Assembly: GCA_003252295.1 (NCBI GenBank)
Contig: QKEV01000017.1
Coordinates: 34,931 to 98,930 of the forward strand
Origin: a bacterium
Lineage (GTDB): Bacteria; Patescibacteriota; Minisyncoccia; Phycocordibacterales; UBA12088
Length of the DNA stretch: 64,000 nucleotides
Reading direction: 5' to 3'
In this document: one piece after another, positions 1 to 64,000 of the stretch
How the letters are laid out: each line of letters opens with the position of its first letter
Position numbering within the stretch: position 1 is the stretch's first letter
Made by a program: the position numbers and the translations under genes
Notes under the pieces: model-generated
What the model was told of the DNA's origin: nothing
The model's database searches: none
The model's input: the letters and a program-made list of their open reading frames with translations, nothing else

Positions 1-8
1 AAACTTCA

Positions 9-24
9 CCCCGCCCAAGCGGGG
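9..24 (-). terminator. hairpin 3' of fusA
   Basis: ccccgc-ccaa-gcgggg stem-loop 15 nt past the fusA stop on the minus strand. Confidence 0.35.
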
Positions 25-39
25 TAAACTCAGAACTCC

Positions 40-2190
40 TTACCCTCGAGCTGCTTTGATCTCCTCAGCAACATTGTTCGGTACTACAGCATAGTGATCG
101 AACTCCATAGTCATCTGACCACGACCCTCAGTCATAGAACGAAGTGTTGTGGTGTAACCAAACATCTCAGAGAGCGGTACCATTGCATTAATAGTTTGCA
201 TGTCCGTACCACGTGGCTCCATTCCCTCAATCTGCCCACGCTTACTTGAAAGGTGTCCATTGATGTCACCCATGAACTTCTCCGGAACAACTACCTCAAC
301 GCTCATAATAGGCTCAAGGAGTACAGCGCTCGCTTTCTTTGCAGCCTCTTGAAATGCCTGACTTCCTGCAATTTTAAAGGCAACCTCACTTGAATCAACC
401 TCATGGTATGAACCATCGTAGAGGTCAACAGAAACGTCTACAAGTGGGTACCCTGCAACAACTCCTCGTTCCATTGCCTCCTGAATACCTTTCTGTACTG
501 GGTTGATATATTCCTGTGGAATAACACCTCCCTTAATATTGTTGATGAATTCAAAGTGATCTTCTCGATATACGTTCTTTGCGATCTTTGCACCCTCTTC
601 AACCTCCTCAATTGGTTTGATACGAATCTTCACATGACCGTACTGTCCACGACCTCCAGTCTGCTTCACATACTTACACTCAGCCTCTGAACCCTTTTGT
701 ATGGTCTCACGGTATGCAACCTGTGGTCGACCAATATTTGCTTCAACATTGAACTCACGCTTCATACGATCAACAAGGATATCCAGATGCAGTTCACCCA
801 TACCACTGATAATGGTCTCATTGGTTTCATCGTCAGTCTCTACCCTAAACGTTGGATCCTCATCAGCTAGTTTATTCAAGGCAATACCAAGCTTCTCTTG
901 ATCAGCCTTTGTCTTTGGCTCAATACGTACCGCAACCACCGGCTCTGGGAACTTGATCTGCTCAAGAATGATTGGTGCTTTTTCATCACAAAGTGTATGA
1001 CTGGTCTTTGTCTCCTTAAGTCCTACAGCAGCCGCAATCTCTCCTGCAAACACTTTCTTAACCTCTTCACGCTTGTCTGCCTGAAGTCGTACAATACGTC
1101 CTACACGTTCCTTTGAACCGGTTGTAGTATTGTAGATATAGCTTCCTGCCTCAAGTGAACCAGAGTAAACACGGAAGAATGTGAGTGAACCTACGAATGG
1201 GTCAGTCTGAATCTTAAATGCAAGTGCACAGAACGGATCCTCATCTGATGGTTTGCGTTCCTCTTCAGCTTCAGTTCTTGGATTGATTCCCTTCACTGCT
1301 GGAAGATCAACTGGACTTGGAAGGTAGTCAACAACAGCATCAAGAACAGGTTGTACTCCCTTGTTCTTGAGGGCAGAACCACACATTACTGGGAATACCT
1401 CATTTGCAATAACTGCCTTTCGAAGGAGTTTCTTGAGCTCCTCAAGTGATGGCTCATTACCATCAAGATAGTTACTCATTGCCTCATCATCATTTTCTAC
1501 AATACGCTCAATGAGCTCGCTTCGGTACTTCTCCACATCTGCCATTAAGTTTTCTGGAATATTGTCAGACACCTCTACTTCCATACCCATCTGTCCACTG
1601 TAACGGTACGCCTTCTTTGAGAGCAAGTCTATAGCACCTTCATGTTGATCCTCCTCCCCGATAGGGATCTGCATACGCACCCCCTTCTTTGAGAGTCGGT
1701 CGAGAATAGACTGGTAGCTTCGTTCAAAAGAAGCACCTGTCCTGTCGAGTTTGTTTACAAAACAAAGTCGTGGCACATTTGCGTCATCTGCATAACGCCA
1801 GTTTGTTTCAGATTGTGGCTCTACACCAGCAACACCATCAAACACTACCACAGCACCATCGAGCACACGCATTGAACGCTGCACTTCAGCGGTAAAGTCG
1901 ATGTGTCCCGGGGTATCAATAATATTAAAACGGGTCTTGTTTGCCTGATCAGTCGGATCCTCACCAACTTTGGTCCAGAAACAGGTAATAGCAGCTGAGG
2001 TAATGGTAATACCTCGTTCACGCTCCTGTTCCATCCAGTCAGTCACCGTCTCCCCCTCATGCACCTCACCAATCTTATGGCTCATACCGGTGTAGAAAAG
2101 AATTCGCTCAGACACAGTGGTCTTGCCAGCATCAATGTGTGCAATGATACCGAAATTTCGTACTTTCTCTAATGGATAATCTCTATTCAT
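40..2190 (-). CDS. fusA: elongation factor G
   Basis: 716 aa. GTPase motifs [17 protein letters not shown] and NKLD, with the EF-G domain II-V order. Follows rpsL-rpsG, as in the str operon. Confidence 0.95.
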
Positions 2191-2292
2191 ATCTGTTGAT
2201 AAAAATTGCTAAAAAAACGCGCCACGCGCTAGTGGTGCTACTATATATAATATTACCCTTTTACACAAGCCCAGTAGTGAAAAACTGTAACA

Positions 2293-2877
2293 CTACTCAA
2301 ACCCTTTAAGTGAAAGTTCACTTGAGATCTTTTTATACAACTTTTCATAACCATGATTGTTTGGATGAATACCATCAACTAGATCAGCTGAAATATCAAG
2401 TATAGAGAACATGTCAATAAACTGAATAGAGCACTGTTCAGATACTTTTTTCAGAATGGCGTTATATTTCATGACACGTTCAGTAGTGAACAGGTACTTC
2501 TCTTTTGAAATCTTTTCCACATCTACAGAGGTCACACCAACTACCGTAACCGAACCTGTCACCTCTTTTGCCTTTGTAAAGAGGTGGGTAAGATTCTCAG
2601 CAAACTCCATCTCTGTAACCTTTGGTTCACTATTTTCAACAAATAGTTTTGAGTCGTTCAGACCAATACCAAATATGACATGTTGTGGTTTGATACGTTC
2701 AAGTTCTATCTCAAACCTTTTTCGTAAATGCTTGGTATTCTCACCACACGTACCAAAGTTGTACACGTGGACATTATCGTTACAAGGAAGTGACCTACGT
2801 AGCCTCCCTACCCAACCAAGTGCGTCTTTGTCATGCGCACCATACACAATACTGTCTCCCCAAACCCCAATGATCAT
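2293..2877 (-). CDS. SGNH/GDSL-family hydrolase
   Basis: 194 aa. N-terminal GDS block (VWGDSIVYG), GLND block and C-terminal DGIHPN catalytic-His block. Confidence 0.6.
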   Translation of the reverse strand: MIIGVWGDSIVYGAHDKDALGWVGRLRRSLPCNDNVHVYNFGTCGENTKHLRKRFEIELERIKPQHVIFGIGLNDSKLFVENSEPKVTEMEFAENLTHLFTKAKEVTGSVTVVGVTSVDVEKISKEKYLFTTERVMKYNAILKKVSEQCSIQFIDMFSILDISADLVDGIHPNNHGYEKLYKKISSELSLKGFE

Positions 2878-2909
2878 TGTTACTACTTGTTTATATTAAG
2901 TACAAAAAA

Positions 2910-2935
2910 ATAGGAACCCCTTTCGGGGTTCCTAT
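2910..2935. terminator. bidirectional rho-independent terminator
   Basis: Perfect hairpin ataggaacccc-tttc-ggggttcctat, flanked by A and T runs, 3' of rpsG. Confidence 0.7.
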
Positions 2936-2942
2936 TTTCAAT

Positions 2943-3413
2943 TTACCAAGCAAAATGTGCAAATGCTCTATTGGCTTCTGCCATCTTGTGTGTATCCTCC
3001 TTTTTCTTTATTGCCACACCCTCATTGTTGGCTGCTGCAATAAGTTCTTCTGCATAAAACTTTGATGCTGGACCTCCACTCTTTGCTCGTGCTGCTGCAA
3101 TAATCCATCGCATTGCTAGAGCCTGTCGTCGTTCTGGTCGTACCTCACGTGGTACCTGGTAGTTTGCACCACCAACACGTCGTGAGCGCACCTCTACTGA
3201 TGGTCCTACGTTTCGTATTGCTTCTTCAAACACTTCAAGTGGCTCCTTATCCTTCACCTGTTCCTTTATCTCATCAAGCGCATCGTAAATGATCTTTCGT
3301 GCAGTCTCTTTCTTTCCGTCGAGCATGACACTGTTGATGAACTTCTCAAGACGTCTGCTTCCATAGCGATTATCTTTAGCAATTCGTAGTTTCTTTTTTA
3401 TTGGTCGTCGCAT
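2943..3413 (-). CDS. rpsG: 30S ribosomal protein S7
   Basis: 156 aa with the full-length uS7 sequence pattern. Lies between rpsL and fusA. Confidence 0.95.
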
Positions 3414-3416
3414 ATT

Positions 3417-3830
3417 CTATGAAGTTTTTGGTTTCTTAGCACCGTACTTAGATCGTCCCTGTGAACGCTTCTCAACACCAGTAGCATCAAGTTTACCTCG
3501 AACAATGGTATATCGAATGTTAACATCCTTCACACGACCTCCACGTACAAGTACTACTGAGTGCTCCTGAAGGCTGTGTCCCATTCCTGGAATGTATGCT
3601 GAAACCTCCTCACCATTTGTCAATCGTACACGTGCGTATTTTCGGATAGCAGAGTTAGGCTTACGAGGTGTCTTTGTTGTCACCTTCACACAAACACCAC
3701 GCTTAAACGGCGCTGGGTAGTATGTTGGTTTATTTTTAAGTGTATTGAAACCTTTACTAAGTGCCGGAACTTTTGACTTCCGCACCCTGTCCTTACGTGG
3801 TTTCTTGATAAGCTGATTTATTGTTGGCAT
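3417..3830 (-). CDS. rpsL: 30S ribosomal protein S12
   Basis: 137 aa. Contains [18 protein letters not shown] and RGGRVKD, which are uS12 hallmarks. Confidence 0.95.
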
Positions 3831-3934
3831 ATATTTCCTACACCGCGTCCCTCACTAGGTGTGCCCTAGAGCAACTATCTCAGTGAGATACACAGTGGCA
3901 GTACTGTACTATGTTAGTGAAAATAATGCAAGCC

Positions 3935-4336
3935 CTATGCACTATCTTTATAAAGTTCTTGTAACTTATGAACTGCCTCCTCCACAGTGGGAACAACAAG
4001 TCCACTCTTCTTCACAAAATCAATAGACCATCTTGGTTCTCTATCATCAGGATAAATAATTACCATCCTTTTTGACTGCTCACCTGGAGTTTTGGTACTT
4101 AACCTAAGAAAGTAACCAATTTCAATCCATGTCCCTTCTGATGGTTTTGTACCTACGTTTGCAACCAGAAAATCTGCACTCGAAACTGCTTCTAGGTCCT
4201 GTGGAAAGTAAGTGTCGGGGGATGATTGATCTGAGTCGATATCTGGATCATAAAAAACAAACCCATTCAAATCAGCAAAAGCACTTCTCCAAGGATCATA
4301 CTTGTTTGGTTGTCCTGCCAAGTACACTTTTTTCAT
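3935..4336 (-). CDS. nucleoside 2-deoxyribosyltransferase-like protein
   Basis: MKKVYLAG N-terminus and a WIEIGY block, typical of the N-deoxyribosyltransferase/YtoQ fold. I chose the ATG at 4336 because the upstream ATG at 4363 lies inside the tig terminator hairpin. Confidence 0.45.
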   Translation of the reverse strand: MKKVYLAGQPNKYDPWRSAFADLNGFVFYDPDIDSDQSSPDTYFPQDLEAVSSADFLVANVGTKPSEGTWIEIGYFLRLSTKTPGEQSKRMVIIYPDDREPRWSIDFVKKSGLVVPTVEEAVHKLQELYKDSA

Positions 4337-4350
4337 ACAACCCAGTATAC

Positions 4351-4376
4351 ACAAAAGACCCATACGGGTCTTTTGT
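4351..4376 (-). terminator. terminator 3' of tig
   Basis: acaaaagaccc-atac-gggtcttttgt hairpin. A near-identical module recurs at 5711..5736. Confidence 0.6.
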
Positions 4377-4408
4377 GCTCCACAGTTCTAAACTACTCTC
4401 TCTAAACT

Positions 4409-5542
4409 CTAGTGATCGTGATTGCAGTGTTCATCATGCACATGCTTGTCCTCCGTAACTTCAGTGGAGGAGGAAGCTTTCTTCTCCTCTGACTTCTTCC
4501 CCTCAAGCATGTCAAAGACGAGCTCATTAGTCATTTGTGCCGCTACATATATCGCCACTGACTCTTCATTTGCATCCGGGTAGTGTTCTTTAATGTGAGC
4601 AACTTCACGTGCAAGCTTCTCAGTATCTGGCTTAACACCCTCCTTCTTTGCTATCTCGTTAAAAATAAGTTGCAACTTCGCCCTCTTCTCAGCATCCGGA
4701 CGCCACTCTTTACGAAGATCATCCATAGTTTTCTTAATCTGTTCAAGATATGCATCGAGCTCCAAACCTGAGCGAGTTACTCTGTCAGTGAAACTTGCAA
4801 CCATCTGATCTATCTCACCCTCAACAAAGAGACTCGGTACCTCGAGTTTACTCTTTTTGATCACCGCCTCAGCGAGTGAAAGTCGTACTTTCTCTTTCTG
4901 CTTCTGCTCCCGTTCCATCCCTATCTGCTCTTTCATCTTTTCTTTCAGGTCAGCAAGGTCCTTGAATCCTCCAATACTTTTTGCAAACTCATCGTTCAGT
5001 TCAGGTGCAGGTGACTTCTCTTCACCTTCCTGTGCAGGAGGTGTCATCATTTCCTGTAGGCGCCTTAACTCCTTGTTAACATCCTCATCAGTTACTTCTT
5101 CCACCTTCTCTTTAGAGACCTTCTTTATTTCCTCAGCAGCGATCTTTTTGTAGTCAGGGAGTTCAACCACTGGATACACGGCACTCTTGATCTTGAAGCC
5201 AACAGGGTTTCCCGGTGCAAGCTTTGTAATAGTAACCATTGGTCGCCCGACAACATCAAGTTTCTTATCAGTAACAATGTCCGCATAGGTTTTTCCAAGT
5301 GCGAGTTCTGCTATCTCTTTCATTATCTCACTCTCTCCAACCTGTTTTACTATCATTTCTTCAGGCACGTTTCCTTTCCTGAAACCAGGAAGTTCTATAC
5401 TCCTTTGAAATTTCTTTATTGCCTTATTTCTATATGTTTCTGCTACTGCAACAGGTATCTCACCGGTTATTTCAATTTCAGAGCCTGGTAGTTTTTCCAC
5501 CTTCACCTCTGCGTATGTTGTATCTTTTTTTTCTTCAGTCAT
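4409..5542 (-). CDS. tig: trigger factor with His-rich C-terminal tail
   Basis: N-terminal ribosome-binding motif (ELPGFRKGNVP) and a PPIase-like middle region. The C-terminus is unusual: HVHDEHCNHDH. Confidence 0.8.
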   Translation of the reverse strand: MTEEKKDTTYAEVKVEKLPGSEIEITGEIPVAVAETYRNKAIKKFQRSIELPGFRKGNVPEEMIVKQVGESEIMKEIAELALGKTYADIVTDKKLDVVGRPMVTITKLAPGNPVGFKIKSAVYPVVELPDYKKIAAEEIKKVSKEKVEEVTDEDVNKELRRLQEMMTPPAQEGEEKSPAPELNDEFAKSIGGFKDLADLKEKMKEQIGMEREQKQKEKVRLSLAEAVIKKSKLEVPSLFVEGEIDQMVASFTDRVTRSGLELDAYLEQIKKTMDDLRKEWRPDAEKRAKLQLIFNEIAKKEGVKPDTEKLAREVAHIKEHYPDANEESVAIYVAAQMTNELVFDMLEGKKSEEKKASSSTEVTEDKHVHDEHCNHDH

Positions 5543-5710
5543 CCCATTAGAAATTATATTTTAGTAATTTTTTATTTGTGTACTTTTTACAATTAAATCT
5601 TGTGTAGCAACTCCCGTCTGTAATCAATAATCTCTAACGGGACGATGTATGTGCGTGAGCATAACGCGATATGTATCTAAGTGCAACACATGCGATTTAT
5701 ATCATTCAAA

Positions 5711-5736
5711 ACAAAAGACCTTTAAAGGTCTTTTGT
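5711..5736 (-). terminator. terminator
   Basis: acaaaagacc-tttaaa-ggtcttttgt hairpin, followed by ctctaaactc repeats. Paralogous to the tig terminator. Confidence 0.55.
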
Positions 5737-5762
5737 ACTCTAAACTCACACCTCTAAACTCC

Positions 5763-6137
5763 TTACTCTACAAGCATCTGATCAAGTTCAGACTCAATAG
5801 CATTAAACTCACCATCTAGATCACTTAGTTCGGTTGTATCTAAATCATTCTCAATAGCTTCAATATCATCTGAGGTGCTGAGTGGTTCCATCTGATCTGT
5901 AGGTACTGTTACCTTATCTTCTATTTTTTGATCCATTGTAGTGTCCTTCATTTTACCTTGCTCTATGCTAGATCCCCACATATACATGAGTGCAAGCACA
6001 ACGACAACAATCGATATAACAACCCAGATAACAACCTTTTTTGAATCTCCCTTCACTCCCTGCACAGTTACTTGTTCATCCTGCTGTTCAACAGGAGTAT
6101 CTATATTTGTTGTTTCGTTTGTATGTTCTTCATTCAT
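5763..6137 (-). CDS. hypothetical acidic single-pass membrane protein
   Basis: 124 aa. One hydrophobic helix (VVIWVVISIVVVVLALMYMW) and a very acidic C-terminal half. Confidence 0.45.
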   Translation of the reverse strand: MNEEHTNETTNIDTPVEQQDEQVTVQGVKGDSKKVVIWVVISIVVVVLALMYMWGSSIEQGKMKDTTMDQKIEDKVTVPTDQMEPLSTSDDIEAIENDLDTTELSDLDGEFNAIESELDQMLVE

Positions 6138-6162
6138 AGTTGCTGTATTATCTTATAAGAAA

Positions 6163-7329
6163 CTACTCACCAAGTTCCCAGTCCACCTTCTTTCCATTCA
6201 TGCGAACATTCGCTAGTCGTGCCTCCTCACTTGCTTCAATCTGCACCTCAAATGGTTGCATACTTGGCTCCTCAGTACAATTATCAACCTCAGTACCTGA
6301 AGTTGCTACAACATCGATAGTTATTTGTTCAGGGTATGACTCTGCAACAATTGCCATGGTTTCAATATACATACATGCTTCAACAAGTACTTCTCCTTTA
6401 TACGTATGTACACCCTCACTGTATGCATGTGTAATTATTATTGAATCCCCTTCAACCACATTTCTTTCTTTTTCATCATCGTCATCTGTAACAAAAACTT
6501 CCATTGAAGCTTTTATATTTTCAACTACTTCTTGCAACTGTTTATGCACTTCCACAATACTCTCTTTTGTGAGAGCAACTACTTCACGAAGTTCATCAAC
6601 TTGTGCTTTTGGATCTTCAGAAGTGAAGGTGTCCATAGAAACCTCACCTAGAAGCACTATATTTTCTTTAACAGAATCTAAGAGTGTGTACACCTCAGCA
6701 AGTGCCTCACGCGCTTCAGCTAAATCTACATCATGCATCTCCTCAAGTTTACTAATTCGTTCCTCAATACGTGCAGCTATCTGCTCAAGTCGATCAACAA
6801 CAGTATCCATACGGTTAACCATATTCTCGGACAATGTACTCAAGCGCGCTTGCTGCTGAACAGAGAGACGTGCCTGGTACTCCTCTTTACGTTCTTCACG
6901 TTCCTGTTTTCGTTCCTCAAGGCGTGCCTGTAGTTGTTCCTTCTGCTCTTCAAATGACGCTCTCATTTCTTCACGCTGCTGCTCAAAGAGTTCTTGGCGT
7001 TCATCTCTATTCTCTTCAAACAGTTCTATACGTTCTCGTAAGGATGTACTGGCAGCTTCCTGGAAGTCACTCCTTGCCACACCATCCTCGCGGAGTGCAC
7101 CAAATGTTTCTTTACGTTCTTCATAGAGTTCCTTTCGTTCCTCTATCTGCTCGTTAAACAGCGCTTGACGCTCATCCATGTTTGCCTGCATTTGCTCTCT
7201 AAGAGTATCTGCGTCAGTTGTTTCTTCAGCGTGTGCAATGAAAGCTAATGCGCCAAGCACAAAAAAAAGCACGATTGCCATAGCAAGTGGCACAAAACGT
7301 GCTGTTTCAACAGTGTTTTTTTGATTCAT
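6163..7329 (-). CDS. membrane-anchored coiled-coil protein with conserved C-terminal domain
   Basis: N-terminal TM helix, a long E/R/K-rich heptad region, and a C-terminal ~100-aa domain (THAYSEGVHTYKG...NGKKVDWEL). That domain is homologous to the C-terminus of the protein at 44544..46412. Start set at the ATG at 7329. Confidence 0.6.
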   Translation of the reverse strand: MNQKNTVETARFVPLAMAIVLFFVLGALAFIAHAEETTDADTLREQMQANMDERQALFNEQIEERKELYEERKETFGALREDGVARSDFQEAASTSLRERIELFEENRDERQELFEQQREEMRASFEEQKEQLQARLEERKQEREERKEEYQARLSVQQQARLSTLSENMVNRMDTVVDRLEQIAARIEERISKLEEMHDVDLAEAREALAEVYTLLDSVKENIVLLGEVSMDTFTSEDPKAQVDELREVVALTKESIVEVHKQLQEVVENIKASMEVFVTDDDDEKERNVVEGDSIIITHAYSEGVHTYKGEVLVEACMYIETMAIVAESYPEQITIDVVATSGTEVDNCTEEPSMQPFEVQIEASEEARLANVRMNGKKVDWELGE

Positions 7330-7527
7330 GATGGTTAGTTTATGTAGAGATCTGTACAAAAGCAATGTACCTCTACCTCTTGAGTATACTTCAAAAAGAT
7401 ATTTCTTTGGAACGTTTTATCGACAGTTGCTTTTATAAGGTTAATGTTTGACGGCATCACGTAACCTCATATATACCAAAAAACACCTCAAACTTAAGGT
7501 GTTTTTTGTGTAATTTGCTGCCGTGTT

Positions 7528-8076
7528 CTATTTTCCTTTCTTATCTGCAAACTTTTCGTTGTAGATATCAACGCTCTTCTTAACAATCTCAATAGCCTTC
7601 TCTCGTCCTTCATAACCATTGGTTTCCACTGGAGCTGGCTTACCCTTCAATGACTTGTAGGTCTGGAAAAAATGCTCAATCTCTTTTAGCGTATGCTTGT
7701 TAATATCCTTAAGGTCATTCACATCATCCCAACGCTTGTCATCAGCTGGCACTGCTATCACCTTCATGTCAGACTCACCATCATCAATCATATCGAGCAC
7801 TGCCACAGGACGAACTGATATGAGAATTCCTGGATTGAGTGGGAAGGTTGTTAAAACAACAACATCAAGCGGGTCGTTATCCTCCCAGTATGTCTGTGGA
7901 GCAAAACCGTAGTCAAACGGATAAGGTGCTGCTGTGTAGTTTGCTCTATCAAGCGCAATGAGTCCTGTCTCTTTATCTACCTCATACTTGTTGTATGAAC
8001 CTTTTGGTATCTCAATAATAGTGTTAATTACTTCTGGTGCCTCTTTGCCAAGTGGCACGCCATGCCATAAATCCAT
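7528..8076 (-). CDS. ppa: inorganic pyrophosphatase (family I)
   Basis: 182 aa. EIPKGS, NKYE, DGDPLDVVVL-like and DDK motifs. Confidence 0.9.
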   Translation of the reverse strand: MDLWHGVPLGKEAPEVINTIIEIPKGSYNKYEVDKETGLIALDRANYTAAPYPFDYGFAPQTYWEDNDPLDVVVLTTFPLNPGILISVRPVAVLDMIDDGESDMKVIAVPADDKRWDDVNDLKDINKHTLKEIEHFFQTYKSLKGKPAPVETNGYEGREKAIEIVKKSVDIYNEKFADKKGK

Positions 8077-8124
8077 AGTTGTGCTTTGTTTACCTAGTAA
8101 GTTTTACAAAATATACTCCAATCA

Positions 8125-9486
8125 CTACGCTTTGTCTTCTTCCTTTTCTTCTACTTCTTCCTTTTCAGCATTTTCTTCAGTAGTCTCAGCACCCTCTTCC
8201 TCGGTTTCCTTCTCGATAGTTTCCTCAACCTCCTGCTGTACCTCTTCTTCAACTTTTACTTCTTCCTTATCTTCGCTAGAAGATTCATCTTCAGGTATGG
8301 TTACTGCTCCCTCGTCATTTACTTCAGCAACACTTTCACCTTGAGCAGAGTGTATATCTATACGCCAACCGGTAAGTTTTGCTGCAAGTCGAACATTCTG
8401 TCCTCCACGCCCAATAGCGAGTGATTGCTGATCTTCTGCAACCTCAACCACTGCTCGGTGCTCTTCTTCTTCAATCTCAACATCAAGCACCTTTGCTGGT
8501 GAGAGTGCATCTTCAATAAAGTGCACTTCTTCTTCTGACCACTCAATAATATCGATCTTCTCACCTCCAAGTTCACTCATAACAGTTGAAACACGCACAC
8601 CACGCTGTCCAACGAGTGCACCAACCGGGTCTATCTGATCATCTGTTGTAAATACCGCAATCTTTGATCTGCTGCCCGCTTCACGAGCAATTGCCTTTAT
8701 CTCAACTGTTCCATTCGCTAACTCTGGTGCCTCCTGTTCAAAGAGTTTTAGAAGGAAGCGAGGATGACTACGAGATACTCGTATCATGACACCTCGTGGA
8801 CCTTCCTCAACTGAGTAGAGGTAAGCACGTACACGTTCTCCCTGACGAAAACGTTCTCCTGGAATCTGTTCATCGTATGGCATGACTGCTTGTGCCCTGC
8901 CAAGATCGAGGAAAATGTTCCCCCGTTCAACTCGCTGTACTGAACCAGTAACAATCTCTCCTTCTCGTCCTTCGAACTCTCCAAGAATAGAGACCTTTTC
9001 TGCCTCACGAATTTTCTGAATGATTACCTGCTTTGCAGTTTGTGCTGCAATACGTCCAAAATCGTCTTGTGCCTCAAGTGGAAAAACCATTTCATCATCC
9101 ACCTGCACATCCTTCTTGATACGCTTTGCATCCTCAAGAAGCATGTGCTTCTCAGAATCATAACGTACACGATCATCCTCCTCGTCTGTTGGTGCATTTG
9201 GGTCAACAAGCGGACGTTCAAACTCAGTACCATCTTCATTGAACTCTGGGTACTCGGTTGGGAACCATACACGAGTATCATCAACAACAAACTTCACCTG
9301 GTAGAACTCTGTCGTACCAGTATCCATATCAAATTTTGCACGAATCACCTGTCCACGACGTCCGTACTCTTTCTTGTACGCTGTAGCAAGTGCTGTGCCT
9401 ATTGCTTCAATAACGCTCTCACGTGGAATACCACGTTCCTCTTCAAGCTCATTTAAAACGCTATTTATCACCTTTAAATCAAACAT
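8125..9486 (-). CDS. nusA: transcription termination/antitermination factor NusA
   Basis: NusA N-terminal domain, S1 and two KH domains (IGRGGQNVRLA). It ends in a ~50-aa poly-Glu tail rather than AR1/AR2 repeats. Start set at the internal ATG at 9486 (MFDLKV). Confidence 0.9.
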   Translation of the reverse strand: MFDLKVINSVLNELEEERGIPRESVIEAIGTALATAYKKEYGRRGQVIRAKFDMDTGTTEFYQVKFVVDDTRVWFPTEYPEFNEDGTEFERPLVDPNAPTDEEDDRVRYDSEKHMLLEDAKRIKKDVQVDDEMVFPLEAQDDFGRIAAQTAKQVIIQKIREAEKVSILGEFEGREGEIVTGSVQRVERGNIFLDLGRAQAVMPYDEQIPGERFRQGERVRAYLYSVEEGPRGVMIRVSRSHPRFLLKLFEQEAPELANGTVEIKAIAREAGSRSKIAVFTTDDQIDPVGALVGQRGVRVSTVMSELGGEKIDIIEWSEEEVHFIEDALSPAKVLDVEIEEEEHRAVVEVAEDQQSLAIGRGGQNVRLAAKLTGWRIDIHSAQGESVAEVNDEGAVTIPEDESSSEDKEEVKVEEEVQQEVEETIEKETEEEGAETTEENAEKEEVEEKEEDKA

Positions 9487-9702
9487 AATCTGTGTATTTA
9501 ATTGTTTATTTAATTGTATTGCCAAAAAAGAAAAGTGCCCCCGTTCGGGGACATTCCTGACATGCATATCGTAACATAAAGAACGCATCTGTCAAACATC
9601 CACAACAAAATATCCTCATTGACATGAAACAGAAGAAAAGTACCATACATTCAGGAATAACACACAGCACACATCTTCAACACCTACCAACAAGGAGAAC
9701 AA

Positions 9703-10089
9703 ATGGACGAGAAAGTTATCGTTGTTCAAAAAAAAAGAAATGAGGGTCACATAGCTATCATTTTTGATCACCAATACCCTCATACCATTCCACCAACTGT
9801 CGGTGATATTTTGCCAATCTATGGTGTCATGTTTCTAAAAAATACTGACTTGTTGACTGGAAAAGCAAAGCAGATACAGATCACAGTATATGATGGTGTC
9901 TATGAAGTACTGGAAGTCTACACCGGTAAAGGAAATATGCTTTTACAAAATCCGACCAATAATCTCATTTCACTTAATGATGAGTGTTCTGGGTACGGAA
10001 TTGTTGTAGAAAAACAAAGGGATCTCACAGAAGTTGATATTGACTTCACTGTAGAACCCCTCTCAGACATGGTCATCTGTCTGTGCTGA
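9703..10089 (+). CDS. hypothetical protein
   Basis: 128 aa. Strong SD (caaggagaacaaATG). Confidence 0.45.
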   Translation: MDEKVIVVQKKRNEGHIAIIFDHQYPHTIPPTVGDILPIYGVMFLKNTDLLTGKAKQIQITVYDGVYEVLEVYTGKGNMLLQNPTNNLISLNDECSGYGIVVEKQRDLTEVDIDFTVEPLSDMVICLC

Positions 10090-10313
10090 GTAATAGCATT
10101 TCAGAGACAGCAGTTTACCCTATCCCACACATACACGTGTGGGATTTTAACTCCTACATTGTCACCATGACAACTTTGTTGAAAACATACACACACAAAC
10201 CATGCGTTCATTGGTACAATACTGAGAACGAGGGAGTTATCCCTACGGGCTGGTACCATCACAATATACTGATGTGCTTTTTGTGTAGTGAACACTGCCA
10301 GCAAAAGTAAGCA

Positions 10314-12074
10314 TTGTACATTGTGAAAACATCCAGCTCCCAACTCAAAAACTTTATTCTCGACTCAGGACTCGTCACCCGTGCTGTCTACACAAAGGCA
10401 GAGAAAACTGCTGATGAAAAAAAGACAACCCCTGAGGAAATACTCGTATCAGAGGGACACATTTCAGAAGATGATCTACGTCGTATGCAAGCATACGTTC
10501 TCGGTGTTCCTTTCATCAACCTTGCAAAGGAAAAGATCGACTACGACATTCTCTCAATGATACCTGAGCCAATTGCACGCACACACAATGTTGTCGCCTA
10601 CAAGAAGAATGATCGTGAGCTCGAAGTTGCCATGCTCGATGTAGAGGACTTGCGCTCCATCGAGTTTATTAAGAAGAAAGTTGGTCTTAAAATTCTTCCC
10701 CGCCTCACTGATGCAGAGAGTATCAAGCATGCACTCTTGCAATACCAAAAGACACTGAAAGACGAATTTGGTGATCTCATTAAACACGAGAGTGCAGCCA
10801 TAACTGCAATTGACGAGGAAGGTGGTGAAGGAGTGTCTGAATCTGACCTTAAAAAACTTGCTGAAGATGTCCCTGTGGTACGTGTAGTAAATGCTCTTCT
10901 CAAGCACGCTATCATACAAAATGCTTCAGACATACATATTGAACCAATGGAAAACGAAGTACTCGTTCGTTACCGCATAGATGGTATCTTGCACGATGCT
11001 ATGACACTTCCTAAGAATGCTGCTGCATCTATCACTGCCCGTATCAAAGTGCTCTCTAGTTTAAAACTTGATGAAAAACGACTTCCTCAGGATGGTCGAT
11101 TCAAAATGGCTGTAGATAACGAAAAGGTAGCATTTCGTGTTTCTCTCCTTCCTACCTACTATGGAGAAAAAACGGTGATGCGTCTTTTAAGAGAGAACGG
11201 TGGTAGCTTCACTCTTGAAAGTCTCGGTTTCCACGGAGAAGGTCTTGAACGGGTACATAAGGCCATGAAACAAACAACCGGTCTCATCTTGACCACAGGT
11301 CCTACTGGTTCGGGAAAAACCACTACCCTCTATACCGTTCTCGATATTCTCAATACACCAGATGTAAACATTTCAACAGTAGAGGACCCTATCGAGTACC
11401 AGATGGCGCGCATCAACCAAACACAAGTGCGACCAGAGATCGACTTCACCTTTGCACGTGGATTACGCGCACTTGTGCGACAAGACCCAGACATTATCAT
11501 GGTTGGTGAGATCCGAGACAATGAAACCGCCAGTCTTGCGGTCAATGCAGCACTCACTGGACACTTAGTGCTTTCTACACTGCATACCAACTCCTCTGCT
11601 GGTGCCGTACCTCGAATGATGGACATGGATGTTGAGCCGTTCCTCCTTTCAAGCACCATACGTGTTGTTATTGCGCAACGTCTCGTACGTAGACTTTTCA
11701 ACAAAGGTGAGCCCTACAAGCTACCAAAAGAAGAGATAGCTTCGCTTGGTGAGTTTATAAATTTCGATATGGTAATGAAAGCTCTCATTGAAGAAAATAT
11801 TGTAGAAAAAAGCACAAAACCAGAAGACCTTCTCTTTTATAAACCAGTCCCAAACGAAGAATCAGTTGATGGATACAAGGGTAGACTTGTAATAAATGAA
11901 GTGCTTACTGTTTCAAGCGCCATTAACGAGTTAGTCCTACGGCAAGCATCAACCGATGAAATTGAACAGCAAGCAAGGAACGAAGGAATGCTCACCATGG
12001 CAGAGGATGGACTGTTTAAAGCAGTTCAAGGAATAACAACCGTTGAAGAGGTACTTCGAGTAATCAGCGAATAA
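10314..12074 (+). CDS. pilB: type IV pilus assembly ATPase PilB/GspE
   Basis: N-terminal GSPII_E_N domain. Walker A GPTGSGKTT, Asp box and His box. TTG start. Confidence 0.9.
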   Translation: MYIVKTSSSQLKNFILDSGLVTRAVYTKAEKTADEKKTTPEEILVSEGHISEDDLRRMQAYVLGVPFINLAKEKIDYDILSMIPEPIARTHNVVAYKKNDRELEVAMLDVEDLRSIEFIKKKVGLKILPRLTDAESIKHALLQYQKTLKDEFGDLIKHESAAITAIDEEGGEGVSESDLKKLAEDVPVVRVVNALLKHAIIQNASDIHIEPMENEVLVRYRIDGILHDAMTLPKNAAASITARIKVLSSLKLDEKRLPQDGRFKMAVDNEKVAFRVSLLPTYYGEKTVMRLLRENGGSFTLESLGFHGEGLERVHKAMKQTTGLILTTGPTGSGKTTTLYTVLDILNTPDVNISTVEDPIEYQMARINQTQVRPEIDFTFARGLRALVRQDPDIIMVGEIRDNETASLAVNAALTGHLVLSTLHTNSSAGAVPRMMDMDVEPFLLSSTIRVVIAQRLVRRLFNKGEPYKLPKEEIASLGEFINFDMVMKALIEENIVEKSTKPEDLLFYKPVPNEESVDGYKGRLVINEVLTVSSAINELVLRQASTDEIEQQARNEGMLTMAEDGLFKAVQGITTVEEVLRVISE

Positions 12075-12075
12075 C

Positions 12076-13293
12076 ATGCCCATCTTTACTTACAAAGCAA
12101 TTAAAGATGGAGAAAAGGAGTCCTATGAAGGAAAAGTAGAGGCAAAAGATCGTTTCGAGGTGTACTCCATAGTACGTAAGGATGGTGCACAAATCCTTAC
12201 GGTAAAAGAAACAACAACGAGTGCTCAGTACACTGAGAAACTTACCCAGTTCTTAAGTCGCGTTAAACAGAATGAGAAGATTGTCTTTATGCGTAATCTT
12301 GGTGCAATGATCCGTGCTGGACTCACCCTCTCAAGAGCACTTTCAGTCATGGAACGTCAGACAAAAAACCCTAAATTTAAAGGTGTACTCGGTGACATAC
12401 AGAAAGATATACAACAGGGTGGTGACCTCAACTCATCCATGAAAAAACATGATGATGTCTTTACTCCACTCATGGTTGCCATGGTTAAAGCAGGTGAAGA
12501 GTCGGGTAGCTTGGCAGAATCCTGCACTATTATTGCCAGTCAGGAAGAACGTTCATACGAACTTAAGAAGAAGATTCGTGGAGCAATGATCTACCCTGGA
12601 GTTATTGTCACCGTCTTACTTGGAATAGGTACCATGATGATGATGTTTATTGTACCGACACTTTCAGCAACATTTGAAACACTAGGTTCAGAGCTCCCAA
12701 TGTCGACACAGATCATCATTAAACTCAGTGACTTTCTTGTTGACTACACCCTACAAACCTTTGGTGCTTTCGTACTTGCCATTGTTCTCTTTATCGCCTT
12801 TCTGAAGACCAAAAACGGCAGCAGGCTTTTTGAAAGTTTTGTTCTTTACATACCTGTTATTGGCACCCTTGTAAAAGAAACTAACAGTGCAAGAACTGGA
12901 CGCACACTTGCCTCCCTCCTCTCAAGTGGTGTTCACGTTCTCCACTCACTTGAGATCACTGAAGAGGTTATACAGAACTCACACTACAAAGAAATTATTG
13001 CGAAGGCTCGAGTACAGGTGCAGGGAGGGTCACCTATTGCTGAAGTATTCGAAAAAGAAGAAAGACTGTACCCACCACTTGTTGGGGAACTTATTGCTGT
13101 TGGAGAAGAAACAGGTAACCTGCCTGACATGCTTCAGGAAGTTGCAAAATTCTATGAAAATGAAGTTGATCAAAAAACAAAAAACATGTCAACTATTATT
13201 GAACCAATGCTCATGCTTGTTGTTGGTTCAGCTGTTGGGTACTTTGCTCTTGCTATGATCAGTCCAATGTACTCTATGGTTGAAAACTTCTAA
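12076..13293 (+). CDS. pilC: type IV pilus inner-membrane platform protein PilC/GspF
   Basis: 405 aa with two GspF repeats and 3 TM segments. Immediately follows pilB. Confidence 0.85.
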   Translation: MPIFTYKAIKDGEKESYEGKVEAKDRFEVYSIVRKDGAQILTVKETTTSAQYTEKLTQFLSRVKQNEKIVFMRNLGAMIRAGLTLSRALSVMERQTKNPKFKGVLGDIQKDIQQGGDLNSSMKKHDDVFTPLMVAMVKAGEESGSLAESCTIIASQEERSYELKKKIRGAMIYPGVIVTVLLGIGTMMMMFIVPTLSATFETLGSELPMSTQIIIKLSDFLVDYTLQTFGAFVLAIVLFIAFLKTKNGSRLFESFVLYIPVIGTLVKETNSARTGRTLASLLSSGVHVLHSLEITEEVIQNSHYKEIIAKARVQVQGGSPIAEVFEKEERLYPPLVGELIAVGEETGNLPDMLQEVAKFYENEVDQKTKNMSTIIEPMLMLVVGSAVGYFALAMISPMYSMVENF

Positions 13294-13768
13294 CATGTAT
13301 TTTCCTGCTTCAATTCCAAAAGGTTTTACACTCCTTGAAACAATGATGGTGATCAGTCTGACACTCATCTTAGCAACGATCTCAATTGTGGCACTTGGGG
13401 ATTTTGGAAACCGTTCTGGACAACATGAAGCTGCTCAAATTATTCTCGGTGTACTTGAGGATGCACACGCACGCACGCTTGCTTCTCAAAACGATACGTT
13501 CTACGGAGTGCATTTTGATACAACACAGGTGGTACTGTTTACAGGTGGGACCTACACAGCAGGTGAGAGTACAAATGAGACCTACACCCTTCCCTCAAAA
13601 ACATCCATAACAACTATTGGACTTGGTGGATCCTCAGAAGTACTCTTTGCACGTTTAAGCGGAGAGGCAACACCTTCTGGCACCATTACCGTTGCACTCA
13701 CCGAAACCCCCACACAGAGCAAAATGATCACAATATACCAAAGCGGTTTAACTGAAGTAACGAATTAA
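13280..13768 (+). CDS. prepilin-type N-terminal cleavage/methylation domain protein (pilin)
   Basis: Class III signal peptide ...PKG|FTLLETMMVISL, with Glu at +5. Start could be 13280 or 13295. Confidence 0.8.
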   Translation: MKTSNMYFPASIPKGFTLLETMMVISLTLILATISIVALGDFGNRSGQHEAAQIILGVLEDAHARTLASQNDTFYGVHFDTTQVVLFTGGTYTAGESTNETYTLPSKTSITTIGLGGSSEVLFARLSGEATPSGTITVALTETPTQSKMITIYQSGLTEVTN

Positions 13769-13769
13769 C

Positions 13770-14255
13770 ATGCAGTGTAAGAGAGAACAAGGAATAGGAA
13801 TTGCAGAAGCTATTATTGTTATCTCAATAATAAGTGTTTCCTTTACCTCACTGTTAGGAGCAGCAGTCTTCTTTTTTAAAAATGGACTTGAGGCATCTGA
13901 TCAAGTCCAAGCTATTTTTCTTCTCGATGAAAGTGTGGAAGCAGTGCGGTTTATGCGTGATGAGAGTTTCCTCTTAAACATCACACCTCTTGTGGGAACT
14001 GGACCTCAATACCTCGATATGGATGCTTCGGGATGGAGTGCCACAAGTACAAACATACTCATTGATAACATCTACACAAGAACCGTAGAGCTTACCGAGG
14101 TGTACAGGAGAAACAGTGATGATGTTATTGTCCCAAGTACTTCTGCAGACCTCAAGACACTTGATCCAGGTACTGTTGAAGTCACTACTACAGTAAACTG
14201 GGGTTCGAACACACTCACGGCATCAACATACGTAACAGACCTGTATGAAAACTAG
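13770..14255 (+). CDS. pilin-like protein
   Basis: QG|IGIAEAIIVISI N-terminus with Glu at +5 after Gly, a hydrophobic helix and then a globular domain. Confidence 0.6.
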   Translation: MQCKREQGIGIAEAIIVISIISVSFTSLLGAAVFFFKNGLEASDQVQAIFLLDESVEAVRFMRDESFLLNITPLVGTGPQYLDMDASGWSATSTNILIDNIYTRTVELTEVYRRNSDDVIVPSTSADLKTLDPGTVEVTTTVNWGSNTLTASTYVTDLYEN

Positions 14256-14751
14256 TACATCACAAAAAGGATTTTCCCTTGTCGAAATGATGGTATACAT
14301 AGCGATCCTTTCGATTGTCTTTAGTGCACTGGTAACCTCAGCAAACTCAATGGTAAAAACTTTTGGAAAACTGAAAGCATCCGAGGAAGTGGCTCATACA
14401 GGAACCGTTGTACTTGAACGTCTCACAAGAGAACTACGACGAGCGAGCAGTGTGGATTACTTTACAAGTAGCCTTTCTACCGACCCAGGAATACTCACAC
14501 TCAACACACGTGACTGGTCAGGCAACAGTACCACTGCAACCATCACGCTCTCTGGAGGAAGGATTATGTTTACCGAAGGAGGAACCAGTTCACCACTCTC
14601 AGCTTCCGGTGTTACCGTAACAAACCTTATGTTTACCCATCTTAGTAACACAAACACTGAAGGAGTGCTTATTGAATTTACTGCAAAAAAGACTGGTGGT
14701 AACGCCACCATCACTAAAGAATTTAGAACTTTTACTGTACTTGATGGATAG
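14245..14751 (+). CDS. prepilin-type pilin/pseudopilin
   Basis: KG|FSLVEMMVYIAILSIV N-terminal methylation motif. Confidence 0.8.
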   Translation: MKTSTSQKGFSLVEMMVYIAILSIVFSALVTSANSMVKTFGKLKASEEVAHTGTVVLERLTRELRRASSVDYFTSSLSTDPGILTLNTRDWSGNSTTATITLSGGRIMFTEGGTSSPLSASGVTVTNLMFTHLSNTNTEGVLIEFTAKKTGGNATITKEFRTFTVLDG

Positions 14752-16063
14752 TATGAAGAGCATATATAAACAAAAAAAGACAAATGAAGATGGACAGGTA
14801 ATGATGATCGTTATGATTCTTGTTCTGTCCGGATGCCTTGTTATGGCAGGCGGGCTTCTTGCGCTCGTACGAGGACAGGTACGTGTGGTAACAGAACTTT
14901 CTCTCTCAAAAACATCATACATTTTAGCCGAAGGAGCACTCGAAGAGGTTGTGTATCGTCACATGAACAACATGTCTGTTGCAAACACTGAGACGCTCAC
15001 AAAAAATGGTATCGATGTAGAAACTACTTCTACCAACGTTTCAGATGATATCGAAGTACTTGCTGTAGGGGATGACCATGGTCGTATACGAAAGGTCGAA
15101 GCATTGCTTATTGAAGGAGATGGAAAATCTTTTAGTTTTGGTGTACAGACTGACAACGGCGGTATGCTGCTTGAAAACAACTCTTCAATCAATGGAAACA
15201 TATATTCAAATGGACCCATTATTGGAAGCAACCTGAATGATATAAACGGTGCAGCAATATCTGCTGGACCATCTGGATACATTAGCGAGATACACGCTAC
15301 TGACAGCATGTATGCAAACAGTATCGAAGACTCATATGTTGAAGGAGATGCATACTACACCACTATAGATGCGGCAACAGTAGTTACTGGTACTAAGTAC
15401 CCTGGTTTTCCAGACCTTGCAACCACGACACTTCCCATAACTGACAACCTTCTTGATGACTGGGAAGCATACGCCGCATCATCTTCTGTTATGTCCGCAG
15501 AATGTGCTGCTGCAGGGGGACACCTTATCTACACAACCGATGTTACCCTTGGTCCTGCAAAGATTCCTTGCGACGTATCCTTCGACCTATCACCTAAAGT
15601 TACTGTTTCCGGCGTACTTTGGATCGAGGGAGACCTCGACTTCAGTCAAGGACCAGAATTTTATGTTGATCCAGCCATTGGAAACAAGAGTATCCCGATC
15701 ATTGTTGATGATCCTAGTGACAGAACCAATTCTGGCACCATCCTCATGCAAAACTCTGGAGACTGGATAGGAAACGGTAACCGTTCCTACCTTCTCCTTG
15801 TAAGCAGGAATGAAGATGCAGAACTTGGCGGTTCAAATGCTGCTATTGAAATAGAGCAAAGTAACGGTGGTGCACTGCTTGTATATGCTGGGCACGGAGA
15901 AATTCTCCTTGAAAATAACACTGATCTCACCGAAATCACTGCTTTCCGCGTTCATCTACGCAACAACACGGAAGTCAACTACGACACAGGATTGGCAAGT
16001 GCAATATTTTACATAGGTCCAGGTGGTGGCTACACCATAGATACATGGGAAGAAGTTGAATAG
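14744..16063 (+). CDS. large pilus-associated protein (PilX-like N-terminus)
   Basis: N-terminal hydrophobic helix (MIVMILVLSGCLVMAGGL), then a ~400-aa Gly/Asn/Thr-rich beta-type domain. Last gene of the pilin cluster. The ATG at 14744 overlaps the preceding stop. Confidence 0.5.
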   Translation: MDSMKSIYKQKKTNEDGQVMMIVMILVLSGCLVMAGGLLALVRGQVRVVTELSLSKTSYILAEGALEEVVYRHMNNMSVANTETLTKNGIDVETTSTNVSDDIEVLAVGDDHGRIRKVEALLIEGDGKSFSFGVQTDNGGMLLENNSSINGNIYSNGPIIGSNLNDINGAAISAGPSGYISEIHATDSMYANSIEDSYVEGDAYYTTIDAATVVTGTKYPGFPDLATTTLPITDNLLDDWEAYAASSSVMSAECAAAGGHLIYTTDVTLGPAKIPCDVSFDLSPKVTVSGVLWIEGDLDFSQGPEFYVDPAIGNKSIPIIVDDPSDRTNSGTILMQNSGDWIGNGNRSYLLLVSRNEDAELGGSNAAIEIEQSNGGALLVYAGHGEILLENNTDLTEITAFRVHLRNNTEVNYDTGLASAIFYIGPGGGYTIDTWEEVE

Positions 16064-16073
16064 CCTCTTTTTT

Positions 16074-16610
16074 TTACTTCTCTTCTTTTGTTTGCAGTAC
16101 ATCTAAAAGATGTTCCTTCACCATATCTGGAAATGGAACCTGCTTCATAATAAAGTCATTTGAAATACTAGCAGTTTGGATACGAACATCACCAAAATGT
16201 AACCACGTAGGAATAACTCCTGAAATGGTACAGGTGATGTCTTGAATTTTTTCAAGAGGAAAACTAGACACCTCTCTTGTGAAAAAACCTTTCTGCTCTA
16301 TATCAATAACACGTTCTGAGGTAATGACCCACGCATCCAACCAATGGTCGCTCCAAACTGCAAAAAAATACATCCATAGCAGTAGACCAATGAAACCAAG
16401 TGCAAAAAAACCAACAGGAAGAAGTACCCGCAACACCTCACTTGTATCACCGTTTGCCACCAAACTCACATCAGCAACAACAAGCACAACCGTTGCAATA
16501 AGAAAAATAAAAATATTAAGAGCACCCACAGCCGCAAGCGAGAACCAATGCCGACGCACAATGGTAATTATCTCCTCTCCGTCCCTAAGTGATACTGCCT
16601 CTGAGATCAT
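16074..16610 (-). CDS. membrane protein with bacterial PH (bPH_2/YdbT-like) domain
   Basis: Two TM helices followed by a PH-like domain (WVITSERVIDIEQKGFFTREVSSFPLEKIQDI). Confidence 0.6.
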   Translation of the reverse strand: MISEAVSLRDGEEIITIVRRHWFSLAAVGALNIFIFLIATVVLVVADVSLVANGDTSEVLRVLLPVGFFALGFIGLLLWMYFFAVWSDHWLDAWVITSERVIDIEQKGFFTREVSSFPLEKIQDITCTISGVIPTWLHFGDVRIQTASISNDFIMKQVPFPDMVKEHLLDVLQTKEEK

Positions 16611-16846
16611 ATAAATGAATATGCAAACGCTGAAAACGCCATTATTGCAATAAATAACATACTTACACCAAGGTAGAGCAATAGGTTACTCACTGTTGTA
16701 AACTTTCCCGTTGAGTACACTCTCCAGTGCCAAATGAGTATCGCACTGTATACGCTAAAAATTATGAGCGTAACACCAAACACTCCCCACATAACGTACC
16801 CAATTGGTATTGTGTGTAGTATTTCCATGAGCGGCACCTCTTGCAT
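16607..16846 (-). CDS. small two-TM membrane protein
   Basis: 79 aa with two hydrophobic helices. Overlaps the downstream gene by 4 nt (ATGA), so probably operonic. Confidence 0.4.
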   Translation of the reverse strand: MQEVPLMEILHTIPIGYVMWGVFGVTLIIFSVYSAILIWHWRVYSTGKFTTVSNLLLYLGVSMLFIAIMAFSAFAYSFI

Positions 16847-16917
16847 GTAGTTAGTATACCGTAAACATACCCACCAAACACAGTGTGGTCACATGCAGTG
16901 AATGCTATAGTACAAGT

Positions 16918-17784
16918 ATGAATGAGCAAGATATTAAAGCAAAAGCATCTACTTTTGTGCGATTTATTATTTTAATCATTGTGGGAGCAAACCTGCTTCC
17001 CCTACTCTTTACTAGTAAAATCGATATTATGTACTTTCTACCATTATTTATAGCTATCGTACTTTTGGGACTTGCAATACTACTCATCCGCCAGGTTGAC
17101 CAGTATGAACGTGGTGTCATGCTCACCATGGGACGTTACACCGGCACCGTAGAACCGGGTTGGCGGATTGTGATACCCATCTTCCAACGACTCATGAAGG
17201 TAGACATGCGTGTTGCAGTAATTGACGTACCTGATCAAGATGCCATCACCAGAGACAACATCTCAGTCAATGTAAATGCAGTTGTCTACTACAAGGTGAA
17301 AGATGCTCGAGCAGCGATCATTGAGATAGAAAATTTTCAGTATGCCATAAGCCAGCTTGCACAAACTACCATGCGCGACATTGTTGGAGAAATGGAACTT
17401 GATGAACTGCTTGCAAATCGTGATGCTGTATCAAGAAAAATCAAGGAATTGGTTGATGTTGCATCGGACCCATGGGGTATAGCTGTCACCGCTGTTGAGT
17501 TGAAACATGTTGAACTTCCACAAGATCTCAAACGTACCATAGGAAAACAAGCCGAAGCTGAACGTGAACGACGTGCAGTTATTATTAAAGCAGAAGGTGA
17601 GGTTGCGGCAGCGCAAAACATGGCTAAGGCAGCACAACTTCTTGGTGAACAAACTGGAGCACTACATCTTCGAACCTTGCAGAGTTTAAACGATCTTTCA
17701 AGTGATCAATCAAATACCGTAGTCTTTGCTGTTCCACTTGAGGTACTTCGAGCATTTGAAAAAATTGGAGACAAAAATGCCTAG
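16918..17784 (+). CDS. SPFH/band-7 (stomatin/prohibitin-like) protein
   Basis: N-terminal TM segment plus the SPFH core (RQVDQYERGVMLTMGRY...AVIDVPDQDAITRDN) and a coiled-coil tail. Confidence 0.85.
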   Translation: MNEQDIKAKASTFVRFIILIIVGANLLPLLFTSKIDIMYFLPLFIAIVLLGLAILLIRQVDQYERGVMLTMGRYTGTVEPGWRIVIPIFQRLMKVDMRVAVIDVPDQDAITRDNISVNVNAVVYYKVKDARAAIIEIENFQYAISQLAQTTMRDIVGEMELDELLANRDAVSRKIKELVDVASDPWGIAVTAVELKHVELPQDLKRTIGKQAEAERERRAVIIKAEGEVAAAQNMAKAAQLLGEQTGALHLRTLQSLNDLSSDQSNTVVFAVPLEVLRAFEKIGDKNA

Positions 17785-17834
17785 GTGTTAGGGAATGGGT
17801 GTTGGGTATTAGGGAATAGGTCTCTTGGTCATAA

Positions 17835-18719
17835 TCACTGCACTGAGACCATCCCTCCATCACTCACAAAAACAATATCTCCATGGGTACACGTATCAAG
17901 TACGGTAACATCAAGCATATGCAAGTTATTGATGACATCAGTATGAGGATGACCATACGAGTTGTCACACCCTGCCGACACCACAGCATACTCAGGTGAC
18001 ACATACCCTAAAAATGGTAACGCTGATGAGGTATTCGAACCATGATGCCCGAGCTTCAGTACCGTACTCTTCAGCGCATCACCATAAAGGTCAATAAGGT
18101 GTGTTTCTATACTAGTCGGTGCATCTCCTGTAAAGAGAAAGGATGTAGCTCCATATGTTAGCCGTAACACTACCGATCCAGTATTTGCTTCTACCTTTCT
18201 AACATCTCTATCTGGGAACAACACATCGAGTTGTACTCCATCATCGAGGAGAAGTGTGTATGGTTCTGTAATAATCTCACTACGAGCACCTTCATCTGCC
18301 ACAGCTGCGATAAGTGCCATATTGTCAGCACCATCATCCTCTATACCCGAACTGAGAAACAACGGCACTTCGTATCGAGCAAACACATAAGGGAGTCCAC
18401 CTATATGATCTAAATCAGGATGCGTTGCCACAACCATATCTATGGTTTTATCAAAAAAGGAAAGTTCGCGACCAAGGCCTTGCAGCACAATCCTACCTTT
18501 CCCTCCATCAACGAGCACTTGAATACCACTCGGTGTCTCGATGAGTGCAGCATCACCCTGCCCAACATCAAAAAAGATCACACGGAGTGTTCCTCTCTGG
18601 ATACCAGCATCATCAAACCCCCACACCACTGTACCTAAAAGAGCAAAGAGCAGTACAAAAGACCAAACACTCAATGCTTGTACTTTCTGCTTTACCTCTC
18701 TTGTTTTAGCTACATGCAT
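17835..18719 (-). CDS. ComEC-associated metallo-beta-lactamase-fold protein
   Basis: N-terminal TM segment. MBL motifs VGQGDA, HPDLDHIGG and a later GHHGS. Equivalent to the C-terminal MBL domain of ComEC/Rec2, but encoded as a separate gene here. Confidence 0.7.
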   Translation of the reverse strand: MHVAKTREVKQKVQALSVWSFVLLFALLGTVVWGFDDAGIQRGTLRVIFFDVGQGDAALIETPSGIQVLVDGGKGRIVLQGLGRELSFFDKTIDMVVATHPDLDHIGGLPYVFARYEVPLFLSSGIEDDGADNMALIAAVADEGARSEIITEPYTLLLDDGVQLDVLFPDRDVRKVEANTGSVVLRLTYGATSFLFTGDAPTSIETHLIDLYGDALKSTVLKLGHHGSNTSSALPFLGYVSPEYAVVSAGCDNSYGHPHTDVINNLHMLDVTVLDTCTHGDIVFVSDGGMVSVQ

Positions 18720-19836
18720 GAACAACCCGACTCCTACTTCGTTTATCAAATACCGTAGGTATCACCTTGCTCTGTGTTGGTTTTACTACCGCATCAGCAA
18801 GTGCTCTCGCAATTCGAATCTTGAGAGTATTGTCTACATGTTTCAAGTTATGCTCCATGACACCACGCAAGAGAGAGGGTAGTACCACATCCTCATGTAT
18901 GCAGTTCTGCTCGCCAATTTCACCTTGCATAACCACACTTGCTCCAACTGTCTCTAACTGCTCGATTGAAACATCTTTAGGTAAACAACCAGTGATACAT
19001 ACCACCGGTTGTTGTGCCATCATTCGAACATACTCTTCGTACGGTATGTATGAAGAAACAGTACTCACCAGTACATCAGCACCAACAACAGCTTCAAGTA
19101 CTCCTCCTGTTCTCCTTTCTCTATTTGTTCGTTCAGCAAGAAATGCTTTTTCCGGGGTCATGTCACTCCTCAATGGACTCAGTATCCCATCTCTATCAAC
19201 CAAAACTATATCTCCAACACCATGATGAAGCAGCAACTGTGCTATTCCGATACCCTCTATACCCATACCTAAAACAGCAAAACGAGAGGTGTGCATACTC
19301 TTTTTATTTACCAGGTGAGCATTGATGAGTGCAGCAAGAATAGTAATGGTCTCGGCATCCTTCTCACTATGTAGTACAGGAACCGGTGCTTCTATTTTGT
19401 AGAGTTGTTCCACAGCAGATGTTCTTGCCATCTCTGTTCCATACAACAACACTGCACCAAATGAATGTGAAAGCATTTCTATCTGTGACACAAAGTCATA
19501 CTCTTCCATGTACGGTAAAACTATCGGTACTGCATCAACACCACCGAACTCACTCAGCGCTGCCGCCTTCCCCTCCAGGAGAGGCAGTACCGCTTTGTGT
19601 CCAAGCTTACCAAAACCCTTTACATTTGAACCATCTGAAACAACAGCAACTGTTCTATTTATTTTTGTGTACCGAGAAAGCAGTAAGGGATTTTCACGTA
19701 TTGCTCGAGCTGCATACGTAGCACCTCTATTTGATACAATGTTGTATGTCTCCTTGGTAAATGAACTCCCTTTTCCACTCCCTTTTTGCTCTTTCCATTT
19801 CCTGAGTTGCGATAAAATTTCATCAATTTCTGACAT
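18706..19836 (-). CDS. NAD(P)-dependent malic enzyme (short form)
   Basis: 376 aa. VVSDGSNVKGFGKLG substrate-binding region and GMGIEGIGIA Rossmann motif. Domain order matches the short malic enzymes. Confidence 0.7.
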   Translation of the reverse strand: MSEIDEILSQLRKWKEQKGSGKGSSFTKETYNIVSNRGATYAARAIRENPLLLSRYTKINRTVAVVSDGSNVKGFGKLGHKAVLPLLEGKAAALSEFGGVDAVPIVLPYMEEYDFVSQIEMLSHSFGAVLLYGTEMARTSAVEQLYKIEAPVPVLHSEKDAETITILAALINAHLVNKKSMHTSRFAVLGMGIEGIGIAQLLLHHGVGDIVLVDRDGILSPLRSDMTPEKAFLAERTNRERRTGGVLEAVVGADVLVSTVSSYIPYEEYVRMMAQQPVVCITGCLPKDVSIEQLETVGASVVMQGEIGEQNCIHEDVVLPSLLRGVMEHNLKHVDNTLKIRIARALADAVVKPTQSKVIPTVFDKRSRSRVVHACS

Positions 19837-19983
19837 GGTACCTACAAAAACTAGAAGTGCTTATCAATTTCTCCATAGGACGATACTACCATACTAGAGG
19901 TATTCGAAACCAATCATCTTTTATGTGCTACAGTATAGGGACTCATGGCAGTTGCCATGACTTAACCTCACTAAATCTACACT

Positions 19984-20577
19984 ATGACCTACACACCACA
20001 TGACTTTAAACTTCCCACAGTAGAAGGTATTTCAAAAGAAACCTTTGACCTCCACCTTGGTCTCTACAAGGGATATGTTACACACACCAACCTACTCATG
20101 GAGCAACTCAATACACTGGCCAAATCAGGAGATGAGTTCGCCTACACGATCGCAGAACTAAGGAGGCGACTTGGTTTCGAATGGAACGGCATGCGACTTC
20201 ATGAACTCTATTTTGGTGCACTCGAAGGAAAATCAACAACACTTACCGGAGAGTCAAAATTCTACAAAGCAATTGCAAAACAGTATGGTAGTTTCTCAAA
20301 GTGGCTGGAAATTTTTACCAAGTTTAGTGCACGTGGTCCTGGTTGGGCACTCTTGAACTACGACACGGAAGCAGACCACTTCTACCACACATGGGTCGCA
20401 GACCATGAGATAGGACACCTTGCTACACTACCAACCATTATTGCCATCGATCATTGGGAGCATGCATACCTTCTTGACTATGCACCTGGTGAAAAGGGCA
20501 AGTACGTTGAAGCGTACCTTACAGCACTCAACTGGGAAACCATAGATACACGTTTTGAAGCAGCAATGAAGAAATAG
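19984..20577 (+). CDS. sodA: Fe/Mn superoxide dismutase
   Basis: 197 aa with the N-terminal helical hairpin. DHWEHAYLLDY metal-binding motif. Confidence 0.9.
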   Translation: MTYTPHDFKLPTVEGISKETFDLHLGLYKGYVTHTNLLMEQLNTLAKSGDEFAYTIAELRRRLGFEWNGMRLHELYFGALEGKSTTLTGESKFYKAIAKQYGSFSKWLEIFTKFSARGPGWALLNYDTEADHFYHTWVADHEIGHLATLPTIIAIDHWEHAYLLDYAPGEKGKYVEAYLTALNWETIDTRFEAAMKK

Positions 20578-20599
20578 AAATGTCACTCCACCCAACCTA

Positions 20600-22054
20600 C
20601 TACGGTTGGGTGGTTTTGTGTTTGTACACCATGAAGAGAATTGGAAGCAGATACATGAGCACGAGGAGCCACCATGGTATCGGTGGTACATCTACAGCAG
20701 CAAGGGGTACCGTACTGAAGAGACTCACCATGCCAAACATGTACCTGAGTATGAGGTAGGTAACAAAACCAAACGGCACAGAGAGAACGATATGAAACAT
20801 TTCAAGTATACCGGTGAGGAACCCGGTGAGCATGACAAACGGAACAACTGGTAAGACAAGTACGTTCACCACTGGCGCAACGAGAGACACTCTCCCCATC
20901 TGAAACAAGAGGAGAGGCAAGACTGCAAGTTGTGTTGCACATGTAGCCAGCACAATCTCACGCAGCGTCCATTGCTCAGGTACCCACAGAAAGAATCGTT
21001 CGAGTTTTGGTGCAATAAGTATGAGCCCCAGTGTTGCTATGAACGACAACTGAAAACCTGGATCGTACACGAGCACGAAAGGGTTCCACAGCACCATGAG
21101 TACCCCTGCAAGCATGAGCGCACGCATGAGCATGTACGGACGTTGTATGAAGACGGCGAGCATACCAAGAATCGCCATCACGCTCGCTCGCACTACCGTT
21201 GCACCTGCACCAACCATTGATGCAAAACTTACAACACTGAAGATTCCTAAACCAAAACCAACAGCCCGAGGTAGCACACCTGTTGCACGCACCACAGCAT
21301 TTGCAATGAGGGTGAGGTTGTACCCTGACAGTACAACAATATGAATGATACCGGTGTCGCGAAACGCAGCGAGCCAATCATCACCAAGTGAACGTTTCGC
21401 ACCCACAACCACACCACCTGCAAGTGATGCTTCTGGTTCAGGTACCCGCAGTGAAAGAGCATCGAGCCAACGTTGCTTGAGTGTAAGCAGGTAGCGTTTT
21501 ACAAGGTTACCCTTCACCTCACCTCCACCCTCAAGTGTTGCGTGTAACAGTTCGTAGTGCACACCATCTTTTTTGAGGTACCCCTCGTAATCAAACACCC
21601 TCCCTGTGTCGGTGGTGAATGACTCAGGTACGTGCACCTGTCCGGTAAAGTGCACCACCTCACCATAGGTGAACTCCGGGTACTGTGATGCACGTGCTCG
21701 GTACAACGTACCACTCTCTTCGACACATAGGGTAAGCAGGGTGTACCCATCACGTTCATCAGGTTCAGCACACACCACTGCCACACCCACCACTTCATCG
21801 CCTTCACGAAACACTCGTCCTTGCATGAACTGATTGTCTGCATACTGTGTACGTAGCACACCTAGAAGCAGGGTGAGTAGAAAAAGTCCAAGGTACAATC
21901 CTCGCCAATGAAACCCAATGAGTGCTCCTACTCCAACACTAAAGAGTGCCAAGAGAAACACCAGTGCTAGCGAGTACTCATCGACAATAAAAAACGAGCG
22001 CCAGAAGACGCCCGTAAGTATTCCAAAACAAGTAACGTAAAAAGATGCACGCAT
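20600..22054 (-). CDS. comEC: ComEC/Rec2 competence channel domain (DUF4131 + competence domain)
   Basis: 484 aa polytopic membrane protein. N-terminal DUF4131-like region and a central competence domain with many TM helices. Lacks the MBL domain, which is encoded separately at 17835..18719. Confidence 0.7.
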   Translation of the reverse strand: MRASFYVTCFGILTGVFWRSFFIVDEYSLALVFLLALFSVGVGALIGFHWRGLYLGLFLLTLLLGVLRTQYADNQFMQGRVFREGDEVVGVAVVCAEPDERDGYTLLTLCVEESGTLYRARASQYPEFTYGEVVHFTGQVHVPESFTTDTGRVFDYEGYLKKDGVHYELLHATLEGGGEVKGNLVKRYLLTLKQRWLDALSLRVPEPEASLAGGVVVGAKRSLGDDWLAAFRDTGIIHIVVLSGYNLTLIANAVVRATGVLPRAVGFGLGIFSVVSFASMVGAGATVVRASVMAILGMLAVFIQRPYMLMRALMLAGVLMVLWNPFVLVYDPGFQLSFIATLGLILIAPKLERFFLWVPEQWTLREIVLATCATQLAVLPLLLFQMGRVSLVAPVVNVLVLPVVPFVMLTGFLTGILEMFHIVLSVPFGFVTYLILRYMFGMVSLFSTVPLAAVDVPPIPWWLLVLMYLLPILFMVYKHKTTQP

Positions 22055-22059
22055 GGCAA

Positions 22060-22485
22060 CTACCCTTGATCCATTGCCTCATTAGCAAGTGCATCAGCTC
22101 GTTTATTCTCAGCCCGTGGAACATGCTCAAAGGTAACCTCGGGAAACACTGCAACCTGCAGGTTATGAATTTTCATATACTCACCAAAGAGTGATTCCTC
22201 TTTCACCTGGTATACGCCGGAGAGTTGCCTGCAGACGAGTTCCGAGTCCATGCGCACCGTGAGTGAAATGTCCTTGCATTGATTTTTTCCAAAATGTTTC
22301 GCGACCATTTCTAACCCGAGAACAACTGCTGCGTACTCTGCAAAGTTGTTGGTCTTCTCTCCAAGGTACTTGTACGTCTCTTTTACTGTTCCACCCTTTT
22401 CATCGTAGAGGACGGCACCTGCTCCAGCAGGTCCAGGGTTTCCTCGTGCTCCTCCATCGGTATGTAGTATGTAGTGTTTTTTCAT
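22060..22485 (-). CDS. rnhA: ribonuclease HI
   Basis: HTDGGARGNPGPAG and the DEDD-type catalytic pattern (D, E, D, ...ENKRAD). Start could be 22485 or 22494. Confidence 0.85.
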   Translation of the reverse strand: MKKHYILHTDGGARGNPGPAGAGAVLYDEKGGTVKETYKYLGEKTNNFAEYAAVVLGLEMVAKHFGKNQCKDISLTVRMDSELVCRQLSGVYQVKEESLFGEYMKIHNLQVAVFPEVTFEHVPRAENKRADALANEAMDQG

Positions 22486-22613
22486 TGGGGTCATAGTACC
22501 ACATTCAAACACCACTTCACAAAACATGGAGTCGACACTCGTGCACCGTGTAAAACTTTTTCAAACCTGTTGGGAACCATCCGGGGGAGAGCAGAGAATG
22601 CTCCCAAGCGTAC

Positions 22614-24326
22614 CTAGAGTGTATCTACGAGTCGAAGTCGGAGCTCTTTGCGACCCATGAAATATGATGCCTCGATGTATGCAACAAAGGTGAGTGTTGC
22701 ACAGTCAGTAAAATCTTTCTCTTCAACACTGGTGAAAAATTCTATCGCCTTCACCCGTGAACCATCACTCTTCGCAAAGGTGAGCTCGAGGTGTTCGTTC
22801 CCTTTTCCGAACATGCGCACCTGTACGAGTGGCACCTGCTCAAACTTAAAAAGTGGTTTTGGATTTCCCTCACCGAACGGAGCGAGCTGCTGTACCTCAC
22901 GGTAGGTATCCCAGCTGACCGCATCAATAGTCAAAATCTCATCAACGAACTTCTCTTGCTTCAGGTTACCCACACCCTGTTTCTTATACGCCTCTGCAAG
23001 TGCCATCTCGAGCGTATGCACCTCACCTGCATCGAGTGAAAACCCACCTGAAAATGCGTGACCACCATACTCGATGAAACGACCCTCAACTGCCTGCATG
23101 AGTTCAAAGAGATTACAGACACCATCTGATCGACATGATCCCTTGATCGTATCTCCACCCTCCTTACCCCAGAGGAACACCGGACGATTGTACTCTTGCG
23201 CAACACTACTTGCGACGAGTCCCACGAGTGATGGTTTCCAATCAGGATGACCCATAACAATAACAGATTGGAGGGAGCCACGTTTCGTGAGTCGTCGTTT
23301 CGTTTCACGTTTCATTGTAGCAACGAGCGTTTTCCGTTTCGTATTGATAGTGTCGAGCTCACGCGCCTTCTCCTCAGCAAGGAGTGTATCGGTCGCAGTA
23401 AGTAGTGTGAACGCTTCACCAGCATGTCCCATCCTACTTGCAGCGTTCACCCTCGGTGCAATCGTGAAAGCAACATCGTCTTCAGTGAGCGTACGTTGGT
23501 TTGCTCGTGCACGCTTCAGGAGTGCATGCAGTCCAAGTCGTCTACTCTTACGTAAGACGACCATACCGAAATGAGCGAGCGCTCTATTCTCTCCCACAAG
23601 TGGAACCATGTCAGCCACTGTTGCCATGCCCACCATATCGAGAAGCCACTTCTCCCACCCGTTCACTGGACGTTTCACTTCCTCAATACCATCAAGTGAA
23701 GCGATGAGTGCCTGCACAAATTTAAATGCTACTCCTGCCCCCGCAAGCATCTTCTCTGGATAGTCACACTGCTCTTGTTTTGGGTTTAGTATTGCGTATG
23801 CAGAAGGCGCCTCATGCGGAGGAAGATGATGATCAGTTATGATAACGTCGACACCATGTTCATTCGCATAGGCAACCATCTCTCTATCGGCAATACCACA
23901 ATCAATGGTGATCATGAGTTTCACACCTTCGCCAACCAATGTATCGATGCCACCCTTATTCAAACCAAACCCTTCCTTGTTTCGGTGAGGTGTGTAGTGC
24001 ACCACCTCTGTATACCCGACCATGGTAAAAAAATCATAGAGCACTACAGCACCTGGAATACCGTCCATGTCGTAGTCACTCCACAACACGATCTTCTCTT
24101 TGTGACGCATTGCATCAAATACCCGATCCACTGCCTTCTCCATATCAAACATGAGAAATGGATCATGGATATCACGTTCCCAATCAGGATGCAGAAAATA
24201 CTCAGCTTGTTCTGCATCAGTAATTCCTCGCAGCAAAAGAAGTCGACGGAGAAGAGGTGGGTAGCTGGTGAGTTTATCATCAAACTGCTTATCTAGTAGT
24301 TTAGGTACGTAGTCACTCATGAGCAT
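22614..24326 (-). CDS. recJ: single-stranded-DNA-specific exonuclease RecJ
   Basis: DHH motifs (DYDMDG, ITDHH) plus DHHA1 and a C-terminal OB-like region. Confidence 0.85.
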   Translation of the reverse strand: MLMSDYVPKLLDKQFDDKLTSYPPLLRRLLLLRGITDAEQAEYFLHPDWERDIHDPFLMFDMEKAVDRVFDAMRHKEKIVLWSDYDMDGIPGAVVLYDFFTMVGYTEVVHYTPHRNKEGFGLNKGGIDTLVGEGVKLMITIDCGIADREMVAYANEHGVDVIITDHHLPPHEAPSAYAILNPKQEQCDYPEKMLAGAGVAFKFVQALIASLDGIEEVKRPVNGWEKWLLDMVGMATVADMVPLVGENRALAHFGMVVLRKSRRLGLHALLKRARANQRTLTEDDVAFTIAPRVNAASRMGHAGEAFTLLTATDTLLAEEKARELDTINTKRKTLVATMKRETKRRLTKRGSLQSVIVMGHPDWKPSLVGLVASSVAQEYNRPVFLWGKEGGDTIKGSCRSDGVCNLFELMQAVEGRFIEYGGHAFSGGFSLDAGEVHTLEMALAEAYKKQGVGNLKQEKFVDEILTIDAVSWDTYREVQQLAPFGEGNPKPLFKFEQVPLVQVRMFGKGNEHLELTFAKSDGSRVKAIEFFTSVEEKDFTDCATLTFVAYIEASYFMGRKELRLRLVDTL

Positions 24327-24427
24327 CTATTGTACCAGAGGAATGTGCTTGCCTTCCTCCTGTCAACATGTCATCTACATAGAAAACCCCACCAGAGGTG
24401 GGGTACGTAAAAAAAAGAAATGGAAGA

Positions 24428-25726
24428 TTACTTAACTCCTTCAACTAACCACCGCAAGAGTGTCCTTGTGTCTTGCTTCCAATCTTTAGACTGCAACACT
24501 ACGACAGCGATAGGATGCATCTCGTTCCCAAGGGGAACATTAAATACAGAGAGCGACGTCTGTCCTGCCTCATCAGTGTATCCAAGTTTCCCTCCTCGAA
24601 AGTAAGGGTCTGATGAAAGTTTGTTTTGGTTTTCCATACTCCACTCTGCTCCATCCCTGCTTGTTATGGTGACACGCTCCTCTTTGGTGATATCAAGAAT
24701 GAAAGCACTGTTGGTGTAGAGGTGTTCTATAAGCACAAGTAGATCATTCGCCGTCGAGACATTCTTTGGTGAAAGTCCTGATGCATCAGCAAAAGTACTC
24801 TCCTGCATACCGAGTGCACGCACATACGTATTCATGCTACTGATGAAGTAGTCAAAGCCGGCATGTACTGCAAATCGCTGAGCAACATTATTGTCAGAAC
24901 GAAGGAGGAGTGGATAGTACAAATCACTCAAAGTGTAGTATCTGCCGTCTGGTCCCATCACCTCACTACCATGACCAATGACATCGGTTGCTACCGCAGC
25001 TGTTACTAGTTTCGTGATGCTCGCTATAGGGTACCGTGCACCACCATCCTTCACGAGGTAGACCTTTCCTGTAGAAAGATCTTTGAGTGCGTACGCCTGT
25101 GCACTCGTTGCCGGTAAACTTTCAGTTGAAAGTTTAATATCAGAGTTTAGACTGGTTTCTGTAACATGGTACGGCTCAACGACGACGACCATACCTGCTC
25201 GAGCAAACGTGTACACTTCTGCAGCATCACTCGGAGCAAGCTCCACCAAGTTCCCAACAAAATTTTCACTGCCGTCACTAGCACCTACTTTTTCTGGTAC
25301 CCCATGGAGTGCATAGTGATCACCAAACTGAACATAATAAGGAAAAGAAACAAGAGCAACTGATGAAAGCTCCTGTTTCACTTTCTCATCAACCGTATAC
25401 TCTCCCTCGGGCACAACACTCGTTCCACCCTCCCCGTTCGGAACATTCAAAAGTGGATACTGTCCAACCTCAACACTGTCAGCAACAAGCATGAGCGACT
25501 TAGTATCAAAATTAATATCAATGTACGTCCCCTCACGTTCATCCACCTTCACAACATCAAGACCTTCAGTAACACTTGCTTGCATCTCTCCTAGTACCCC
25601 CTCAGTCTCTGCAAATGATCGATGTACTGTCTGTAAAAAAGAAAACAACCCAGCACATACTCCGAGCACCGCAACAATCTTGAGTGAGAAACTCAAACCT
25701 CTACCATCTACTGAAATACTTGCCAT
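24428..25726 (-). CDS. D-alanyl-D-alanine carboxypeptidase (S11 PBP) with long N-terminal extension
   Basis: N-terminal TM segment and a ~200-aa unknown domain, then a PBP5-type domain with the active-site SITK (SxxK) and later conserved blocks. Confidence 0.65.
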   Translation of the reverse strand: MASISVDGRGLSFSLKIVAVLGVCAGLFSFLQTVHRSFAETEGVLGEMQASVTEGLDVVKVDEREGTYIDINFDTKSLMLVADSVEVGQYPLLNVPNGEGGTSVVPEGEYTVDEKVKQELSSVALVSFPYYVQFGDHYALHGVPEKVGASDGSENFVGNLVELAPSDAAEVYTFARAGMVVVVEPYHVTETSLNSDIKLSTESLPATSAQAYALKDLSTGKVYLVKDGGARYPIASITKLVTAAVATDVIGHGSEVMGPDGRYYTLSDLYYPLLLRSDNNVAQRFAVHAGFDYFISSMNTYVRALGMQESTFADASGLSPKNVSTANDLLVLIEHLYTNSAFILDITKEERVTITSRDGAEWSMENQNKLSSDPYFRGGKLGYTDEAGQTSLSVFNVPLGNEMHPIAVVVLQSKDWKQDTRTLLRWLVEGVK

Positions 25727-25775
25727 ACATGCTATAGTTTATACGTTGCCGTACTAAGTAACTACATTTTAACAT

Positions 25776-26192
25776 ATGGAAGAAACAATTTTTTCAAAAA
25801 TCATCAAACGTGAGATACCAGCAGACATTGTCTACGAAGACAATGACGTACTCGCCTTTCTTGATATTAAGCCAGTGAGTAAAGGGCACACCCTCGTGAT
25901 CCCAAAAAAGTGGAGTCGGAACATTCTCGATATAGACAGTGAAACTTGGGGGAAAGTCATGGAGGTCACCAGGAAGCTTGCTCCTGCAATAAAGGAAGCG
26001 ACCAAGGCGGATGGTCTGAACATTATCATGAATATCGAGCCTGCAGGTAACCAAGCTGTCTTCCACTCGCACATACACATCTTCCCAAGTCACGACGGGA
26101 AGAAAACTATTGCATGGCCGGAAGGAACTCCCTACGAGGAGGGCGAAGCAACGGCAGTTGCAGAGACGCTACGAAACACACTCGATAGGTAA
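25776..26192 (+). CDS. HIT-family (histidine triad) protein
   Basis: 138 aa. HSHIHIFP histidine-triad motif. Confidence 0.85.
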   Translation: MEETIFSKIIKREIPADIVYEDNDVLAFLDIKPVSKGHTLVIPKKWSRNILDIDSETWGKVMEVTRKLAPAIKEATKADGLNIIMNIEPAGNQAVFHSHIHIFPSHDGKKTIAWPEGTPYEEGEATAVAETLRNTLDR

Positions 26193-26283
26193 ACAAGGTA
26201 TATAATTAATTATATAATTTGGTATATACCAAATTATATACCAAAAAACCACGATCTTGTCGTGGTTTTTTATATTTTTTTTC

Positions 26284-26895
26284 TTACACTTCTTGTGTGT
26301 CCTTACTCAAACCAAGCTTCGTTGTAAGAATGAATACCGCGGCAAGCGTTGCACCGATAGCATTCGACACAAGATCAATAGCGGTATTGTAATACCCACC
26401 AACTCCATTGTCCGGAACAGCAAGTACTGCCATAAACTCCACAATCTCATTTATTGCACCAAAACCCATACCCGCAAGAGCAGCTATAAAGACAATCACA
26501 CCAAGTCGCGCACCCTGTTTCAACTGAGGCAAGAGAAGCCAGTACGCAACGAGTGTTGCGGTAAAGAATCCGAAGCAGTGCACTATCTGATCATACCGCA
26601 GCACGTACGCATCACCACTGCCTACGACATGGAAAAAGTGGTACCCGTAGAGTACCCCGTCACCAACTGGCACTGACCCTCCTGCCATGTGCAGTACTGA
26701 CCATACTGAAAGGAGCACCAAGAGCCACATGGGAAACTGTGTCTTACGAATGGTCGACATGAGAAGCACAAGGAGGGCTATCACTTGGACAATGTACGCG
26801 AGAAACTCCCAGTTCCCCCTCAGAGAAAAAATGATAGCAAGTGGAACAAGGTAGAGTGCATTTATTCCTATGAGTATGTAGTGAGAACGGGTCAT
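26284..26895 (-). CDS. hypothetical polytopic membrane protein
   Basis: 203 aa with about 6 predicted TM helices. Confidence 0.4.
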   Translation of the reverse strand: MTRSHYILIGINALYLVPLAIIFSLRGNWEFLAYIVQVIALLVLLMSTIRKTQFPMWLLVLLSVWSVLHMAGGSVPVGDGVLYGYHFFHVVGSGDAYVLRYDQIVHCFGFFTATLVAYWLLLPQLKQGARLGVIVFIAALAGMGFGAINEIVEFMAVLAVPDNGVGGYYNTAIDLVSNAIGATLAAVFILTTKLGLSKDTQEV

Positions 26896-26896
26896 A

Positions 26897-28033
26897 CTAC
26901 TTCTGCTTTAAGAGAGCAGTTACCCCTGGAAGTTCACCATCAACGAGATAGTCGAGCATCGCTCCGCCACCAGTTGAGACAAAGTTGAAATGTTCAATGA
27001 GTTTCAATTGACGAATAGAGTCAACAGTCTCTCCTCCTCCTAGTATTGAGTACCCATTACTATCAGCCACCAACTGTGCCACCTCCTCAGTACCCCGACT
27101 ATGTCCTCCTTCAAAGTAACCAAGCGGCCCATTCCAAAGTATGAAATTAGCATCAGCAATCTTTGTACTCAACTCAGCTATTGTCTCAGGTCCTACATCA
27201 ACTATCTTGTCGTCTTTTTGTACACTATCAACTCGCTTCACATGTACCTCTCCCTCGTGTTCAACAACCACATCAACAGGAAGCAGTATCTTCCCACTCT
27301 CCATGAGTTTCTTAATACCCTCTGCACCATCGGAAACGAGTGACGTTCCTACTTCAAGCTCCTCAGCTTTCAAAAAATCATTTGCGAGTGCACCACCAAT
27401 GAACACCGTATCGTATCTCGGTAGTATCGCTTCCAAGAGTGGTTCTTTTGTCTCAAACTTTGCACCCCCTAGTATAAAGAGTGATGGAGACGTTGGTGAA
27501 ATACCTTTTGAAAGTGCTGCAATTTCCTGCTCCACAAGGAGACCTGCAAAAGCAGGTATATACTCCGAAGCGCCAACCATGCTTGCATGCTCTCTATGCA
27601 TATTGCCAAACGCATCATCAACATACAGGTCAGCGAGTGAGGCAAGCGCTTTTGCAAACTCTGGGTCATTAGCCTTTTCACCTTCATTGCTTCGGAGATT
27701 TTCAAGTAGGAGCACCTCACCATCTTTGAGTTCATCAACCACCTTACGTGCCTCGTCTCCCACTACATCATGCACAAACTTAGTAGCAGGGAGAAATTTC
27801 TGCAGCTCAACAAGCACTGGTTCAAGTGAATCCTCTGGGTTCCTACCAAGGTGTGCCATAACAATGACTCGTGCCCCACGTTCAGAGAGCCATTGCAATG
27901 TTGGCACCGCTTTTTCTACACGATAGTTGTCAGACACCTTTCCGTCTTCAATAGGAGTATTGAGTTCGCTTCGAACAAGCACTCGTTTACCCACAATATC
28001 ACCAATGTCTTTTAAGGTTTTAAATGTACTCAT
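26897..28033 (-). CDS. pgk: phosphoglycerate kinase
   Basis: 378 aa. N-terminal substrate-binding block, MAHLGR, and C-terminal GGGA/GGGAMLDY-type nucleotide-binding motifs. Confidence 0.9.
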   Translation of the reverse strand: MSTFKTLKDIGDIVGKRVLVRSELNTPIEDGKVSDNYRVEKAVPTLQWLSERGARVIVMAHLGRNPEDSLEPVLVELQKFLPATKFVHDVVGDEARKVVDELKDGEVLLLENLRSNEGEKANDPEFAKALASLADLYVDDAFGNMHREHASMVGASEYIPAFAGLLVEQEIAALSKGISPTSPSLFILGGAKFETKEPLLEAILPRYDTVFIGGALANDFLKAEELEVGTSLVSDGAEGIKKLMESGKILLPVDVVVEHEGEVHVKRVDSVQKDDKIVDVGPETIAELSTKIADANFILWNGPLGYFEGGHSRGTEEVAQLVADSNGYSILGGGETVDSIRQLKLIEHFNFVSTGGGAMLDYLVDGELPGVTALLKQK

Positions 28034-28042
28034 ACCTAGTAT

Positions 28043-28801
28043 CTATACTATTTCTTTAATAATATCCAAAAACTCATTCGCTTTAAGTGAAGCACCTCCA
28101 ACAAGCAAACCATCAACTTTCCCAACTTCTACGAATTCCTTTGCATTGCTCGGCTTCACTGAACCTCCGTACAAAATTGGCACCTTCTGTGCAGGCGCAC
28201 GCCCGTAGAGCTCAGTAAGTACCTTTTGTATGAAGAGCACCATCTCATAGAGCGCAGGTGCATCGAGCGCTTCTTCAGCCCGTTTACCAATAGCCCACAC
28301 CGGTTCGTACGCAATGATGAGCTTTGAGAGGTCTGCACGCTTTACTCCAGCAAGACCTACTTCGAGTTCCTCACGAATAACTCGGAAGTAATCTCCCTCA
28401 TCGCTCCGTTCTGTTTCCCCTACACACATAACCGCAGTACAACCTTCAACTATCGCATGACGCACCTTCTTGTTTACCAGGTCACTACTCTCACCGAGTG
28501 CACGTCGTTCACTATGTCCCAGTATGGTGTACTTTGCCTTGTACCCCTTCACCATAGCTGGTGATACCTGACCAGTCTGTGCACCCGTCTCCTCGTAAAA
28601 CGTATCCTGTACACCGAGCGCTAGTTTCTTGGTTACCCCCAGCTTTGCAAGCTCAGGTAAAAATACAAAAGGGGGACACACCACCGTATCTACCCCACGT
28701 ATTTTTGTAACACCTTTTTTAATACCGTTATAAATTTTCTTTGCTTCTGCTACCTTGGAAGGATTCATTTTCCAGTTAGCAATGACTATCTTTTTTGACA
28801 T
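28043..28801 (-). CDS. tpiA: triosephosphate isomerase
   Basis: 252 aa. IANWKMN, ILGHSERR and VMCVGE catalytic motifs. Confidence 0.9.
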   Translation of the reverse strand: MSKKIVIANWKMNPSKVAEAKKIYNGIKKGVTKIRGVDTVVCPPFVFLPELAKLGVTKKLALGVQDTFYEETGAQTGQVSPAMVKGYKAKYTILGHSERRALGESSDLVNKKVRHAIVEGCTAVMCVGETERSDEGDYFRVIREELEVGLAGVKRADLSKLIIAYEPVWAIGKRAEEALDAPALYEMVLFIQKVLTELYGRAPAQKVPILYGGSVKPSNAKEFVEVGKVDGLLVGGASLKANEFLDIIKEIV

Positions 28802-28909
28802 GTACTCATTTTATCATGACCTTCGTACCCTAAAACAAGTTACTGTGACAAAAAAAACACGACCCATACACAATATATATGTACGGGTCGTTACATAACG
28901 ATTTGCATA

Positions 28910-29182
28910 CTACCTCCTCCTCAGATACAAAAACAGTTGATACAGAAGCCACAAGAAGTAGGTCATGACTGCTGGCACCATAAGATTCTTCTGAAAAAAG
29001 ACGAACATACTTCCGAACCCTTCAACAGTATCCAGAAAAAACTTACGAAGCCACACACCTTTTATACCAAGCGATAGTGCAACTTTTCTACAGAGTACGA
29101 ATGTAATGGTGAGTACCATAGAAACTACTACACCATTCCAAGTACCAACGAAGACTGATCTGATCTTATTCATTTTACTCAC
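28910..29182 (-). CDS. small membrane protein
   Basis: 90 aa, hydrophobic. Overlaps the upstream ORF by 8 nt. Confidence 0.3.
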   Translation of the reverse strand: MSKMNKIRSVFVGTWNGVVVSMVLTITFVLCRKVALSLGIKGVWLRKFFLDTVEGFGSMFVFFQKNLMVPAVMTYFLWLLYQLFLYLRRR

Positions 29183-29393
29183 CTCCCCTCATTAGGGTCT
29201 CAAATATGCCAACCCACATGAATACCAAAATGCATGTTCCTGAAAAGAGTTGTGCTGCTCGTTTTAGCTTTGGGTACCTTGTTTCAATACTTTCGCATGA
29301 TGAGTACCAGAAGAGAAAAAGCATGAGTGGTGGAAAAGAAACCATGGCAATACGCATGAGCCACTTTCCATACAGCATTTCATATATCCACAT
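29175..29393 (-). CDS. small membrane protein
   Basis: 72 aa with two hydrophobic helices. Confidence 0.3.
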   Translation of the reverse strand: MWIYEMLYGKWLMRIAMVSFPPLMLFLFWYSSCESIETRYPKLKRAAQLFSGTCILVFMWVGIFETLMRGGE

Positions 29394-29510
29394 AAGTCAC
29401 CTCCTTGCTTGATATATCCTATCTACTATATAGACATGTATATACTTAAAGTCAAGTACGATTCATGCACAAAAAAAGCCCCTCCGGGCTTCTCTGCTCA
29501 AAAACAGGTA

Positions 29511-29756
29511 TTAGTCGAGCAAACCTGCCTCCTTTAGTGTTTTAAACGCGCCATTTTTGTTAATGGTCTTGATGGCCTTTGTTGAAAGTCGCACTGTTAC
29601 GTACTTCTTGAGCTCAGGAACGTAAATACGGCTCTTTACAAGGTTAACCTGTCGGCGTCGCTTTCCGGTCGGGTTGAACTGAGTAGCACGCACGCGGTTG
29701 CTGTAGCTTCCGCCTACCTGTGATGTCTTTTTTGTTATTGGGCACTGTTTCGCCAT
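29511..29756 (-). CDS. rpmB: 50S ribosomal protein L28
   Basis: 81 aa and basic. The MAKQCPITKK...NRVRATQ...YVTVRLSTKAIKTI pattern matches bL28. Confidence 0.75.
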   Translation of the reverse strand: MAKQCPITKKTSQVGGSYSNRVRATQFNPTGKRRRQVNLVKSRIYVPELKKYVTVRLSTKAIKTINKNGAFKTLKEAGLLD

Positions 29757-29780
29757 AAAAGTCCACGTATGTTACCATAC

Positions 29781-30005
29781 AGTGTACGTTTTGCAAGAGA
29801 TGCAGTACGTAACTACAAGTACATGATCAATAATCATGATTTAGTCACATAGTTACAACATTGCTCGTGCCCTCCGGGGTACAAGAGATGCAGTATGTAA
29901 CTATAAGATACGTTATTAACATTTGTAAATTGAAGTCATGTGGTTACAACATTGCTCGTGCCCTTCGGGGTACAATAGGTACAATACGTAGCTACAAACA
30001 TGTAG
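29781..30005. repeat. tandem ~93-bp intergenic repeats (2.5 copies) with UUCG-loop hairpin
   Basis: The unit gttacaacattgctcgtgccc(t/c)tcggggtacaa(g/t)ag..gta.cta.aa occurs at ~29842 and ~29934, with a partial copy at 29781, separated by unrelated ~35-nt spacers. It lies between the divergent rpmB and M50 genes. Confidence 0.6.
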
Positions 30006-30023
30006 CTTGCAAATAGTAAATAT

Positions 30024-30683
30024 ATGGATCCGACAACACTTTTCTTTCTCATAGTTCTCATCTTCTCGATCATCATCCATGAAGTGAGTCATGGCTTTGC
30101 TGCTGAATATCTCGGTGATCCTACCGCACGTCTTGCCGGACGTCTTACCCTAAACCCTATTCCACACATTGACCCCCTCGGTTCTATCATTATTCCCGCA
30201 CTACTTGTATTTGGAAATTTTGGCTTTCTCTTTGGATGGGCAAAACCAGTCCCCTACAACCCTTATAATCTCAGAAACCGAAAGTGGGGTGAGGCTATTG
30301 TTGCAGCAGCAGGTCCTGGTTCAAACCTACTCTTGGCGCTACTCTTTGGAACTATTATACGTTTTGGTTTTGGAACGCTCTCAAGCACCTTCATACAACT
30401 TGCCGGTATTATTGTGTTCGTGAACGTACTCCTTGCTTTCTTTAACCTGCTCCCTATTCCACCACTCGACGGTTCAAAGCTTCTAAAAGCTATTCTTCCC
30501 TACAAGGCAAACCTTACGTTGCAGAAAATCGAGAGTGTTTTGGTAAGTGGAGGTATGCTACTCATGATCCTGTTCTTCTACCTCCTCTTTAGCGTCTTTG
30601 GTGGAATATTCTTATCCTTCCTCATGTTTATCTTTTCTCTCATTACCGGAGTGTCACCTGTTGCCCTTGGTCTTATAGGATAA
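30024..30683 (+). CDS. M50-family (site-2 protease-like) zinc metalloprotease
   Basis: Polytopic membrane protein. HEVSHG (HExxH) in TM1 and a later LxPxPPLDGS(K) motif. Confidence 0.75.
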   Translation: MDPTTLFFLIVLIFSIIIHEVSHGFAAEYLGDPTARLAGRLTLNPIPHIDPLGSIIIPALLVFGNFGFLFGWAKPVPYNPYNLRNRKWGEAIVAAAGPGSNLLLALLFGTIIRFGFGTLSSTFIQLAGIIVFVNVLLAFFNLLPIPPLDGSKLLKAILPYKANLTLQKIESVLVSGGMLLMILFFYLLFSVFGGIFLSFLMFIFSLITGVSPVALGLIG

Positions 30684-30740
30684 ACACTTTAAAGACGTAT
30701 TTATTGCTAATTTGACAAAAATGCGTACAATAAGTCTCGT

Positions 30741-31343
30741 ATGAATGAAGAAACAACACAAGCAAACCTCGTACCAATGGTTATCGAAAAGAGCCAGTTT
30801 GGTGAACGAGCTTTCGACATTTACTCCCGTCTCCTCAAGGAACGTATCATATTTTTAGGAGGACCTATTGATGATTATGTTGCAAACCTTATGGTAGCTC
30901 AGCTGCTCTTCCTTGCATCAGAAGACCCAAAGAAAGACATACAGTTCTACATCAACTCAGGTGGTGGTTCTGTCACAGCTGGTCTTGCGATACTCGACAC
31001 CATGAACTTCATTAAACCTGATGTTTCAACAGTATGTGTTGGTATGGCAGCAAGCATGGCATCAGTACTCCTATCAGGAGGTGCTAAGGGAAAGCGCTTC
31101 GCTCTTCCAAACAGTGAGGTAATGATTCACCAACCATGGGGCGGTGCACAGGGTCAAGCAAGCGACATTGAGATCACTGCTCGACACATCCTTGGTACTC
31201 GTGACCGTTTGAACAAGATACTCTCTGAGAACACAGGGCAGGATATCAAGAAAATTGAAGCAGACACAGACCGCGACTTCTTCATGAGTGCACAAGAGGC
31301 AAAGAAGTACGGCATCATTGATGAAGTGTACAAGACGAAGTAA
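30741..31343 (+). CDS. clpP: ATP-dependent Clp protease proteolytic subunit
   Basis: 200 aa with the GMAASMAS active-site Ser context and a His/Asp triad. Confidence 0.9.
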
Positions 31344-31373
31344 AAGAATTCTGAATATAGAGTTTAAAGAAAC

Positions 31374-31399
31374 AAAAGGAGGGCAGAAACCCTCCTTTT
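31374..31399 (+). terminator. terminator 3' of clpP
   Basis: aaaaggaggg-cagaaa-ccctcctttt perfect hairpin. The same stem recurs twice downstream of tRNA-Gly(GCC). Confidence 0.65.
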
Positions 31400-31541
31400 G
31401 TTATTGATGTGCGGTCACCCAAAGGGCATAAGAACCCGCACAGAAACAAATGTTTCACCGACCCCCTTCTTGTTCGATTCTACATCCTCAAAGCAAGTAC
31501 ACACAAAGGGTGACCAGTAGGTCACCCTTTGTGTGTACTTG
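31400..31541. repeat. degenerate tRNA-flank repeat element
   Basis: gttattgatgtgcgg...cttgttcgattctacatcc resembles the element downstream of tRNA-Gly(GCC). It is followed by the perfect hairpin cacaaagggtgacc-agta-ggtcaccctttgtg. Confidence 0.4.
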
Positions 31542-31612
31542 TGCGGGTAGGGGGAATCGAACTCCCGTCCTCTGCTTGGAAGGCAGATATTCTACCACTA
31601 AACTATACCCGC
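31542..31612 (-). tRNA. tRNA-Gly (anticodon TCC)
   Basis: Cloverleaf: acceptor gcgggta/tacccgc, anticodon stem tctgc/gcaga with loop CTTCCAA, T arm gggag-ttcgatt-ccccc. No encoded CCA. Confidence 0.8.
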
Positions 31613-31737
31613 AATGCACACTATCCTAACAGAAAAATATATTTTTTGCACTACTTGTTACCCTGCCCATCGTTTGCTACTATCCAAACTAGGTTAAGTA
31701 CAATCACAGAGAAATCACATTTTACATGGGGGTTGCT

Positions 31738-32256
31738 ATGGGAAACTACAAGCCTACCGGTTTTGCGCAAGCTGCCTTATTTCAACACGGCAAATTTCAA
31801 CGAGAACTAATGATAGGAATGCATGTCACACCTGATCAGCATGTTGACTCAATTGAAGCATACCTTGCCTTACTTGATGAAGAAGGTATGCCTACCACAC
31901 GTATCACCAAGGGAGCCATTGATGCTCTCAAAAAAGGTGAGTATAGCGGAAACACAGACGACTTCATGGTTACCTTTATCACCCCTTACGACGCTCATAT
32001 ACGTGGTTTTGTTGATCGTACAAACTTTCCTGAAAAATGTGTGAACGATTTTAGAGTGCACCTGCTCACACCAGAAGAGTTTTTACAGATCTGCACTTTC
32101 CAGCCGTATGCAAATGCTGGTATGCAGGTATTTGTTCCACTCAGGAACGGTGTGATCATTACCGCCAGCAATGACTGGCAAACACAACACATCTCTGTCT
32201 TGGGAAGTGCGGTTCTACAACTTGGACCAAAAGCGCAGTTTATGTTCAAGATGTAA
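31738..32256 (+). CDS. hypothetical protein
   Basis: Starts at MGNYKPTG, preceded by GGGGG 6 nt upstream. No recognisable motif. Confidence 0.4.
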   Translation: MGNYKPTGFAQAALFQHGKFQRELMIGMHVTPDQHVDSIEAYLALLDEEGMPTTRITKGAIDALKKGEYSGNTDDFMVTFITPYDAHIRGFVDRTNFPEKCVNDFRVHLLTPEEFLQICTFQPYANAGMQVFVPLRNGVIITASNDWQTQHISVLGSAVLQLGPKAQFMFKM

Positions 32257-32387
32257 ACTTTTCCAGTCCCAGCTTTCATGAGCTGGGACTGTTCCATGGT
32301 ATACGTAGTAACCTTTGCAAAATAGCTTTTTTGCTTTATAACAGAGCAAGGAAAGAATGGTTAAAAAAACAACCTTGAGGGGGACAT

Positions 32388-32768
32388 ATGGCAACTGACA
32401 GTACAAAAATGATGATACTGAATGAAGTGAGTAGCATACTGCGAAGATTTGATACTGAGAACAAACTACAAGCTATCTATTGTGAGAGATTGGGAGCAAA
32501 ACGCACTGTTTACCATGTTGAGAATCTATCACAGCAGATAGCCACAAGACTTCAGCAATTACACACCGGCACTGCTTTGTTTTTGTTTGAAGCGTCATCT
32601 TCATCTATTGATGTACTGCACGCTTCTGATGCATACGAAGAACAAATAATGCTCTCAAATCTTGCCAAGGAGTTTGGACTAGAAGACTTCATACTCATCG
32701 ACTTTGACGCAAGAGAGAGTCAACAGCAACTTGAAACAAGGATACGAAGTGCATTACAAGCAAGTTAA
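32388..32768 (+). CDS. hypothetical protein
   Basis: 126 aa. Strong SD (gagggggacatATG). Confidence 0.45.
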   Translation: MATDSTKMMILNEVSSILRRFDTENKLQAIYCERLGAKRTVYHVENLSQQIATRLQQLHTGTALFLFEASSSSIDVLHASDAYEEQIMLSNLAKEFGLEDFILIDFDARESQQQLETRIRSALQAS

Positions 32769-32785
32769 AAACCACAGTAAAAGGT

Positions 32786-32811
32786 AACCCCGGCTCGTGA
32801 GAGTCGGGGTT
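32786..32811 (+). terminator. terminator
   Basis: aaccccggctc-gtga-gagtcggggtt hairpin 3' of the preceding gene. Confidence 0.5.
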
Positions 32812-33261
32812 ATGTATGTTTACCGCACGCTTGGTACGGGAATGGCAAGTGGTGTAGATGAGCTGATGCTCTCTTCGACCGAAACGAGTGCGGTCTGCGT
32901 AGTATCAAATGCAACAATGAGGGTGTCCTCAAAACTTGCAAAGACCTGTGCCATTAAACTTTGAAGAACTAGGATGCCAATCCCTAGTCCTATCGCGCGA
33001 TTTATCCTCATGATAGGAAAATGTTGCGAGAAGGCTGGATTGGCAAAAGAGCCAAAGATCCCTGGTAAATCACCTCCTCTGAGCTAACTGCAACCTTTGT
33101 TGCCACCAGTTCAAAAGAGACGATATGTTTTAGCTACTGCTGATTATACATTAGTTATTAAATAAAGTCAAGAATGAGTGTATCTACATTGGTATCCAGA
33201 TAACACAAACACCTGCCCGAACATATCGCTCTGACAGGTGTTATACGTTTATACATACCAC

Positions 33262-34239
33262 TTAACGAGAAATTTCCTTGCATGTTCGACTAAGCTTCTT
33301 GAAAAAATCTGGATCAACAGAGAGGTTAAAATTTCTCTTGAGTAGATTGTTGACATGCCCTGGTTCATTCCAACCCTCCGGAAGACATAGCATATCCAAC
33401 TTCTTCCAATGGATGATTGAAAATAGTGCTTCTTTTTCTGAACTGTCTATGTGCAGTGCCTTAAAGATATACCTTAAGCGGGCAAGGTCAGGTGACGCGT
33501 AATCCCAGTATGGGCTATACATATCAAGTAATAGTTTTTCAATGGGATGAAATCCATCCAAGGCACCTATGCAGTCATTTGCATACTCTACAAATACTGG
33601 TTCTGGAACTTCTACTACAATATCTGCGTCATTTCCGACCCCCATTTTTACAACACTGCCATACAGATATACCTTCAGCAGATGCTCAGGGTTTGCACAC
33701 TCGTACAACAATCTAACGTATTTATCTACCTGTCTCCCGTCCACTCTTCCTGTACACACACCATCACGGCATACATCTTCCCACAACTCACAGGGTTTCA
33801 CCTCATCAACACGAGCACAATCCACAGCAACCATTTCACCTTTCTCGACAGACTGCCAAGGAAATTCCCTCTTGAGCACCTGCTCTGAGTAGTATGATGG
33901 GAAATCTCGTGCATACTCAAGGTGCGTAACCAAAACCAACACATCACATGTATCAGCGTAGGTATTAACCATACCCAAAACTTCATCAAGGTCTTCAGGA
34001 TGATCTCTGTCAGACCATAAACGTTCACACTTTTCAAAAACTCCTTTCGTGAGTCCTGAAGCAAGAACATTAGCGCTTTGAGCTGCACGAACTGCAGAAG
34101 AACTCAAGATGCGTACCACACCTTCCCCTGCAATACGGGCAATCATTTTAACCAGATCCTTCATTTGGCAAACTCCGTACTCACTCAGATTCAAGTTTGA
34201 GTCATACTCGCCATGTCGTACAATAATCATTTTTTTCAT
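33262..34239 (-). CDS. fusion protein: SixA-like histidine phosphatase + Pol-beta-type nucleotidyltransferase domain
   Basis: The N-terminal ~140 aa carry IVRHGE (RHG motif) and a later VTHLE His, as in branch-1 histidine phosphatases and SixA. The C-terminal half carries YLYGSVVKMGVGNDADIVVEVP, a G[SG]...DxD minimal NTase motif. Confidence 0.55.
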   Translation of the reverse strand: MKKMIIVRHGEYDSNLNLSEYGVCQMKDLVKMIARIAGEGVVRILSSSAVRAAQSANVLASGLTKGVFEKCERLWSDRDHPEDLDEVLGMVNTYADTCDVLVLVTHLEYARDFPSYYSEQVLKREFPWQSVEKGEMVAVDCARVDEVKPCELWEDVCRDGVCTGRVDGRQVDKYVRLLYECANPEHLLKVYLYGSVVKMGVGNDADIVVEVPEPVFVEYANDCIGALDGFHPIEKLLLDMYSPYWDYASPDLARLRYIFKALHIDSSEKEALFSIIHWKKLDMLCLPEGWNEPGHVNNLLKRNFNLSVDPDFFKKLSRTCKEISR

Positions 34240-34418
34240 TTTGTTCTCCTCTAGAGCTGTAGTATGTTTTTGACCTATTTTCTGGCACTAAACTACAACA
34301 TGGTTGTATACATGTAAAGATATACCCTCCACTTCAAAGTGAACCTGATAAAATATATGTAAATAAACCGACTTACTGACAACAGGTAAGTCGGTTTTGT
34401 TATGCACAACTGTAAAAA

Positions 34419-35831
34419 CTACGCATTCATTTCTATGATTTCTTTCACCTTCTGTGGATCAGGATCAACTTCTATGTACTTCTGTGGCAGATCCTCAATA
34501 CCTACTAGTGACGCTGGTCGGGGTGCTTTTACACCGAGGTTTTTCTCAACATCAATGTCAAACTTACATGGCTGAGCTGTCACAGGAATGAGTATAGGAA
34601 CACCATCCTCTCTCTTTCTGTTAGCAGCACAAACCCCAACCGAGGTGTGCGGATCCAGCATGTAGTCATCTGACTTGTAAACATCTTGCATTGTCTGGAA
34701 ACACTCACCCTCGCTTACACGCTCTGACGAAAAACCCTCATCACGCATCGTTTGCAACAGGTCAGAAATATCGTACTCACCCTCATGTTTCAAATTGTCA
34801 TACAGAGTACGCACCCTTTCTGAATCACCATTTGTGAGTAGGTGCACGTACCGTTCAAAGTTCGACGCTCCTTGAATATCCATAGAAGGACTTGCAGTTA
34901 CTATCACTTCTTTACTCGGTCTGTATATCCCTGTCTGAGTAACACGGTGTAGCATATCATTACTGTTTGTCGCAGCGGTGATGTACCGTATTGGAGCACC
35001 CATCCTCTTTGCAATAATGCAGGAAATAGTATTACCAAAATTGCCCGCTCCTATCGCAACATCAACAAAATCACGTCTCACATCTTTTACAACATGAGTA
35101 GACGCATAGATGTAGTAGACAACTTGAGCTGCAACACGCGCCCAGTTAATAGAGTTTACAGCACCCAAGTTGTACTTTTGCTTGAACTCAGCATCACCAA
35201 ATATAGATTTCACAACAGCTTGTCCATCATCAAACGTACCATGTATGGCAATGTTAAACACCTGATCAGAAATAACACTGCACATTTGTGCTGCCTGTAG
35301 CGGACTTGTCCTCCCCAAGGGGTGAAGCATAAATATTTTTATACCCTTCCGTCCCAAAACACCATGAATAGCAGCAGAGCCAGTATCACCTGATGTTGCG
35401 CCAAGAATATTGAGCGATTTCCCACATAAGACATACTCGAAGAGCAAACCTAGCAACTGCAAAGCAACATCCTTGAATGATAGTGTCGGACCGTTTGAAA
35501 TTTCGAGTAGGTATCTATCTTTCGATAGTTCACGTATTGGCATTACAGCACTATTATTACCATCTATAGCATTTGTAAATACTCTTGGATTATATACCTC
35601 CTGAATCATTTTACGTATTGCACGTGTTGCAATCTCAGGCGCAAAAGCACGCAAAACACAGAAAGCAACATCCGCACAGTTCATCCGAGAAAAAGCTCGC
35701 AAATTTGCCTCAGAAAACACAGGAATCCTTGAAGGCATAAAAAGCCCTCCATCACTGGCAAGGCCAGTTAGCACAGTTCCTGAGAAATTAGTTTTGTCAG
35801 CAAAACCACGCGTTGATATGTAATTCATCAC
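34419..35831 (-). CDS. thrC: threonine synthase
   Basis: 470 aa. PLP-lysine block SFKD and a glycine-rich GNFGN PLP-phosphate loop. Length and organisation of the long-form ThrC. Confidence 0.8.
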   Translation of the reverse strand: MMNYISTRGFADKTNFSGTVLTGLASDGGLFMPSRIPVFSEANLRAFSRMNCADVAFCVLRAFAPEIATRAIRKMIQEVYNPRVFTNAIDGNNSAVMPIRELSKDRYLLEISNGPTLSFKDVALQLLGLLFEYVLCGKSLNILGATSGDTGSAAIHGVLGRKGIKIFMLHPLGRTSPLQAAQMCSVISDQVFNIAIHGTFDDGQAVVKSIFGDAEFKQKYNLGAVNSINWARVAAQVVYYIYASTHVVKDVRRDFVDVAIGAGNFGNTISCIIAKRMGAPIRYITAATNSNDMLHRVTQTGIYRPSKEVIVTASPSMDIQGASNFERYVHLLTNGDSERVRTLYDNLKHEGEYDISDLLQTMRDEGFSSERVSEGECFQTMQDVYKSDDYMLDPHTSVGVCAANRKREDGVPILIPVTAQPCKFDIDVEKNLGVKAPRPASLVGIEDLPQKYIEVDPDPQKVKEIIEMNA

Positions 35832-35982
35832 CAGTATTCCTCCTCTATTGAATGAAACAACAAGTTGTACTTATTTTCTGATAGACATACTACACAACAA
35901 AACACACCATAACAACCGTTTTCATATCTTATGCTTATCTATAAATCTCGCAGTGTCTTTGGAAAAAGAGTATTCTATACGA

Positions 35983-37110
35983 ATGGAACCACTTGCTAAC
36001 AAAGCACGACCACAAACACTCGATGAGTACGTTGGACAGACGCATCTCGTAGGTGAAAAGGGTCCTATTCGCGAGGCAATAGACAAGAAACACCTGTTTT
36101 CCTTTGTGCTTTGGGGACCTCCCGGTGTTGGCAAGACCACACTTGCTCGTATCTACGCAAACGCTCTCGATGCAAACCTTTTTGAGCTCTCTGCAGTAAG
36201 TGCCGGAAAAGCTGATATAAAAAAGCTTGCTGATGATCAACACTTCAACAATAAAGTACTCTTCCTGGACGAAATACATCGCTTCAACAAAGCACAGCAG
36301 GACTTCCTCTTACCACACGTTGAAAGCGGTAATCTCACCCTCATAGGCGCAACCACCGAAAACCCTAGCTTTGAAGTCATTCCTGCACTACTCTCACGAT
36401 GCAGGGTATATACTTTAAAAGAGCTTTCTGACGAAAATATCGTCGAAATTTTGAAAAGAACCAAAATAAAACTCTCAAAAAAGGCACTGGAATGGATAGT
36501 TAACCGTGCAAACGGTGACGCTCGACAAGCACTTGCCATACTCGACAATGCCTACAACCTGTACGGCAGTGTTACCGTTGAAAACCTCGAGAGTTCCCTA
36601 CAGGATAAGCGCCTTCGCTACGATAAGCATGCAGAAGAACATCACAACACCATAAGTGCCTATATAAAGAGCATGCGGGCAAGTGACCCGGATGCAGCAC
36701 TCTACTACCTCGCCAGAATGATAGCTGCGGGAGAGGATCCAAAGTACATAGCTCGAAGAATGGTCATTTTCGCGAGCGAGGACGTGGGACTTGCCCAACC
36801 AACAGCACTAGTTGTGGCAAACGAGGTATTTCGTGCAGTCGAGACGGTTGGCCTACCTGAATGCCGTATCAACCTTGCCCATGGCACCGTCTACCTAGCG
36901 CAAGCAAAAAAAGACCGCAGGGCTTATGATGGTATCAACTCAGCACTCCAAGATGTCGAAAATTTCGGCAATTTACCTGTACCAAAACACCTTAGGAATG
37001 CTCCCACAAAGCTTATGCAAGATGAAGGGTATGGAGAAGGGTACGAAATGTACCCAGAAAAAAAGGACGGTTTGCCAGAAAAACTTAAGCACCGTAGATA
37101 CCTTACATAA
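35983..37110 (+). CDS. rarA: recombination factor RarA/MgsA (AAA+ ATPase)
   Basis: Walker [10 protein letters not shown], Walker [10 protein letters not shown], sensor-1 GATTENPS, arginine finger SRC, and the MgsA C-terminal helical domains. Start set at the ATG at 35983 (MEPLANK). Confidence 0.85.
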
Positions 37111-37216
37111 TTGACAATTATCTCCTGTATTATATTGTTGAAAAAGTTACTGCTGTGGTTTAAGGGTAGCAAAACTACCCAGAAATAGATCAATAATCCT
37201 GTTAAGGAGGTATACT

Positions 37217-37417
37217 GTGAGATATACACTCGTAGATTCAAAATGTCCTGGTGGTTTGTGTGTTAATTGCCGTATACCTATTATACTGAAGGGCAAACAC
37301 GCTGATACTCCCGTCAGAACTGAAGATGGAAAATGGGGCTGCACACAGCACTGTGCAACTGTCCACAATATTAAACACTGCGGTACCCCAGACCACGTAA
37401 AGGGGAAAGCACGATGA
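37217..37417 (+). CDS. small Cys/His-rich protein (possible zinc ribbon)
   Basis: 66 aa with a GTG start 7 nt after a perfect AAGGAGG. Contains C10, C15, C18, C42, C46, C55 and five His. The long opposite-strand ORF has no RBS. Confidence 0.5.
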   Translation: MRYTLVDSKCPGGLCVNCRIPIILKGKHADTPVRTEDGKWGCTQHCATVHNIKHCGTPDHVKGKAR

Positions 37418-37551
37418 GTTTTCAACTCTCTTTTCTCCACAAGCGCTACCTCCCCAAGGTGGCGCTTACTAGCTACATGTATTGACATATGCACCTCCTC
37501 ATATATTCTCCCCATAGGAAAACAAACTGACACTCAGACAAGGAGAACACC

Positions 37552-37887
37552 ATGGCATGGAAAAAAGGAACCGTAATACAGGATGATGCTGTTTTTTGGA
37601 CAATCTACGAAGGTGTGAACAGGTTAAGGAGAGTTGGTAACGTTGGTGGAAGATGGTACTACCTCCTCTTCACCACGGAGGGACGTGCTAGAAAATACTA
37701 TGATGCCAAGCCAAAAACCTTTTGCTCATTCAAGCAAAAGGTTGTTGATGCAATATCTTGGAAAGATTTACTTGCACTTACAAGTGCAGAAAGATTTCCT
37801 GATCAGGTTGCTGTTGTAAACCTCAAGCCTGAGGATGACAGTATCGAACCAAAAAATGTTGTTCGCCTTGAGTGTAAGCAGCTCTAA
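37552..37887 (+). CDS. hypothetical protein
   Basis: 111 aa. SD aaggaga. Followed by a terminator. Confidence 0.5.
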   Translation: MAWKKGTVIQDDAVFWTIYEGVNRLRRVGNVGGRWYYLLFTTEGRARKYYDAKPKTFCSFKQKVVDAISWKDLLALTSAERFPDQVAVVNLKPEDDSIEPKNVVRLECKQL

Positions 37888-37893
37888 CTCTCT

Positions 37894-37917
37894 TAAGCCC
37901 GTGTTTACACGGGCTTA
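37894..37917 (+). terminator. terminator
   Basis: taagcccgtg-ttta-cacgggctta hairpin. Confidence 0.55.
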
Positions 37918-38147
37918 CCTTGTATTTGACACAGTATCTACATGGGTTTACTATTTACCTACATATGAATTTCAGCGCAACGTTTTATTTTTGGTATCAG
38001 CTTTCCCGAAGAAGGTTGATTTTTGCGTTGGCTCGAAACTAAGAGAAACAGGACTCCAACTCAGACACCAGCTTTCTTCACAAGCTGGATTTTTTGTTCT
38101 TTAGAGGAAGTTCTTTCACATAACCAATACTTGAAGAGGTGAAAACA

Positions 38148-39404
38148 ATGCCTAAAATTCTGTCTATTAAAGCAGAATACGACGTAACAGTAGCCGACCT
38201 TATCAGTCTGCATAGAAGCGGGTATTCAGTGTTCCGTACATCACATGCTGGAAACTGGAGCTCATACAAGCTGCTTTTATCACAACTTGGCCTTCCTGAC
38301 TGTGTTTGGGATGTCACATGCATGCATGAGGACATCAAAAATCAACCACAAAAACAGTTTCTCGCAGGAGACACTATGTCTCTCCTCGATGAACCACCAG
38401 AAAAACCGATAAACGGTGAAAAACATCTCAGTTTATACCAACGATGCTGTAATGGCACTCACACTCTCTCTTCGTATCATCTTGAGCCACTAAAAAAACT
38501 CTACGGTAACGTAGTGTGTACACAGTCCGAGCTCCTGCTTGAAGAAGAAGAAAGATTAAAAAGAGTTTTCGCAGTGGTACAAAAATATGCACCAGAAATG
38601 ATCGGTAGATACATTCTACCCTGCGGTTGTATGGTAAACCTCAACCAAGTCTCACAAGATACGTATAAAGCTAGATGCAAACACCACACCGCTACTGTAC
38701 AAAAAGATGATCTTGCGGCTTCAGCAATCAGCACTTTGCACGAACTCAGGATACTTGCACTCAACCCAAAAGGGTACATACCCAAAGGCGGCGCTCTGTA
38801 CTCTTTCAACCTTGTAGTTGCAAGCTTTCTACTCTGGTCATTCTGGAAGTTTGGTGATAAACCGATCTATATGCTTTCAGGACCAGACATGATTGGGTAT
38901 GCCACAAAGGAAAGCTTTATCCGCAGTGTAGAGAATGTACTTACCCTCGTTGCTCAACATAGTCCTGACCTGATTCCAAGCAATGTCGATCTACGTGTCG
39001 TTCCAGCAACACTCTTTTGTTTCGGCTACCCAAGCGGGGATACTGCCGCAGAACAGGTGATGAAGGTTCATGATGAGATTATCAACCTTCAAAACATACT
39101 GTTTGCAAGCGGACGTGTTGATCCAAAAAAACCCAGTATGCTGCCTAAAAGGGCACTGCTCAAGGCAAATGATAAGATTGAAGAGCTTGCAAAAATGCTA
39201 CAAATGAGCGGCGTTACCTGGAACATTTTCATCAATCCTGCTAAGGATGTGTTCTTCTCTCAGCATGACCTCGAACACACCGGTAGAAGGATGACTGTGG
39301 ATGAAAAGTACCTCAACATGCCTTTTCGTTACATTGAGAAAACATTGACATCACTTCAGAAAGTAGAACAACTGCTCATTTCGCAGTTTTGTTCAAAAAA
39401 CTAG
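38148..39404 (+). CDS. hypothetical protein with Cys cluster (CCNGTH...CGC...CKHH)
   Basis: 418 aa from the ATG at 38148 (GAGGTG SD). No recognisable family. A cysteine-rich patch spans residues ~100-190. Confidence 0.45.
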   Translation: MPKILSIKAEYDVTVADLISLHRSGYSVFRTSHAGNWSSYKLLLSQLGLPDCVWDVTCMHEDIKNQPQKQFLAGDTMSLLDEPPEKPINGEKHLSLYQRCCNGTHTLSSYHLEPLKKLYGNVVCTQSELLLEEEERLKRVFAVVQKYAPEMIGRYILPCGCMVNLNQVSQDTYKARCKHHTATVQKDDLAASAISTLHELRILALNPKGYIPKGGALYSFNLVVASFLLWSFWKFGDKPIYMLSGPDMIGYATKESFIRSVENVLTLVAQHSPDLIPSNVDLRVVPATLFCFGYPSGDTAAEQVMKVHDEIINLQNILFASGRVDPKKPSMLPKRALLKANDKIEELAKMLQMSGVTWNIFINPAKDVFFSQHDLEHTGRRMTVDEKYLNMPFRYIEKTLTSLQKVEQLLISQFCSKN

Positions 39405-39458
39405 TGTACATGCTACACTGAAGGGGGCACATACCATGTAGCCCCCTTTCATTTTTTT

Positions 39459-40397
39459 ATGACACCGATAATAGACCTACATCAAGATCTTCTGCTCTAC
39501 GTTACACGTCCTGAACTATACAATGACACAGAACAGACAAACTTTGAGAAAATAAAAGAAAACAACCTTAAAGTGGTAACTGCTTCGGCTTTTCCTGTAC
39601 CACAAAACGAGGATTTTCTTCACGCATCTCTTCCACTCTTCATTGAAGAAGACCTAAAAGTATACATTAGTTATGTAAGAGAACACCCTGAATGGAAGAT
39701 CATTACAAATACTGATGAACTAGAAAAAACATTACAAGAAAAGGGCACTTTTGGACTTATCCTACACATAGAAGGATTAAATGTATTTGATACAGAAACC
39801 GGATGGGAAACGCTGCAACGTTGGTACGATATGGGTCTCCGCTCTATTGGTCCTGTGTGGAACGTAAAAAACCCTTTCGGTGGCGGAACAAAAGAGCTTG
39901 AGCTGGGCCTTACACCACTTGGTACAGAACTTATAGAGTGGTGCGAGAAAAAAGGACTCCTCTTTGACTGTGCACACATGAACGAAAAAACGTTTTGGGA
40001 TACAGCAAAAACCAGCAGACGTCCACTACTCGTAAGTCATGGAAATGCATCACATATTTGCCCTTCTCCACGCAACTATACAGATGAGCAACTCAAGGCT
40101 ATAGGAAAAAGTGGTGGTGTTATAGGAATATTCCTTTCGAAAAAGTTCATTACAGACAAAACAGAAGCGACTCTTGAGGACATTACTGCCCACATACTAC
40201 ATATTAAAGATGTAGCAGGAGAAGACGCTGTTGCCTTGGGCACTGATTTTGGCGGTATTCTCTCTGGATTTGTTGAAGGCATGGAAACAGTAGACGCTTT
40301 ACCAAATTTCCTCAAACAATTTAAAGTATCGTTTCGTGAAAAACTTGCATACAAAAATGCCCTCAGGATACAACACTCACACGTCTCATCTTCATAA
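39459..40397 (+). CDS. membrane dipeptidase (peptidase M19 family)
   Basis: N-terminal IIDLHQD, a central HIEG block, DCAHMNEKTFWD and a C-terminal GTDFGG. These match the M19 renal-dipeptidase-family metal ligands. Confidence 0.6.
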   Translation: MTPIIDLHQDLLLYVTRPELYNDTEQTNFEKIKENNLKVVTASAFPVPQNEDFLHASLPLFIEEDLKVYISYVREHPEWKIITNTDELEKTLQEKGTFGLILHIEGLNVFDTETGWETLQRWYDMGLRSIGPVWNVKNPFGGGTKELELGLTPLGTELIEWCEKKGLLFDCAHMNEKTFWDTAKTSRRPLLVSHGNASHICPSPRNYTDEQLKAIGKSGGVIGIFLSKKFITDKTEATLEDITAHILHIKDVAGEDAVALGTDFGGILSGFVEGMETVDALPNFLKQFKVSFREKLAYKNALRIQHSHVSSS

Positions 40398-40400
40398 CAC

Positions 40401-40425
40401 AAAACCCGCCTAGTGGGCGGGTTTT
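40401..40425. terminator. bidirectional terminator (convergent M19 / hup)
   Basis: aaaacccgcc-tagt-gggcgggtttt hairpin. Confidence 0.6.
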
Positions 40426-40449
40426 GTTTTGTATCGTAAAAACTAAGAT

Positions 40450-40722
40450 TTATCGAACTGCATCCTTTAGACCCTTTGCTGCGCGGAACTTTGGTACGCG
40501 CATAGCCTCGATCTGAATGGTCTCTCCTGTGCGAGGGTTACGTCCCTGTCGTGCTGGACGCATCTTTGTTGAAAAGATACCAAGTCCTGCGATTGACACC
40601 TCATCACCTGCTCGAAGAGCATCAACGATAGAGTCGATAGTGGTCTCAACTGCACGCTCAGCGTCAGCTTTTGTACCACCAAGTACACCGTGTACCTTCT
40701 CAATGATTTCTGCTTTATTCAT
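40450..40722 (-). CDS. hup: DNA-binding protein HU
   Basis: 90 aa. The MNKAEII...GLGIFSTKMRPARQGRNPRTGE...VPKFRAAKGLKDAV beta-arm pattern. Confidence 0.9.
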   Translation of the reverse strand: MNKAEIIEKVHGVLGGTKADAERAVETTIDSIVDALRAGDEVSIAGLGIFSTKMRPARQGRNPRTGETIQIEAMRVPKFRAAKGLKDAVR

Positions 40723-40739
40723 AAAATGCAAAATTACTT

Positions 40740-41225
40740 TTCCTTGTAATGACCACGTGACAGTGGACCTGAAAAAAGTATACAGTACGCCATTATTCCC
40801 GCAATGGACTCAAATAATAACTTACCATTTATACACATGGACACTTTTGCAACGAAAAAGTATGTATTTATAAAAAAATACAATGCTAATGAAAAATACG
40901 GCTTAAAAAAAAGATATATTACATACTATCGACGTCGATACTTAAACAGCAGGGCAGTACTCATATAGTATGTATTTAAAATGGCTACGTTGTGCCATTT
41001 TTTAAACATTACGATGCACAGTACGATGTTTTTTTATACGTAAACTAAAATGTATGTAAAAAATGCTACAGAAAAATATGTAGTACTATTTTTTTATGTT
41101 TTCAGCACGTAAAAACATTGAGTATACGTAGCCATAATGAAGTTCATGTAATATGTGTGTAAAAAAATACTAGACCAGTAAAATATAGCTCTGGCAAGAG
41201 CTACCCGCTCTATTTTTATGAAAAA
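40740..41225. other. ~480-bp AT-rich non-coding region upstream of hup
   Basis: No ORF with an RBS. Repeated tatgtat, tatgtag and atgtaa motifs, and the palindrome aaaatggctacgttgtgccatttt. Confidence 0.4.
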
Positions 41226-41227
41226 CA

Positions 41228-41250
41228 AAAAGCCTCACTAAGAGGCTTTT
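41228..41250 (-). terminator. terminator 3' of rny
   Basis: aaaagcctc-actaa-gaggctttt hairpin. Confidence 0.6.
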
Positions 41251-41265
41251 TGTTTTTCATGTTTA

Positions 41266-42792
41266 CTATCGAGCGTACTCTACTGCTCTATTCTCTCGTA
41301 TCACTGCAACCTTTATTTCTCCAGGATACTTGAGCTCTTGCTCTATACGCACTGCAATGCTTCGAGCAAGGTTACGTGCTTCGAGGTCACTCACCTTCTC
41401 AGGGTGTACAAAGATACGAACCTCACGTCCTGCTGAAATAGCATAGCTCTTCTCTACTCCATCAAAGCTATTTGCTATATTCTCCAAATCTTTCAAACGT
41501 TTTAGGTAGTTTTCAACTGAATCACGTCGCGCACCAGGCCGTCCTCCTGAAATAGAGTCAGCTACCTGCACAATAATAGACTCAGGTGTTTGGTATGGAT
41601 ACTCTTCATGGTGTGCTTCCATTGCCTGAATGATCTTTTCATCAACCCCAAACTTCTGAAGTATCCTTCGTCCTATTTCAACATGCGTGCCCTGTACATC
41701 ATGATCTACTGCTTTTCCTATATCATGCACAAGCGCTCCAGCTTTCGCTACCTGCACATCAGCCTTGAGCTCTTCAGCAAGCAATCCTGCAATATGCGCC
41801 ATTTCAATCGAGTGTTGCAACACATTTTGACCATACGAGGTACGGAAGTGGAGGCGTCCAAGCACCATGAGTGCCCGAGTGTCGAGGTTTACCACCCCTA
41901 CCTCATATGCAGCCTGTTCAGCTTTTTCCTTGATAATTCGATTTATATCATCAGTTGCTTTCTGTACCTGTTCTTCTATTTTTGCAGGTTGAATACGACC
42001 ATCAATAATAAGGTTTTCAAGTGCAACTCTCGCTATTTGCCTGCGAACAGGATCAAAACAGGAAAGGGTAATGAGTCCCGGTGTATCATCAATGAGTACA
42101 TCAACGCCTGTTGCACGCTCAAATGCACGGATATTTCTTCCCTCCTTACCAATGATCTTTCCTTTTATATCTTCATTTGGAAGGGCGATTGAGGTAGTGA
42201 GAACATCCGTAGTAACCGCATTACCAAGACGGTGTATTGCTGTAGTGAGTATATCCTGAGCCTTACGCTCCAACTTCTCCTCACCCACACGATCAAGTTT
42301 TTGCAAACGCACCGCAATATCTTCAGTACTCTCCTCCTCAATACGAGAAATGAGTTCCTCTTTTGCATCTTCTTTTGAGAGCTGTGCTATACGTTCAATC
42401 TCAGACTCAACACCTGCTTTAAGTTCATCAACACGTGCTTTCACTGTATGCACCTCTTCGATCTTCTTCTTTATCTGCTCAACCTCCTTGTCGAGATCCT
42501 GTTGACGCTTGTCGAGAAACTCTTCTCGATCTAGAATACGCGACTCAGATTTCTTAATAAACTCCTGTTTCTCTTTGACTTCTTCTTCGTATACTTTTCT
42601 TTTATCTTCTATCTTTTGCTCTCCCTCCTCCTCTATTTTTTTTGCTTTTTCTTTTGCCTCAAGCATCATTTGCTTGATCTCGAGCTCCATTGAGCCCTTT
42701 TTACCTGCTGCAACAATGTAACGCAGGTAGTAGCCAACAGCACCCCCAATGAGGGCACCGACAATTGCTACGATTGGTGTTAGTGGCGACAT
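41266..42792 (-). CDS. rny: ribonuclease Y
   Basis: N-terminal TM segment plus coiled coil, KH domain (IGKEGRNIR) and HD domain (LVHDIGKAVDHD). Confidence 0.9.
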   Translation of the reverse strand: MSPLTPIVAIVGALIGGAVGYYLRYIVAAGKKGSMELEIKQMMLEAKEKAKKIEEEGEQKIEDKRKVYEEEVKEKQEFIKKSESRILDREEFLDKRQQDLDKEVEQIKKKIEEVHTVKARVDELKAGVESEIERIAQLSKEDAKEELISRIEEESTEDIAVRLQKLDRVGEEKLERKAQDILTTAIHRLGNAVTTDVLTTSIALPNEDIKGKIIGKEGRNIRAFERATGVDVLIDDTPGLITLSCFDPVRRQIARVALENLIIDGRIQPAKIEEQVQKATDDINRIIKEKAEQAAYEVGVVNLDTRALMVLGRLHFRTSYGQNVLQHSIEMAHIAGLLAEELKADVQVAKAGALVHDIGKAVDHDVQGTHVEIGRRILQKFGVDEKIIQAMEAHHEEYPYQTPESIIVQVADSISGGRPGARRDSVENYLKRLKDLENIANSFDGVEKSYAISAGREVRIFVHPEKVSDLEARNLARSIAVRIEQELKYPGEIKVAVIRENRAVEYAR

Positions 42793-43020
42793 AGTATTTT
42801 TTCCCGTGCCGTCGCAGGTCTAAATGCTTTGAATTACAATAGTTATTTCAGAAATACTGCAAGCTCAACAGGAGTGCTTCCTTGGTAAGATCGTAAAAAA
42901 CTGTATTTCTTAAGCGGTGAAAACATGCGGTCGAAACGGAATCGGTACATTAATTCAATAAATTTATCATTACATCCGTTGCTCGCATTGTAGCAAAAAA
43001 AACAAAAATTGCACACAAAA

Positions 43021-43048
43021 AAACAAGCCACTTATACAAGTGGCTTGT
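43021..43048 (-). terminator. terminator
   Basis: aacaagccact-tataca-agtggcttgtt hairpin 3' of the acidic small ORF. Confidence 0.5.
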
Positions 43049-43061
43049 TTTGTTTTCATTT

Positions 43062-43247
43062 CTACTCAGTTACCGTATCTTCCTCTTCTGGCATTTCCAT
43101 TGCAGGAGCTTCTGTTTCTTCCATAACTGGAGCTTCTTCCATCACTGGTGCTGCCGCTTCGGTTGCTTCTTCTTCAACTGGCATATCATCTGCTACTGGA
43201 GCATCTACTACTGCATCGTCTTTTGGGGTGTCATCATGTCCAAACAT
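43062..43247 (-). CDS. small highly acidic protein (61 aa)
   Basis: Asp/Glu/Pro/Ala-rich with an own terminator. There is no good SD, so translation is uncertain. Confidence 0.3.
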   Translation of the reverse strand: MFGHDDTPKDDAVVDAPVADDMPVEEEATEAAAPVMEEAPVMEETEAPAMEMPEEEDTVTE

Positions 43248-43416
43248 AGTATTGTTGTTTTGTTACCTTTGTAAACAAATACATCCTCACATGACATTCG
43301 AACAACCCGCCACATAAGGACATATAACACTAAAAGGCACATCAGTGCCTCCCAGTAACTATTAGTATACATGCATTACTAGCAATGAGTAGCTACTATG
43401 TGTGTATAACTAAATT

Positions 43417-44520
43417 CTACTTTGCCATGTGTACTGTAGTAGTAGGGTAGGCAAACTCTATCCCCTCTTCTGCAAATTTTTCAAACAACTTGAAGTTAAT
43501 CTCTTGCTGTCTATCCATAAACACCTTGTAGTCTGCGTCCTGTACCTGATACACGCAAGCAAAATCAAGTGATGAGTCACCAAACCCTTTGAAGTGGGCA
43601 CGACTAAATTCAACCCCATCCACTGATTCAACAATCTTCTGCACCATATCCGGGATACGTCGCAACATCTCTGGTTTTGTCTCGTAAAGTACACCAAAAG
43701 CAAGATCGCCACGTCTTGTCTCCATCACCTTATAGTTCTGTATTCTTGCTGCTGTAAGCTCTTGATTTGAAAGCACCACCTCTTCTCCGGTTACTGACTC
43801 TAATCGTGTTGATTTAACACCGATCTGCTTTACCGTTCCTGCAGTGGTACCTGTTTGAATGAAATCACCTACTCGAAACGGTTTATCAAAGTAGAGCGAA
43901 AACGAACTGAAGAGGTCAGAGAGTATACCCTGTAGAGCAAACGCTATAGCAATACCTGCAACTCCAGCACCTGCCATGAGTGAGGTGACGTTTATACCAA
44001 AATTTGATAGCACCATGAGTATACCAAGCACCCATATAACACCTTTCGAAAGATTTGCTATAAGGTGAATAGCAGACTTAGTAGTTTCATCGTCTTCTTC
44101 GGCGAAGTGTTTAAAGGCAATATCCTCAACAAGAATTCCGACAATAACGACTGCTTGATACACGAGCCAAAGTACTAGTACAGCAGTAATTACACTATCT
44201 GCCGTACCATAAACATTGATAAACCGAAGCGCAAACCAGAAAGAGAGGAGAAGATAGAACGGTGGTGTAAAACTCCGTACCATTTTTACAAATACATCAT
44301 CTAGGTTTGTTTCTGTCTTCTTCGAGAGAAACGCAAGCCAAGAAAGTGCAAAGTACTGAACAAGAGCAAATATCGCTAAACCAAAAAGGAAAACAGTGAA
44401 TGAAAGCGCGTAGTCGCCTACTGAGTTTCCAAATAGTACTGTTGAGCTATCAACAGAGAAATACGCTAAAAAGCGCTCTACGTAAAGTGTAAGCTGTTCC
44501 ATATATTCGGAGTATAGCAC
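43417..44520 (-). CDS. mscS: small-conductance mechanosensitive channel (MscS family)
   Basis: 3-4 N-terminal TM helices, the pore-lining GAGVAGIAIAFALQG helix and a C-terminal beta domain. Confidence 0.8.
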   Translation of the reverse strand: MLYSEYMEQLTLYVERFLAYFSVDSSTVLFGNSVGDYALSFTVFLFGLAIFALVQYFALSWLAFLSKKTETNLDDVFVKMVRSFTPPFYLLLSFWFALRFINVYGTADSVITAVLVLWLVYQAVVIVGILVEDIAFKHFAEEDDETTKSAIHLIANLSKGVIWVLGILMVLSNFGINVTSLMAGAGVAGIAIAFALQGILSDLFSSFSLYFDKPFRVGDFIQTGTTAGTVKQIGVKSTRLESVTGEEVVLSNQELTAARIQNYKVMETRRGDLAFGVLYETKPEMLRRIPDMVQKIVESVDGVEFSRAHFKGFGDSSLDFACVYQVQDADYKVFMDRQQEINFKLFEKFAEEGIEFAYPTTTVHMAK

Positions 44521-44543
44521 GTAATCAAGTGTGACTACGTGTT

Positions 44544-46412
44544 CTACTCATTCTCTCCCACATCATCTCCTGTAGCAGGTTCACCTTCTTCTTCCTTACT
44601 TACCGCATCTCCAAGCACTTCAGTTTGTACCAAGTCCCATGGTATCTCAACACCATTTAGGTATACATGACCAAGCTGCACATCTTCTGGTGCCTCAATA
44701 CTCGCTGAATAACTCTTCTCTGTTTGGACCTGTAAGCATCCAACCTCATCTTCATTACTGTCGATTGTTATAGCAAGTGACACTACACCATCCTCTTCTG
44801 AGGCAACAGTACCAACAACATGGCACGGGGTCTCAAGTTCTAAACTTCCTGTGTATGTGTGTACACCCTCAGTGTAGGTATGCGTGAGTACATACCTCTG
44901 CTCTTCCGTTGTCTCATCAGCTTGTACATCAGTAGTTTCTTCTTGTGGTGTGTCAGTAATTTGTTCACCTTTTTCTTCAATCTCTCCTTCTAATGTCTCT
45001 ATGGTACGCTGTATCAACTTTAGCGCCTTTGTGAAGAGTTCTTCTGCATCGTCGTAATCCTCTAACACAAATGCTATGTCTCCACGAAGTTGGTAAGCAA
45101 CCGCATCTTTTATATGAGCATTTACCTGTTCAACAGTACTCACCTCGAAACCATTTTTTGTGAGAAGCAGTGTACGAGCATGCTGTATATCCGCTTCCAC
45201 TTCAGCACGAAGCTGTGTAAGTTCTGCAACATGTTCATCGACAAACTCTGTATCTTCTTCACCCTCACCTGTCGTCACAGTCTCATCCTCCTGAACACCC
45301 TCTTCTACCACCTGTACTTCTTCAATACTTTCATCCTCCATCCGCACCGTTGTGTCTTCAGATGGATATATCTGTACAGAAAATAGCTTTGCCACCTCTA
45401 AAAGCTGTACCACCTTTTGCAAGAGTGCTACAGCCTCCCTATAGACACTGTACGCATCCGAGTAGTTGTACTCTCCAAGTGCAGTATTCCCTTCTGCAAG
45501 CAACACCTTCCCATGTTCGATCTGTGCTGATACCTGCATACCCGTCTCAGAGGATGGATCTAGTTCTCCATAAAGATTCTCAGCATTTTCAAGCAACTCG
45601 AACACTCGAGCTTGAGCACGATACGTTGCACGTACACGCATGTTAGCAGAGTTGATACCGTCCTCATCTACAGGTGCAGTAACATCATCTGTACCTTCAG
45701 TTCCCTCAACTCCTTCTTTTTCAGTCGTCCCTATTTTCTCCTCTGCATCCTCACGTATCTTCCCCACCTCCATAGCTGCAGTACGGACCTGCTCTACTAG
45801 TTCGATAGAACTTTCCTGCGGTTCATCTTCTGATTCAACAATGAGTCGAGCAAGTACTGCTTCATGTGCATCAAGTGATTCTTCAAACTCACTTGATGCC
45901 TCTGCTGCAAGTACTGGGTCTGTTGCTTCATATGCAAGCACCTGTTCAACCACTGCCTCAGTATGCTCAGCAAACAATTTTGATACTTGCTCACGTGCAT
46001 CATCATCTAGTTTTCCTTCAGCAGCAAGCTGACTCGCTTCAACGAGTCGTCGTTTTGCACGTTCCTGTTCCCAAGCCATACGGTCTGCTTCATTGAGAAA
46101 TGCTGTTTTTACCTCCTCATTTATATTTACCTTTACTCCGTAGAGTAAATCTCCTGGAAGCGCATCACCTGCCGCGAAAGAAACACCGAACGTGCTAGTG
46201 GTAAGTACCGTAGCAATAACAAGGGCTCCAGAAACATGATGCATACGAAAAAATGGCAAGAATGATGGTTTGCTTACCTGTGTATCTACTGAAGATCGTA
46301 TAGGTTTGTACTCCATGTAGGAGACAATTGACTCACGCATACGAGCTTTGTCACTCTCTTCTAGTTTTACGTATTCTGTTCCTCTTTGGAACTGTGCTTC
46401 TAATTTTTTCAT
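44544..46412 (-). CDS. putative anti-sigma factor: membrane-anchored coiled-coil protein with conserved C-terminal domain
   Basis: Its ATG at 46412 abuts the TAA of the upstream ECF sigma gene (TAAATG). Cytoplasmic N-terminus, one TM helix (ALVIATVLTTSTFGVSFAAG), a long acidic coiled-coil region, and a C-terminal domain THTYTEGVHTYTG...NGVEIPWDL paralogous to 6163..7329. Confidence 0.55.
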   Translation of the reverse strand: MKKLEAQFQRGTEYVKLEESDKARMRESIVSYMEYKPIRSSVDTQVSKPSFLPFFRMHHVSGALVIATVLTTSTFGVSFAAGDALPGDLLYGVKVNINEEVKTAFLNEADRMAWEQERAKRRLVEASQLAAEGKLDDDAREQVSKLFAEHTEAVVEQVLAYEATDPVLAAEASSEFEESLDAHEAVLARLIVESEDEPQESSIELVEQVRTAAMEVGKIREDAEEKIGTTEKEGVEGTEGTDDVTAPVDEDGINSANMRVRATYRAQARVFELLENAENLYGELDPSSETGMQVSAQIEHGKVLLAEGNTALGEYNYSDAYSVYREAVALLQKVVQLLEVAKLFSVQIYPSEDTTVRMEDESIEEVQVVEEGVQEDETVTTGEGEEDTEFVDEHVAELTQLRAEVEADIQHARTLLLTKNGFEVSTVEQVNAHIKDAVAYQLRGDIAFVLEDYDDAEELFTKALKLIQRTIETLEGEIEEKGEQITDTPQEETTDVQADETTEEQRYVLTHTYTEGVHTYTGSLELETPCHVVGTVASEEDGVVSLAITIDSNEDEVGCLQVQTEKSYSASIEAPEDVQLGHVYLNGVEIPWDLVQTEVLGDAVSKEEEGEPATGDDVGENE

Positions 46413-46937
46413 TTATCTTTTTCCTAATTGGTCTACGTTTTCACTCAACCAAGCAATCCCCCTATGAATCCTTACTGAAATAGTGTTTACCGGAACTCCG
46501 AGCACCTCTGCAATCTCACGAGGCATAAGCCCATCAACAAACCGCATCACAATGACTTCTCTGTGTGTGTCAGGCATCTTTTCAATAAGTCTTGGCACGT
46601 CACGAGCGTCTATTGAAAACTCTAGTTCCTCTCTACTACCCTCAACCAACTCTGCAAACGCTCCCTCCGGGACTTCACTTTCGTCTAAAAGTGCATCAAG
46701 TGATTCTGTTTTCTTCTTCCTGTACTCGTCTATTATGAGGTGATTTAAGGTGCGGTAGAGAAATGGTTTGTAGTTTTCTACTGTATTTCCCTTAACTAGG
46801 TAGTCCCACGTCTTCGTGAACACATCTGAAACAATGTCCTTCGCGCGCTCAGGATCAGAAACACGAAAATAGCAATGCCTATAGAGCGCATCTGCATATT
46901 TGTCGAATGCTTCTAAATAGGCTTTTTCGTGTTTCAT
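46413..46937 (-). CDS. ECF-type RNA polymerase sigma-70 family factor
   Basis: 174 aa with sigma-70 region 2 (YRHCYFRVSDPERAKDIVSDVF) and region 4 (REVIVMRFVDGLMPREIAEVLGVPVNTISVRIHRG). Confidence 0.85.
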   Translation of the reverse strand: MKHEKAYLEAFDKYADALYRHCYFRVSDPERAKDIVSDVFTKTWDYLVKGNTVENYKPFLYRTLNHLIIDEYRKKKTESLDALLDESEVPEGAFAELVEGSREELEFSIDARDVPRLIEKMPDTHREVIVMRFVDGLMPREIAEVLGVPVNTISVRIHRGIAWLSENVDQLGKR

Positions 46938-47045
46938 TTGTTACCACCTTGTTACTGGAGACGGATAATAGTGTCATCTCTTACGACCTTGTGGAAATAA
47001 CCACAAAATGACTAAGTATTCTATATGTTCTACTAGAATGCATAC

Positions 47046-47654
47046 TTACGCAAGGTTTTTCAACATTGCAACCATTTCAGGAAAAGTATCACCCAAAAAA
47101 TGTCCTCTGTTAGGGAGAGTAATATATTGTGCATCAGGCACCATTTCTTTAAAAATGGCTTGGTTGTCAAATGAAACAACAGGGTCATCCTCACTATGGA
47201 AAAATACGACCTTTTCAGCATTTTCGGTCAATACCCCCAAATTACCTTTCAAAGTAAAGCTATTTTGTTCATCTTTTAGCACCTTTGAACTAAGGTGCTC
47301 TGGAGCAACCAAAAAGAGTCCAGGAACTGGTGCTGTAAGTATCACCTCTGAGTAGTACTTTACGAGAAACATAGCACCAAGCGAATGTCCAACAAAAATA
47401 GGCATCTCATCAATAGTACTCAGAACACGCTCAAACCACAGCTTCCATAGCTCATAAGTTGCATTGTCTGCTATAGGCATTCTTGGTAAAAAAACCTCAA
47501 AAGCACCATCAAGTTGCATCTCCAAAGTAGCCTTCCAATCGACCCTTGATTTCATTCGATCAAGATACACTTCTCGAGTCTTGAGACTTTCCAAGTATGC
47601 CTCTGGTGATGGGTACGTGTCCCCTCCATGTATTACAAGTAGTTTTTTTGACAT
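47046..47654 (-). CDS. alpha/beta serine hydrolase (RBBP9/YdeN-like)
   Basis: LLVIHGG start and the GHSLG nucleophile elbow, with length typical of the PF06821-like family. Confidence 0.55.
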   Translation of the reverse strand: MSKKLLVIHGGDTYPSPEAYLESLKTREVYLDRMKSRVDWKATLEMQLDGAFEVFLPRMPIADNATYELWKLWFERVLSTIDEMPIFVGHSLGAMFLVKYYSEVILTAPVPGLFLVAPEHLSSKVLKDEQNSFTLKGNLGVLTENAEKVVFFHSEDDPVVSFDNQAIFKEMVPDAQYITLPNRGHFLGDTFPEMVAMLKNLA

Positions 47655-47670
47655 GACATTTTTATTTACA

Positions 47671-47994
47671 TTACACACCCTCCTCTAAACAAGCGGGATG
47701 CAAAAACGGTATCGTGTTTCTACTATACTCCTTCACGAGTCCTGCAGTCACACTCATAACACCAAAGAGTAACGAGAGCACGAGCGCAAAACCAAGTTTC
47801 TTTAAGTATTTTCTTCCACCTAACGAAAAGTACATTATGAGGATCATTACACAGAGGATCGATAGGAATACTGAGACGAGTATCCCAAAACCTATGAGCA
47901 CTTTTGCTGGATCACTACAAACTTCCTCCTGCGCAAAAGTTACGTATGGAAAAGATAAAAGTACTACAAAAAACCAAGGTCGACACCTTCTCAT
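47671..47994 (-). CDS. small membrane protein (paralog of 48056..48391)
   Basis: 107 aa with a signal/TM segment. Shares a Y[FY]x[LR]GGRK[YH][LM]xK motif with the next gene. Confidence 0.35.
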   Translation of the reverse strand: MRRCRPWFFVVLLSFPYVTFAQEEVCSDPAKVLIGFGILVSVFLSILCVMILIMYFSLGGRKYLKKLGFALVLSLLFGVMSVTAGLVKEYSRNTIPFLHPACLEEGV

Positions 47995-48055
47995 AACTTA
48001 AAGAATAGCACGGAAGTACTATAATTTTAGTGTAAATAGTGTGTGCAACGTACCA

Positions 48056-48391
48056 CTAAGACAACCCAACACTACATGCTTCTATACTCAAAAAATATCC
48101 CAGTATTCCTAGTATCATTAAGATAGTAGTAACGTATAACATCTTGTACATATGTTTTCTGCCACCTCGAAGATAGTATACAACCGTCGACATGCCAACA
48201 ATGGAACACGCAATAGAAATAAATAGTGTGTTACCTGTAGCAAACACTTCCACAACACCACGCGAAGGAATGCATGCGGTCACAGCAGAACGATTTATCC
48301 CAAGCAGTGCAAAAAGAGTGAGTATAACCGCAACTATAAATTTATATGGTTTACCCATATCGAAAGGATAACATAGACATCTTATATACAA
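48056..48391 (-). CDS. small membrane protein
   Basis: 111 aa with 3 TM segments and YYLRGGRKHMYK. Confidence 0.35.
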   Translation of the reverse strand: MYIRCLCYPFDMGKPYKFIVAVILTLFALLGINRSAVTACIPSRGVVEVFATGNTLFISIACSIVGMSTVVYYLRGGRKHMYKMLYVTTILMILGILGYFLSIEACSVGLS

Positions 48392-48459
48392 TGTTGAATG
48401 TAAACATGTATACGCCCTACAGAGAGGGCGTATTTTTTATGAATGCTTCAAGGGTAACA

Positions 48460-48669
48460 TCAGTCCTTAAGTACAATTCCAAAAAAAGCATTGCAACAGA
48501 GTGAAGGTATAAAGCCACACATGAAACCGATGATCAGGATACTTGGAAGTGGACTTGTTGAAATATCCTTCAGCATCTCCCACCCTAAATAGAGCACATA
48601 CCCACTTGCACTGAGAAATAATACAGCAATAAATACATTCTCCATATATTCACCTATTCTTCGCTTCAT
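48460..48669 (-). CDS. small membrane protein
   Basis: 69 aa with two TM helices. Confidence 0.3.
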   Translation of the reverse strand: MKRRIGEYMENVFIAVLFLSASGYVLYLGWEMLKDISTSPLPSILIIGFMCGFIPSLCCNAFFGIVLKD

Positions 48670-48940
48670 ACATCACCCCCTATACAAGTGTTAGTCTTTT
48701 CTGTTTCTACCTGTAAAAGTAGCATGTATTGCAACTTTGTGAAGGAGTACATTGACGTAACCACCACAACATGATTACATGCCTGTAGTGCCTGAAGGTG
48801 GTCCTCCAGTCCGGCTTCCACATGAAATAGACTGGTTTCTCATAACGATGTTCCGCGATCAGTGAGGAAAAAAACAGCGGTGAGTAGAAGGTTTAGTGGC
48901 AACAGTGTCCCTTCTACAGTTGTTACAGACACTATTGTCG

Positions 48941-49008
48941 CCCCGAGGTAAGCGCTCACCTCGGGGTTGTTTTTTAAAAACACCCTGCGAATCACTTCGC
49001 AGGGTGTT
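48941..49008 (-). terminator. two tandem hairpins 3' of the FMN reductase gene
   Basis: cccgaggt-aagcgctc-acctcggg, followed by aacaccctgcgaa-tcac-ttcgcagggtgtt. The second hairpin is identical to the one at 50037..50066. Confidence 0.6.
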
Positions 49009-49034
49009 GCATTTTCTTGTTTGTATCATCGAAC

Positions 49035-49616
49035 CTATGAACGCGCATGCTGCAGTGCTGTGCCCCACCACACCAACTGTTCTGTCATATCAGTAAGCGC
49101 TTTGTCATACGTATCCAGAGCACCTTCTTGTATGTTCCCCTCTTCATCAAGGAACAGCCAAGGTGCTTGGATATGTACTGCATTTCGTATTGGTGCCATC
49201 TGTAGCTCTACTGCCACCTGTCGCAGCTGCTCCACCACACGTCCACCACCAACACTACCGTAGGAAACAAAACCAACCGCCTTATTGTTCCACTCGCCAT
49301 ATATAGAATCAAGGGCATTCTTCAAGACTGCACTGTATCCATGATTGTATTCTGGTGCAACAACAATGAATGCATCAGCTTCACCTATTTTTGTAGCAAA
49401 CTCCCGAACCTCTTTCTTTGTGTAGTTACCGTCTTTCACGTATGCAGGACTGGCAGGTTCATCAAAAAATGGCAGGTTGCTATCTCGAAGATCGATTACT
49501 TCGTACGATATGTCTTTATATTCTTCCAAAGTATTGGTTATCCATGGGATAAGCTTTTCACTGAACCGACCCTCACGGGTACTCCCTAAAATCACTTTAA
49601 TGTGTAACATGGTCAT
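49035..49616 (-). CDS. NAD(P)H-dependent FMN reductase (flavodoxin-like fold)
   Basis: ILGSTREGR...VVAPEYNHGYS...FVSYG, the NADPH-dependent FMN reductase family signature. Confidence 0.75.
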   Translation of the reverse strand: MTMLHIKVILGSTREGRFSEKLIPWITNTLEEYKDISYEVIDLRDSNLPFFDEPASPAYVKDGNYTKKEVREFATKIGEADAFIVVAPEYNHGYSAVLKNALDSIYGEWNNKAVGFVSYGSVGGGRVVEQLRQVAVELQMAPIRNAVHIQAPWLFLDEEGNIQEGALDTYDKALTDMTEQLVWWGTALQHARS

Positions 49617-49739
49617 ATAGTTTAGTTTGTAAGTAACAAGTAGTGTAGTGCTATCACTTTACTTTGTAAAGTAGATATACCAGTTGCAGTACAAATACTT
49701 TACTTTGTAAAGTTATCAAAGTTTGGTATAGTAGCATAT

Positions 49740-50027
49740 ATGCCTAGCAAAGACTGCCCAATAACAAGAGTTGCGACACTGCTTTCTGATACTTGGACCA
49801 TACTCATTCTCCATGCACTTCGAGAGAGCCCGAAGCGTTTCTGCGAGCTTGAAAAATGGCTTGATGGTATTTCTACACGCACTCTCACCCTAAAACTCAA
49901 ACGACTCACTGGAGAAAAACTCATTCAAAAAAATGACACAGGGTACTATGAGGTGACACAAAAAGGAGCAGGTCTAAAGATTCTCGAAGATGCAATGATC
50001 AAGTACAGTAAGATGTACTTGAAGTAA
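49740..50027 (+). CDS. HxlR-family winged-helix transcriptional regulator
   Basis: 95 aa. CPI...LSDTWTILIL...RFCELEKWLDGISTRTLTLKLKRL pattern. Divergent from the FMN reductase. Confidence 0.8.
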   Translation: MPSKDCPITRVATLLSDTWTILILHALRESPKRFCELEKWLDGISTRTLTLKLKRLTGEKLIQKNDTGYYEVTQKGAGLKILEDAMIKYSKMYLK

Positions 50028-50036
50028 AAGTTTTGA

Positions 50037-50066
50037 AACACCCTGCGAATCACTTCGCAGGGTGTT
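50037..50066. terminator. hairpin shared by convergent hxlR and peptide gene c
   Basis: aacaccctgcgaa-tcac-ttcgcagggtgtt, a 13-bp perfect stem. Identical 30-mer at 48979..49008. Confidence 0.6.
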
Positions 50067-50076
50067 TTGTTTTCAG

Positions 50077-50190
50077 CTATTTGGAAGCGCTTGCCTTCCG
50101 TTCGCTTTTTGAATGAACTCTCTTCTGTTTTTTAGCCACCTTTCCTGGACGCGGAATGTTGTGTCCGCGCGTCACTGCCCCGAATGCCAT
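50077..50190 (-). CDS. small peptide c (37 aa), candidate RiPP precursor
   Basis: MAFGAVTRGHNIPRPGKVAKKQKRVHSKSERKASASK. SD aaaaggaga 7 nt upstream. N-terminal motif shared with peptides a and b. Confidence 0.4.
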   Translation of the reverse strand: MAFGAVTRGHNIPRPGKVAKKQKRVHSKSERKASASK

Positions 50191-50287
50191 AGTGTCTCCT
50201 TTTGTATTTACATGTTGATTTTACGTACACCAAGTTTACAGCCGGACGAGGTACAAAACACCCTTTTGTTGTTGCTGTGATTGCCAT
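50132..50287 (-). CDS. small peptide b (51 aa), candidate RiPP precursor
   Basis: MAITATTKGCFVPRPAVNLVYVKSTCKYKRRHYGIRGSDARTQHSASRKGG. SD aggagga. Overlaps a and c in different frames. Confidence 0.35.
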   Translation of the reverse strand: MAITATTKGCFVPRPAVNLVYVKSTCKYKRRHYGIRGSDARTQHSASRKGG

Positions 50288-50378
50288 ATTTCCTCCTTAC
50301 GGACTTACTTCTTCTTGATTGACTTCCTGTGGGCCTAGGTACAAAGTGACTCCTTGTTGCTACAGGTGCAAATGCCAT
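50208..50378 (-). CDS. small peptide a (57 aa), candidate RiPP precursor
   Basis: MAFAPVATRSHFVPRPTGSQSRRSKSVRRKYGNHSNNKRVFCTSSGCKLGVRKINM. SD aaggaggg 4 nt upstream. Begins 23 nt after the radical-SAM gene stop. Confidence 0.45.
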   Translation of the reverse strand: MAFAPVATRSHFVPRPTGSQSRRSKSVRRKYGNHSNNKRVFCTSSGCKLGVRKINM

Positions 50379-50401
50379 ATCTCCCTCCTTATCCATAACA
50401 T

Positions 50402-51349
50402 TTATCGCAAGAGTTCACGTACAAGCTTGTATTCTTTTTTTGCATAACCATTTGCGACCTCAAGAACGCGCTCATTCGTGGCAACATGCCCAAACCGTGA
50501 ATCATCTGCATCAGCATTCACATAAAACTTTCCGTTCCAAGAAAGATTCCTCCCAACAAGCGTGTCAATGGAAAGTGGCTGGTACGAAATGTAGATTCCT
50601 TCCACCTCAGCCTCTAGACTGTAATCATGTATCTCCCACACATACTCCTTGAGTATCGGCATAAGAGTTTGCACATGCTCCGGCAAAACAAGCTTGATGA
50701 GCTTACCACAACCATGTACAAGTTTCTCAAACACATCACACAGTTCCGTGTCAGAGAAAAAAGGCATCCTGTTCCTGTTTCCTAAGACCGGTAACACAGG
50801 GGTACAAGATAAACGCACATCACGTTTACACACCATATTCTCGAACCTGTCCCAAGAACCAAAGTTAACAGGCGACACACAGCAAGAAATGATAGGATCA
50901 TAACCTTTAAATTTGAGGTTATGTATCGCTTCCCAGGCAATAGCACACGACCCCTTCATGCCTCGCTGTTTATCATGGTCTTCTGCTACACCATCCACTG
51001 AAATGTTGATGTACTCGTAGTACTGCATGAGTTCAGGATACTTCTGAATAGTAAAACCATTGTCCACTATCCCAATCTTTTTCCCTGAAGACCTACAGTA
51101 GTTCTCAATAAATGCGGCACCACGTGGTGAAAGGATTCTGCCAGCATAGGCAACCTCACTGCCCCATGCTACGAGTTGCGCTATCTGCTCTGACCAATCA
51201 TCTACAACCGGTATATTACGAGTATCGTGTGACCAGTAGCAGTGTTTGCACCTGAGATTACATACTCCTTCTATCGTTGCCGCGACATACACTGGATCAG
51301 GAACTACCAAGTAACAACCATTTTCAATAAGTTCTTGCATGAGTGTCAT
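50402..51349 (-). CDS. radical SAM enzyme with C-terminal Cys-rich (twitch/SPASM-like) domain
   Basis: CNLRCKHC (CxxxCxxC) at residues 30-37, an ISVDG block, and a downstream cluster ISCCVSP...C(K)...SC. SD aaaggaga. Confidence 0.7.
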   Translation of the reverse strand: MTLMQELIENGCYLVVPDPVYVAATIEGVCNLRCKHCYWSHDTRNIPVVDDWSEQIAQLVAWGSEVAYAGRILSPRGAAFIENYCRSSGKKIGIVDNGFTIQKYPELMQYYEYINISVDGVAEDHDKQRGMKGSCAIAWEAIHNLKFKGYDPIISCCVSPVNFGSWDRFENMVCKRDVRLSCTPVLPVLGNRNRMPFFSDTELCDVFEKLVHGCGKLIKLVLPEHVQTLMPILKEYVWEIHDYSLEAEVEGIYISYQPLSIDTLVGRNLSWNGKFYVNADADDSRFGHVATNERVLEVANGYAKKEYKLVRELLR

Positions 51350-51557
51350 AACATTCTCCTTTATTTGGATTGCAGCTTCATGTTACAAAAGACTTTATAT
51401 AATCTGTCAACAGTGTAGAGGTTTTGAAGATGTTTTTGAAATTTTCTTATACTTTATACCTAAAAACTAAATATCGCTTTATTTTCAAGCATATTTTGTA
51501 TAAATAAAGTGTCAATATTTCTTTACAGTTTATACATCTTTGTTATGATGTGAATAT

Positions 51558-52343
51558 ATGCAACTGCTACAACTTTCAAAAAACGAAAATAAAATTTTCA
51601 CCCAATTAAAGCAGGGTGACTCTACACCTCTCGAACTTTCTCGCAGTACACACATTACACGCCCAACTGTGTATGAAACCCTAAAGAAACTTAAGGCACG
51701 AAAACTTGTGCAAACAAAGATCGTACACGGAAAAAAATACTGGACACTTGAAGATGAGCGAGTTATTGAAGATGAGCTATACAAAGCAAAAAAGGCATTG
51801 CTTGATATTTCTGAAACAACAGAAGAAGTCCATGGAAGATGTGAGTCAAATATCATCATCTATAAAGATGAAAAAAGTATACAAAAGCTACTCTTCAATT
51901 TACTATCACATACAAAAAATGAACGAATGTACGGCATACAAGGTAATAACATTGAAATTGGTTGGAGTAAGATATTCTCACCTGATGCAACCAACAAGCT
52001 AAATAGGTTGGTGAAGAAAAACAAGATAATCATGGAAGCAGTCATACCGAGAGGTTGGTTTGAGAAACATGCAAAGTTATGGGGCAAAGAATGGGTAAAG
52101 CACTTTATGGGACGCATGACCATAGCACACGAGATTGACGAGGAGTATTTCAAGCATGGCGCACAGTTGTTTGCTACAAAAAATGCTCTGTATCTGCTTT
52201 CGTTTAATGAGTCACTTGCAATAGAGATACGCAACTCAGAAACACAGAAGCTTGTACTTTCACTACTCTCATACATTCAGGACAATGCTAAACGAGTAGA
52301 ACCAAATACAATACTTGGAAAATTGGTTGAAAATGTAGAATAA
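51558..52343 (+). CDS. TrmB-like winged-helix transcriptional regulator
   Basis: N-terminal HTH (NKIFTQLKQGDSTPLELSRSTHITRPTVYETLKKLKARKLV) plus a ~170-aa C-terminal domain. Divergent from the rSAM operon. Confidence 0.55.
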   Translation: MQLLQLSKNENKIFTQLKQGDSTPLELSRSTHITRPTVYETLKKLKARKLVQTKIVHGKKYWTLEDERVIEDELYKAKKALLDISETTEEVHGRCESNIIIYKDEKSIQKLLFNLLSHTKNERMYGIQGNNIEIGWSKIFSPDATNKLNRLVKKNKIIMEAVIPRGWFEKHAKLWGKEWVKHFMGRMTIAHEIDEEYFKHGAQLFATKNALYLLSFNESLAIEIRNSETQKLVLSLLSYIQDNAKRVEPNTILGKLVENVE

Positions 52344-52350
52344 AATTTTT

Positions 52351-52620
52351 CCGGGACACTTCGTTATCGAACTCGTTCATCTTCGACTCGTTCAATGTAG
52401 ATAATGTGGGAGCCGAGAATCGTCCCCGGGATGACTAAGTATTTTCTTGCCGGGACGCTATGCTATCGAACTCGCTCACCTTCGACTCGTTCCTCGCTCA
52501 GGTTCACTCTCTAAGAACCCACGGTTCTCAGCGTTCGTCGTAAACTCCTCACAGCTCTCCTTCAAGGGAAAACTAGAGTTTTCCCTACCCCTTTCCATGT
52601 TCGATTCCCGGCGACTCCGT
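52351..52620. repeat. tRNA-flank repeat element(s) downstream of tRNA-Pro
   Basis: 52456..52607 is homologous to the 142-bp insert at the tRNA-Gly(GCC) locus (gctatcgaactc...agaacccacggttctcagcgtt...ggaaaactagagttttcc...cctttccatgttcgattc). It is flanked by tRNA-Pro T-arm-like halves (gccggga / ccggcgactccg). A partial tandem copy lies at 52351..52440, with cttcgactcgttc repeated 100 bp apart. Confidence 0.6.
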
Positions 52621-52670
52621 AAAAATACAGAAAAACCTACAGAACATTTCTGTAGGTTTTTCTGTATTTG

Positions 52671-52741
52671 TCGGGGAGCCGGGAATCGAACCCGGGCCAC
52701 ACGGTCCCAAACCGCGTACACTACCACTATGCTACACCCCG
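52671..52741 (-). tRNA. tRNA-Pro (anticodon TGG)
   Basis: Acceptor cggggtg/ctccccg with one mismatch, anticodon stem cgcgg/ccgtg with loop TTTGGGA, T arm cccgg-ttcgatt-ccggg. Preceded by a terminator hairpin. Confidence 0.75.
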
Positions 52742-52818
52742 TAGTAGAACTTATTTCCAAGTGCCAAAATAGAGTACCACTTTTTCAAAAAAATGCTAAT
52801 CACTTTTTCAAAAAAATG

Positions 52819-53214
52819 CTAATCAAGTAGTACACTCTCAAGCACTTTGACGTAGACCTTTTTACTTTCGGTAAGTATCTGCACAACTATTACATCCACT
52901 GTCCAATCATGTGCACCACCAAGTCCTCGCTCGAGCAAATACACCTCGATCACTCTCTTCAGCCGTGTCTTTTTATTTCTATCTATATGGTCTTCTGGCC
53001 GATAGGTTTCTTCACCCTCGTGTAAAACACTAAATATTTCGGAGGATTTTACTTCTACAAAGTGCAGTACATCGTCTTTTATACACACAACATCCAACTC
53101 TCCGCACTTTTTTCTATAATTTCGCTCAACTATGCGATACTTTCTGTTTTCTAGATACTGTGCAGCAATATCCTCACCAAGCTGTCCTATGGAAATATGC
53201 TTATTTTTAGCCAT
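52819..53214 (-). CDS. yraN: YraN-family (UPF0102) endonuclease-like protein
   Basis: 131 aa. GEDIAAQYLENRKYRIVERNYR...GELDVV...FVEVK pattern. Confidence 0.7.
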   Translation of the reverse strand: MAKNKHISIGQLGEDIAAQYLENRKYRIVERNYRKKCGELDVVCIKDDVLHFVEVKSSEIFSVLHEGEETYRPEDHIDRNKKTRLKRVIEVYLLERGLGGAHDWTVDVIVVQILTESKKVYVKVLESVLLD

Positions 53215-53335
53215 ATTTGTTTTTATCGTACATGTCCTTTATTCACATATACACAGACTTATCCCCAGTTATGCACATGTGTGGCAAAAGAGCAGCTAGT
53301 ACGAAACTAGCTGCTCCAAAAACCTCTGCAGTATC

Positions 53336-53944
53336 CTATCCACCATCTTGAACTAACTCGAGTTTCGAAGAGGTAGGTATTGCAGTAGTCTTGGAAACTC
53401 TTTCTTGTACTTCCTTAGGAACATTTTCAGGTGCAAACGTTAGCTCCTTAAAGGAATGGTCACAAACCATCTTCGGATCTGAAAGATTGTGCATACTGGC
53501 AAACTTATCAATCAAATCACCTACCAACTCTTGTCCAGCTGGCATTTGGTTTGTACATACCAAACTTGAGTACGAAAAAACTCCATTTCCATCTGATTCA
53601 ATCGCAGGTAATGCTATTGAAAGAATAGGTACCGCGTGTTTTCTGTCATACAAACGAGGAAATCTCCACCCGAAGATTGGGATTCGCCTACATTTGCAAA
53701 ACACCACGTAGTAGATTGTCTCTGCAAGGAAACCCTTGGCTGCTACTGTAAACGGTCCATCTTCAAGTTCTATCTCATCTACAGCGAAAGATCCGTGGAC
53801 AAATTTGCCAACATTTGGACTATACTCTTCAGAAACTGCAAGCTTCCCGACAATCTCAGTAATCAGAAGTTTGAGTCCGTTCTTCAGTGCACTTTGGGTA
53901 TAACACACTCTTCCTTCCATATCTTCCTCCGCAGTAGATTTCAT
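53336..53944 (-). CDS. hypothetical protein
   Basis: 202 aa with no recognisable motif. Confidence 0.35.
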   Translation of the reverse strand: MKSTAEEDMEGRVCYTQSALKNGLKLLITEIVGKLAVSEEYSPNVGKFVHGSFAVDEIELEDGPFTVAAKGFLAETIYYVVFCKCRRIPIFGWRFPRLYDRKHAVPILSIALPAIESDGNGVFSYSSLVCTNQMPAGQELVGDLIDKFASMHNLSDPKMVCDHSFKELTFAPENVPKEVQERVSKTTAIPTSSKLELVQDGG

Positions 53945-54097
53945 TTAGGTTATATGCCTAATATCTTCCTAGTCATGACCATACCATATTTACTATATTT
54001 GTATAGAAAAGATGAAATACTGCTGTTCTTGCATTAATTTTAAACATGATTAGTATGTCGATTAGAAAAAACATCAAACAAATGCATGGAGGTTACA

Positions 54098-54421
54098 ATG
54101 AGATTTGAAATACTATTCAAAGGTGAAAGCAAGGCGTCAGAGCACTATAGTGAAATACATGTTTCCGAAAATCCGAATGCTGAAACCCTTAAAGATGTGA
54201 CAGCTTTCATTCAGAAACACCATGCCCCTCTCAGGGTGTTTGTCAGATTTAGCGCACATCCACCTGTTTCCGAAGAGCAAATGGATGCACTCAACACACT
54301 TGATGATGTGGCTCAAGCCGAACATGTTCCCGTAACACTTGATCTTTGTAACTGTTGCATTAACAACCTTACCGTGTTCACCAAAAACCCTCGATGGTGG
54401 TCTCGGTGGGAACGATGTTAA
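54098..54421 (+). CDS. hypothetical protein
   Basis: GGAGG SD before the ATG at 54098. Unknown function. Confidence 0.4.
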   Translation: MRFEILFKGESKASEHYSEIHVSENPNAETLKDVTAFIQKHHAPLRVFVRFSAHPPVSEEQMDALNTLDDVAQAEHVPVTLDLCNCCINNLTVFTKNPRWWSRWERC

Positions 54422-54428
54422 CACACAG

Positions 54429-54456
54429 CCCCCTGCAGACGCGTGTCTGCAGGGGG
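54429..54456. terminator. bidirectional terminator (perfect 28-bp palindrome)
   Basis: ccccctgcagacgc|gcgtctgcaggggg between convergent genes. Confidence 0.6.
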
Positions 54457-54462
54457 TTACTC

Positions 54463-54975
54463 TTACTTCTTGAAGAGCCACTTGGTTCGTGGGTTGATAC
54501 AAACCTTACCATCAACAACCGTACCAGTTTTCATATCCAAGAATACCCTCTTGTCCCTTGGACACGCTGATATAACTAAAAATTTTCCATCAATAGGGCG
54601 AGTACCTACCACAATTTGACTTACAGCGTCTTCCTCTTCAATCATGATTGGTACCTTGAAAGCAACATTATGTATCACGTCTTTCAGATGAGCACTGTTC
54701 ACCACCTCTAACCAGTCATCTAGCAGCACGTACTCCTCAGTGTACCCGAAATCATACGGTCGTAGCAGTAATAAAATAGTTCCATTAGGATCGTATGCGC
54801 CAAAACTCACTTGGGTAAGTGCATGCTCCACAGCAGCAGAATAAAATATTGCATTTGCATCATAAATCGCGATCGTCTCCTCGACTGAGGTACATTGGAA
54901 AATACCTGATGTCTCTGCCCATACCGGAACAGCAATATCCCTTCCTGCAGCACGCAAGGTAACATAATCATCCAT
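54463..54975 (-). CDS. hypothetical protein
   Basis: 170 aa with no motif. Confidence 0.35.
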   Translation of the reverse strand: MDDYVTLRAAGRDIAVPVWAETSGIFQCTSVEETIAIYDANAIFYSAAVEHALTQVSFGAYDPNGTILLLLRPYDFGYTEEYVLLDDWLEVVNSAHLKDVIHNVAFKVPIMIEEEDAVSQIVVGTRPIDGKFLVISACPRDKRVFLDMKTGTVVDGKVCINPRTKWLFKK

Positions 54976-55075
54976 TTCTATACCTCCCCGAAAAGGTTAT
55001 ATTTCATGGTCAAATTTCTAAACGAAAAATAACACAATGTAATTATTTAACAAGAAATCCATACATATACAGAAA

Positions 55076-55341
55076 CTACTCAACAACAAAAGGAGGGTAT
55101 GAACCCTCCTTTTGTTGTTAATGTGCGGGTAGGGAGACGCTTCGCTATCGAACTCACTTCCTACGATCGCTCTCTGAGAACCCACGGTTCTCAGCGTTTC
55201 GCTTCGCTCCACTGCTCTCCTACACAGGAAAACTAGAGTTTTCCTGACACCTTTCCATGTTCGATTCTCCCTACGCAAGCTACTCAACAACAAAAGGAGG
55301 GTATGAACCCTCCTTTTGTTGTTAATGTGCGGGTAGGGAGA
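55076..55341. repeat. 62-bp perfect direct repeat (terminator hairpin + tRNA-Gly 3' end) flanking a 142-bp insert
   Basis: ctactcaacaacaaaaggagggtatgaaccctccttttgttgttaatgtgcgggtagggaga occurs at 55076..55137 and 55280..55341. The insert 55138..55279 ends in an inverted tRNA-3'-end mimic (ttcgattctccctacgca). Confidence 0.75.
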
Positions 55342-55398
55342 ATCGAACTCCCGTCTACGCCATGGCAAGGCGTCATCCTACCACTAAACGATACCCGC
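55328..55398 (-). tRNA. tRNA-Gly (anticodon GCC)
   Basis: Acceptor gcgggta/tacccgc, anticodon stem acgcc/ggcgt with loop TTGCCAT, T arm gggag-ttcgatt-ctccc. Confidence 0.8.
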
Positions 55399-55463
55399 AA
55401 TATTTACGTGATACATCATAGCGTCTGAACCGCTAAATGTCTACTGTTTGTTCACAATTTACA

Positions 55464-56267
55464 TTACACCTTATTCATCCAGGCAGTAAGATCAACACTC
55501 CACCCTGTCTCACATGCAATATCAAGCAAATGCTTTGAAAGATCTACCAAAACTCGTTCTTGCACCTTACGACACTCATTTCTCTCTGTATTCACAAGTA
55601 GCAAACTGTCGCTAAACATGAATACATCCTCAACCGCCACACCATAGAGAGCTGGCACAATGTTAAGACGCACCATGTTTGATTGTGGAGGCATTGGGGT
55701 AGACCCTTTTTCAATGAGGGCATCAGCAATAGTCGAATCAATCAGTATCTCGAGTTTTAAATTATTCTCTATAGAAACAGCAACGTACTTTGAGAAACGG
55801 AGCACAGACTCCTCGCGACCATTCTGCCCACGAGAGAAAAGTAGCCGTACCCTGTCACCTGCATGCTTTTTTGCAAGTTCACCGAACGTTACCTTTTCAT
55901 CACCTTTACTGACGATATTTTCGTCATATTTTCTTTTCTCTTCATACTCCTGACTCTCCTTTACTGAAACCGTTCCATCTTGATCTTGATCAGCACGAAA
56001 ACGTCGCTCTATCCAATCAAGTGTATTTGCAACCTCATCTGTGTTCACAAAGTACTCATAGTGTCCATTCACCCTCTCTTTAAAAACAAGTCCTTGCTTT
56101 ACGAGACGACGCATCACAGCATCAACTGTTGTACGAGGTACATTTGCCCGAGTAGCTGCCTTTGTCATGTTCATTCGCCCAAAGGTAGCAAGTGCTGTAA
56201 ACACTTTCACCTCACGTTCATTGAGTCCCAGGAACTGTAATTTATCTATGACAAAATCCATTGCCAT
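55464..56267 (-). CDS. TrmB-like winged-helix transcriptional regulator
   Basis: N-terminal HTH (LNEREVKVFTALATFGRMNMTKAATRANVPRTTVDAVMRRLVKQGLV) plus a C-terminal domain. Confidence 0.5.
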   Translation of the reverse strand: MAMDFVIDKLQFLGLNEREVKVFTALATFGRMNMTKAATRANVPRTTVDAVMRRLVKQGLVFKERVNGHYEYFVNTDEVANTLDWIERRFRADQDQDGTVSVKESQEYEEKRKYDENIVSKGDEKVTFGELAKKHAGDRVRLLFSRGQNGREESVLRFSKYVAVSIENNLKLEILIDSTIADALIEKGSTPMPPQSNMVRLNIVPALYGVAVEDVFMFSDSLLLVNTERNECRKVQERVLVDLSKHLLDIACETGWSVDLTAWMNKV

Positions 56268-56387
56268 ACAGTATACCTTTATGACGACTTTTTCGTCAAA
56301 GAATATTTACACTGACATGAATTACTGTGTATACTGAAAAGTAGAACTATAGAGTAGGAACTTTTAACTCAAACACAAGGGGGCTGT

Positions 56388-56849
56388 ATGTTACTTGAAC
56401 TTCCGAAGAGATTGAATATCACCACATTTACTGAACTGCATGAATACACGAGTAATTTTATCCATGTAAGAAAAAGGGATTTCCCTCTTCTGCAAACAAC
56501 GACCGTCTTGGGCCCGCTCTCAAACGGAGAAAGGGTCTCTGTTGCAAAACGTGAAAATGTGATTAACTTTCATACACACAACGTAGCAAGAATGAAAGGA
56601 GGTGAGAAAGGTGATATGTTTCTTGTTTTCAATATCATGTCGCTCAAACCTCACATTGAAACTATTCTGAGAACACACAAAACTCAAAATCCTGTAACTA
56701 CAGTTGTTCTCAACCTAATGTACCCACTCTTCACGTCTGAAGTGTTTGATGTGCTGCATTTCTGCCCACATACAGAGGACTGCTTTAGAGCAACCATGGA
56801 AAAAAATCACGTCAAATTCCTTGGTATACCTACCATTAATCTCACATGA
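56388..56849 (+). CDS. hypothetical protein
   Basis: 153 aa. Followed by a terminator. Confidence 0.4.
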   Translation: MLLELPKRLNITTFTELHEYTSNFIHVRKRDFPLLQTTTVLGPLSNGERVSVAKRENVINFHTHNVARMKGGEKGDMFLVFNIMSLKPHIETILRTHKTQNPVTTVVLNLMYPLFTSEVFDVLHFCPHTEDCFRATMEKNHVKFLGIPTINLT

Positions 56850-56874
56850 CCAAAACCCCGCTCCGGCGGGGTTT
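56850..56874 (+). terminator. terminator
   Basis: caaaaccccgc-tccg-gcggggttt hairpin. Confidence 0.55.
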
Positions 56875-57083
56875 ACCTATTATTCAAACCTATCAAAAGT
56901 AAAGTACTTCATAGTACCCACAGGCACACCATACTTCTCCTCAATAACCTTACTTGGGTTATTCTAATGTCACATCTCTCCAACCAATTACCACGAAATA
57001 GAGCCGCTAGGTAAGGTTCCGCTCAAAATCTATCTTTATGTAACCTTATTAATCTCAAAGAACCCTGCTTCGATATATGCAAA

Positions 57084-57317
57084 TTATTTCTTAAATTTAT
57101 ATATTATGAAAAAAATTACAGCAATAGCAGCAAGAAAAGTAGCAGGCAAAACACCTGCGATTAATACTCCCATCATACCAAAACAGTCTCCACTACAGTA
57201 GAAACAAAACTTATTTGGATCTGAGCAAGGACTTAATATTGAATAAGCAAACACAACCAGAACCCAGATTACCCCAATTACAAAAAATATTTGTGAGATT
57301 CTTTTATACTTATCCAT
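57084..57317 (-). CDS. small membrane protein
   Basis: 77 aa with two TM helices and a CxxC pair. Confidence 0.3.
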   Translation of the reverse strand: MDKYKRISQIFFVIGVIWVLVVFAYSILSPCSDPNKFCFYCSGDCFGMMGVLIAGVLPATFLAAIAVIFFIIYKFKK

Positions 57318-57328
57318 TATTTAAAACA

Positions 57329-57874
57329 TTATTTTGATAATAAAAATTCTCTCAGCTTATCAAATGGGCGAAGTTTTTTATAGACTTCATCATACTCCTC
57401 CTTGGTAAGCTCAGCGCGCGTTTTGTCATACCCTTCGGGGATAAAGATAGGATCCCAACCGTACCCATCTTTACCTTTTGGAGATGCACTTATTTCACCC
57501 GTCATCATCCCCTCAAAGTACTCTTCTCTCTCTCCATCAAAGTAGCCAAATGTGCACCGTGCAATAGCACCTCTTTCCTTTCCATCAAGCAATCGACATA
57601 TGTCTTCTAGACTCAGCTCAGTCTCAAACCACTTAATAAACGGCCCAGGCAACTTCCCAAGAGCAGTAAACTCAAGAGAGATATCTTCCACTAACACAGG
57701 CTTCCCTACTACCTTATACGCTTCCCGTACCTTATGGTGCACCACTTCACGCAAATCCAATGACTGTACCTCAACAAGGTCGATCTTCTGTCGCTCTAGC
57801 TCCACCCCCAACAATTCCCCGAGATACTTCGCCTTATTCTCATTTCCCGTAATGAATACCACATCGCTTTTCAT
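57329..57874 (-). CDS. rdgB: non-canonical purine NTP pyrophosphatase (Ham1/RdgB family)
   Basis: FITGNENK N-terminus, the E...K substrate blocks, and C-terminal GYGWDPIF. Start set at the internal ATG at 57874. Confidence 0.85.
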   Translation of the reverse strand: MKSDVVFITGNENKAKYLGELLGVELERQKIDLVEVQSLDLREVVHHKVREAYKVVGKPVLVEDISLEFTALGKLPGPFIKWFETELSLEDICRLLDGKERGAIARCTFGYFDGEREEYFEGMMTGEISASPKGKDGYGWDPIFIPEGYDKTRAELTKEEYDEVYKKLRPFDKLREFLLSK

Positions 57875-58115
57875 GTTTAGCAGTATACCAAGTTTTGATA
57901 TGTGTTTTGAAAATAGTACACCCGAGAGGAATCTCACCATCACTTTTGCTGTTCGAGTCCTAAAAGTAAAGCTAAGTATTGACAATAGTCTAAAATATTA
58001 TATATTCTTAACAATCAAATTTCACTCTGGGAATCTTAGTCGGGACAATCTTTGAATGTTGTTTGTGGTGTCAGGTAACACCTGACACAGCATTATTTCA
58101 GTAGTATTTCTAAAA

Positions 58116-58313
58116 ATGCAAACAGGAAAAATTGCTCGTTTGACAGATAAAGGGTTCGGATTCATTAGCCGCGATGGTGAAGAAAAAGACCTTTTCTTTC
58201 ACTCAAACGATGTAGAAGGAGATTTCAATTCACTTCAAGAAAATGACACTGTTACTTTTGATGTCGAAGAAGGACCGAAGGGTCTCAATGCAGTAAAAGT
58301 AAGTCGTGCATAA
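58116..58313 (+). CDS. cspA: cold-shock protein (CspA family)
   Basis: 65 aa. RNP1-like KGFGFI and RNP2-like VFFH variant (DLFFH). Confidence 0.9.
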   Translation: MQTGKIARLTDKGFGFISRDGEEKDLFFHSNDVEGDFNSLQENDTVTFDVEEGPKGLNAVKVSRA

Positions 58314-58314
58314 T

Positions 58315-58348
58315 AAAAAACCACCAGCTTCAATGCTGGTGGTTTTTT
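58315..58348 (+). terminator. terminator 3' of csp
   Basis: aaaaaaccaccagc-ttcaat-gctggtggtttttt hairpin. Confidence 0.65.
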
Positions 58349-58379
58349 ATTATAAACATATTCGAATACCGTCCCTTGC

Positions 58380-58560
58380 TAGGAACGTTTATTACACCGC
58401 CAGGACTTGCCTCTCCCTACGGTCGAGATCAATGTTTACATTGTCGCTTCGCTCTGTGTAAACATTAGTCCTTCGGTTCTAGTTCTGGACGCAAAACATA
58501 TTTATGTTTTGCTCGGGTGCACATATAACAAAAACCCCAGGAAGGGGTTTTTGTTATATG
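58380..58560. repeat. tRNA-flank repeat / hairpin region downstream of tRNA-Arg
   Basis: Contains caccgccaggacttgcc (a tRNA-Arg 3'-half mimic), gtcgcttcgctc (shared with the Gly-locus insert), and the perfect 23-bp inverted repeat ggtgcacatataacaaaaacccc/ggggtttttgttatatgtgcacc, which incorporates the tRNA 3' end. Confidence 0.45.
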
Positions 58561-58632
58561 TGCACCCGCCAGGACTCGAACCTGGAATGACGGTTCCGAA
58601 GACCGTTGTGATATCCATTTCACCACGGGTGC
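58561..58632 (-). tRNA. tRNA-Arg (anticodon TCG)
   Basis: Perfect acceptor gcacccg/cgggtgc, anticodon stem acggt/accgt with loop CTTCGGA, T arm ccagg-ttcgagt-cctgg. Confidence 0.7.
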
Positions 58633-58743
58633 TTGCTTATTAGCTAGCATATTCTGCCATACTTTTATCTTTTTGAGAAGCACTTTGAAACACAAAGTGT
58701 ATTGAACTTGTTAATACGCAGAAACACCAATACAATATGATGC

Positions 58744-60216
58744 ATGAACGACATTGACTTCCCTATTCCGCCCGAGGTTACACGTGTAACAAATACATTG
58801 AACGAGGCAGGATACGACGCATACCTTGTTGGAGGATGTGTTCGTGACATGGTACTGGGAAAACAACCAAAAGATTGGGATATCACCACAAACGCACACC
58901 CTGACCAAATACAGGCGCTTTTTGAAGAAACCTACTACAACAATGACTTTGGTACCGTGGGTGTTGTTTTTGAAGATGCATCTGATCCAACCCTCAAAGT
59001 TATCGAGGTAACTCCGTACCGAAAAGAAGGTACATACTCAGACGCGAGACGTCCGGATACGGTAGAGTTTGGTGTTTCACTTGAAGAAGATCTTGCGCGA
59101 AGAGACTTTACCGTAAACGCAATAGCGTATGACCTTTATAAAGGACATGTTGTTGACCCTTATAAAGGACATGACGATTTGGAGCAAAAACAGCTACGTG
59201 CTGTGGGTGCTCCAGATGAACGTTTCAAAGAAGATGCGCTCCGCATGATGCGTGCAATACGTCTTGGTGCTGAACTCGGTTTTGGTATAGAGCAGAAAAC
59301 CTTTGAGGCAATCACTAATGATTCTCACCTACTCCAAAAGATATCTGCTGAACGTATACGCGATGAGCTCACAAAAACACTTATGTCATCTCAGCCAATG
59401 GAAGCACTGTTACACATGAAACAGACTGGCATACTGCAGTACGTACTTCCTGAACTCCTTCACGGCGTAGATACAGAGCAAAACCATTCACACATCTACA
59501 CCGTTTTTGAACACTTGATTCGCAGTGTACAACATGCAGCCGATAAAGACTTCCCTCTCGAGGTACGTCTTGCTTCCCTTTTACACGATATCGGAAAACC
59601 AAAGAGCCGCAGAACCACTGAAACCGGTGCATACACCTTCTATGGACATGAGGTTAATGGTTCACGTGTAACACGTGAGATACTACAGAGATTACGTTAC
59701 CCAAAAGAAACTGTCGAAAAAGTCGTCAATTTAGTACGCTGGCATATGTTCTTCAGCGATCCTGATAAAATAACCCTTTCTGCTGTACGCAGAATGATTG
59801 TAAACGTTGGAGAAGAAAATATTTGGAATCTCCTGAATGTACGGAGGTGCGACAGAATAGGTTCCGGTAGACCAAAGGAACAGCCATTCAGGTTTAGGAA
59901 ATACCACAGCATGGTAGAAGAAGCACTACGTGATCCTATCTCAGTGGGAAGCTTGAAACTATCTGGTGGTGAGCTTATGGATGTTACACATGAAACTCCA
60001 GGACCACGAGTGGGGAATATGCTCCATGCGCTCCTAGAAGAGGTTTTAGATGATCCAACACTCAATACCATAGAGTACCTCACAAAACGCGCCACAGAGC
60101 TTTCTGAGCTTTCTGATGAGGAGTTACAGCGGCTTGGCAAACAAGGAAAAGAAAAAAGGGAAGAAGCAGAAGAAAAAGAGATTAAAGCACTACGTAAAAA
60201 ACACAATGTTGTTTAG
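58744..60216 (+). CDS. cca: CCA-adding enzyme / tRNA nucleotidyltransferase with HD domain
   Basis: N-terminal Pol-beta NTase head (YLVGGCVRD, DWDITT), the RR/DF..N motif and a C-terminal HD domain (LLHDIGKP). A GTTACACGTGTAAC palindrome lies within codons 12-16. Confidence 0.85.
   Translation: MNDIDFPIPPEVTRVTNTLNEAGYDAYLVGGCVRDMVLGKQPKDWDITTNAHPDQIQALFEETYYNNDFGTVGVVFEDASDPTLKVIEVTPYRKEGTYSDARRPDTVEFGVSLEEDLARRDFTVNAIAYDLYKGHVVDPYKGHDDLEQKQLRAVGAPDERFKEDALRMMRAIRLGAELGFGIEQKTFEAITNDSHLLQKISAERIRDELTKTLMSSQPMEALLHMKQTGILQYVLPELLHGVDTEQNHSHIYTVFEHLIRSVQHAADKDFPLEVRLASLLHDIGKPKSRRTTETGAYTFYGHEVNGSRVTREILQRLRYPKETVEKVVNLVRWHMFFSDPDKITLSAVRRMIVNVGEENIWNLLNVRRCDRIGSGRPKEQPFRFRKYHSMVEEALRDPISVGSLKLSGGELMDVTHETPGPRVGNMLHALLEEVLDDPTLNTIEYLTKRATELSELSDEELQRLGKQGKEKREEAEEKEIKALRKKHNVV
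58777..58790. promoter_or_regulatory. GTTACACGTGTAAC palindrome (copy 1, inside the cca 5' coding region)
   Basis: Perfect 14-bp palindrome matching the cop-box core TACAnnTGTA. Confidence 0.35.
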
Positions 60217-60260
60217 GTTCTAGGTGTTAGGGACTAGGTTATCGTTAACTAGATCCAAAT

Positions 60261-60274
60261 GTTACACGTGTAAC
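60261..60274. promoter_or_regulatory. GTTACACGTGTAAC palindrome (copy 2)
   Basis: Perfect 14-bp palindrome 45 nt after the cca stop. Confidence 0.4.
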
Positions 60275-60433
60275 ATGGTGCATTGATGTGTTTACATCAT
60301 ACAAACCATTTTACCCACTTACCGTACGCAAGCTTCTGCGTAAAAGGATACTACAGATGTTTTTACATCTGTAGTAATAGTTCACTTGAACCATTATTTT
60401 CTGAACCAGCGTTGTTACACGTGTAACTAAAAA

Positions 60434-60483
60434 CCACCATGCAAAGGTGGTTACACGTGTAACATACTGTAAACGGAAAACCC
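60434..60483. promoter_or_regulatory. two GTTACACGTGTAAC palindromes (copies 3 and 4) flanking a hairpin
   Basis: Copies at 60434..60447 and 60470..60483 bracket aaccacc-atgcaaa-ggtggtt. The rho-independent terminator aaaaccccgcc-aaaaaa-ggcggggt follows at 60494..60519. Confidence 0.45.
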
Positions 60484-60837
60484 CGCCAAAAAAGGCGGGG
60501 TAAGAAAAAGCCGCTGCTGTTCCTTTGACAGGTCAGAAAGGGGGCTCGTTTAGAATATTTGGCTAAGTTGAGCGCTCTTTGTGACCTATCAGAGGGCAAT
60601 GTTAAGACAGAGGTCTATTATTGCGGCGGCGGCTTTTATGAGCTGGGGGCTGCTACATATTTTATTGTATTGAAGTATTTTTTGGCTTATGTAACTCTTT
60701 TGTATTCTATAGTAGAGTGTTTGAATAAAAAATATTTTTGTTTGAGTGGAAACATCTACTCTCAACAAAAGTATTTTACTTTTGCCATAATAACTTCGAA
60801 AGAACTATTTTCTCTAAAGAACAATTGTTCCGCAGAG

Positions 60838-60889
60838 ATAGGTGGTACGTTCTTGGTACGATTCTTCACACGAAGAACGTACCACCTAT
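60838..60889 (+). other. perfect 17-bp-stem hairpin in an ~850-bp gene-free region
   Basis: ataggtggtacgttctt-(18 nt loop)-aagaacgtaccacctat, followed by a T-rich tract. No credible ORF spans this region. Confidence 0.4.
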
Positions 60890-61070
60890 TTCTTTGGAAT
60901 CACCATCACGCTGGTCTAAGTACTAGTATATATATACTTAAGGACACGTAAAGGACATATGTGGGGATAATTGTGGATAAGTGTCCTTTATAATAAAAGT
61001 GGTGTGTTTACAACGTAAAAAACCCTCTGCAGATATGCTCTACAGAGGGTTATGTACATTTTCTCAACTA

Positions 61071-61841
61071 CTATATCTTAAGTTCGATACTTATTGGGCA
61101 ATGATCACTACCAAGTAGTTCCGAATGTATTGTGCTACGTACATGTTTTGCCATGAGGTCAGGGGAGAGGAAAAGATAATCTATTCTCCATCCCACATTT
61201 CTATCACGTGCATGTGTTTTCATATCCCAGTACGTGTACATATCCGCCTTCTCTGGATACTTTGCACGAAAGCTATCTACCCAACCATGCGCTACCACCT
61301 CATCGAGCCATGCTCGCTCTTCGGGTAAGAATCCCGTATTCTCTTTATTTTCACGAGGTCGTGCAAGATCTATCTCCTCATGTGCAGTGTTTACATCACC
61401 TCCCCATACAACAGGGTTTTTTTTACGTAATCCTTCAACATACTCCAAAAAAGCTTCATAAAACTCAAGCTTATATGCAAGTCTGTCCGGACCTTGACCG
61501 CCGTTAGGGAAGTAGCAGTTCACCACTGTAATATTCTTAAAAAATACAGTAACAATACGCCCTTCCTGGTCATACTCTGGTTTCTGCATACCATAGGTAA
61601 CTTCTATTGGCATCTCTTTTGTGTATATAGCTGTACCGCTGTATCCCTTGCGTGTTTGTGAAGCGTTGAAATATGAGTGATATCCCAGGGCAATTTGCAC
61701 ATCGCTGGGTACTTGTTCTTGTTCGGCTTTTGTCTCTTGAACGAGGAGTACATCAGGGGACACCTGCTGCAGCATTGGCTCAAACAACCCTTTACGAGCC
61801 ACTGCACGCAAGCCATTTACGTTCCAACTAGCTATTTTCAT
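61071..61841 (-). CDS. xthA: exodeoxyribonuclease III
   Basis: MKIASWNVNGLRA start, QETK, YTYWD...R..N.G.RID and a C-terminal SDHCPI motif. Start set at the internal ATG at 61841. The longer ORF adds an improbable hydrophobic N-terminus. Confidence 0.9.
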   Translation of the reverse strand: MKIASWNVNGLRAVARKGLFEPMLQQVSPDVLLVQETKAEQEQVPSDVQIALGYHSYFNASQTRKGYSGTAIYTKEMPIEVTYGMQKPEYDQEGRIVTVFFKNITVVNCYFPNGGQGPDRLAYKLEFYEAFLEYVEGLRKKNPVVWGGDVNTAHEEIDLARPRENKENTGFLPEERAWLDEVVAHGWVDSFRAKYPEKADMYTYWDMKTHARDRNVGWRIDYLFLSPDLMAKHVRSTIHSELLGSDHCPISIELKI

Positions 61842-61998
61842 AGCTAGTACTATACCACGTTGTATGAAAATACCTATTTTTAGCCATATTTTCTGTTTTT
61901 TGTACCAATATATATTGACAAATATGTATAGTAATGTTATACTACAAGCAGAATATACAACTACTTGAAACTCAAAATCAAAGCCGGAGGATACTGCT

Positions 61999-62508
61999 AT
62001 GAAAAATATACTTATAATTTCCGCTATTATCGTCACTCTCATTTCTTCATCTTTTTTTGCAACTACTGCTGAGGCAGGAAATAAAGGTAGAAGAAACACC
62101 GCGATTATCGTAAGTGCTTTTGTAGCGGCACTGATAGGTACTTCAGCAAGAGGTTCTTATCGACAAAACGTTCCATGTAACGTGGCATATGATCAGTACG
62201 GGAGACCGTTCTGTATAGAACCACAGCAAGTTGTTGTACACAGAGCCCCTATACAGCGGGAAGTGTACGTCAACAACGGTTATAGTACGTATCAAAACAA
62301 CTATCAGGATGATAGTAGCGTAGGGAGTTACTACTCTGACGCGTACCAAAGGGAAAGTCAAAAATTGCAGGAAAGAAAGGACCGAGCTATTCGGGACTAC
62401 CAAGAATGCAAGGGGAGGGTAAAGGCACAAAGAAGCATTGGCTACAGAAATGTAGAGGACTGCTCAGGGTACGGAAACAGAGTGAGGGAGTTTAGTAGAA
62501 GATGGTAG
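61999..62508 (+). CDS. secreted hypothetical protein
   Basis: Signal peptide (MKNILIISAIIVTLISSSFFATTAEA) and a Tyr/Gln/Asn/Arg-rich mature part with four Cys. SD ggagga. Confidence 0.5.
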   Translation: MKNILIISAIIVTLISSSFFATTAEAGNKGRRNTAIIVSAFVAALIGTSARGSYRQNVPCNVAYDQYGRPFCIEPQQVVVHRAPIQREVYVNNGYSTYQNNYQDDSSVGSYYSDAYQRESQKLQERKDRAIRDYQECKGRVKAQRSIGYRNVEDCSGYGNRVREFSRRW

Positions 62509-62524
62509 ATCTTTTGTACTTTAT

Positions 62525-62551
62525 AAGGCCGTTGCGTTTCGCAGCGGCCTT
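62525..62551. terminator. bidirectional terminator
   Basis: aaggccgttgcg-tttc-gcagcggcctt hairpin between convergent genes. Confidence 0.55.
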
Positions 62552-62566
62552 ATTACGTTGTTACAG

Positions 62567-63442
62567 CTACTCTGTGGAACCAACACACTCCTCTATACCA
62601 CCAATATACTTCTCCATAGTGCTTTCATGCTGGTAACCTACCTTCTCCTTAAGAACAGTTGCATCTGTTTCACCACTCAAAAGGCCGGCTACATACATGT
62701 TTCGGAAGCTCTGCGGGGTAACACGCACTTCGACACTCGCTCGTTCTGCGCACTGTTTTACAATACGTTGTACTGACCGAGGGGTTAAACGGAAACTACT
62801 ACTTCGCTTACCATTGTTCACAAACAGGGCATCATCAGTATCTTTTCTTCCAAGCAAGTAGGACTCAAGTGCTTCTACACACTCCGGAAGAAGATCCACG
62901 GTACGTTGCACCTTTCCCATAACACTGAGTTTTGTACGTTGAAAAGCACTCCTGTTGAGGGCACATAGTTCACCCACCTTTACCCCTGTTGTACCGAGTA
63001 GCAAAAGAATGGCTCTATCTCTATATGATTTTCCATCTACACCAGTAATAGTCTGGTACATACTCCAAAAATCACCTTCATTTGCGACAGAGAGCGGTAT
63101 GTTCAATGATTGCTCGAGAGTCACCTCTTTTGGCAACAAAGTGTTGTGACCACACTTTTTTAGGTACGCTAAAAATACACGTAGTGCAACAAGGTGGTAA
63201 TTTTGCGTCTTTACCGACAAGGTTTCATTTCTTTGTGTCTCAACACTGAACACGTTTTGTTCTTTCAGCCAAACACGAAACATGTTTACTGACTCAGGGG
63301 AGATGGCACGCACATGTTCCACCTGTGTCACCTTTAGAAACCTATCAAGGTATCGGGTGTAGTTTTCAATGGTTTTTTTACTCTTCTTGTTCTGTGCAAG
63401 GTGTTTTAAAAAACCCTCTTTGAGTGTAGTGATCTCATTCAT
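62567..63442 (-). CDS. tyrosine recombinase (XerC/XerD-like integrase)
   Basis: N-terminal SAM-like core-binding domain (TIENYTRYLDRFLK). C-terminal catalytic domain with R...K...HxxR (SFRN) and a terminal HESTMEKY tyrosine. Confidence 0.7.
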   Translation of the reverse strand: MNEITTLKEGFLKHLAQNKKSKKTIENYTRYLDRFLKVTQVEHVRAISPESVNMFRVWLKEQNVFSVETQRNETLSVKTQNYHLVALRVFLAYLKKCGHNTLLPKEVTLEQSLNIPLSVANEGDFWSMYQTITGVDGKSYRDRAILLLLGTTGVKVGELCALNRSAFQRTKLSVMGKVQRTVDLLPECVEALESYLLGRKDTDDALFVNNGKRSSSFRLTPRSVQRIVKQCAERASVEVRVTPQSFRNMYVAGLLSGETDATVLKEKVGYQHESTMEKYIGGIEECVGSTE

Positions 63443-63519
63443 ACGAACAGTGTCGCACTATATTTAAAAACTGAAAAGTGTCAGGTAGTAAAGTTATACA
63501 CAACCTTTTGTAAGAAAAC

Positions 63520-63795
63520 TTGCAATGAGAAAAAAGGGGAGTATCATAATAGGTAGATTTCTTACCGACGAATATTCATTCCCACACCCAGTGCCGCAAG
63601 GCACACCCGTTCCTTCTTGGCCTACGGGCCGCCCTTATACAATCCTCTCGCATGCGAGAGGATTACTTTTTTGTAGCTTTTTTACCAATGTACGCTATAC
63701 TCACCTTGGGAGTTGGCTCAAGACATTGATCATCAACGGCTTGCAACGTCTTGCCAACATGAGCGCTGGTGCCCCCTTCACCAGCGCTTTTTTCT
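63520..63795 (+). ncRNA. candidate structured non-coding transcript upstream of rpsO
   Basis: No ORF with an RBS. GNRA and UNCG tetraloop hairpins (gtgcc-gcaa-ggcac, ggcc-tacg-ggcc), the palindrome aatcctctcgcatgcgagaggatt, and the intrinsic terminator agcgctggtg-ccccctt-caccagcgct + T6 at 63762..63794. Confidence 0.25.
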
Positions 63796-63886
63796 TGCAA
63801 AAAGAGTCAGAATGCCGTAGGATACTTCACTGGCACTGAAAGTACAGTACTTGCGCTTTCTTTTAAAATGTGCTAAAGTAAGAAAC

Positions 63887-64000
63887 ATGTTAACAGCAAG
63901 AAAGAAACAAAACGTAATTAAGAATACGAAGCGACACGACACAGACACTGGTTCACCAGAGGTACAGGTTGGTCTTCTCACCAAAAAAATTGATGAGCTC
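63887..64000 (+). CDS. rpsO: 30S ribosomal protein S15 (5' partial, runs off the window)
   Basis: MLTARKKQNVIKNTKRHDTDTGSPEVQVGLLTKKIDEL matches the uS15 N-terminal helix (DTGS.EVQVALLT..I..L). It has no stop inside the window, which is why the ORF track missed it. Confidence 0.7.
   Translation, partial: MLTARKKQNVIKNTKRHDTDTGSPEVQVGLLTKKIDEL

Follow-up and report, generated by a model that had tools for sequence, protein, structure and literature searches.

A minus-strand locus in DNA of the Patescibacteria (46984..43328 of the 64-kb stretch analysed here, referred to as the window) is read, with a probability of about two in three, as an operon controlled by its own, stress-type sigma factor, in which a membrane protein, A, would hold that factor at the membrane until an envelope signal arrives. 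The proposed order is promoter, ECF sigma gene, gene of protein A and gene of an MscS channel (Table 1). The C-terminal end of A is formed by a beta-domain that recurs in a second protein of the window, B. Patescibacteria (CPR) combine tiny genomes with a small set of regulators and, to our knowledge, hardly anything has been learned of the ways in which they perceive their envelope or their hosts. A sigma/anti-sigma pair conserved across the group is an item that can be tested, and the predicted promoter code GTAAGA-N15-CGTC could be used for regulon mapping in any CPR genome. In the library of papers searched, none was found on DUF5667, the family to which A is assigned, or on CPR ECF sigma factors. 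The scope is modest, since one more ECF system and one more domain of unknown function are described and no new principle emerges.

Table 1. Features of the proposed sigma/A operon and of the B locus, with positions in the window
Feature	Position	Strand	Basis or remark
Predicted ECF-type promoter of the operon	46960..46984	-	GTAAGA-N15-CGTC; motif enrichment and cross-genome matrix
ECF (group 4) sigma-70 factor, 174 aa	46413..46937	-	Pfam and TIGR02937
Protein A, 622 aa, putative single-pass anti-sigma factor	44544..46412	-	DUF5667 family; C-terminal beta-domain
A residues 1-56, cytoplasmic N-terminus, proposed sigma-binding segment	46245..46412	-	Conservation and AlphaFold
A residues 57-81, single transmembrane helix	46170..46244	-	Kyte-Doolittle window 62-82 >=1.6; AlphaFold helix
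A residues 84-234, membrane-proximal helical bundle (DUF5667 region)	45711..46163	-	PF18915; AlphaFold pLDDT 85-93
A residues 258-485, two three-helix bundles (258-343, 387-485)	44958..45641	-	AlphaFold
A residues 505-597, C-terminal all-beta domain	44622..44900	-	AlphaFold pLDDT 92.7, 7 strands
MscS-family mechanosensitive channel, probable third operon gene	43417..44520	-	Pfam MS_channel_1st, 2nd, 3rd
Terminator-like hairpin behind the MscS gene	43328..43357	-	13-pair stem, then T-rich tail; strongest site
Protein B, 388 aa, ATG start	6163..7329	-	Signal-peptide-like N-terminus, helical region, C-terminal beta-domain
B residues ~296-388, C-terminal beta-domain	6166..6444	-	
Small acidic single-TM protein, 124 aa	5763..6137	-	25 nt downstream of B

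The sigma gene, its predicted promoter and the probable extent of the operon

The sigma gene gives the sole sigma match within the window. Its product matches Pfam Sigma70_r2 (PF04542, 34.4 bits) and Sigma70_r4_2 (PF08281, 50.4 bits; also PF04545), a Pfam scan returned no match to region 3, and the score against TIGR02937 (sigma70-ECF) is 79.7 bits for a cut-off of 42.9. Factors of ECF group 4 combine regions 2 and 4 without region 3 in about 170-200 aa, which is the composition found here, and the protein is identified from its sequence as an ECF-type factor.

Ahead of this gene, a predicted promoter consists of a -35 element GTAAGA (46984..46979), a 15-nt spacer and a -10 element CGTC (46963..46960). 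It lies 22 nt ahead of the sigma ATG, and the stretch between the two contains a ribosome-binding site, AAGGTGG. The bipartite motif is conserved before the sigma genes of related loci, this one included: GTAA-N17-CGTC was present in 37 of the 68 sigma-upstream regions of related loci, compared with 0.2 in shuffles, and the distance from GTAA to CGTC was exactly 17 nt in 36 of these 37. When a matrix trained on 36 loci of other genomes was scored over the window, the site before the sigma gene reached 20.8 bits, the runner-up 11.8 and the shuffle maxima 11-16, and exactly one strong site was found, the one before the sigma gene. A second match to the exact pattern (48754..48778, minus strand, GTAATC) is within chance, as 1.26 are expected per window, and its 10.6 bits fall below the shuffle maxima. 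A bipartite promoter upstream of its own sigma gene is the arrangement by which autoregulation is recognised, and GTAAGA-N15-CGTC would be the sequence that this sigma factor binds.

The ORFs of the sigma factor, A and B were found as the initial annotation had listed them, those of A and B on the minus strand, and so was the junction at which the A start codon abuts the sigma stop codon (TAAATG). The MscS gene, for which the database gene call starts at 44502, is probably part of the operon too. The terminator scan gave no terminator-like site in the short gap past the A stop codon; two weak stem-loops (44476..44463 and 44456..44439) lie just within the MscS ORF. L108 and L157, the closest relatives, are the only ones to have an MscS gene in the same position. 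Rfam matches in the window comprise four tRNAs only.

Protein A as a candidate anti-sigma factor

The topology first proposed for A, a cytoplasmic N-terminus followed by one TM, agrees with the presence of a single hydrophobic segment (62-82) behind an N-terminus of 60 residues. These 60 residues contain 11 Lys/Arg against 8 Asp/Glu, the exterior is strongly acidic (net charge of the protein, -91), and the predicted orientation is N-in. On hydropathy, profile matches and the AlphaFold model, A is assigned to the DUF5667 family, as a membrane protein that crosses the bilayer once. The DUF5667 region opens with the invariant motif ALPGDxLYxVKxNxNE, and the alignment of A with its orthologues shows LPGDxLYxVK to be invariant and shared. 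PF18915 aligns with residues 84-182 of A at 24.7 bits, just below the gathering cut-off of 27; orthologues pass it (P0005 and P0013, with 28.0 and 33.6 bits), roughly half of the ~55 full-length orthologues (34-52% identity) have a precomputed PF18915 match and NCBI names a distant relative 'DUF5667 domain-containing protein'. Most DUF5667 proteins differ from A in having no C-terminal beta-domain. As a domain of unknown function, DUF5667 gives no indication of mechanism. The long acidic coiled coil of the initial annotation gives way in the AlphaFold model to three separate helical bundles on disordered acidic linkers. Two of these lie in residues 258-485, where pLDDT is 82-95 within the bundles and less than 50 in the linkers between and beside them, and the second holds a single TPR-like hairpin (TPR_2, 29.1 bits at 438-466).

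Anti-sigma genes are recognised by being adjacent to the sigma gene, co-oriented with it and conserved in that position across genomes, and the gene of A has all three properties. Among the 80 reference-genome loci with the N-terminus/TM/DUF5667 module, about 70 have an ECF sigma ORF directly upstream on the same strand, and many of the gene pairs overlap by 4 nt; in a scan of metagenome loci that used 12 closer sequences as query, the sigma gene was upstream in all six A-like loci. The sigma/A gene pair is conserved across Patescibacteria. [quoted passage not shown] The segment proposed to bind the sigma factor has a motif, L-x3-EK-x2-MRE-x-LV-x-YM-x-YKPIR, that is conserved in the orthologue alignment and in the 80 reference-genome loci, and AlphaFold places two short helices there (2-12 and 19-33, pLDDT 60-75), followed by a disordered linker. 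DUF5667 proteins without the N-terminal segment (L044, L052, L067, L071 and L079) are also those without an upstream sigma gene, and this joint absence is the pattern that a sigma-binding N-terminus predicts.

It is unlikely that A is instead a structural protein of the envelope or surface, merely co-transcribed with and controlled by a sigma factor that is itself regulated otherwise. Such a role would suit residues 84-622, the greater part of A, which form a large stalk of helical bundles outside the cytoplasm, tipped by the beta-domain, and B has a comparable extracellular design and no sigma factor. It would also suit an N-terminus that matches no known anti-sigma domain: none from Pfam was detected in the N-terminal ~80 residues of A and nine orthologues (E<=10), and residues 1-56 have no Cys and therefore no zinc-binding anti-sigma (ZAS) motif. 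Class I anti-sigma domains have about four helices in 70-90 aa, with H-x3-C-x2-C in ZAS members, and the ~33 structured residues of A, modelled with moderate AlphaFold confidence, are shorter than that. However, the cytoplasmic motif is conserved alongside the sigma gene in very divergent loci, the sigma and A-type genes are usually translationally coupled or overlapping, and segment and sigma gene are absent together, all of which argues against this alternative. Class II (CnrY-type) anti-sigma domains have a very short two-helix cytoplasmic segment before a single TM, as predicted for A. As a whole, however, CnrY-type proteins are small and depend on CnrX, a sensor that is separate and periplasmic, whereas A itself extends over 540 residues outside the cytoplasm, and the likeness is one of predicted architecture.

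In the mechanism proposed, the short cytoplasmic N-terminus of A (two helices, residues 1-33) would keep the sigma factor membrane-bound. A signal from the envelope would act on the large acidic extracytoplasmic part, in which the DUF5667 bundle is followed by two three-helix bundles, held by flexible linkers, and at the far end by a beta-domain of the disulfide type. A would then be inactivated, probably by proteolysis ending in an intramembrane cut. The freed sigma factor would transcribe its own operon, the mechanosensitive channel gene included. A Peptidase_M50 (site-2-type protease) gene is present in the window (30024..30683), 14 kb from the sigma/A operon and without specific linkage to it. 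This distance weighs against the scheme, as do an MscS linkage confined to the closest relatives, the rarity of the beta-domain in sigma-linked DUF5667 proteins and the loss, in the copy of A, of a motif conserved in the beta-domain family (ES-x-PEQ). The system resembles RpoE/RseA, SigW/RsiW and SigV/RsiV in having a sigma gene directly upstream of A and translationally coupled to it, an N-in cytoplasmic segment followed by one TM and an extensive exterior, a bipartite promoter, predicted to be autoregulatory, whose -10 element is CGTC, and an M50-family protease gene in the genome. In contrast to RseA, RsiW and RsiV, the cytoplasmic segment of A has ~33 structured residues in two helices, without a Cys/His zinc motif or a Pfam anti-sigma match, and the exterior combines DUF5667, helical bundles and an unannotated beta-domain; the A system is known here from sequence.

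The beta-domain family and its possible role

The C-terminal domain of A belongs to a large, unannotated, Patescibacteria-centred family of the cell surface. The module comprises ~95 residues with the motif H-x-Y-x2-G-x-HTY-x-G and a Cys pair, and the conservation table shows two near-invariant Cys together with conserved His and Gly. The key residues in A are H511, G516, H518, G522, C530 and C559, and SEEDGV stands in place of the otherwise conserved family motif ES-x-PEQ. A word-index search with the two-domain (A+B) alignment found no homologue; exhaustive HMMER searching was needed and gave at least 374 clusters at 50% identity (E<=1e-3). The description of the domain as novel is correct in the sense that the Pfam-A copy searched, NCBIfam and the PDB, the latter by sequence and fold, contain no match, but the family is widespread. 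Its extracytoplasmic location was rightly predicted, as a TM or signal segment always precedes it. The domain is common at the surface and confidently modelled, and has no structural relative in the PDB. The nearest entries listed are small beta-sandwiches of known structure (NigD-like C-terminal domain 4pqx/3qwn, PA4063, ZrgA) and PF27154. For PF27154 (ORF11_beta), a model that the Pfam copy does not include, precomputed matches, flagged weak, were seen in only 5 of 120 small homologues and in a single A-like protein out of 59, and no match was obtained in a library of viral structures (best E 2e-3, TM 0.26). The MliC/PliC lysozyme-inhibitor family (PF09864) was rejected, its Pfam scores being below the threshold of 22 bits and without fold support.

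In A, the beta-domain is the outermost module and most likely the point of contact with a ligand or partner, and it may act as a sensor. It is possible, though less likely than not, that the domain serves in anchoring or adhesion (to the cell wall, an S-layer or a host surface) and that sensing is performed by the DUF5667 bundle or through proteolytic control. The main form of the family, a stand-alone membrane-anchored protein of ~150 aa (114 of the 150 best matches), is consistent with this, as are fusions to the unrelated modules META (P0024) and PsbP (P0029). The domain is present in just two of 80 DUF5667/sigma-linked proteins of reference genomes, and its absence from the other 78 marks it as an accessory module that is dispensable for sigma coupling, which also agrees with anchoring. 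Envelope genes are frequent next to the small homologues: LytR_C is upstream in 11 of 64 loci, and in 8 of 64 a thioredoxin-like protein with a membrane anchor is encoded downstream. These neighbourhoods are, however, variable, with only lineage-specific LytR_C and thioredoxin-like pairs, so no function was transferred from them, and the domain matches no carbohydrate- or cell-wall-binding family by sequence or fold. The sensor role can be extended to a broader scheme, itself doubtful, in which an undescribed fold family, specific to the cell surfaces of Patescibacteria, would provide, in A-type proteins, the ligand- or partner-sensing head of a new anti-sigma class. Members of that class would bind the sigma factor through a minimal segment of two helices, carry a stalk of DUF5667 and couple envelope or host-contact signals to an autoregulated ECF regulon with a mechanosensitive channel among its products. 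Metal binding by His511, His518 and the acidic ES-x-PEQ motif, with a Cys pair that is redox-active and not structural, is decidedly improbable.

Protein B and its relation to A

The alignment proposed between the C-terminal ends of A and B was recovered by BLASTP (A 508-594 against B 298-386, 28% identity, E=4e-12), and a domain profile built from 64 family members, with A and B excluded, scored 100.8 bits for B and 88.5 bits for A and nothing for any further ORF of the window. Both proteins are highly acidic and Glu-rich, but a chance or compositional artefact is refuted by an E-value obtained under compositional adjustment, by this independent profile and by the confident beta-domain into which AlphaFold folds the common region. 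A and B, described initially as paralogues, are not recent ones: the B domain is 40-43% identical to A-like domains of other genomes and 28% identical to that of A.

Neither does B have the same TM and coiled-coil architecture. The hydrophobic segment of B lies right at its N-terminus and finishes with AHA/EE, as a Sec signal peptide would (residues 1-34, ...FIAHA/EE, cut after AHA), a Glu/Arg/Gln-rich helical region follows, and the cytoplasmic segment and DUF5667 of A are absent. B has no Pfam or NCBIfam match; its orthologues are P0007 (46% identity, full length) and L096. That B has no adjacent sigma factor holds true, the only sigma match of the window being the one next to A. Membership of B in the sigma regulon was rejected at this level of evidence, as neither the exact pattern nor the matrix gave a promoter match upstream of it. 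On these predictions, B is a helical protein, secreted or anchored, that terminates in the beta-domain and does not appear to be controlled by this sigma factor. Homologues of the 124-aa acidic gene downstream of B also follow B-like genes in two other loci (L090 and L096, with gaps of 21 and 26 nt), and the gene is a conserved partner of B-type proteins.

Sigma coupling and architecture of protein A

The window combines a putative ECF sigma/anti-sigma system with an unannotated but common domain in a poorly studied phylum, the Patescibacteria. Its contig can be found in NCBI and JGI, and the Logan assembly of SRR7216773 contains it too. The open reading frame abutting gene A through a TAAATG junction is, by its sequence, an ECF sigma factor, with Sigma70_r2 and Sigma70_r4_2 present and region 3 absent (TIGR02937, 79.7 bits; cut-off 42.9). 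A scan for the invariant motif LPGDxLYxVK, in which each species was represented by a single genome, yielded 80 Patescibacteria loci coding for the N-terminus/TM/DUF5667 module. About 70 of these have a sigma ORF, identified with a profile seeded with the window's sigma factor, as their immediate upstream neighbour in the same orientation, often with a 4-nt overlap. Where the sigma ORF is clearly missing, the locus is at a contig end or its protein has no cytoplasmic N-terminal segment either; all six metagenome A-like loci have a sigma gene. The motif L-x3-EK-x2-MRE-x-LV-x-YM-x-YKPIR is kept across loci at the N-termini of A-type proteins. This conserved synteny, together with the conserved motif, provides strong comparative evidence that A holds the anti-sigma position. 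The N-terminal segment contains no Cys and matched no anti-sigma domain in a Pfam search; A appears to stand outside every recognised anti-sigma domain class.

The initial annotation attributed a long coiled coil to A. The AlphaFold model (23 orthologues, mean pLDDT 74) and the DUF5667 architecture indicate instead a chain of helical bundles, the two three-helix bundles being parted by disordered acidic linkers. The five-helix bundle is predicted to be the DUF5667 region: PF18915 scores 24.7 bits in A, just under the cut-off of 27, its orthologues score above it, and the family is annotated on about half of 55 full-length orthologues. The TPR match of A is one hairpin within the last helical bundle. 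The ~95-residue C-terminal beta-domain occurs in only 2 of the 80 DUF5667 loci and is therefore an accessory head found in a single branch of the family.

Features of the window and predicted segments of protein A
Feature	Position	Strand	Remarks
Protein A	44544..46412	(-)	622 aa
ECF sigma gene	46413..46937	(-)	174 aa; no gap to A
Predicted ECF-type promoter	46960..46984	(-)	GTAAGAGATGACACTATTATCCGTC; 22 nt before sigma ATG, AAGGTGG ribosome-binding site between
Strongest terminator-like site	43357..43328	(-)	After MscS gene; terminator scan
Protein B	6163..7329	(-)	388 aa counted from ATG
Small acidic single-TM protein	5763..6137	(-)	124 aa; 25 nt downstream of B
Peptidase_M50 (site-2 protease family) gene	30024..30683	(+)	219 aa; HEVSH and LDG motifs
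Three small hydrophobic Cys-containing ORFs	47671..47994, 48056..48391, 48460..48669	(-)	69-111 aa
Promoter-motif match	48754..48778		Weak, chance-level
Two short cytoplasmic helices	A 2-12, 19-33		AlphaFold
Disordered linker	A 34-56		AlphaFold
TM helix	A 57-81		AlphaFold
Five-helix bundle	A 91-234		AlphaFold, pLDDT 85-93
Three-helix bundle	A 258-343		AlphaFold
Three-helix bundle	A 387-485		AlphaFold
Beta-domain	A 507-596		AlphaFold
Acidic tail	A 597-622		AlphaFold

A widespread beta-domain shared by proteins A and B

The reading frames, the sigma adjacency and the shared C-terminal domain noted in the initial annotation were all confirmed. Residues 508-594 of A align with residues 298-386 of B at 28% identity (BLASTP, E=4e-12). 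A profile of 64 family members that included neither protein gave 100.8 bits for B and 88.5 bits for A, and the remainder of the window's 775 ORFs went unmatched. Chance and composition are excluded as the source of the similarity by the BLASTP and HMMER results and by these independent-profile scores. An exhaustive HMMER search was started from a profile of the two sequences; 374 representative clusters (50% identity level) reached E<=1e-3, and 35 of them E<=1e-10. The homologues are called 'hypothetical' in every named source, and those sources all belong to Paceibacterota, Kaiserbacteria, Minisyncoccia and related lineages. Pfam-A gave no match to the domain region in ten family members and only sub-threshold noise in seven further ones, NCBIfam did not match A or B, and the family profile found nothing among PDB sequences; precomputed weak matches to PF27154 ('ORF11_beta') exist on a few homologues. 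The AlphaFold model of the domain (66-sequence alignment) is confident (mean pLDDT 92.7, pTM 0.81) and displays seven beta-strands. With this model, the best Foldseek match in the PDB had an E of 0.12 and a TM of about 0.3, and a fold search of a viral structure library returned nothing convincing. By these searches, the beta-domain has neither an annotation nor a relative among PDB structures, yet it is common.

The domain consensus is H-x-[YF]-x2-G-x-H-T-[YF]-x-G ... P-T-P-C ... V-A-E-S-x-P-E-Q ... C-x-Q-V ... F-x-V ... A-S-x2-A ... N-G. Each of the two Cys is conserved in 98% of sequences, the His at position 19 in 95% and that at position 12 in 85%; the copy in A has SEEDGV in place of the conserved ES-x-PEQ. 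Among the best 150 family matches, 114 are small proteins (130-200 aa) in which an N-terminal hydrophobic anchor and a short linker precede the domain, about 22 are A-like (530-660 aa, beta-domain C-terminal), one (P0007, 46% identity) is a full-length orthologue of B, and two are odd fusions, with META domains (P0024) or PsbP (P0029). Because a TM or signal segment precedes the domain in every case and the Cys pair is conserved, the beta-domain is predicted to sit outside the cytoplasm. In the META fusion, a lipoprotein-like protein of 542 aa from the representative library, a META (HslJ-like) domain follows each of two beta-domain copies, and the protein has a Cys-rich tail; no other clear example of the domain in a very different architecture was seen.

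From the initial interpretation, the anti-sigma context (about 70 of 80 loci) and the extracytoplasmic, unannotated nature of the domain hold, whereas the common architecture of A and B, their paralogy and the rarity implied by 'novel' (at least 374 representative clusters) were overstated. The domain of B is 40-43% identical to those of A-like proteins from other genomes and 28% identical to that of A; judged by these identities, the two proteins are not recent duplicates. DUF5667 is absent from B, and a Pfam scan of B gave no match. Its N-terminus, MNQKNTVETARFVPLAMAIVLFFVLGALAFIAHA/EE, is signal-peptide-like, and P0007 reads ...FQAQA/EA at the same place, so B may be secreted instead of anchored. 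The ATG start agrees with the public gene call and with the orthologue. The pairing with a gene for a small TM protein is kept beside B-like genes in two related loci (L090 and L096); in Pfam, the 124-aa protein matched only DUF2730, below threshold.

Predicted promoter and operon

For 68 sigma genes, bipartite k-mers were enumerated across the 200-nt upstream regions, and GTAA-N14-18-CGTC was found in 35 of these regions (0.2 in shuffles). The extracted sites read GTAAGA ... CGTC(T/A), with a GTAA-to-CGTC gap of exactly 17 nt in 36 of 37. A weight matrix derived from the other 36 loci only gave 20.8 bits to the window's site; the runner-up on both strands of the 64-kb window reached 11.8 bits, and shuffle maxima were 11-16. 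The promoter matrix thus provides independent support for a predicted autoregulated ECF operon. In many of the loci L002-L081, no more than 4-7 nt separate the CGTC (-10) from the start codon of the sigma gene downstream, suggesting that many related sigma mRNAs are leaderless. Unlike these, the window's sigma gene has a 22-nt leader containing AAGGTGG. Only a short gap separates the stop of A from the MscS channel gene; the terminator scan detected nothing terminator-like there, and two weak stem-loops just within the MscS ORF. MscS occupies this position in the closest relatives only. Upstream of B, neither pattern nor matrix revealed the motif, which argues that B is outside the control of this sigma factor; a terminator-like hairpin, read by eye, follows the pyrophosphatase gene in that region.

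About 13 of 71 loci have a further copy of the promoter motif GTAAGA-N15-CGTC within the anti-sigma gene itself (L005, L007, L011, L014, L016, L019, L021, L022, L026, L036, L040, L050 and L054), gene A of the window having none. It lies ~90-130 nt into the ORF (4094..4118 in L036), between the conserved N-terminal helices and the TM helix, and always in frame (Val-Arg-x5-Arg). Codon usage within it departs widely from background (GTA for 12 of 13 Val, 24% expected; AGA for 11 of 15 Arg, 14%; CGT for 13 of 15 Arg, 21%), which points to selection on the DNA. This copy looks like an internal sigma-dependent promoter for an anti-sigma protein without its sigma-binding end.

Proposed mechanism and role of the beta-domain

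The reading with the best support is an ordinary ECF switch assembled from unusual components. The N-terminal helices of A would sequester the sigma factor until an extracytoplasmic event inactivates A; the freed sigma factor would then drive its own operon and with it the MscS channel, an osmotic safety valve. Regulated intramembrane proteolysis is possible because a Peptidase_M50 gene is present, unlinked to the operon, whose product is a candidate protease for anti-sigma cleavage. In this switch, the distal position, conservation and Cys pair of the beta-domain lead us to infer its role: it could be a sensor of a ligand or partner, or it could serve as a mere wall or S-layer anchor of the protein. 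A metal site is a less likely reading, suggested by the conserved His, His and Glu and by a low-Z likeness to small periplasmic metal-binding sandwiches.

The genes around the small homologues vary but tend towards envelope functions: of 64 metagenome loci, 11 have LytR_C upstream and 8 (L154 among them) a membrane-anchored thioredoxin-like protein (SWSP for CxxC) downstream, and AI-2E transporter and CutA genes also recur. This thioredoxin-fold (Redoxin/AhpC-TSA) protein, presumably redox-inactive with its W-A-S-W-S-P for CxxC, is encoded directly 3′ of many small beta-domain genes (also L083/L084, 4481..5044; L085, 5185..5745).

Within the window, the three small Cys-containing ORFs stand in a row upstream of the hydrolase/sigma region, near the chance-level promoter match; a Pfam scan of the 107- and 111-aa ORFs gave no match. 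GC skew is negative throughout (1..64000), its cumulative value declining steadily to -2.0, and the majority of genes, four tRNAs included, are on the minus strand, a skew and strand bias consistent with a single replichore.

What the first reader, a model, noticed from the sequence alone, without database searches (positions are those of the whole stretch)
50077..51349. Radical-SAM enzyme followed by three tandem, frame-overlapping small peptide genes sharing an N-terminal motif: candidate RiPP-like cluster
A 315-aa radical SAM protein (CNLRCKHC plus a C-terminal Cys cluster resembling a twitch/SPASM auxiliary Fe-S domain) is followed 23 nt later by three small ORFs at ~91-97-nt spacing. Each has a strong SD (aaggaggg, aggagga, aaaaggaga) and an ATGGCA start. 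Their N-termini align: MAFAPVATRSHFVPRP, MAITATTKGCFVPRP and MAFGAVTRGHNIPRP. Their C-terminal parts diverge, and a and b carry two Cys each. Each ORF overlaps the next in a different frame, so the SD and ATG of gene n+1 is read as RRKYG or RRHYG in gene n. A TrmB-like regulator is divergently transcribed. The arrangement fits a precursor-peptide plus rSAM maturase system of the sactipeptide, ranthipeptide or streptide type. The overlapping-frame precursor arrangement is unusual.
Basis: partly seen in the sequence, partly recalled or inferred. Interest (0 to 1): 0.85.

Follow-up and report, generated by a model that had tools for sequence, protein, structure and literature searches.

The report
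Leaderless peptide–radical SAM operon, Patescibacteria
A small radical SAM enzyme, a TrmB-type regulator and one to four tiny basic peptide genes sharing an "AGSKG…PRP"-type motif form a rare conserved gene module in ultra-small Patescibacteria; it is most likely an undescribed kind of enzyme-modified peptide system, and the chemistry is unknown.

Summary
On the minus strand, a 315-aa radical SAM (rSAM) gene (50402-51349) is followed 23 nt later by three SD-preceded small ORFs (starts 50378, 50287, 50190) with a shared N-terminal motif. They overlap in different frames.

The peptides are real genes. The motif h-h-[A/S]-[G/V]-[S/T/P]-[K/R]-G-x-x-x-P-R-P is encoded beside the rSAM homologue in 21 of 24 related loci (31-63% identity, almost all Patescibacteria). 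It is absent from 70 control rSAM loci. Synonymous codon changes preserve it.

- **No auxiliary cluster.** Only the CxxxCxxC cysteines are conserved, so there is no SPASM/twitch domain.
- **No conserved Cys or Trp in the peptides.** Sactipeptide, ranthipeptide and streptide types fail their defining features.
- **No leader.** The conserved N-terminal motif starts at residue 3. In most relatives it is nearly the whole 16-22-aa peptide, and some precursors repeat it 2-3 times. It is therefore the likely core.
- **The frame overlap is not conserved** in relatives.

The divergent TrmB-type regulator is a conserved third component. No transporter or protease is conserved. The enzyme family is tiny (about 21 clusters among 1.84 billion representatives), matches no curated family, and was not found in the literature.

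Best reading: a new rSAM-modified peptide family. The modification itself is not shown.

The parts
50402..51349 (-). Radical SAM enzyme, 315 aa. It carries a single CxxxCxxC cluster motif (C30, C34, C37), has no auxiliary-cluster cysteines, and has a Cys-free C-terminal domain (residues ~235-315).
50208..50378 (-). Peptide gene a, 56 aa: MAFAPVATRSHFVPRP plus a basic tail. The tail reads through the start of gene b. An in-frame ATG at 50396 is an alternative start, less likely by homology.
   Evidence: Orthologous first-position peptides MAFAPAVTR(R/G)H..PRP occur in L001 and L004.
50132..50287 (-). Peptide gene b, 51 aa: MAITATTKGCFVPRP plus tail. It is the most diverged copy and overlaps a by 80 nt and c by 59 nt.
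50077..50190 (-). Peptide gene c, 37 aa: MAFGAVTRGHNIPRP plus a K/R/S-rich tail. It is the orthologue of the last peptide in L001 and L004 (MAFGAVTR(D/G)HFIPRP...).
50036..50067 (.). Perfect 14-bp-stem hairpin between the end of peptide c and the convergent HxlR gene. It is the likely bidirectional terminator that ends the rSAM-peptide operon.
   Evidence: Inverted repeat I2, 100% complementary. An identical 30-nt copy lies at 48979-49008.
51350..51557 (.). Divergent intergenic region with back-to-back promoter-like sites. Minus strand: TTGACA-16-TATGCT at 51515..51488. Plus strand: TTTACA-16-TATGAT at 51522..51549.
   Evidence: A TTGACAG-containing element (ACACT[A/G]TTGACAG[A/G]TTA) is shared with the same intergenic region of L001, L004 and L014.
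51558..52343 (+). TrmB-family regulator, 261 aa, with an N-terminal winged HTH and a C-terminal PLD-like effector-binding-type domain. It is a conserved divergent partner of the rSAM gene.

Best explanation
This is a three-part module: a TrmB-type regulator transcribed divergently from a radical SAM enzyme, followed by 1-4 tiny peptide genes.

The peptides are the enzyme's substrates. The enzyme recognises the conserved motif h-h-[A/S]-[G/V]-[S/T/P]-[K/R]-G-x-x-x-P-R-P directly. In the window the motif reads A-[FI]-x-A-V-T-[RK]-G-H-x-[VI]-P-R-P. There is no leader peptide and no RRE domain.

The enzyme would cleave SAM at its single [4Fe-4S] cluster and use the 5'-deoxyadenosyl radical to abstract a hydrogen atom from a residue within the motif. 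The enzyme family has no auxiliary Fe-S cluster and no conserved non-cluster cysteine. The peptides have no conserved Cys, Trp or Tyr. The product therefore cannot be a thioether, a Lys-Trp cross-link or a Cys-donor epimerisation. A different modification is implied; the invariant spacing between the basic-Gly pair and P-R-P would fit either a single compact recognition and modification site or an intramotif link.

The regulator probably controls the divergent promoters through its ligand-binding domain.

Shown: gene structure, protein-level conservation of the motif, strict co-occurrence, enzyme fold, absence of auxiliary-cluster ligands.

Inferred: that the peptide is the substrate, the site, the chemistry, and the role of the product.
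For: 1. Co-occurrence. The motif is encoded within a few hundred nt of the rSAM homologue in 21 of 24 non-redundant family loci (38 instances in 149 kb). It occurs 0 times in 70 loci of non-family rSAM genes (386 kb) (sequences). Of the three exceptions, two contigs end 46 and 98 nt after the gene, and one carries a variant, GGNKFKKVPAPKK.
2. Reverse search. A DNA pattern for AGSKGRKxPRPK found one metagenome contig, and the rSAM gene is adjacent there.
3. Coding constraint. Synonymous codon differences occur at conserved residues among the three window copies. P-R-P is present in 41 of 41 instances with fixed spacing. Strong SDs and translational coupling are seen: 1-2-nt gaps, and a peptide start that overlaps the rSAM stop in L009.
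4. Modular core behaviour. The motif starts at residue 3 in most peptides and is repeated 2-3 times inside single precursors in L012, L021, L022 and L028.
6. A discrete, rare family. There are 21 clusters at E<=1e-30 among 1.84 billion representatives, with a sharp score break after them.
Against: - No modification has been observed.
- No RRE, protease or transporter is conserved in the loci.
- The enzyme lacks the auxiliary clusters present in the characterised cross-linking RiPP rSAM maturases it most resembles.
- 16-19-aa peptides with no leader are unusual substrates.
- Gene adjacency alone cannot exclude that the peptides are partners or co-regulated products rather than substrates.
Confidence: 0.65

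Rival explanations
1. The rSAM acts on a non-peptide substrate, for example a nucleotide as viperin does, or a sugar nucleotide as BlsE does. The small basic peptides are then accessory partners or co-regulated products, not substrates.
Against: The viperin hits cover only the generic SAM-binding core and fall far below threshold (25 bits against a cut-off of 180). The peptides show a strict, position-specific motif that co-evolves in copy number and is repeated within precursors. This is typical of substrates and not of subunits. No nucleotide kinase or other pVip-associated gene is conserved nearby.
Confidence: 0.15
2. The peptides function unmodified, as cationic PRP-containing effectors that bind nucleic acid or the ribosome, or as antimicrobial peptides. 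They merely share an operon and regulator with an rSAM enzyme that has a different role.
For: The peptides are strongly basic: net charge +5 to +13, pI 10-12. The x-[PVI]-P-R-P-[KR] segment resembles the (Y/R)-L-P-R-P element of proline-rich antimicrobial peptides such as oncocin and pyrrhocoricin (own knowledge, not tested). No export or processing genes are present.
Against: The most conserved part is the non-basic half, h-h-A-G-S-K-G. Some family peptides are neutral or acidic: L005 at +0.5 and L023 at -1.5. Co-occurrence with this one rare rSAM family is near-exclusive, which would be unexplained.
Confidence: 0.12
3. The repeats are non-coding (an RNA element or a decayed tandem duplication) and the small ORFs are chance.
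For: The ORFs overlap in different frames. Their tails are poorly conserved. Tandem ~91-97-nt periodicity is seen at the DNA level.
Against: The amino-acid motif is conserved across loci whose rSAM proteins are only 31-47% identical, with different codons. Each copy has its own SD and ATG. There is no Rfam hit in the region. The motif is expected 0.04 times by chance and is seen 3 times. Relatives have non-overlapping genes.
Confidence: 0.02

Closest known systems
rSAM-dependent RiPP systems (RaS-RiPPs): streptide/SuiB, sactipeptides (AlbA, SkfB, CteB), ranthipeptides (PapB)
   Same: An rSAM gene is immediately followed by one or more short precursor genes, often in multiple copies, and a transcription regulator lies adjacent. 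The enzyme core and overall fold are closest to these maturases.
   Different: There is no SPASM/twitch auxiliary cluster and no N-terminal RRE. The enzyme is only ~315 aa. The precursors have no leader. The conserved motif sits at the N-terminus and has no conserved Cys, Trp or Tyr. No protease or transporter is conserved.
Peptide rSAM epimerases (YydG/EpeE, PoyD)
   Different: Both use a strictly conserved non-cluster cysteine as H-atom donor (PMC8326336). This family has no conserved cysteine outside CxxxCxxC.
Viperin / prokaryotic pVips
   Different: Only weak core-level sequence hits, far below family thresholds. pVips have no associated peptide genes. The strict coupling to peptides seen here is not a viperin property.
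Multi-core or repeat RiPP precursors and small-peptide-derived cofactors (PqqA/PqqE, MftA/MftC)
   Different: PqqE and MftC have SPASM clusters and need a PqqD-type RRE partner. The cofactor pathways include further enzymes. None of these is present here.
TrmB family transcription regulators (Thermococcus/Pyrococcus TrmB, TrmBL2)
   Different: It is shorter (261 aa) than sugar-sensing TrmB. It is bacterial (Patescibacteria). Its ligand is unknown, and it is specifically linked to the rSAM-peptide operon.

Membership tests
Radical SAM superfamily | A CxxxCxxC motif ligating the SAM-binding [4Fe-4S] cluster, and a partial TIM-barrel fold | tested here: met
SPASM/twitch rSAM subfamily | A C-terminal domain with conserved cysteines (3 or more) ligating one or two auxiliary Fe-S clusters | tested here: not met
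   No cysteine column other than the three cluster ligands exceeds 46% conservation. Several members have only 1-2 other Cys. The window protein has no Cys after residue 214. There is no SPASM Pfam hit.
Sactipeptide / ranthipeptide systems | Precursor with conserved Cys donors for Cys-S to C-alpha/beta/gamma thioether bridges | tested here: not met
   Most of the 36 peptides contain no Cys at all. The Cys of window peptides a and b are not conserved in orthologues.
Streptide-type (Lys-Trp) systems | A conserved K-x-x-x-W type pair in the core and a SPASM maturase with an RRE | tested here: not met
   Trp is present only sporadically, at position -9. The basic residue can be K or R. There is no SPASM domain and no N-terminal extension, since the cluster motif sits at residue 30.
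rSAM peptide epimerases (YydG, PoyD) | A strictly conserved non-cluster Cys serving as H-atom donor | tested here: not met
   No such Cys is present. The feature is as described in PMC8326336.
RiPP biosynthetic gene cluster (generic) | A ribosomal precursor peptide gene co-located and co-conserved with its modifying enzyme | tested here: met
   21 of 24 family loci against 0 of 70 control loci. The reverse search is consistent.
RiPP biosynthetic gene cluster (generic) | Leader (or follower) peptide plus core architecture, with an RRE or other leader-binding element | tested here: not met
   The motif begins at residue 3, and archetypal peptides are 16-19 aa in total. No RRE-like N-terminal domain exists in the enzyme. 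The adjacent wHTH protein has TrmB architecture, not PqqD architecture.
RiPP biosynthetic gene cluster (generic) | Demonstrated post-translational modification of the peptide | not testable with these tools
   Requires co-expression or in vitro assay with mass spectrometry.
Viperin / pVip | Full-length match to viperin family models | tested here: not met
   NCBIfam viperin_w_prok scores 25.2 bits against a cut-off of 180, covering the core only. PADLOC pVip scores 28.5 bits over residues 26-130 only.
TrmB family regulator (for the 51558-52343 gene) | An N-terminal TrmB-type winged HTH plus a C-terminal effector-binding domain with a PLD-like fold | tested here: met
Proline-rich antimicrobial peptides (functional analogy only) | High proline content with repeated PRP/PxP units | tested here: not met
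   There is a single P-R-P per motif unit, and the overall Pro content is modest. The resemblance is limited to x-[PVI]-P-R-P-[KR].

The most novel reading that the evidence does not exclude
The module defines a new class of radical-SAM-modified peptides. It would be made by a minimal maturase with no auxiliary cluster and no RRE, acting on leaderless 16-22-aa precursors, and it would install a chemistry not yet seen in RaS-RiPPs on the [K/R]-G...P-R-P motif. The cationic, PRP-containing products would then serve ultra-small episymbiotic Patescibacteria as ribosome- or nucleic-acid-targeting effectors, analogous to PrAMPs, or as signals sensed by the TrmB-type regulator.
Probability: 0.15. Interest if true: 0.85.

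Novelty: new variant of a known kind. Interest (0 to 1): 0.68.

Why it matters
Patescibacteria (CPR) have tiny genomes and few recognised biosynthetic clusters, so a conserved, tightly regulated peptide-modification module in them is a lead to how these episymbionts interact with hosts or regulate themselves.

For enzymology, the family offers a compact (~315 aa) single-cluster rSAM that apparently recognises a 13-residue motif without a leader, an RRE or an auxiliary cluster. That would be a new minimal model for peptide recognition and possibly a new modification.

The system is small enough (one enzyme, a 17-aa peptide) to be tested directly by synthesis and heterologous expression.

Tried and rejected
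- **SPASM/twitch assignment.** Rejected after the family alignment and the Pfam scan.
- **Sacti-, ranthi- and streptide-type.** Rejected for lack of conserved Cys or Trp in the peptides.
- **Cys-donor epimerase (YydG/PoyD-like).** Rejected for lack of a conserved non-cluster Cys.
- **Enzyme-peptide charge complementarity.** The enzymes are mostly acidic, but P0004, P0007, P0020 and P0025 are basic, and the pairing with peptide charge is inconsistent. Not used as evidence.
- **Operator search in the divergent intergenic region.** 'ACTTTAT'-type repeats occur in the window but are not conserved in other loci. Only a TTGACAG promoter-like element is shared within the window clade.
- **Viral contigs.** No family members, only distant rSAM hits at 22-28% identity.
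- **Defence-system models (PADLOC).** Only weak generic hits.
- **Literature.** Searches for rSAM with Patescibacteria, CPR, Saccharibacteria or Parcubacteria, and for the motif string, found nothing describing this module.
- **Organism name for the window contig.** Not retrievable. The closest named relative is Parcubacteria GW2011_GWA2_43_11 at 63% rSAM identity.
- **Reverse search.** The peptide-pattern search in metagenome contigs returned a single contig identical to L019, so the reverse co-occurrence test has n=1.

Full report
**1. What is in the window**

On the minus strand, a 315-aa ORF (50402..51349) carries CNLRCKHC at residues 30-37. It matches Pfam Radical_SAM above the curated cut-off (35.3 against 29.5 bits).

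Its stop is followed 23 nt later by ATGGCA, the start of ORF a (50378..50208, 56 aa). ORF b starts at 50287 (51 aa, ends 50132) and ORF c at 50190 (37 aa, ends 50077). Each is preceded by a Shine-Dalgarno sequence.

- The starts are 91 and 97 nt apart.
- a overlaps b by 80 nt and b overlaps c by 59 nt, in different frames.
- 'RRKYG' and 'RRHYG' are simply the other-frame reading of 'SD + ATGGCA'.

A perfect 14-bp hairpin (50036-50067) follows ORF c. Upstream, a 261-aa TrmB-family gene (51558..52343, +) is transcribed divergently from back-to-back promoter-like sites. The descriptive part of the finding is therefore correct.

**2. Are the small ORFs genes?**

Yes, by comparative evidence.

- Within the window, conserved residues are encoded by different codons in the three copies. 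P-R-P is CCT AGG CCC, CCT CGT CCG and CCG CGT CCA, and F, T and R also differ.
- A relaxed form of the motif occurs three times in the six-frame translation of the 64-kb window, all here, against 0.04 expected in shuffles.
- Rfam finds nothing in the region.

The rSAM protein has only 11 homologues in a 5.8-billion-protein collection. A profile search of 1.84 billion cluster representatives gives 21 clusters at E<=1e-30, followed by a sharp drop to generic rSAM scores.

I retrieved the genomic context of these homologues and of 16 further members in species-representative genomes. Nearly every locus encodes one to four small peptides with the same motif next to the rSAM gene.

Pooling 41 motif instances from 36 peptides in 22 loci gives h-h-[A/S]-[G/V]-[S/T/P]-[K/R]-G-x-x-[P/V/I/A]-P-R-P:
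- P-R-P is present in 41 of 41 instances.
- The position four residues before the first Pro is K in 31 and R in 10 instances.
- The next position is G in 37 of 41.
- The spacing is invariant.

With a regular expression for the motif, 21 of 24 non-redundant family loci are positive (38 instances in 149 kb). Seventy loci holding non-family rSAM genes (386 kb) have none. Of the three negatives, two are contigs that end 46 and 98 nt after the rSAM gene. One (L017) has a variant, MPSCGGNKFKKVPAPKKNKK.

A reverse search with a back-translated AGSKGRKxPRPK pattern found one contig in the metagenome collection. It is identical to L019 and carries the rSAM gene next to the two matches. This is consistent, but n=1.

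**3. What the comparison changes**

(a) *The conserved N-terminus is not a leader.* In most lineages the whole peptide is 16-22 aa, for example MPAIAGSKGRKPPRPKK, MSIVAGSKGRKAPRPKR and MAVIAGSKGRKIPRPQKR, and the motif starts at residue 3. Several precursors contain the motif two or three times: L012, L021, L022 and L028. The motif behaves as a repeatable core or recognition unit. The long K/R/S-rich tails are a peculiarity of the window's clade (window, L001/L002, L004, L014). In that clade the motif has also shifted to MA[FW]G(P)AV[TS]RGH[FY][IV]PRP.

(b) *The frame overlap is not conserved.* L001 has 2-nt and 71-nt gaps. L004 has one 86-nt overlap and otherwise 4-nt and 28-nt gaps. L019 and L020 have 1-nt to 28-nt gaps. 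What does recur is that the SD of gene n+1 lies inside the tail of gene n (tails ending ...KGGD*), or inside the end of the rSAM gene in L009. This amounts to tight translational coupling. Where no stop happens to follow in that frame, the ORF runs on into the next gene.

(c) *The enzyme has no auxiliary cluster.* In 24 full-length members only C30, C34 and C37 are conserved. No other Cys column exceeds 46%, and members such as P0027 have a single additional Cys. The window protein has no Cys after residue 214. Pfam finds no SPASM or Fer4 domain.

**4. The enzyme**

- anSME (18.1)
- viperin (18.1, lowest rmsd)
- SkfB (17.8)
- ChlB (17.6)
- CteB (17.5)
- BlsE (17.4)
- MoaA (16.7)

By sequence, the family profile hits SkfB (E 8e-13) and weakly BlsE, over the core only. 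NCBIfam gives only sub-threshold core hits to StsB, NirJ, GeoRSP, AlbA, MftC and viperin.

The enzyme therefore belongs to the MoaA / anSME / RiPP-maturase branch of the superfamily. Its C-terminal domain (a beta-hairpin plus helices, residues ~235-315) contains no metal ligands, and it has no N-terminal RRE, since the cluster motif sits at residue 30.

**5. The regulator**

The divergent gene is present in nearly all loci (Pfam annotations; BLAST). Its own close family is as small as the enzyme's: 9 proteins, of which two lie on the same contigs as rSAM homologues.

The AF2 model (pLDDT 83) matches winged-HTH repressors with its N-terminal part. Its C-terminal part matches the PLD-like effector-binding domain of TrmB (3qph, 2f5t) and TrmBL2 (5bpd). 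It is a bona fide TrmB-type regulator and not a PqqD-like RRE.

A second TrmB-like gene in the window (55464..56267) shares only the HTH.

**6. Context**

No protease, transporter or further tailoring enzyme is conserved across loci.

The window neighbourhood holds RNase Y, MscS, a TPR/DUF5667 protein, an ECF sigma factor, a serine hydrolase, UPF0102 and a tRNA. It is syntenic with L004, apart from an inserted HxlR and FMN-reductase pair.

Family loci come almost entirely from Patescibacteria: Parcubacteria, Nomurabacteria, Moraniibacteria, Paceibacteria and Saccharibacteria. Two MAG contigs are labelled Colwellia and Bdellovibrionales. None comes from viral contigs. The window itself (42.8% GC) is closest to Parcubacteria GW2011_GWA2_43_11, at 63% rSAM identity.

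**7. Mechanism**

Best-supported reading (confidence about 0.65): the peptides are substrates, and the enzyme recognises the 13-residue motif directly and modifies it by 5'-deoxyadenosyl-radical H-abstraction.

Three absences narrow the chemistry:
- There is no auxiliary cluster.
- There is no conserved non-cluster Cys. Such a Cys is the H-atom donor of the YydG and PoyD epimerases (PMC8326336).
- There is no conserved Cys, Trp or Tyr in the peptide.

Thioether formation, Lys-Trp or other aromatic cross-links, and Cys-donor epimerisation are therefore unlikely. The position preceding the basic residue tolerates S, T and P, which argues against hydroxyl-dependent chemistry at that position. The invariant elements are [K/R]-G and P-R-P at fixed spacing, so the site is most probably within or between them. 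This step is inference, and the modification remains unknown.

Rivals:
- A viperin- or BlsE-like small-molecule enzyme with the peptides as partners (0.15).
- Unmodified cationic peptides merely co-regulated with the enzyme (0.12).
- Non-coding repeats (0.02, effectively refuted).

**8. Comparison with known systems and novelty**

The module works like an rSAM-RiPP cluster, but it fails the defining features of the SPASM/twitch subfamily, sacti- and ranthipeptides, streptide and rSAM epimerases (see membership table).

It matches no NCBIfam or Pfam family beyond the superfamily. Six literature searches found no description.

I rate it a new variant of a known kind. It is a rare, well-delimited, Patescibacteria-restricted rSAM-peptide family with a minimal enzyme and leaderless multi-copy or multi-core precursors.

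The x-[PVI]-P-R-P-[KR] half of the motif recalls the (Y/R)-L-P-R-P element of ribosome-targeting proline-rich antimicrobial peptides. This rests on my own knowledge, was not tested, and remains a speculative lead only.

Noticed in passing
window 48979-49008 and 50037-50066: Two identical 30-nt hairpins (AACACCCTGCGAATCACTTCGCAGGGTGTT; 0 expected by chance) bracket the HxlR regulator (49740-50027, +) and the NADPH-dependent FMN reductase (49035-49616, -). This two-gene pair is absent from the otherwise syntenic locus L004. That suggests an insertion or duplication bounded by the terminator hairpin.
   Followed up: partly
window 55464-56267 (-): A second TrmB-family gene (267 aa, PF01978 E 7e-14) is related to the cluster's regulator only in the N-terminal HTH (26% identity over 116 aa). 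L001 also carries two TrmB-like genes.
   Followed up: partly
L012 2230-2388; L021 3949-4200; L022 4006-4134; L028 3991-4122; L027 2572-2724: These single precursors carry two or three copies of the motif (e.g. MSIVSGSKGRTVPRPGG...VISGPKGRAMPRPGG...IVSGPKGRPVPRPGG...). L021 and L027 also hold a degenerate extra repeat (VVDSKGGERVG in L021; AGPKGKEVPRS in L027).
   Followed up: partly
L014 ~4000-4100: In Parcubacteria GW2011_GWA2_43_11 the last peptide copy reads MAFGALTRD* followed in frame by GSGRGEKRKGEKTRSSSCEKK. The copy is apparently interrupted or partly deleted, a decaying paralogue.
   Followed up: no
L017 (MAG labelled Colwellia sp.) ~3990-4060; L018 (MAG labelled Bdellovibrionales): These family members lie on contigs binned to non-Patescibacteria. 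L017 has a variant peptide, MPSCGGNKFKKVPAPKKNKK, with P-A-P in place of P-R-P. This could reflect mis-binning or horizontal transfer.
   Followed up: no
L011 316-369; L016 2783-2836; L018 2349-2459 and 2774-2827; L027 2572-2724: In these loci the peptide gene lies upstream of the rSAM gene rather than downstream, so gene order within the module is not fixed.
   Followed up: partly
window 51380-51420 (minus-strand promoter region); L001 4818-5000; L004 2135-2345; L014 2551-2762: A conserved element, ACACT(A/G)TTGACAG(A/G)TTA...AAGTC(C/T)TTT, lies upstream of the rSAM gene in the window clade. It is probably the -35 region of the operon promoter, perhaps with an operator.
   Followed up: partly
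window 47671-48669 (-): Three consecutive small ORFs (107, 111 and 69 aa) have hydrophobic, membrane-like sequences and no Pfam match for the one tested. They lie between the serine hydrolase and the FMN reductase.
   Followed up: no
window 50396: An in-frame ATG 18 nt upstream of the ATGGCA start of peptide a would add MDKEGD. Homology to all other family peptides and the SD position favour the 50378 start.
   Followed up: partly
window 52671-52741 (-): A tRNA gene (Rfam 61.8 bits) lies between the TrmB-like gene and the UPF0102/YraN-like gene (52819-53214). In L001, L002 and L004 the UPF0102 gene sits downstream of the peptides, indicating a local rearrangement.
   Followed up: no

Follow-up and report, generated by a model that had tools for sequence, protein, structure and literature searches.

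A candidate gene-free integrative element of Patescibacteria with a folded core at tRNA genes and other conserved gene ends

Analysis of the tRNA-Pro(TGG) region of the window (the whole stretch of 64,000 nucleotides under study) suggested that it holds one intact and one decayed copy of a gene-free, non-autonomous integrative element of Patescibacteria that recombines as a folded single strand. We assign this reading a probability of about 0.55; the single-strand step and the enzyme are inferred. Table 1 lists the features of the region. The element family appears to be previously uncatalogued, and our search of the literature returned no description of this element.

Table 1. Coordinates of the element copies in the window, their parts and their target genes
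Feature	Position	Strand	Basis or remark
Partial outer copy: orphan CCGGGA, 9-nt module, ATCGAAC, start of left spacer; core deleted	52351..52430	-	
Orphan GCCGGGA, direct repeat with 52678-52684	52449..52455	-	junction mapping
Junction module: 9-nt insert CGCTATGCT (AGCATAGCG on -, GC-NNN-GC mini-hairpin), then T-loop-like ATCGAAC	52456..52471	-	
P2 hairpin CTAAGAACC-CAC-GGTTCTCAG	52511..52531	-	family pair statistics, consensus fold
Conserved unpaired tract: CAGCTCTCC in the Pro copy, CTGCTCTCC in the family (GGAGAGCAG on -)	52552..52560	-	
P4 hairpin AGGGAAAACT-AG-AGTTTTCCCT	52565..52586	-	39 distinct stem versions in family; compensatory changes in consensus fold
Third-strand tract (CCCCTTTCC on +, GGAAAGGGG on -), mirror repeat of P4 purine strand	52588..52596	-	
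Right arm, inverted imperfect copy of tRNA-Pro T-loop, T-stem 3′ strand and acceptor 3′ strand (ATGTTCGATTCCCGGCGACTCCG on +)	52597..52619	-	
Terminator-like hairpin between element and tRNA-Pro 3′ end	52620..52669	-	read from sequence
Intact tRNA-Pro(TGG), target gene	52670..52741	-	ARAGORN; Rfam tRNA, 61.8 bits; junction mapping
Sister copy at tRNA-Gly(GCC), with flanking repeats	55076..55341	-	
Gly element proper	55138-55277		bracketed by 62-bp direct repeat
Gly 9-nt module	55138-55146		
Gly ATCGAAC	55147-55153		
Gly P2	55174-55194		
Gly CTGCTCTCC	55212-55220		
Gly P4	55225-55246		
Gly third strand	55248-55256		
Gly right arm	55257-55277		
Intact tRNA-Gly(GCC), target of sister copy	55327..55398	-	ARAGORN; Rfam tRNA

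The four sequence blocks that the original prediction had reported as shared by the tRNA-Pro and tRNA-Gly inserts were present where it had placed them, beyond chance. In the window, AGAACCCACGGTTCTCAGCG gave two exact matches against 0.02 expected, GGAAAACTAGAGTTTTCC occurred at two loci against 0.03 expected, CCTTTCCATGTTCGATTC had two exact matches, and GCTATCGAACTC had two exact matches and a further one with a single mismatch in the outer partial copy at 52363. The sole additional match for these blocks beyond the Pro and Gly elements was one of the fourth block, with three mismatches, in unrelated sequence at 45506. The proposal that both inserts are homologous copies of one element was borne out, as was that of a common insertion point: at both loci the match to the tRNA stops at position 15 when the gene is read in reverse complement, which is nt 60, the last base of the T-loop, adjoining the 3′ strand of the T-stem. 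The flanks of the Pro insert, which spans 52449-52619, are indeed adapted to tRNA-Pro. On the left, the orphan is identical to the tRNA segment 52678-52684 (GCCGGGA on the plus strand, tRNA nt 60-66), and on the right the T-loop and 3′ end recur, imperfectly and in inverted form, as TTCGATTCCCGGCGACTCCG (52600-52619). Left and right arm are predicted to pair and to close the element by a stem in the DNA fold, in which ATCGAAC of the junction module pairs with GTTCGAT of the right arm and the mini-hairpin forms a bulge at the junction. The same junction module was found in four further copies (L013, L018, L071 and L156).

The element had been placed downstream of tRNA-Pro. It is real, but it is integrated into the tRNA gene and not downstream of it: the present tRNA 3′ end, together with the terminator at least at the Gly locus, behaves as inserted DNA, and the outer T-stem fragment is the displaced original tRNA end. 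At tRNA-Pro this end is the orphan, representing the original T-stem 3′ strand and adjoining bases. The 62-bp direct repeat at the Gly locus (55076-55137 and 55280-55341) covers the terminator hairpin and tRNA nt 60-76; by analogy, the terminator-like hairpin at tRNA-Pro is probably element-borne and came together with the replacement 3′ end. What the original prediction called a nested partial tandem copy is identical in its first part (52351-52393) to the full copy (52450-52492) at 37 of 43 nucleotides, with six differences, and a degenerate tRNA-Pro 3′ half follows at 52407-52430. We prefer to see in it what decay has left of a previous insertion into this site. L013, with a clear tandem series (1090-1576) at its tRNA-Gly(TCC), provides a precedent for repeated insertion.

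The family was collected by pattern scans, which yielded 32 genome loci and at least 120 metagenome stretches. Essentially all of these loci, at least about 150, belong to Patescibacteria. Among the genome loci, 31 of 32 lie in Patescibacteria metagenome-assembled genomes (Saccharibacteria, Nomura-, Kaiser-, Taylor- and Wolfebacteria, Paceibacterota and others); a match on a ‘Treponema’ contig (L021) was discarded as a chance match to the pattern. The element is 150-250 bp long, with inserts of 140-250 bp that contain no ORF, and occurs sporadically, with one to three copies in few genomes. Core sequences change little from one CPR class to another, for instance by about 3 of 77 nt between L008 and L017. 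When loci were collected with a pattern lacking the conserved unpaired tract, 29 of the 32 obtained had this tract.

About 20% of the loci adjoin tRNAs, of at least 12 identities and nearly always in the geometry of the window. Among the matches listed, a tRNA lay within 200 nt in 25 of 123 copies, and of the 29 tRNAs within this distance 23 shared the arrangement of the window, being antisense to the core and to its right. Most tRNA copies have their junction at nt 60 or close to it, with identity of 7-17 bp at the join (nt 60-66 or nt 60-76). The other copies occupy quite different targets: 18 loci at the ...IIAH codons (P-loop) of EF-G, LepA or TypA genes, 14 at the last codons (3′ end) of rplL, and others at the stop codon of the CCA-adding enzyme gene, in a membrane-protein gene and at many intergenic sites. 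The GTPase gene lies right of the plus-strand core and in sense orientation in 14 of the 18 cases, and rplL lies right of it and antisense in 13 of 14. A multicopy intergenic form of 196-205 bp with constant ends, GTAAACTCC...GAGTCATTAA, was found nearly identical at 13 or more sites, in both orientations relative to its neighbours.

Recurrence of this geometry among so many copies supports a site-specific mechanism as the right kind of explanation. The more specific idea that this mechanism reads tRNA T-arm structure, which was to be given up if cores turned up at non-tRNA sites without T-arm-like flanks, is unsupported, because most copies in the pattern scans sit at exactly such sites. The flanks at each non-tRNA gene site (GTPase, rplL and others) mimic that particular target, and specificity thus seems to lie in the arms of the element and not in recognition of tRNA shape.

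Copies at gene ends share one layout, in which an orphaned gene end comes first, then the folded core and the gene end's inverted mimic, and finally a replacement end joined to the intact gene. The replacement end comprises the 3′ end and a terminator at tRNA and rplL sites and the stretch from the start codon through the ...IIA codons at EF-G, LepA and TypA, where similarity of the fragments starts at the start codon and not upstream. The target gene stays intact while its resident end is left outside as orphan. Comparing orphan and intact ends, we counted 37 synonymous and one nonsynonymous change in the last eight codons of rplL (8 loci) and 38 synonymous and 11 nonsynonymous changes in the GTPase 5′ fragments (10 loci). 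A detached orphan of eight codons cannot be under protein-level selection; hence the copies must have diverged in different functional genes before they were joined. Differences that are almost only synonymous therefore indicate horizontal integration, in which the element would bring its own gene end. They are also direct sequence evidence of horizontal DNA flow between distant CPR lineages. The layout explains an oddity of CPR genomes, namely tRNA-like half fragments after tRNA genes and short end duplicates at EF-G, LepA, TypA and rplL, which annotation pipelines may miscall as pseudogenes, small ORFs or assembly errors. Lookups of exact and homologous neighbour proteins revealed no empty site, excised circle or presence-absence polymorphism: one contig breaks at the repeat, one relative, L156, also carries this element, its entire module being inverted, and the others lack the region.

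The conserved core, located between the orphan and the inverted mimic, contains the hairpins P2 and P4 and a tract mirroring the P4 purine strand. Among the 39 distinct P4 stems there were 952 Watson-Crick pairs, seven A.C and no G.T on the plus strand, and the P2 extension had 386 Watson-Crick pairs, 23 A.C and two G.T; the third pair of P2 in the Pro copy is one of this kind, A.C on the plus and G.T on the minus strand. For P4 and P2 together, wobble-compatible pairs favour the minus strand by 30 to 2, a ratio that could partly reflect mutational bias and that includes many sequences related to one another. The strand that the pair statistics select as the folding one is the complement of the plus strand shown and, in the window, the tRNA-sense strand. 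Its consensus fold includes nine pairs with compensatory changes, and its P3 loops are mostly C-GNA-G. In DNA folds of both window copies P2, P4 and the arm stem were obtained, together with a mini-hairpin bulging out where the junction lies.

The tail follows the P4 purine strand by a mirror rule at 480 of 600 positions, compared with 431.6 ± 4.8 after shuffling; none of 2000 shuffles reached this value (z about 10). Informative variants are GGGAGGAC, which occurs with CCCTCCTC, and GAGAAAAC, which occurs with CTCTTTTC, and exceptions to the rule lead to T·A-T on the minus strand. The sequence pattern of an intrastrand triplex (purine tract, pyrimidine complement and mirror third tract) is thus present and covarying, which suggests that the core carries such a triplex, and the covariation of its tracts across about 40 sequence versions is evidence of selection for it. 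If so, the core may be among the clearest natural cases of a triple helix under selection. Since the three tracts covary in all these versions, the question is directly testable with oligonucleotides. Intrastrand triplex motifs have been described by Holder et al. (2015; PMC4666352) in enterobacteria and cyanobacteria, as G/C-rich repeats with a link to instability. They are like the present core in that purine tract, pyrimidine complement and mirror third tract lie on one strand of repeated intergenic DNA, but here the tracts covary and belong to a larger element with defined integration sites.

Could the core instead be a structured non-coding RNA? It would then be a small RNA cut out of read-through transcripts of tRNA or rplL, or the 5′ leader of translational GTPase genes, with the arms as closing stem, and would have spread by ordinary gene-end duplication or recombination. 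We consider this unlikely. Covarying hairpins with G.U-compatible pairs, the extreme conservation of the core across CPR classes and the identity of the folding strand with the transcribed strand just downstream of tRNA and rplL fit an RNA. The arm stem at tRNA sites is also similar to an acceptor/T-arm minihelix and might be a substrate of RNase P or the CCA enzyme. In addition, the position directly after the stop codon of the CCA-enzyme gene is conserved in four lineages; it is shared by Saccharibacteria, Nomurabacteria and Kaiserbacteria, for which long vertical retention for a function could also account. On the other hand, the core is not an mRNA feature: its wobble-compatible strand has sense orientation at tRNA and rplL and antisense orientation at EF-G, LepA and TypA, where no room for a promoter of its own is apparent. 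The two orientations of the multicopy form and the sporadic occurrence of the element speak against an RNA, and synonymous-only divergence of the detached ends requires horizontal joining instead of local duplication. Antiparallel G·G-C and A·A-T triplets, like triloops of the C-GNA-G type, typically occur in DNA and not in RNA. A search of the core against Rfam 15 gave only tRNAs at the gathering threshold, and permissive searches returned no match to the core either (E ≤ 1 for four loci; E ≤ 10 for window positions 52300-55420). By eye, and informally, no convincing match to hammerhead-like CUGA...GAAA cores was noticed. Coding of a peptide was rejected as well: in several GTPase-linked copies P3 differs in length by numbers not divisible by three, and similar ‘ORFs’ across cores merely reflect DNA conservation. 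Strand choice, purine-motif triplets and GNA triloops are the points from which we argue, indirectly, for single-stranded DNA over RNA.

For the folded single-strand element we propose the following mechanism. The folding strand would act as single-stranded DNA, and its orphan-side arm and inverted mimic would pair into a duplex imitating the target, with the bulged GC-NNN-GC mini-hairpin at the crossover point and the core, including its intrastrand purine-motif triplex, making up the tip. Strand exchange within the overlap of about 7 bp would be the work of a recombinase, most plausibly of the tyrosine type, that is provided in trans, by analogy with integron attC and CTX-phage attP sites that work as folded single strands. 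The arms would set the target, which would explain why the targets are so many and so different, and repeated integration into the restored gene end would produce tandem series, with the outer partial copy as an example. Against this proposal, no recombinase, transposase or reverse transcriptase recurred within 3 kb of about 120 copies among the matches listed, and the negative results for empty sites and for copies on viral contigs count against it as well. ORF clusters within 2.5-3 kb were housekeeping only (translational GTPases, L7/L12, L10, CCA enzyme, PBP and LeuRS).

A more far-reaching version holds that these are self-contained, arm-programmed DNA insertion elements, in which a folded single-stranded scaffold of about 100 nt with a selected triplex recruits a host or helper recombinase and complementary, target-copying arms direct integration into any chosen conserved sequence. 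This is tentative and, as it stands, rather doubtful. If true, the family would represent a DNA-level counterpart, free of protein genes, of guide-programmed recombination, its spread between CPR classes perhaps being due to a DNA-uptake lifestyle. If target choice truly resides in the arms, it would also offer a small natural template for programmable insertion, and its helper enzyme would be worth finding.

Known tRNA-targeting elements suggest another origin, which we regard as less probable than the RNA. The copies could be scars of integrase-encoding prophages or integrative elements, that is, fused attL-attR remnants left after the loss of all genes, whose core is a double-stranded attP arm region binding integrase and accessory proteins. 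The 3′ half of tRNA genes with the T-loop region is a classic target of tyrosine integrases, the insert lies between direct repeats of the tRNA 3′ end, with the gene restored (exactly 7 bp at Pro, 62 bp at the window Gly locus and about 17 bp in L156, each with an intact tRNA), and tandem arrays occur, as in L013. Replacement of a 5′ gene end is known from dusA-specific islands (PMC4482086). Like these islands and tRNA-specific tyrosine-integrase elements, the present family integrates inside a conserved gene, carries a replacement end and has a short target repeat bracketing the insert; the preference for the T-loop or 3′ half of tRNA genes and the tandem arrays at one tRNA are also shared. 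It differs in being gene-free and only 150-250 bp long, in its extra inverted copy of the target end, in the constraints of single-strand folding on the core and in the use of many unrelated targets by one family. Moreover, no integrase gene lies inside the element beside the att site, and neither an integrase nor any other element gene was seen beside the core in at least about 150 loci. Sizes are uniform, with no decay series, and viral contigs contained no copy; three scans of them gave 0, 0 and 3 matches, and these three, read individually, were chance matches lacking P2 and P4. Covariation, strand-asymmetric wobble and a mirror third strand would be unexpected for double-stranded protein-binding sites, and the small form has itself been active recently, as near-identical copies at no fewer than 13 unrelated intergenic locations show.

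It is very improbable that the element is a miniature transposon derivative (a MITE or an IS200/IS605-type palindrome-associated form) served by a transposase elsewhere, with the gene-end duplications as secondary rearrangements: the multicopy form with its imperfect terminal inverted similarity and defined ends, the hairpins with one preferred strand as in single-strand transposition and the lack of coding capacity agree with it, but the ends at 13 multicopy sites show no target-site duplication and no conserved flanking tetranucleotide, no transposase was found among the neighbouring genes of the copies, orientation is inconsistent with respect to GC skew, and the order of orphan, core, mimic and replacement end (GTPase 14/18, rplL 13/14, tRNA 23/29) is too regular. 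MITEs, REP/REPIN sequences and CIMEs are likewise small, gene-free, sometimes multicopy, rich in hairpins and presumably mobilised in trans, but they do not share the gene-end replacement, the target-matched arms, the missing target-site duplication and the spread of near-identical cores across CPR classes.

The closest functional analogy to the proposed folded single strand is provided by integron attC and CTX-type attP sites. At these sites one strand with an imperfect inverted repeat folds up, and the resulting duplex is the recombination partner of a double-stranded target; the fold has bulged or extrahelical features and a variable or branched tip, and the choice of strand is intrinsic to the element. 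For the present family an arm stem with a bulged mini-hairpin is predicted, and the strand asymmetry is 30 to 2. It differs in that its arms are copies of the target gene, that its tip is not variable but highly conserved and that cassette arrays are lacking. The tRNA-type arms, ATCGAAC...GTTCGAT, deviate from the attC R-box consensus (RYYYAAC...GTTRRRY) by a C at the first R position, and the GTPase and rplL arms are unrelated to it. Instead of promoterless cassettes beside intI/attI, copies are single or form short tandem series without cassette ORFs, and the arms mimic tRNA, GTPase or rplL, differing between copies, and not dif as in CTX-type IMEX. With the bridge (seek) RNAs of IS110/IS1111 the family shares target choice that apparently resides in short nucleic-acid segments, so that one scaffold serves many targets. 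It differs in that no gene lies in or beside the element, including the adjacent DEDD recombinase that accompanies such a non-coding RNA, that a bridge architecture of two loops is missing and that the target half copied is the same in both arms, instead of the left half in one and the right half in the other.

Not all copies conform to one structure. About one-third have separate 5′ and 3′ hairpins, short arm pairing only and no duplicated gene end; they include those after the CCA-enzyme gene, those at DUF5671 and PBP genes and the multicopy form. Having no duplicated gene end, these copies may move or be maintained in another way. The idea that all copies have paired arms was discarded: pairing is significant in a subset only, and perfect inverted matches of at least 10 nt were present in 10.7% of copies compared with 0.2% of shuffles. 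A replication-strand rule was rejected too, the GC skew of the loci being mixed, and in L022 the core has the opposite orientation relative to the tRNA. A gene for a Xer-type recombinase is present in the window at 62567-63442, 4-10 kb off; it is syntenic in relatives and housekeeping-like, a link to the element is supported by no test, and the recurrence of Xer-like recombinases near copies reflects synteny only. Within the window, 3′ mini-elements of this kind are found on all four tRNAs.

The insert beside tRNA-Pro(TGG) is a member of a family of gene-free, structured mobile elements that occurs throughout the CPR (Patescibacteria), replaces gene ends and carries arms matching the respective host gene. 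Confidence is high for the family, its geometry, its horizontal origin and its folding constraints. A two-hairpin pattern search among 185,579 species genomes revealed 32 loci, 31 of which belong to Patescibacteria (Saccharibacteria, Nomura-, Kaiser-, Taylor- and Wolfebacteria, Paceibacterota and related MAGs). The sole locus from outside this group, L021, lacks every other feature and was rejected. A second pattern, in which hairpin P4 was left free, matched at least 120 metagenome stretches. The cores are near-identical across CPR classes, with 3 differences in 77 nt between loci L008 and L017. No Rfam family matched, even at permissive thresholds, and no earlier description was found in the literature, the coverage of which was incomplete.

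Four sequence blocks had been reported as shared by the Pro insert and its sister copy at tRNA-Gly(GCC). Within the 64 kb window these blocks are exact and confined to the two inserts: AGAACCCACGGTTCTCAGCG gave 2 matches (0.02 expected), GGAAAACTAGAGTTTTCC 2 loci (0.03 expected), and CCTTTCCATGTTCGATTC and GCTATCGAACTC two exact matches each, the latter with an additional one-mismatch match inside the outer partial copy. The sole extra match to the fourth block has 3 mismatches and unrelated surrounding sequence. Pairwise alignment showed that both inserts represent a single element with variable spacers. The flanks, already noted as adapted to the tRNA at Pro, are tRNA-specific. The Pro insert is bounded by GCCGGGA on the left and by an inverted T-loop and 3′-end mimic on the right, the Gly insert by a 62-bp perfect repeat on the left and by TTCGATTCTCCCTACGCA on the right. 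In both copies tRNA identity ends at nt 60, that is, at an equal insertion point. This confirms that the observation was real and non-trivial and that the junction had been placed correctly. The outer partial copy and its degenerate tRNA-Pro half look like the decayed remnant of an earlier event. The pair of Pro and Gly loci lies between two TrmB-family HTH paralogues. At locus L156, an orthologous TrmB gene lies beside the same Gly(GCC) element and the tRNA-plus-element module is inverted; this adjacency probably reflects synteny and not a functional link.

Positions of the inserts, tRNAs and neighbouring features (window coordinates unless a locus is named)
Feature	Position	Strand	Remark
Decayed third family copy	31404-31487		directly 3′ of tRNA-Gly(TCC)
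tRNA-Gly(TCC)	31541-31612		
Extra match to fourth block	45506		
TrmB-family HTH paralogue	51558-52343	+	
Outer partial copy	52351-52393		
Degenerate tRNA-Pro half	52407-52430		
Pro insert	52449-52619		
tRNA-Pro(TGG)	52670-52741	minus	
62-bp perfect repeat	55076-55137 = 55280-55341		spans terminator hairpin and tRNA nt 60-76
Gly insert	55138-55277		
tRNA-Gly(GCC)	55327-55398	minus	
TrmB-family HTH paralogue	55464-56267	-	
Different small element	58392-58522		3′ of tRNA-Arg(TCG)
11-nt direct repeat of tRNA, CCGCCAGGACT	58397, 58566		
Hairpin with GCTTCGC loop	58431-58466		in tRNA-Arg(TCG) element
14-bp palindrome GTTACACGTGTAAC	58777, 60261, 60414, 60450		exact copies
Xer-type tyrosine recombinase	62567-63442	-	Phage_integrase and SAM-like N-terminal domains
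Unrelated second mini-element	L013, 1300-1504		~180 nt
Copy interrupting membrane-protein gene	L023, 6100-6330		

Contrary to the original prediction that a site-specific mechanism reads the T-arm of tRNAs, all copies apart from those at tRNAs occupy non-tRNA sites, the very observation named in advance as refuting it. The interpretation has to be widened, T-arms being just one among several targets. A tRNA lies within 200 nt of 25 of the 123 copies (identities Thr, Asp, His, Arg, Gln, Phe, Ser, Pro, Tyr, Leu, Lys and Gly). As in the window, 23 of the 29 nearby tRNAs are located on the opposite strand 19-82 nt right of the core, with one second tRNA further out. The junction is nt 60 in most copies at tRNAs; a sub-type with the left end CGTCGTCGC is joined inside the T-stem. 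At 18 loci the element directly precedes an EF-G, LepA or TypA gene, and the first 10-17 codons of that gene, ending ...I-I-A(H), are found a second time ahead of the element. Another 14 loci adjoin the rplL 3′ end, with a second copy of the last codons, the stop codon and a terminator. Four lineages have a copy behind the CCA-adding enzyme gene, following its stop codon. Further copies lie after a DUF5671 gene and a PBP gene, and one interrupts a membrane-protein gene, where the right flank carries a long inverted coding-sequence duplicate of ~60 nt and not a short arm. In one lineage, a form of 196-205 bp occupies at least 13 unrelated intergenic sites. These near-identical copies (L037, L047 with two copies, L049, L054, L056, L077-L079, L082, L104, L108, L122 with two copies, and L132) lie between housekeeping genes in both orientations, and have the ends GTAAACTCC...GAGTCATTAA, the core being flanked on either side by long compound hairpins. 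No obvious target duplication was seen at their sites.

All gene-end copies share a common order of parts (core written as the window + strand): orphan gene end; short junction module; variable hairpin P1; P2, (T/C)T(G/A)A-GAACC-NNN-GGTTC-TCA(A/G); variable P3 region; CTGCTCTCC; P4 hairpin; linker of 1-2 nt; pyrimidine tail; inverted, imperfect copy of that gene end; spacer with terminator or ribosome-binding region; and replacement gene end, which runs on into the intact gene. Right of the core is where the intact gene lies at 14/18 GTPase loci, 13/14 rplL loci and for 23/29 tRNAs beside the core. An exception is L022, in which the core is flipped between inverted arms. A sub-family (L040, L063, L067, L070, L129, L142, L144 and L150) with a P4 of the GGGGAACC type has an extra conserved 3′ module right of the core, a hairpin with the internal loop TTCA...(A/G)(A/T)TC and the form GCATTCATCCCC...GGGGAATTCTGC.

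Orphan and intact gene ends are homologous but not simple duplicates. For the last 8 codons of rplL, 37 synonymous codon differences and 1 nonsynonymous difference were counted (8 loci), and for the GTPases 38 and 11 (10 loci), with several loci at 6-8 versus 0. The similarity begins at the start codon and does not extend to the upstream DNA. As a detached 8-codon tail is beyond protein-level selection, the two copies must have diverged in separate functional genes before they were joined. Such a pattern is the signature of an element that arrives with a gene end of its own. The tandem series fit such incoming elements; in L013 the order is orphan, full element, terminator, second orphan, different mini-element and tRNA-Gly(TCC). 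The L013 mini-element is unrelated to the conserved-core family, a full copy of which stands in tandem with it; it lies between an orphan of tRNA-Gly(TCC) and the intact tRNA gene.

Base pairs were counted in 114 unique cores read on the + strand. For the P4 stem, which comes in 39 distinct versions, the count was 952 Watson-Crick pairs, 7 A.C and 0 G.T. Over the outer four pairs of P2 it was 386 Watson-Crick, 23 A.C and 2 G.T. Since A.C becomes a G.T(U) wobble when the opposite strand is read, the minus strand tolerates the pairing by 30 to 2; in the window this is the tRNA-sense strand. A consensus fold computed independently from 32 minus-strand sequences recovered P4 and P2; 9 pairs carry compensatory double changes, and one P2 pair is G.U in 8/32 sequences. 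On this strand the P3 loops are mostly C-GNA-G, and the 9-nt junction insert of Saccharibacteria tRNA copies reads GC-NNN-GC (Gly AGCGAAGCG, Pro AGCATAGCG). Folds of both window copies with DNA parameters predicted the arm stem, P4 and P2, with GC-NNN-GC bulging out as a mini-hairpin precisely where the junction lies. We have moderate confidence that the minus strand is the one that folds. It is transcribed at tRNA and rplL sites and antisense at GTPase sites, and the multicopy family has it in either orientation, so that the polarity belongs to the element and not to transcription.

The tail after P4 tracks the P4 purine strand base by base in the same 5′-to-3′ order (G to C, A to T), as in the pairs GGGAAAAC with CCCCTTTC, GGGGAACC with CCCCCTCC, GAGAAAAC with CTCTTTTC, GGGAGGAC with CCCTCCTC and GGGAAAGGA with CCCTATCCT. 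With the register fixed, this mirror rule is obeyed at 480/600 purine positions; shuffling tails among sequences gave 431.6 ± 4.8 and reached 480 in 0/2000 shuffles. Watson-Crick pairing is impossible in a mirror repeat, and the known structure encoded by one is an intrastrand triple helix. P4 and its tail would apparently form such a helix. On the minus strand its triplets read G*G-C and A*A-T, with T*A-T at the exceptions, and all three are canonical in the antiparallel purine motif. If the plus strand is read instead, G-to-A changes within the central purine strand would disrupt pair and triplet alike. A coupled change was found in the window Gly copy and in L015 (GGG to AGG, CCC to CCT, tail CCCC to CACC). 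Intrastrand triplex motifs with a similar tract have been reported in bacterial repeats (PMC4666352), to which the present element adds covariation of three tracts and defined integration sites.

Integrative elements that replace the ends of tRNA, dusA or other genes behave alike, the incoming DNA bringing its own gene end; replacement of a 5′ gene end is known for dusA-specific islands (PMC4482086). They are defined by an internal integrase, which the present element lacks. MITEs and REPINs are similar in size and copy behaviour, but the element shows neither target duplication nor transposase. In integron attC and CTX-phage attP, folded arms rebuild a duplex recombination target around the crossover. 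A similar mechanism is proposed here, although the element has no R-box consensus, cassette arrays or dif mimicry. With low to moderate confidence, we infer that it would recombine as folded single-stranded DNA in a tyrosine-recombinase-like step, in which the target would be recreated as a duplex by both arms, with the crossover point at its centre. Such a step is suggested by the element's own strand polarity, by the purine-motif triplets and GNA mini-hairpins, which are classic DNA motifs, and by the arms, which would act as in attC and attP. The shortest direct repeat is 7 bp (Pro, nt 60-66), the size of a tyrosine-recombinase overlap. Approximately one third of the copies have self-contained flanking hairpins and short arm pairing only, which counts against a folded single strand; RNA would be a less likely alternative for the active form.

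Further results also count against this reading. No gene for a recombinase, transposase or reverse transcriptase recurred among neighbour ORFs within 2.5-3 kb of ~120 copies, viral contig scans gave no element copy, look-ups via neighbour proteins in relatives gave no empty site or circle, and GC skew of the loci showed no replication-strand rule. The Xer-type enzyme is the sole recombinase candidate seen, with no specific evidence of a role. Its neighbourhood (CCA enzyme, exonuclease III-like gene and recombinase) is conserved in L008, L026 and L032, where the element lies 1.7 kb away. The intergenic region after the CCA-adding enzyme gene is an element site in other CPR lineages. In the window, three of four copies of the palindrome GTTACACGTGTAAC (0 expected) are located in this region and one inside the start of the gene; they look like operator sites.

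The decayed third family copy retains the orphan TGTGCGG, the P4-like hairpin GAAACAAATGTTTC, the tail CCCCCTTC and the arm GTTCGATTC. It is preceded by a terminator hairpin, resembling the Gly(GCC) locus, and P2 and P3 are mostly deleted. The element at tRNA-Arg(TCG) has the same architecture with another core. In addition to its hairpin and direct repeat, it carries GGTTCTAGTTCTGG, which mimics the T-arm, and CGGGTGCAC, an inverted copy of the acceptor that forms part of a 25-bp terminator stem. Inserts of this kind are hence present at each of the four tRNAs in the window, and the arm design extends more widely than the conserved core.
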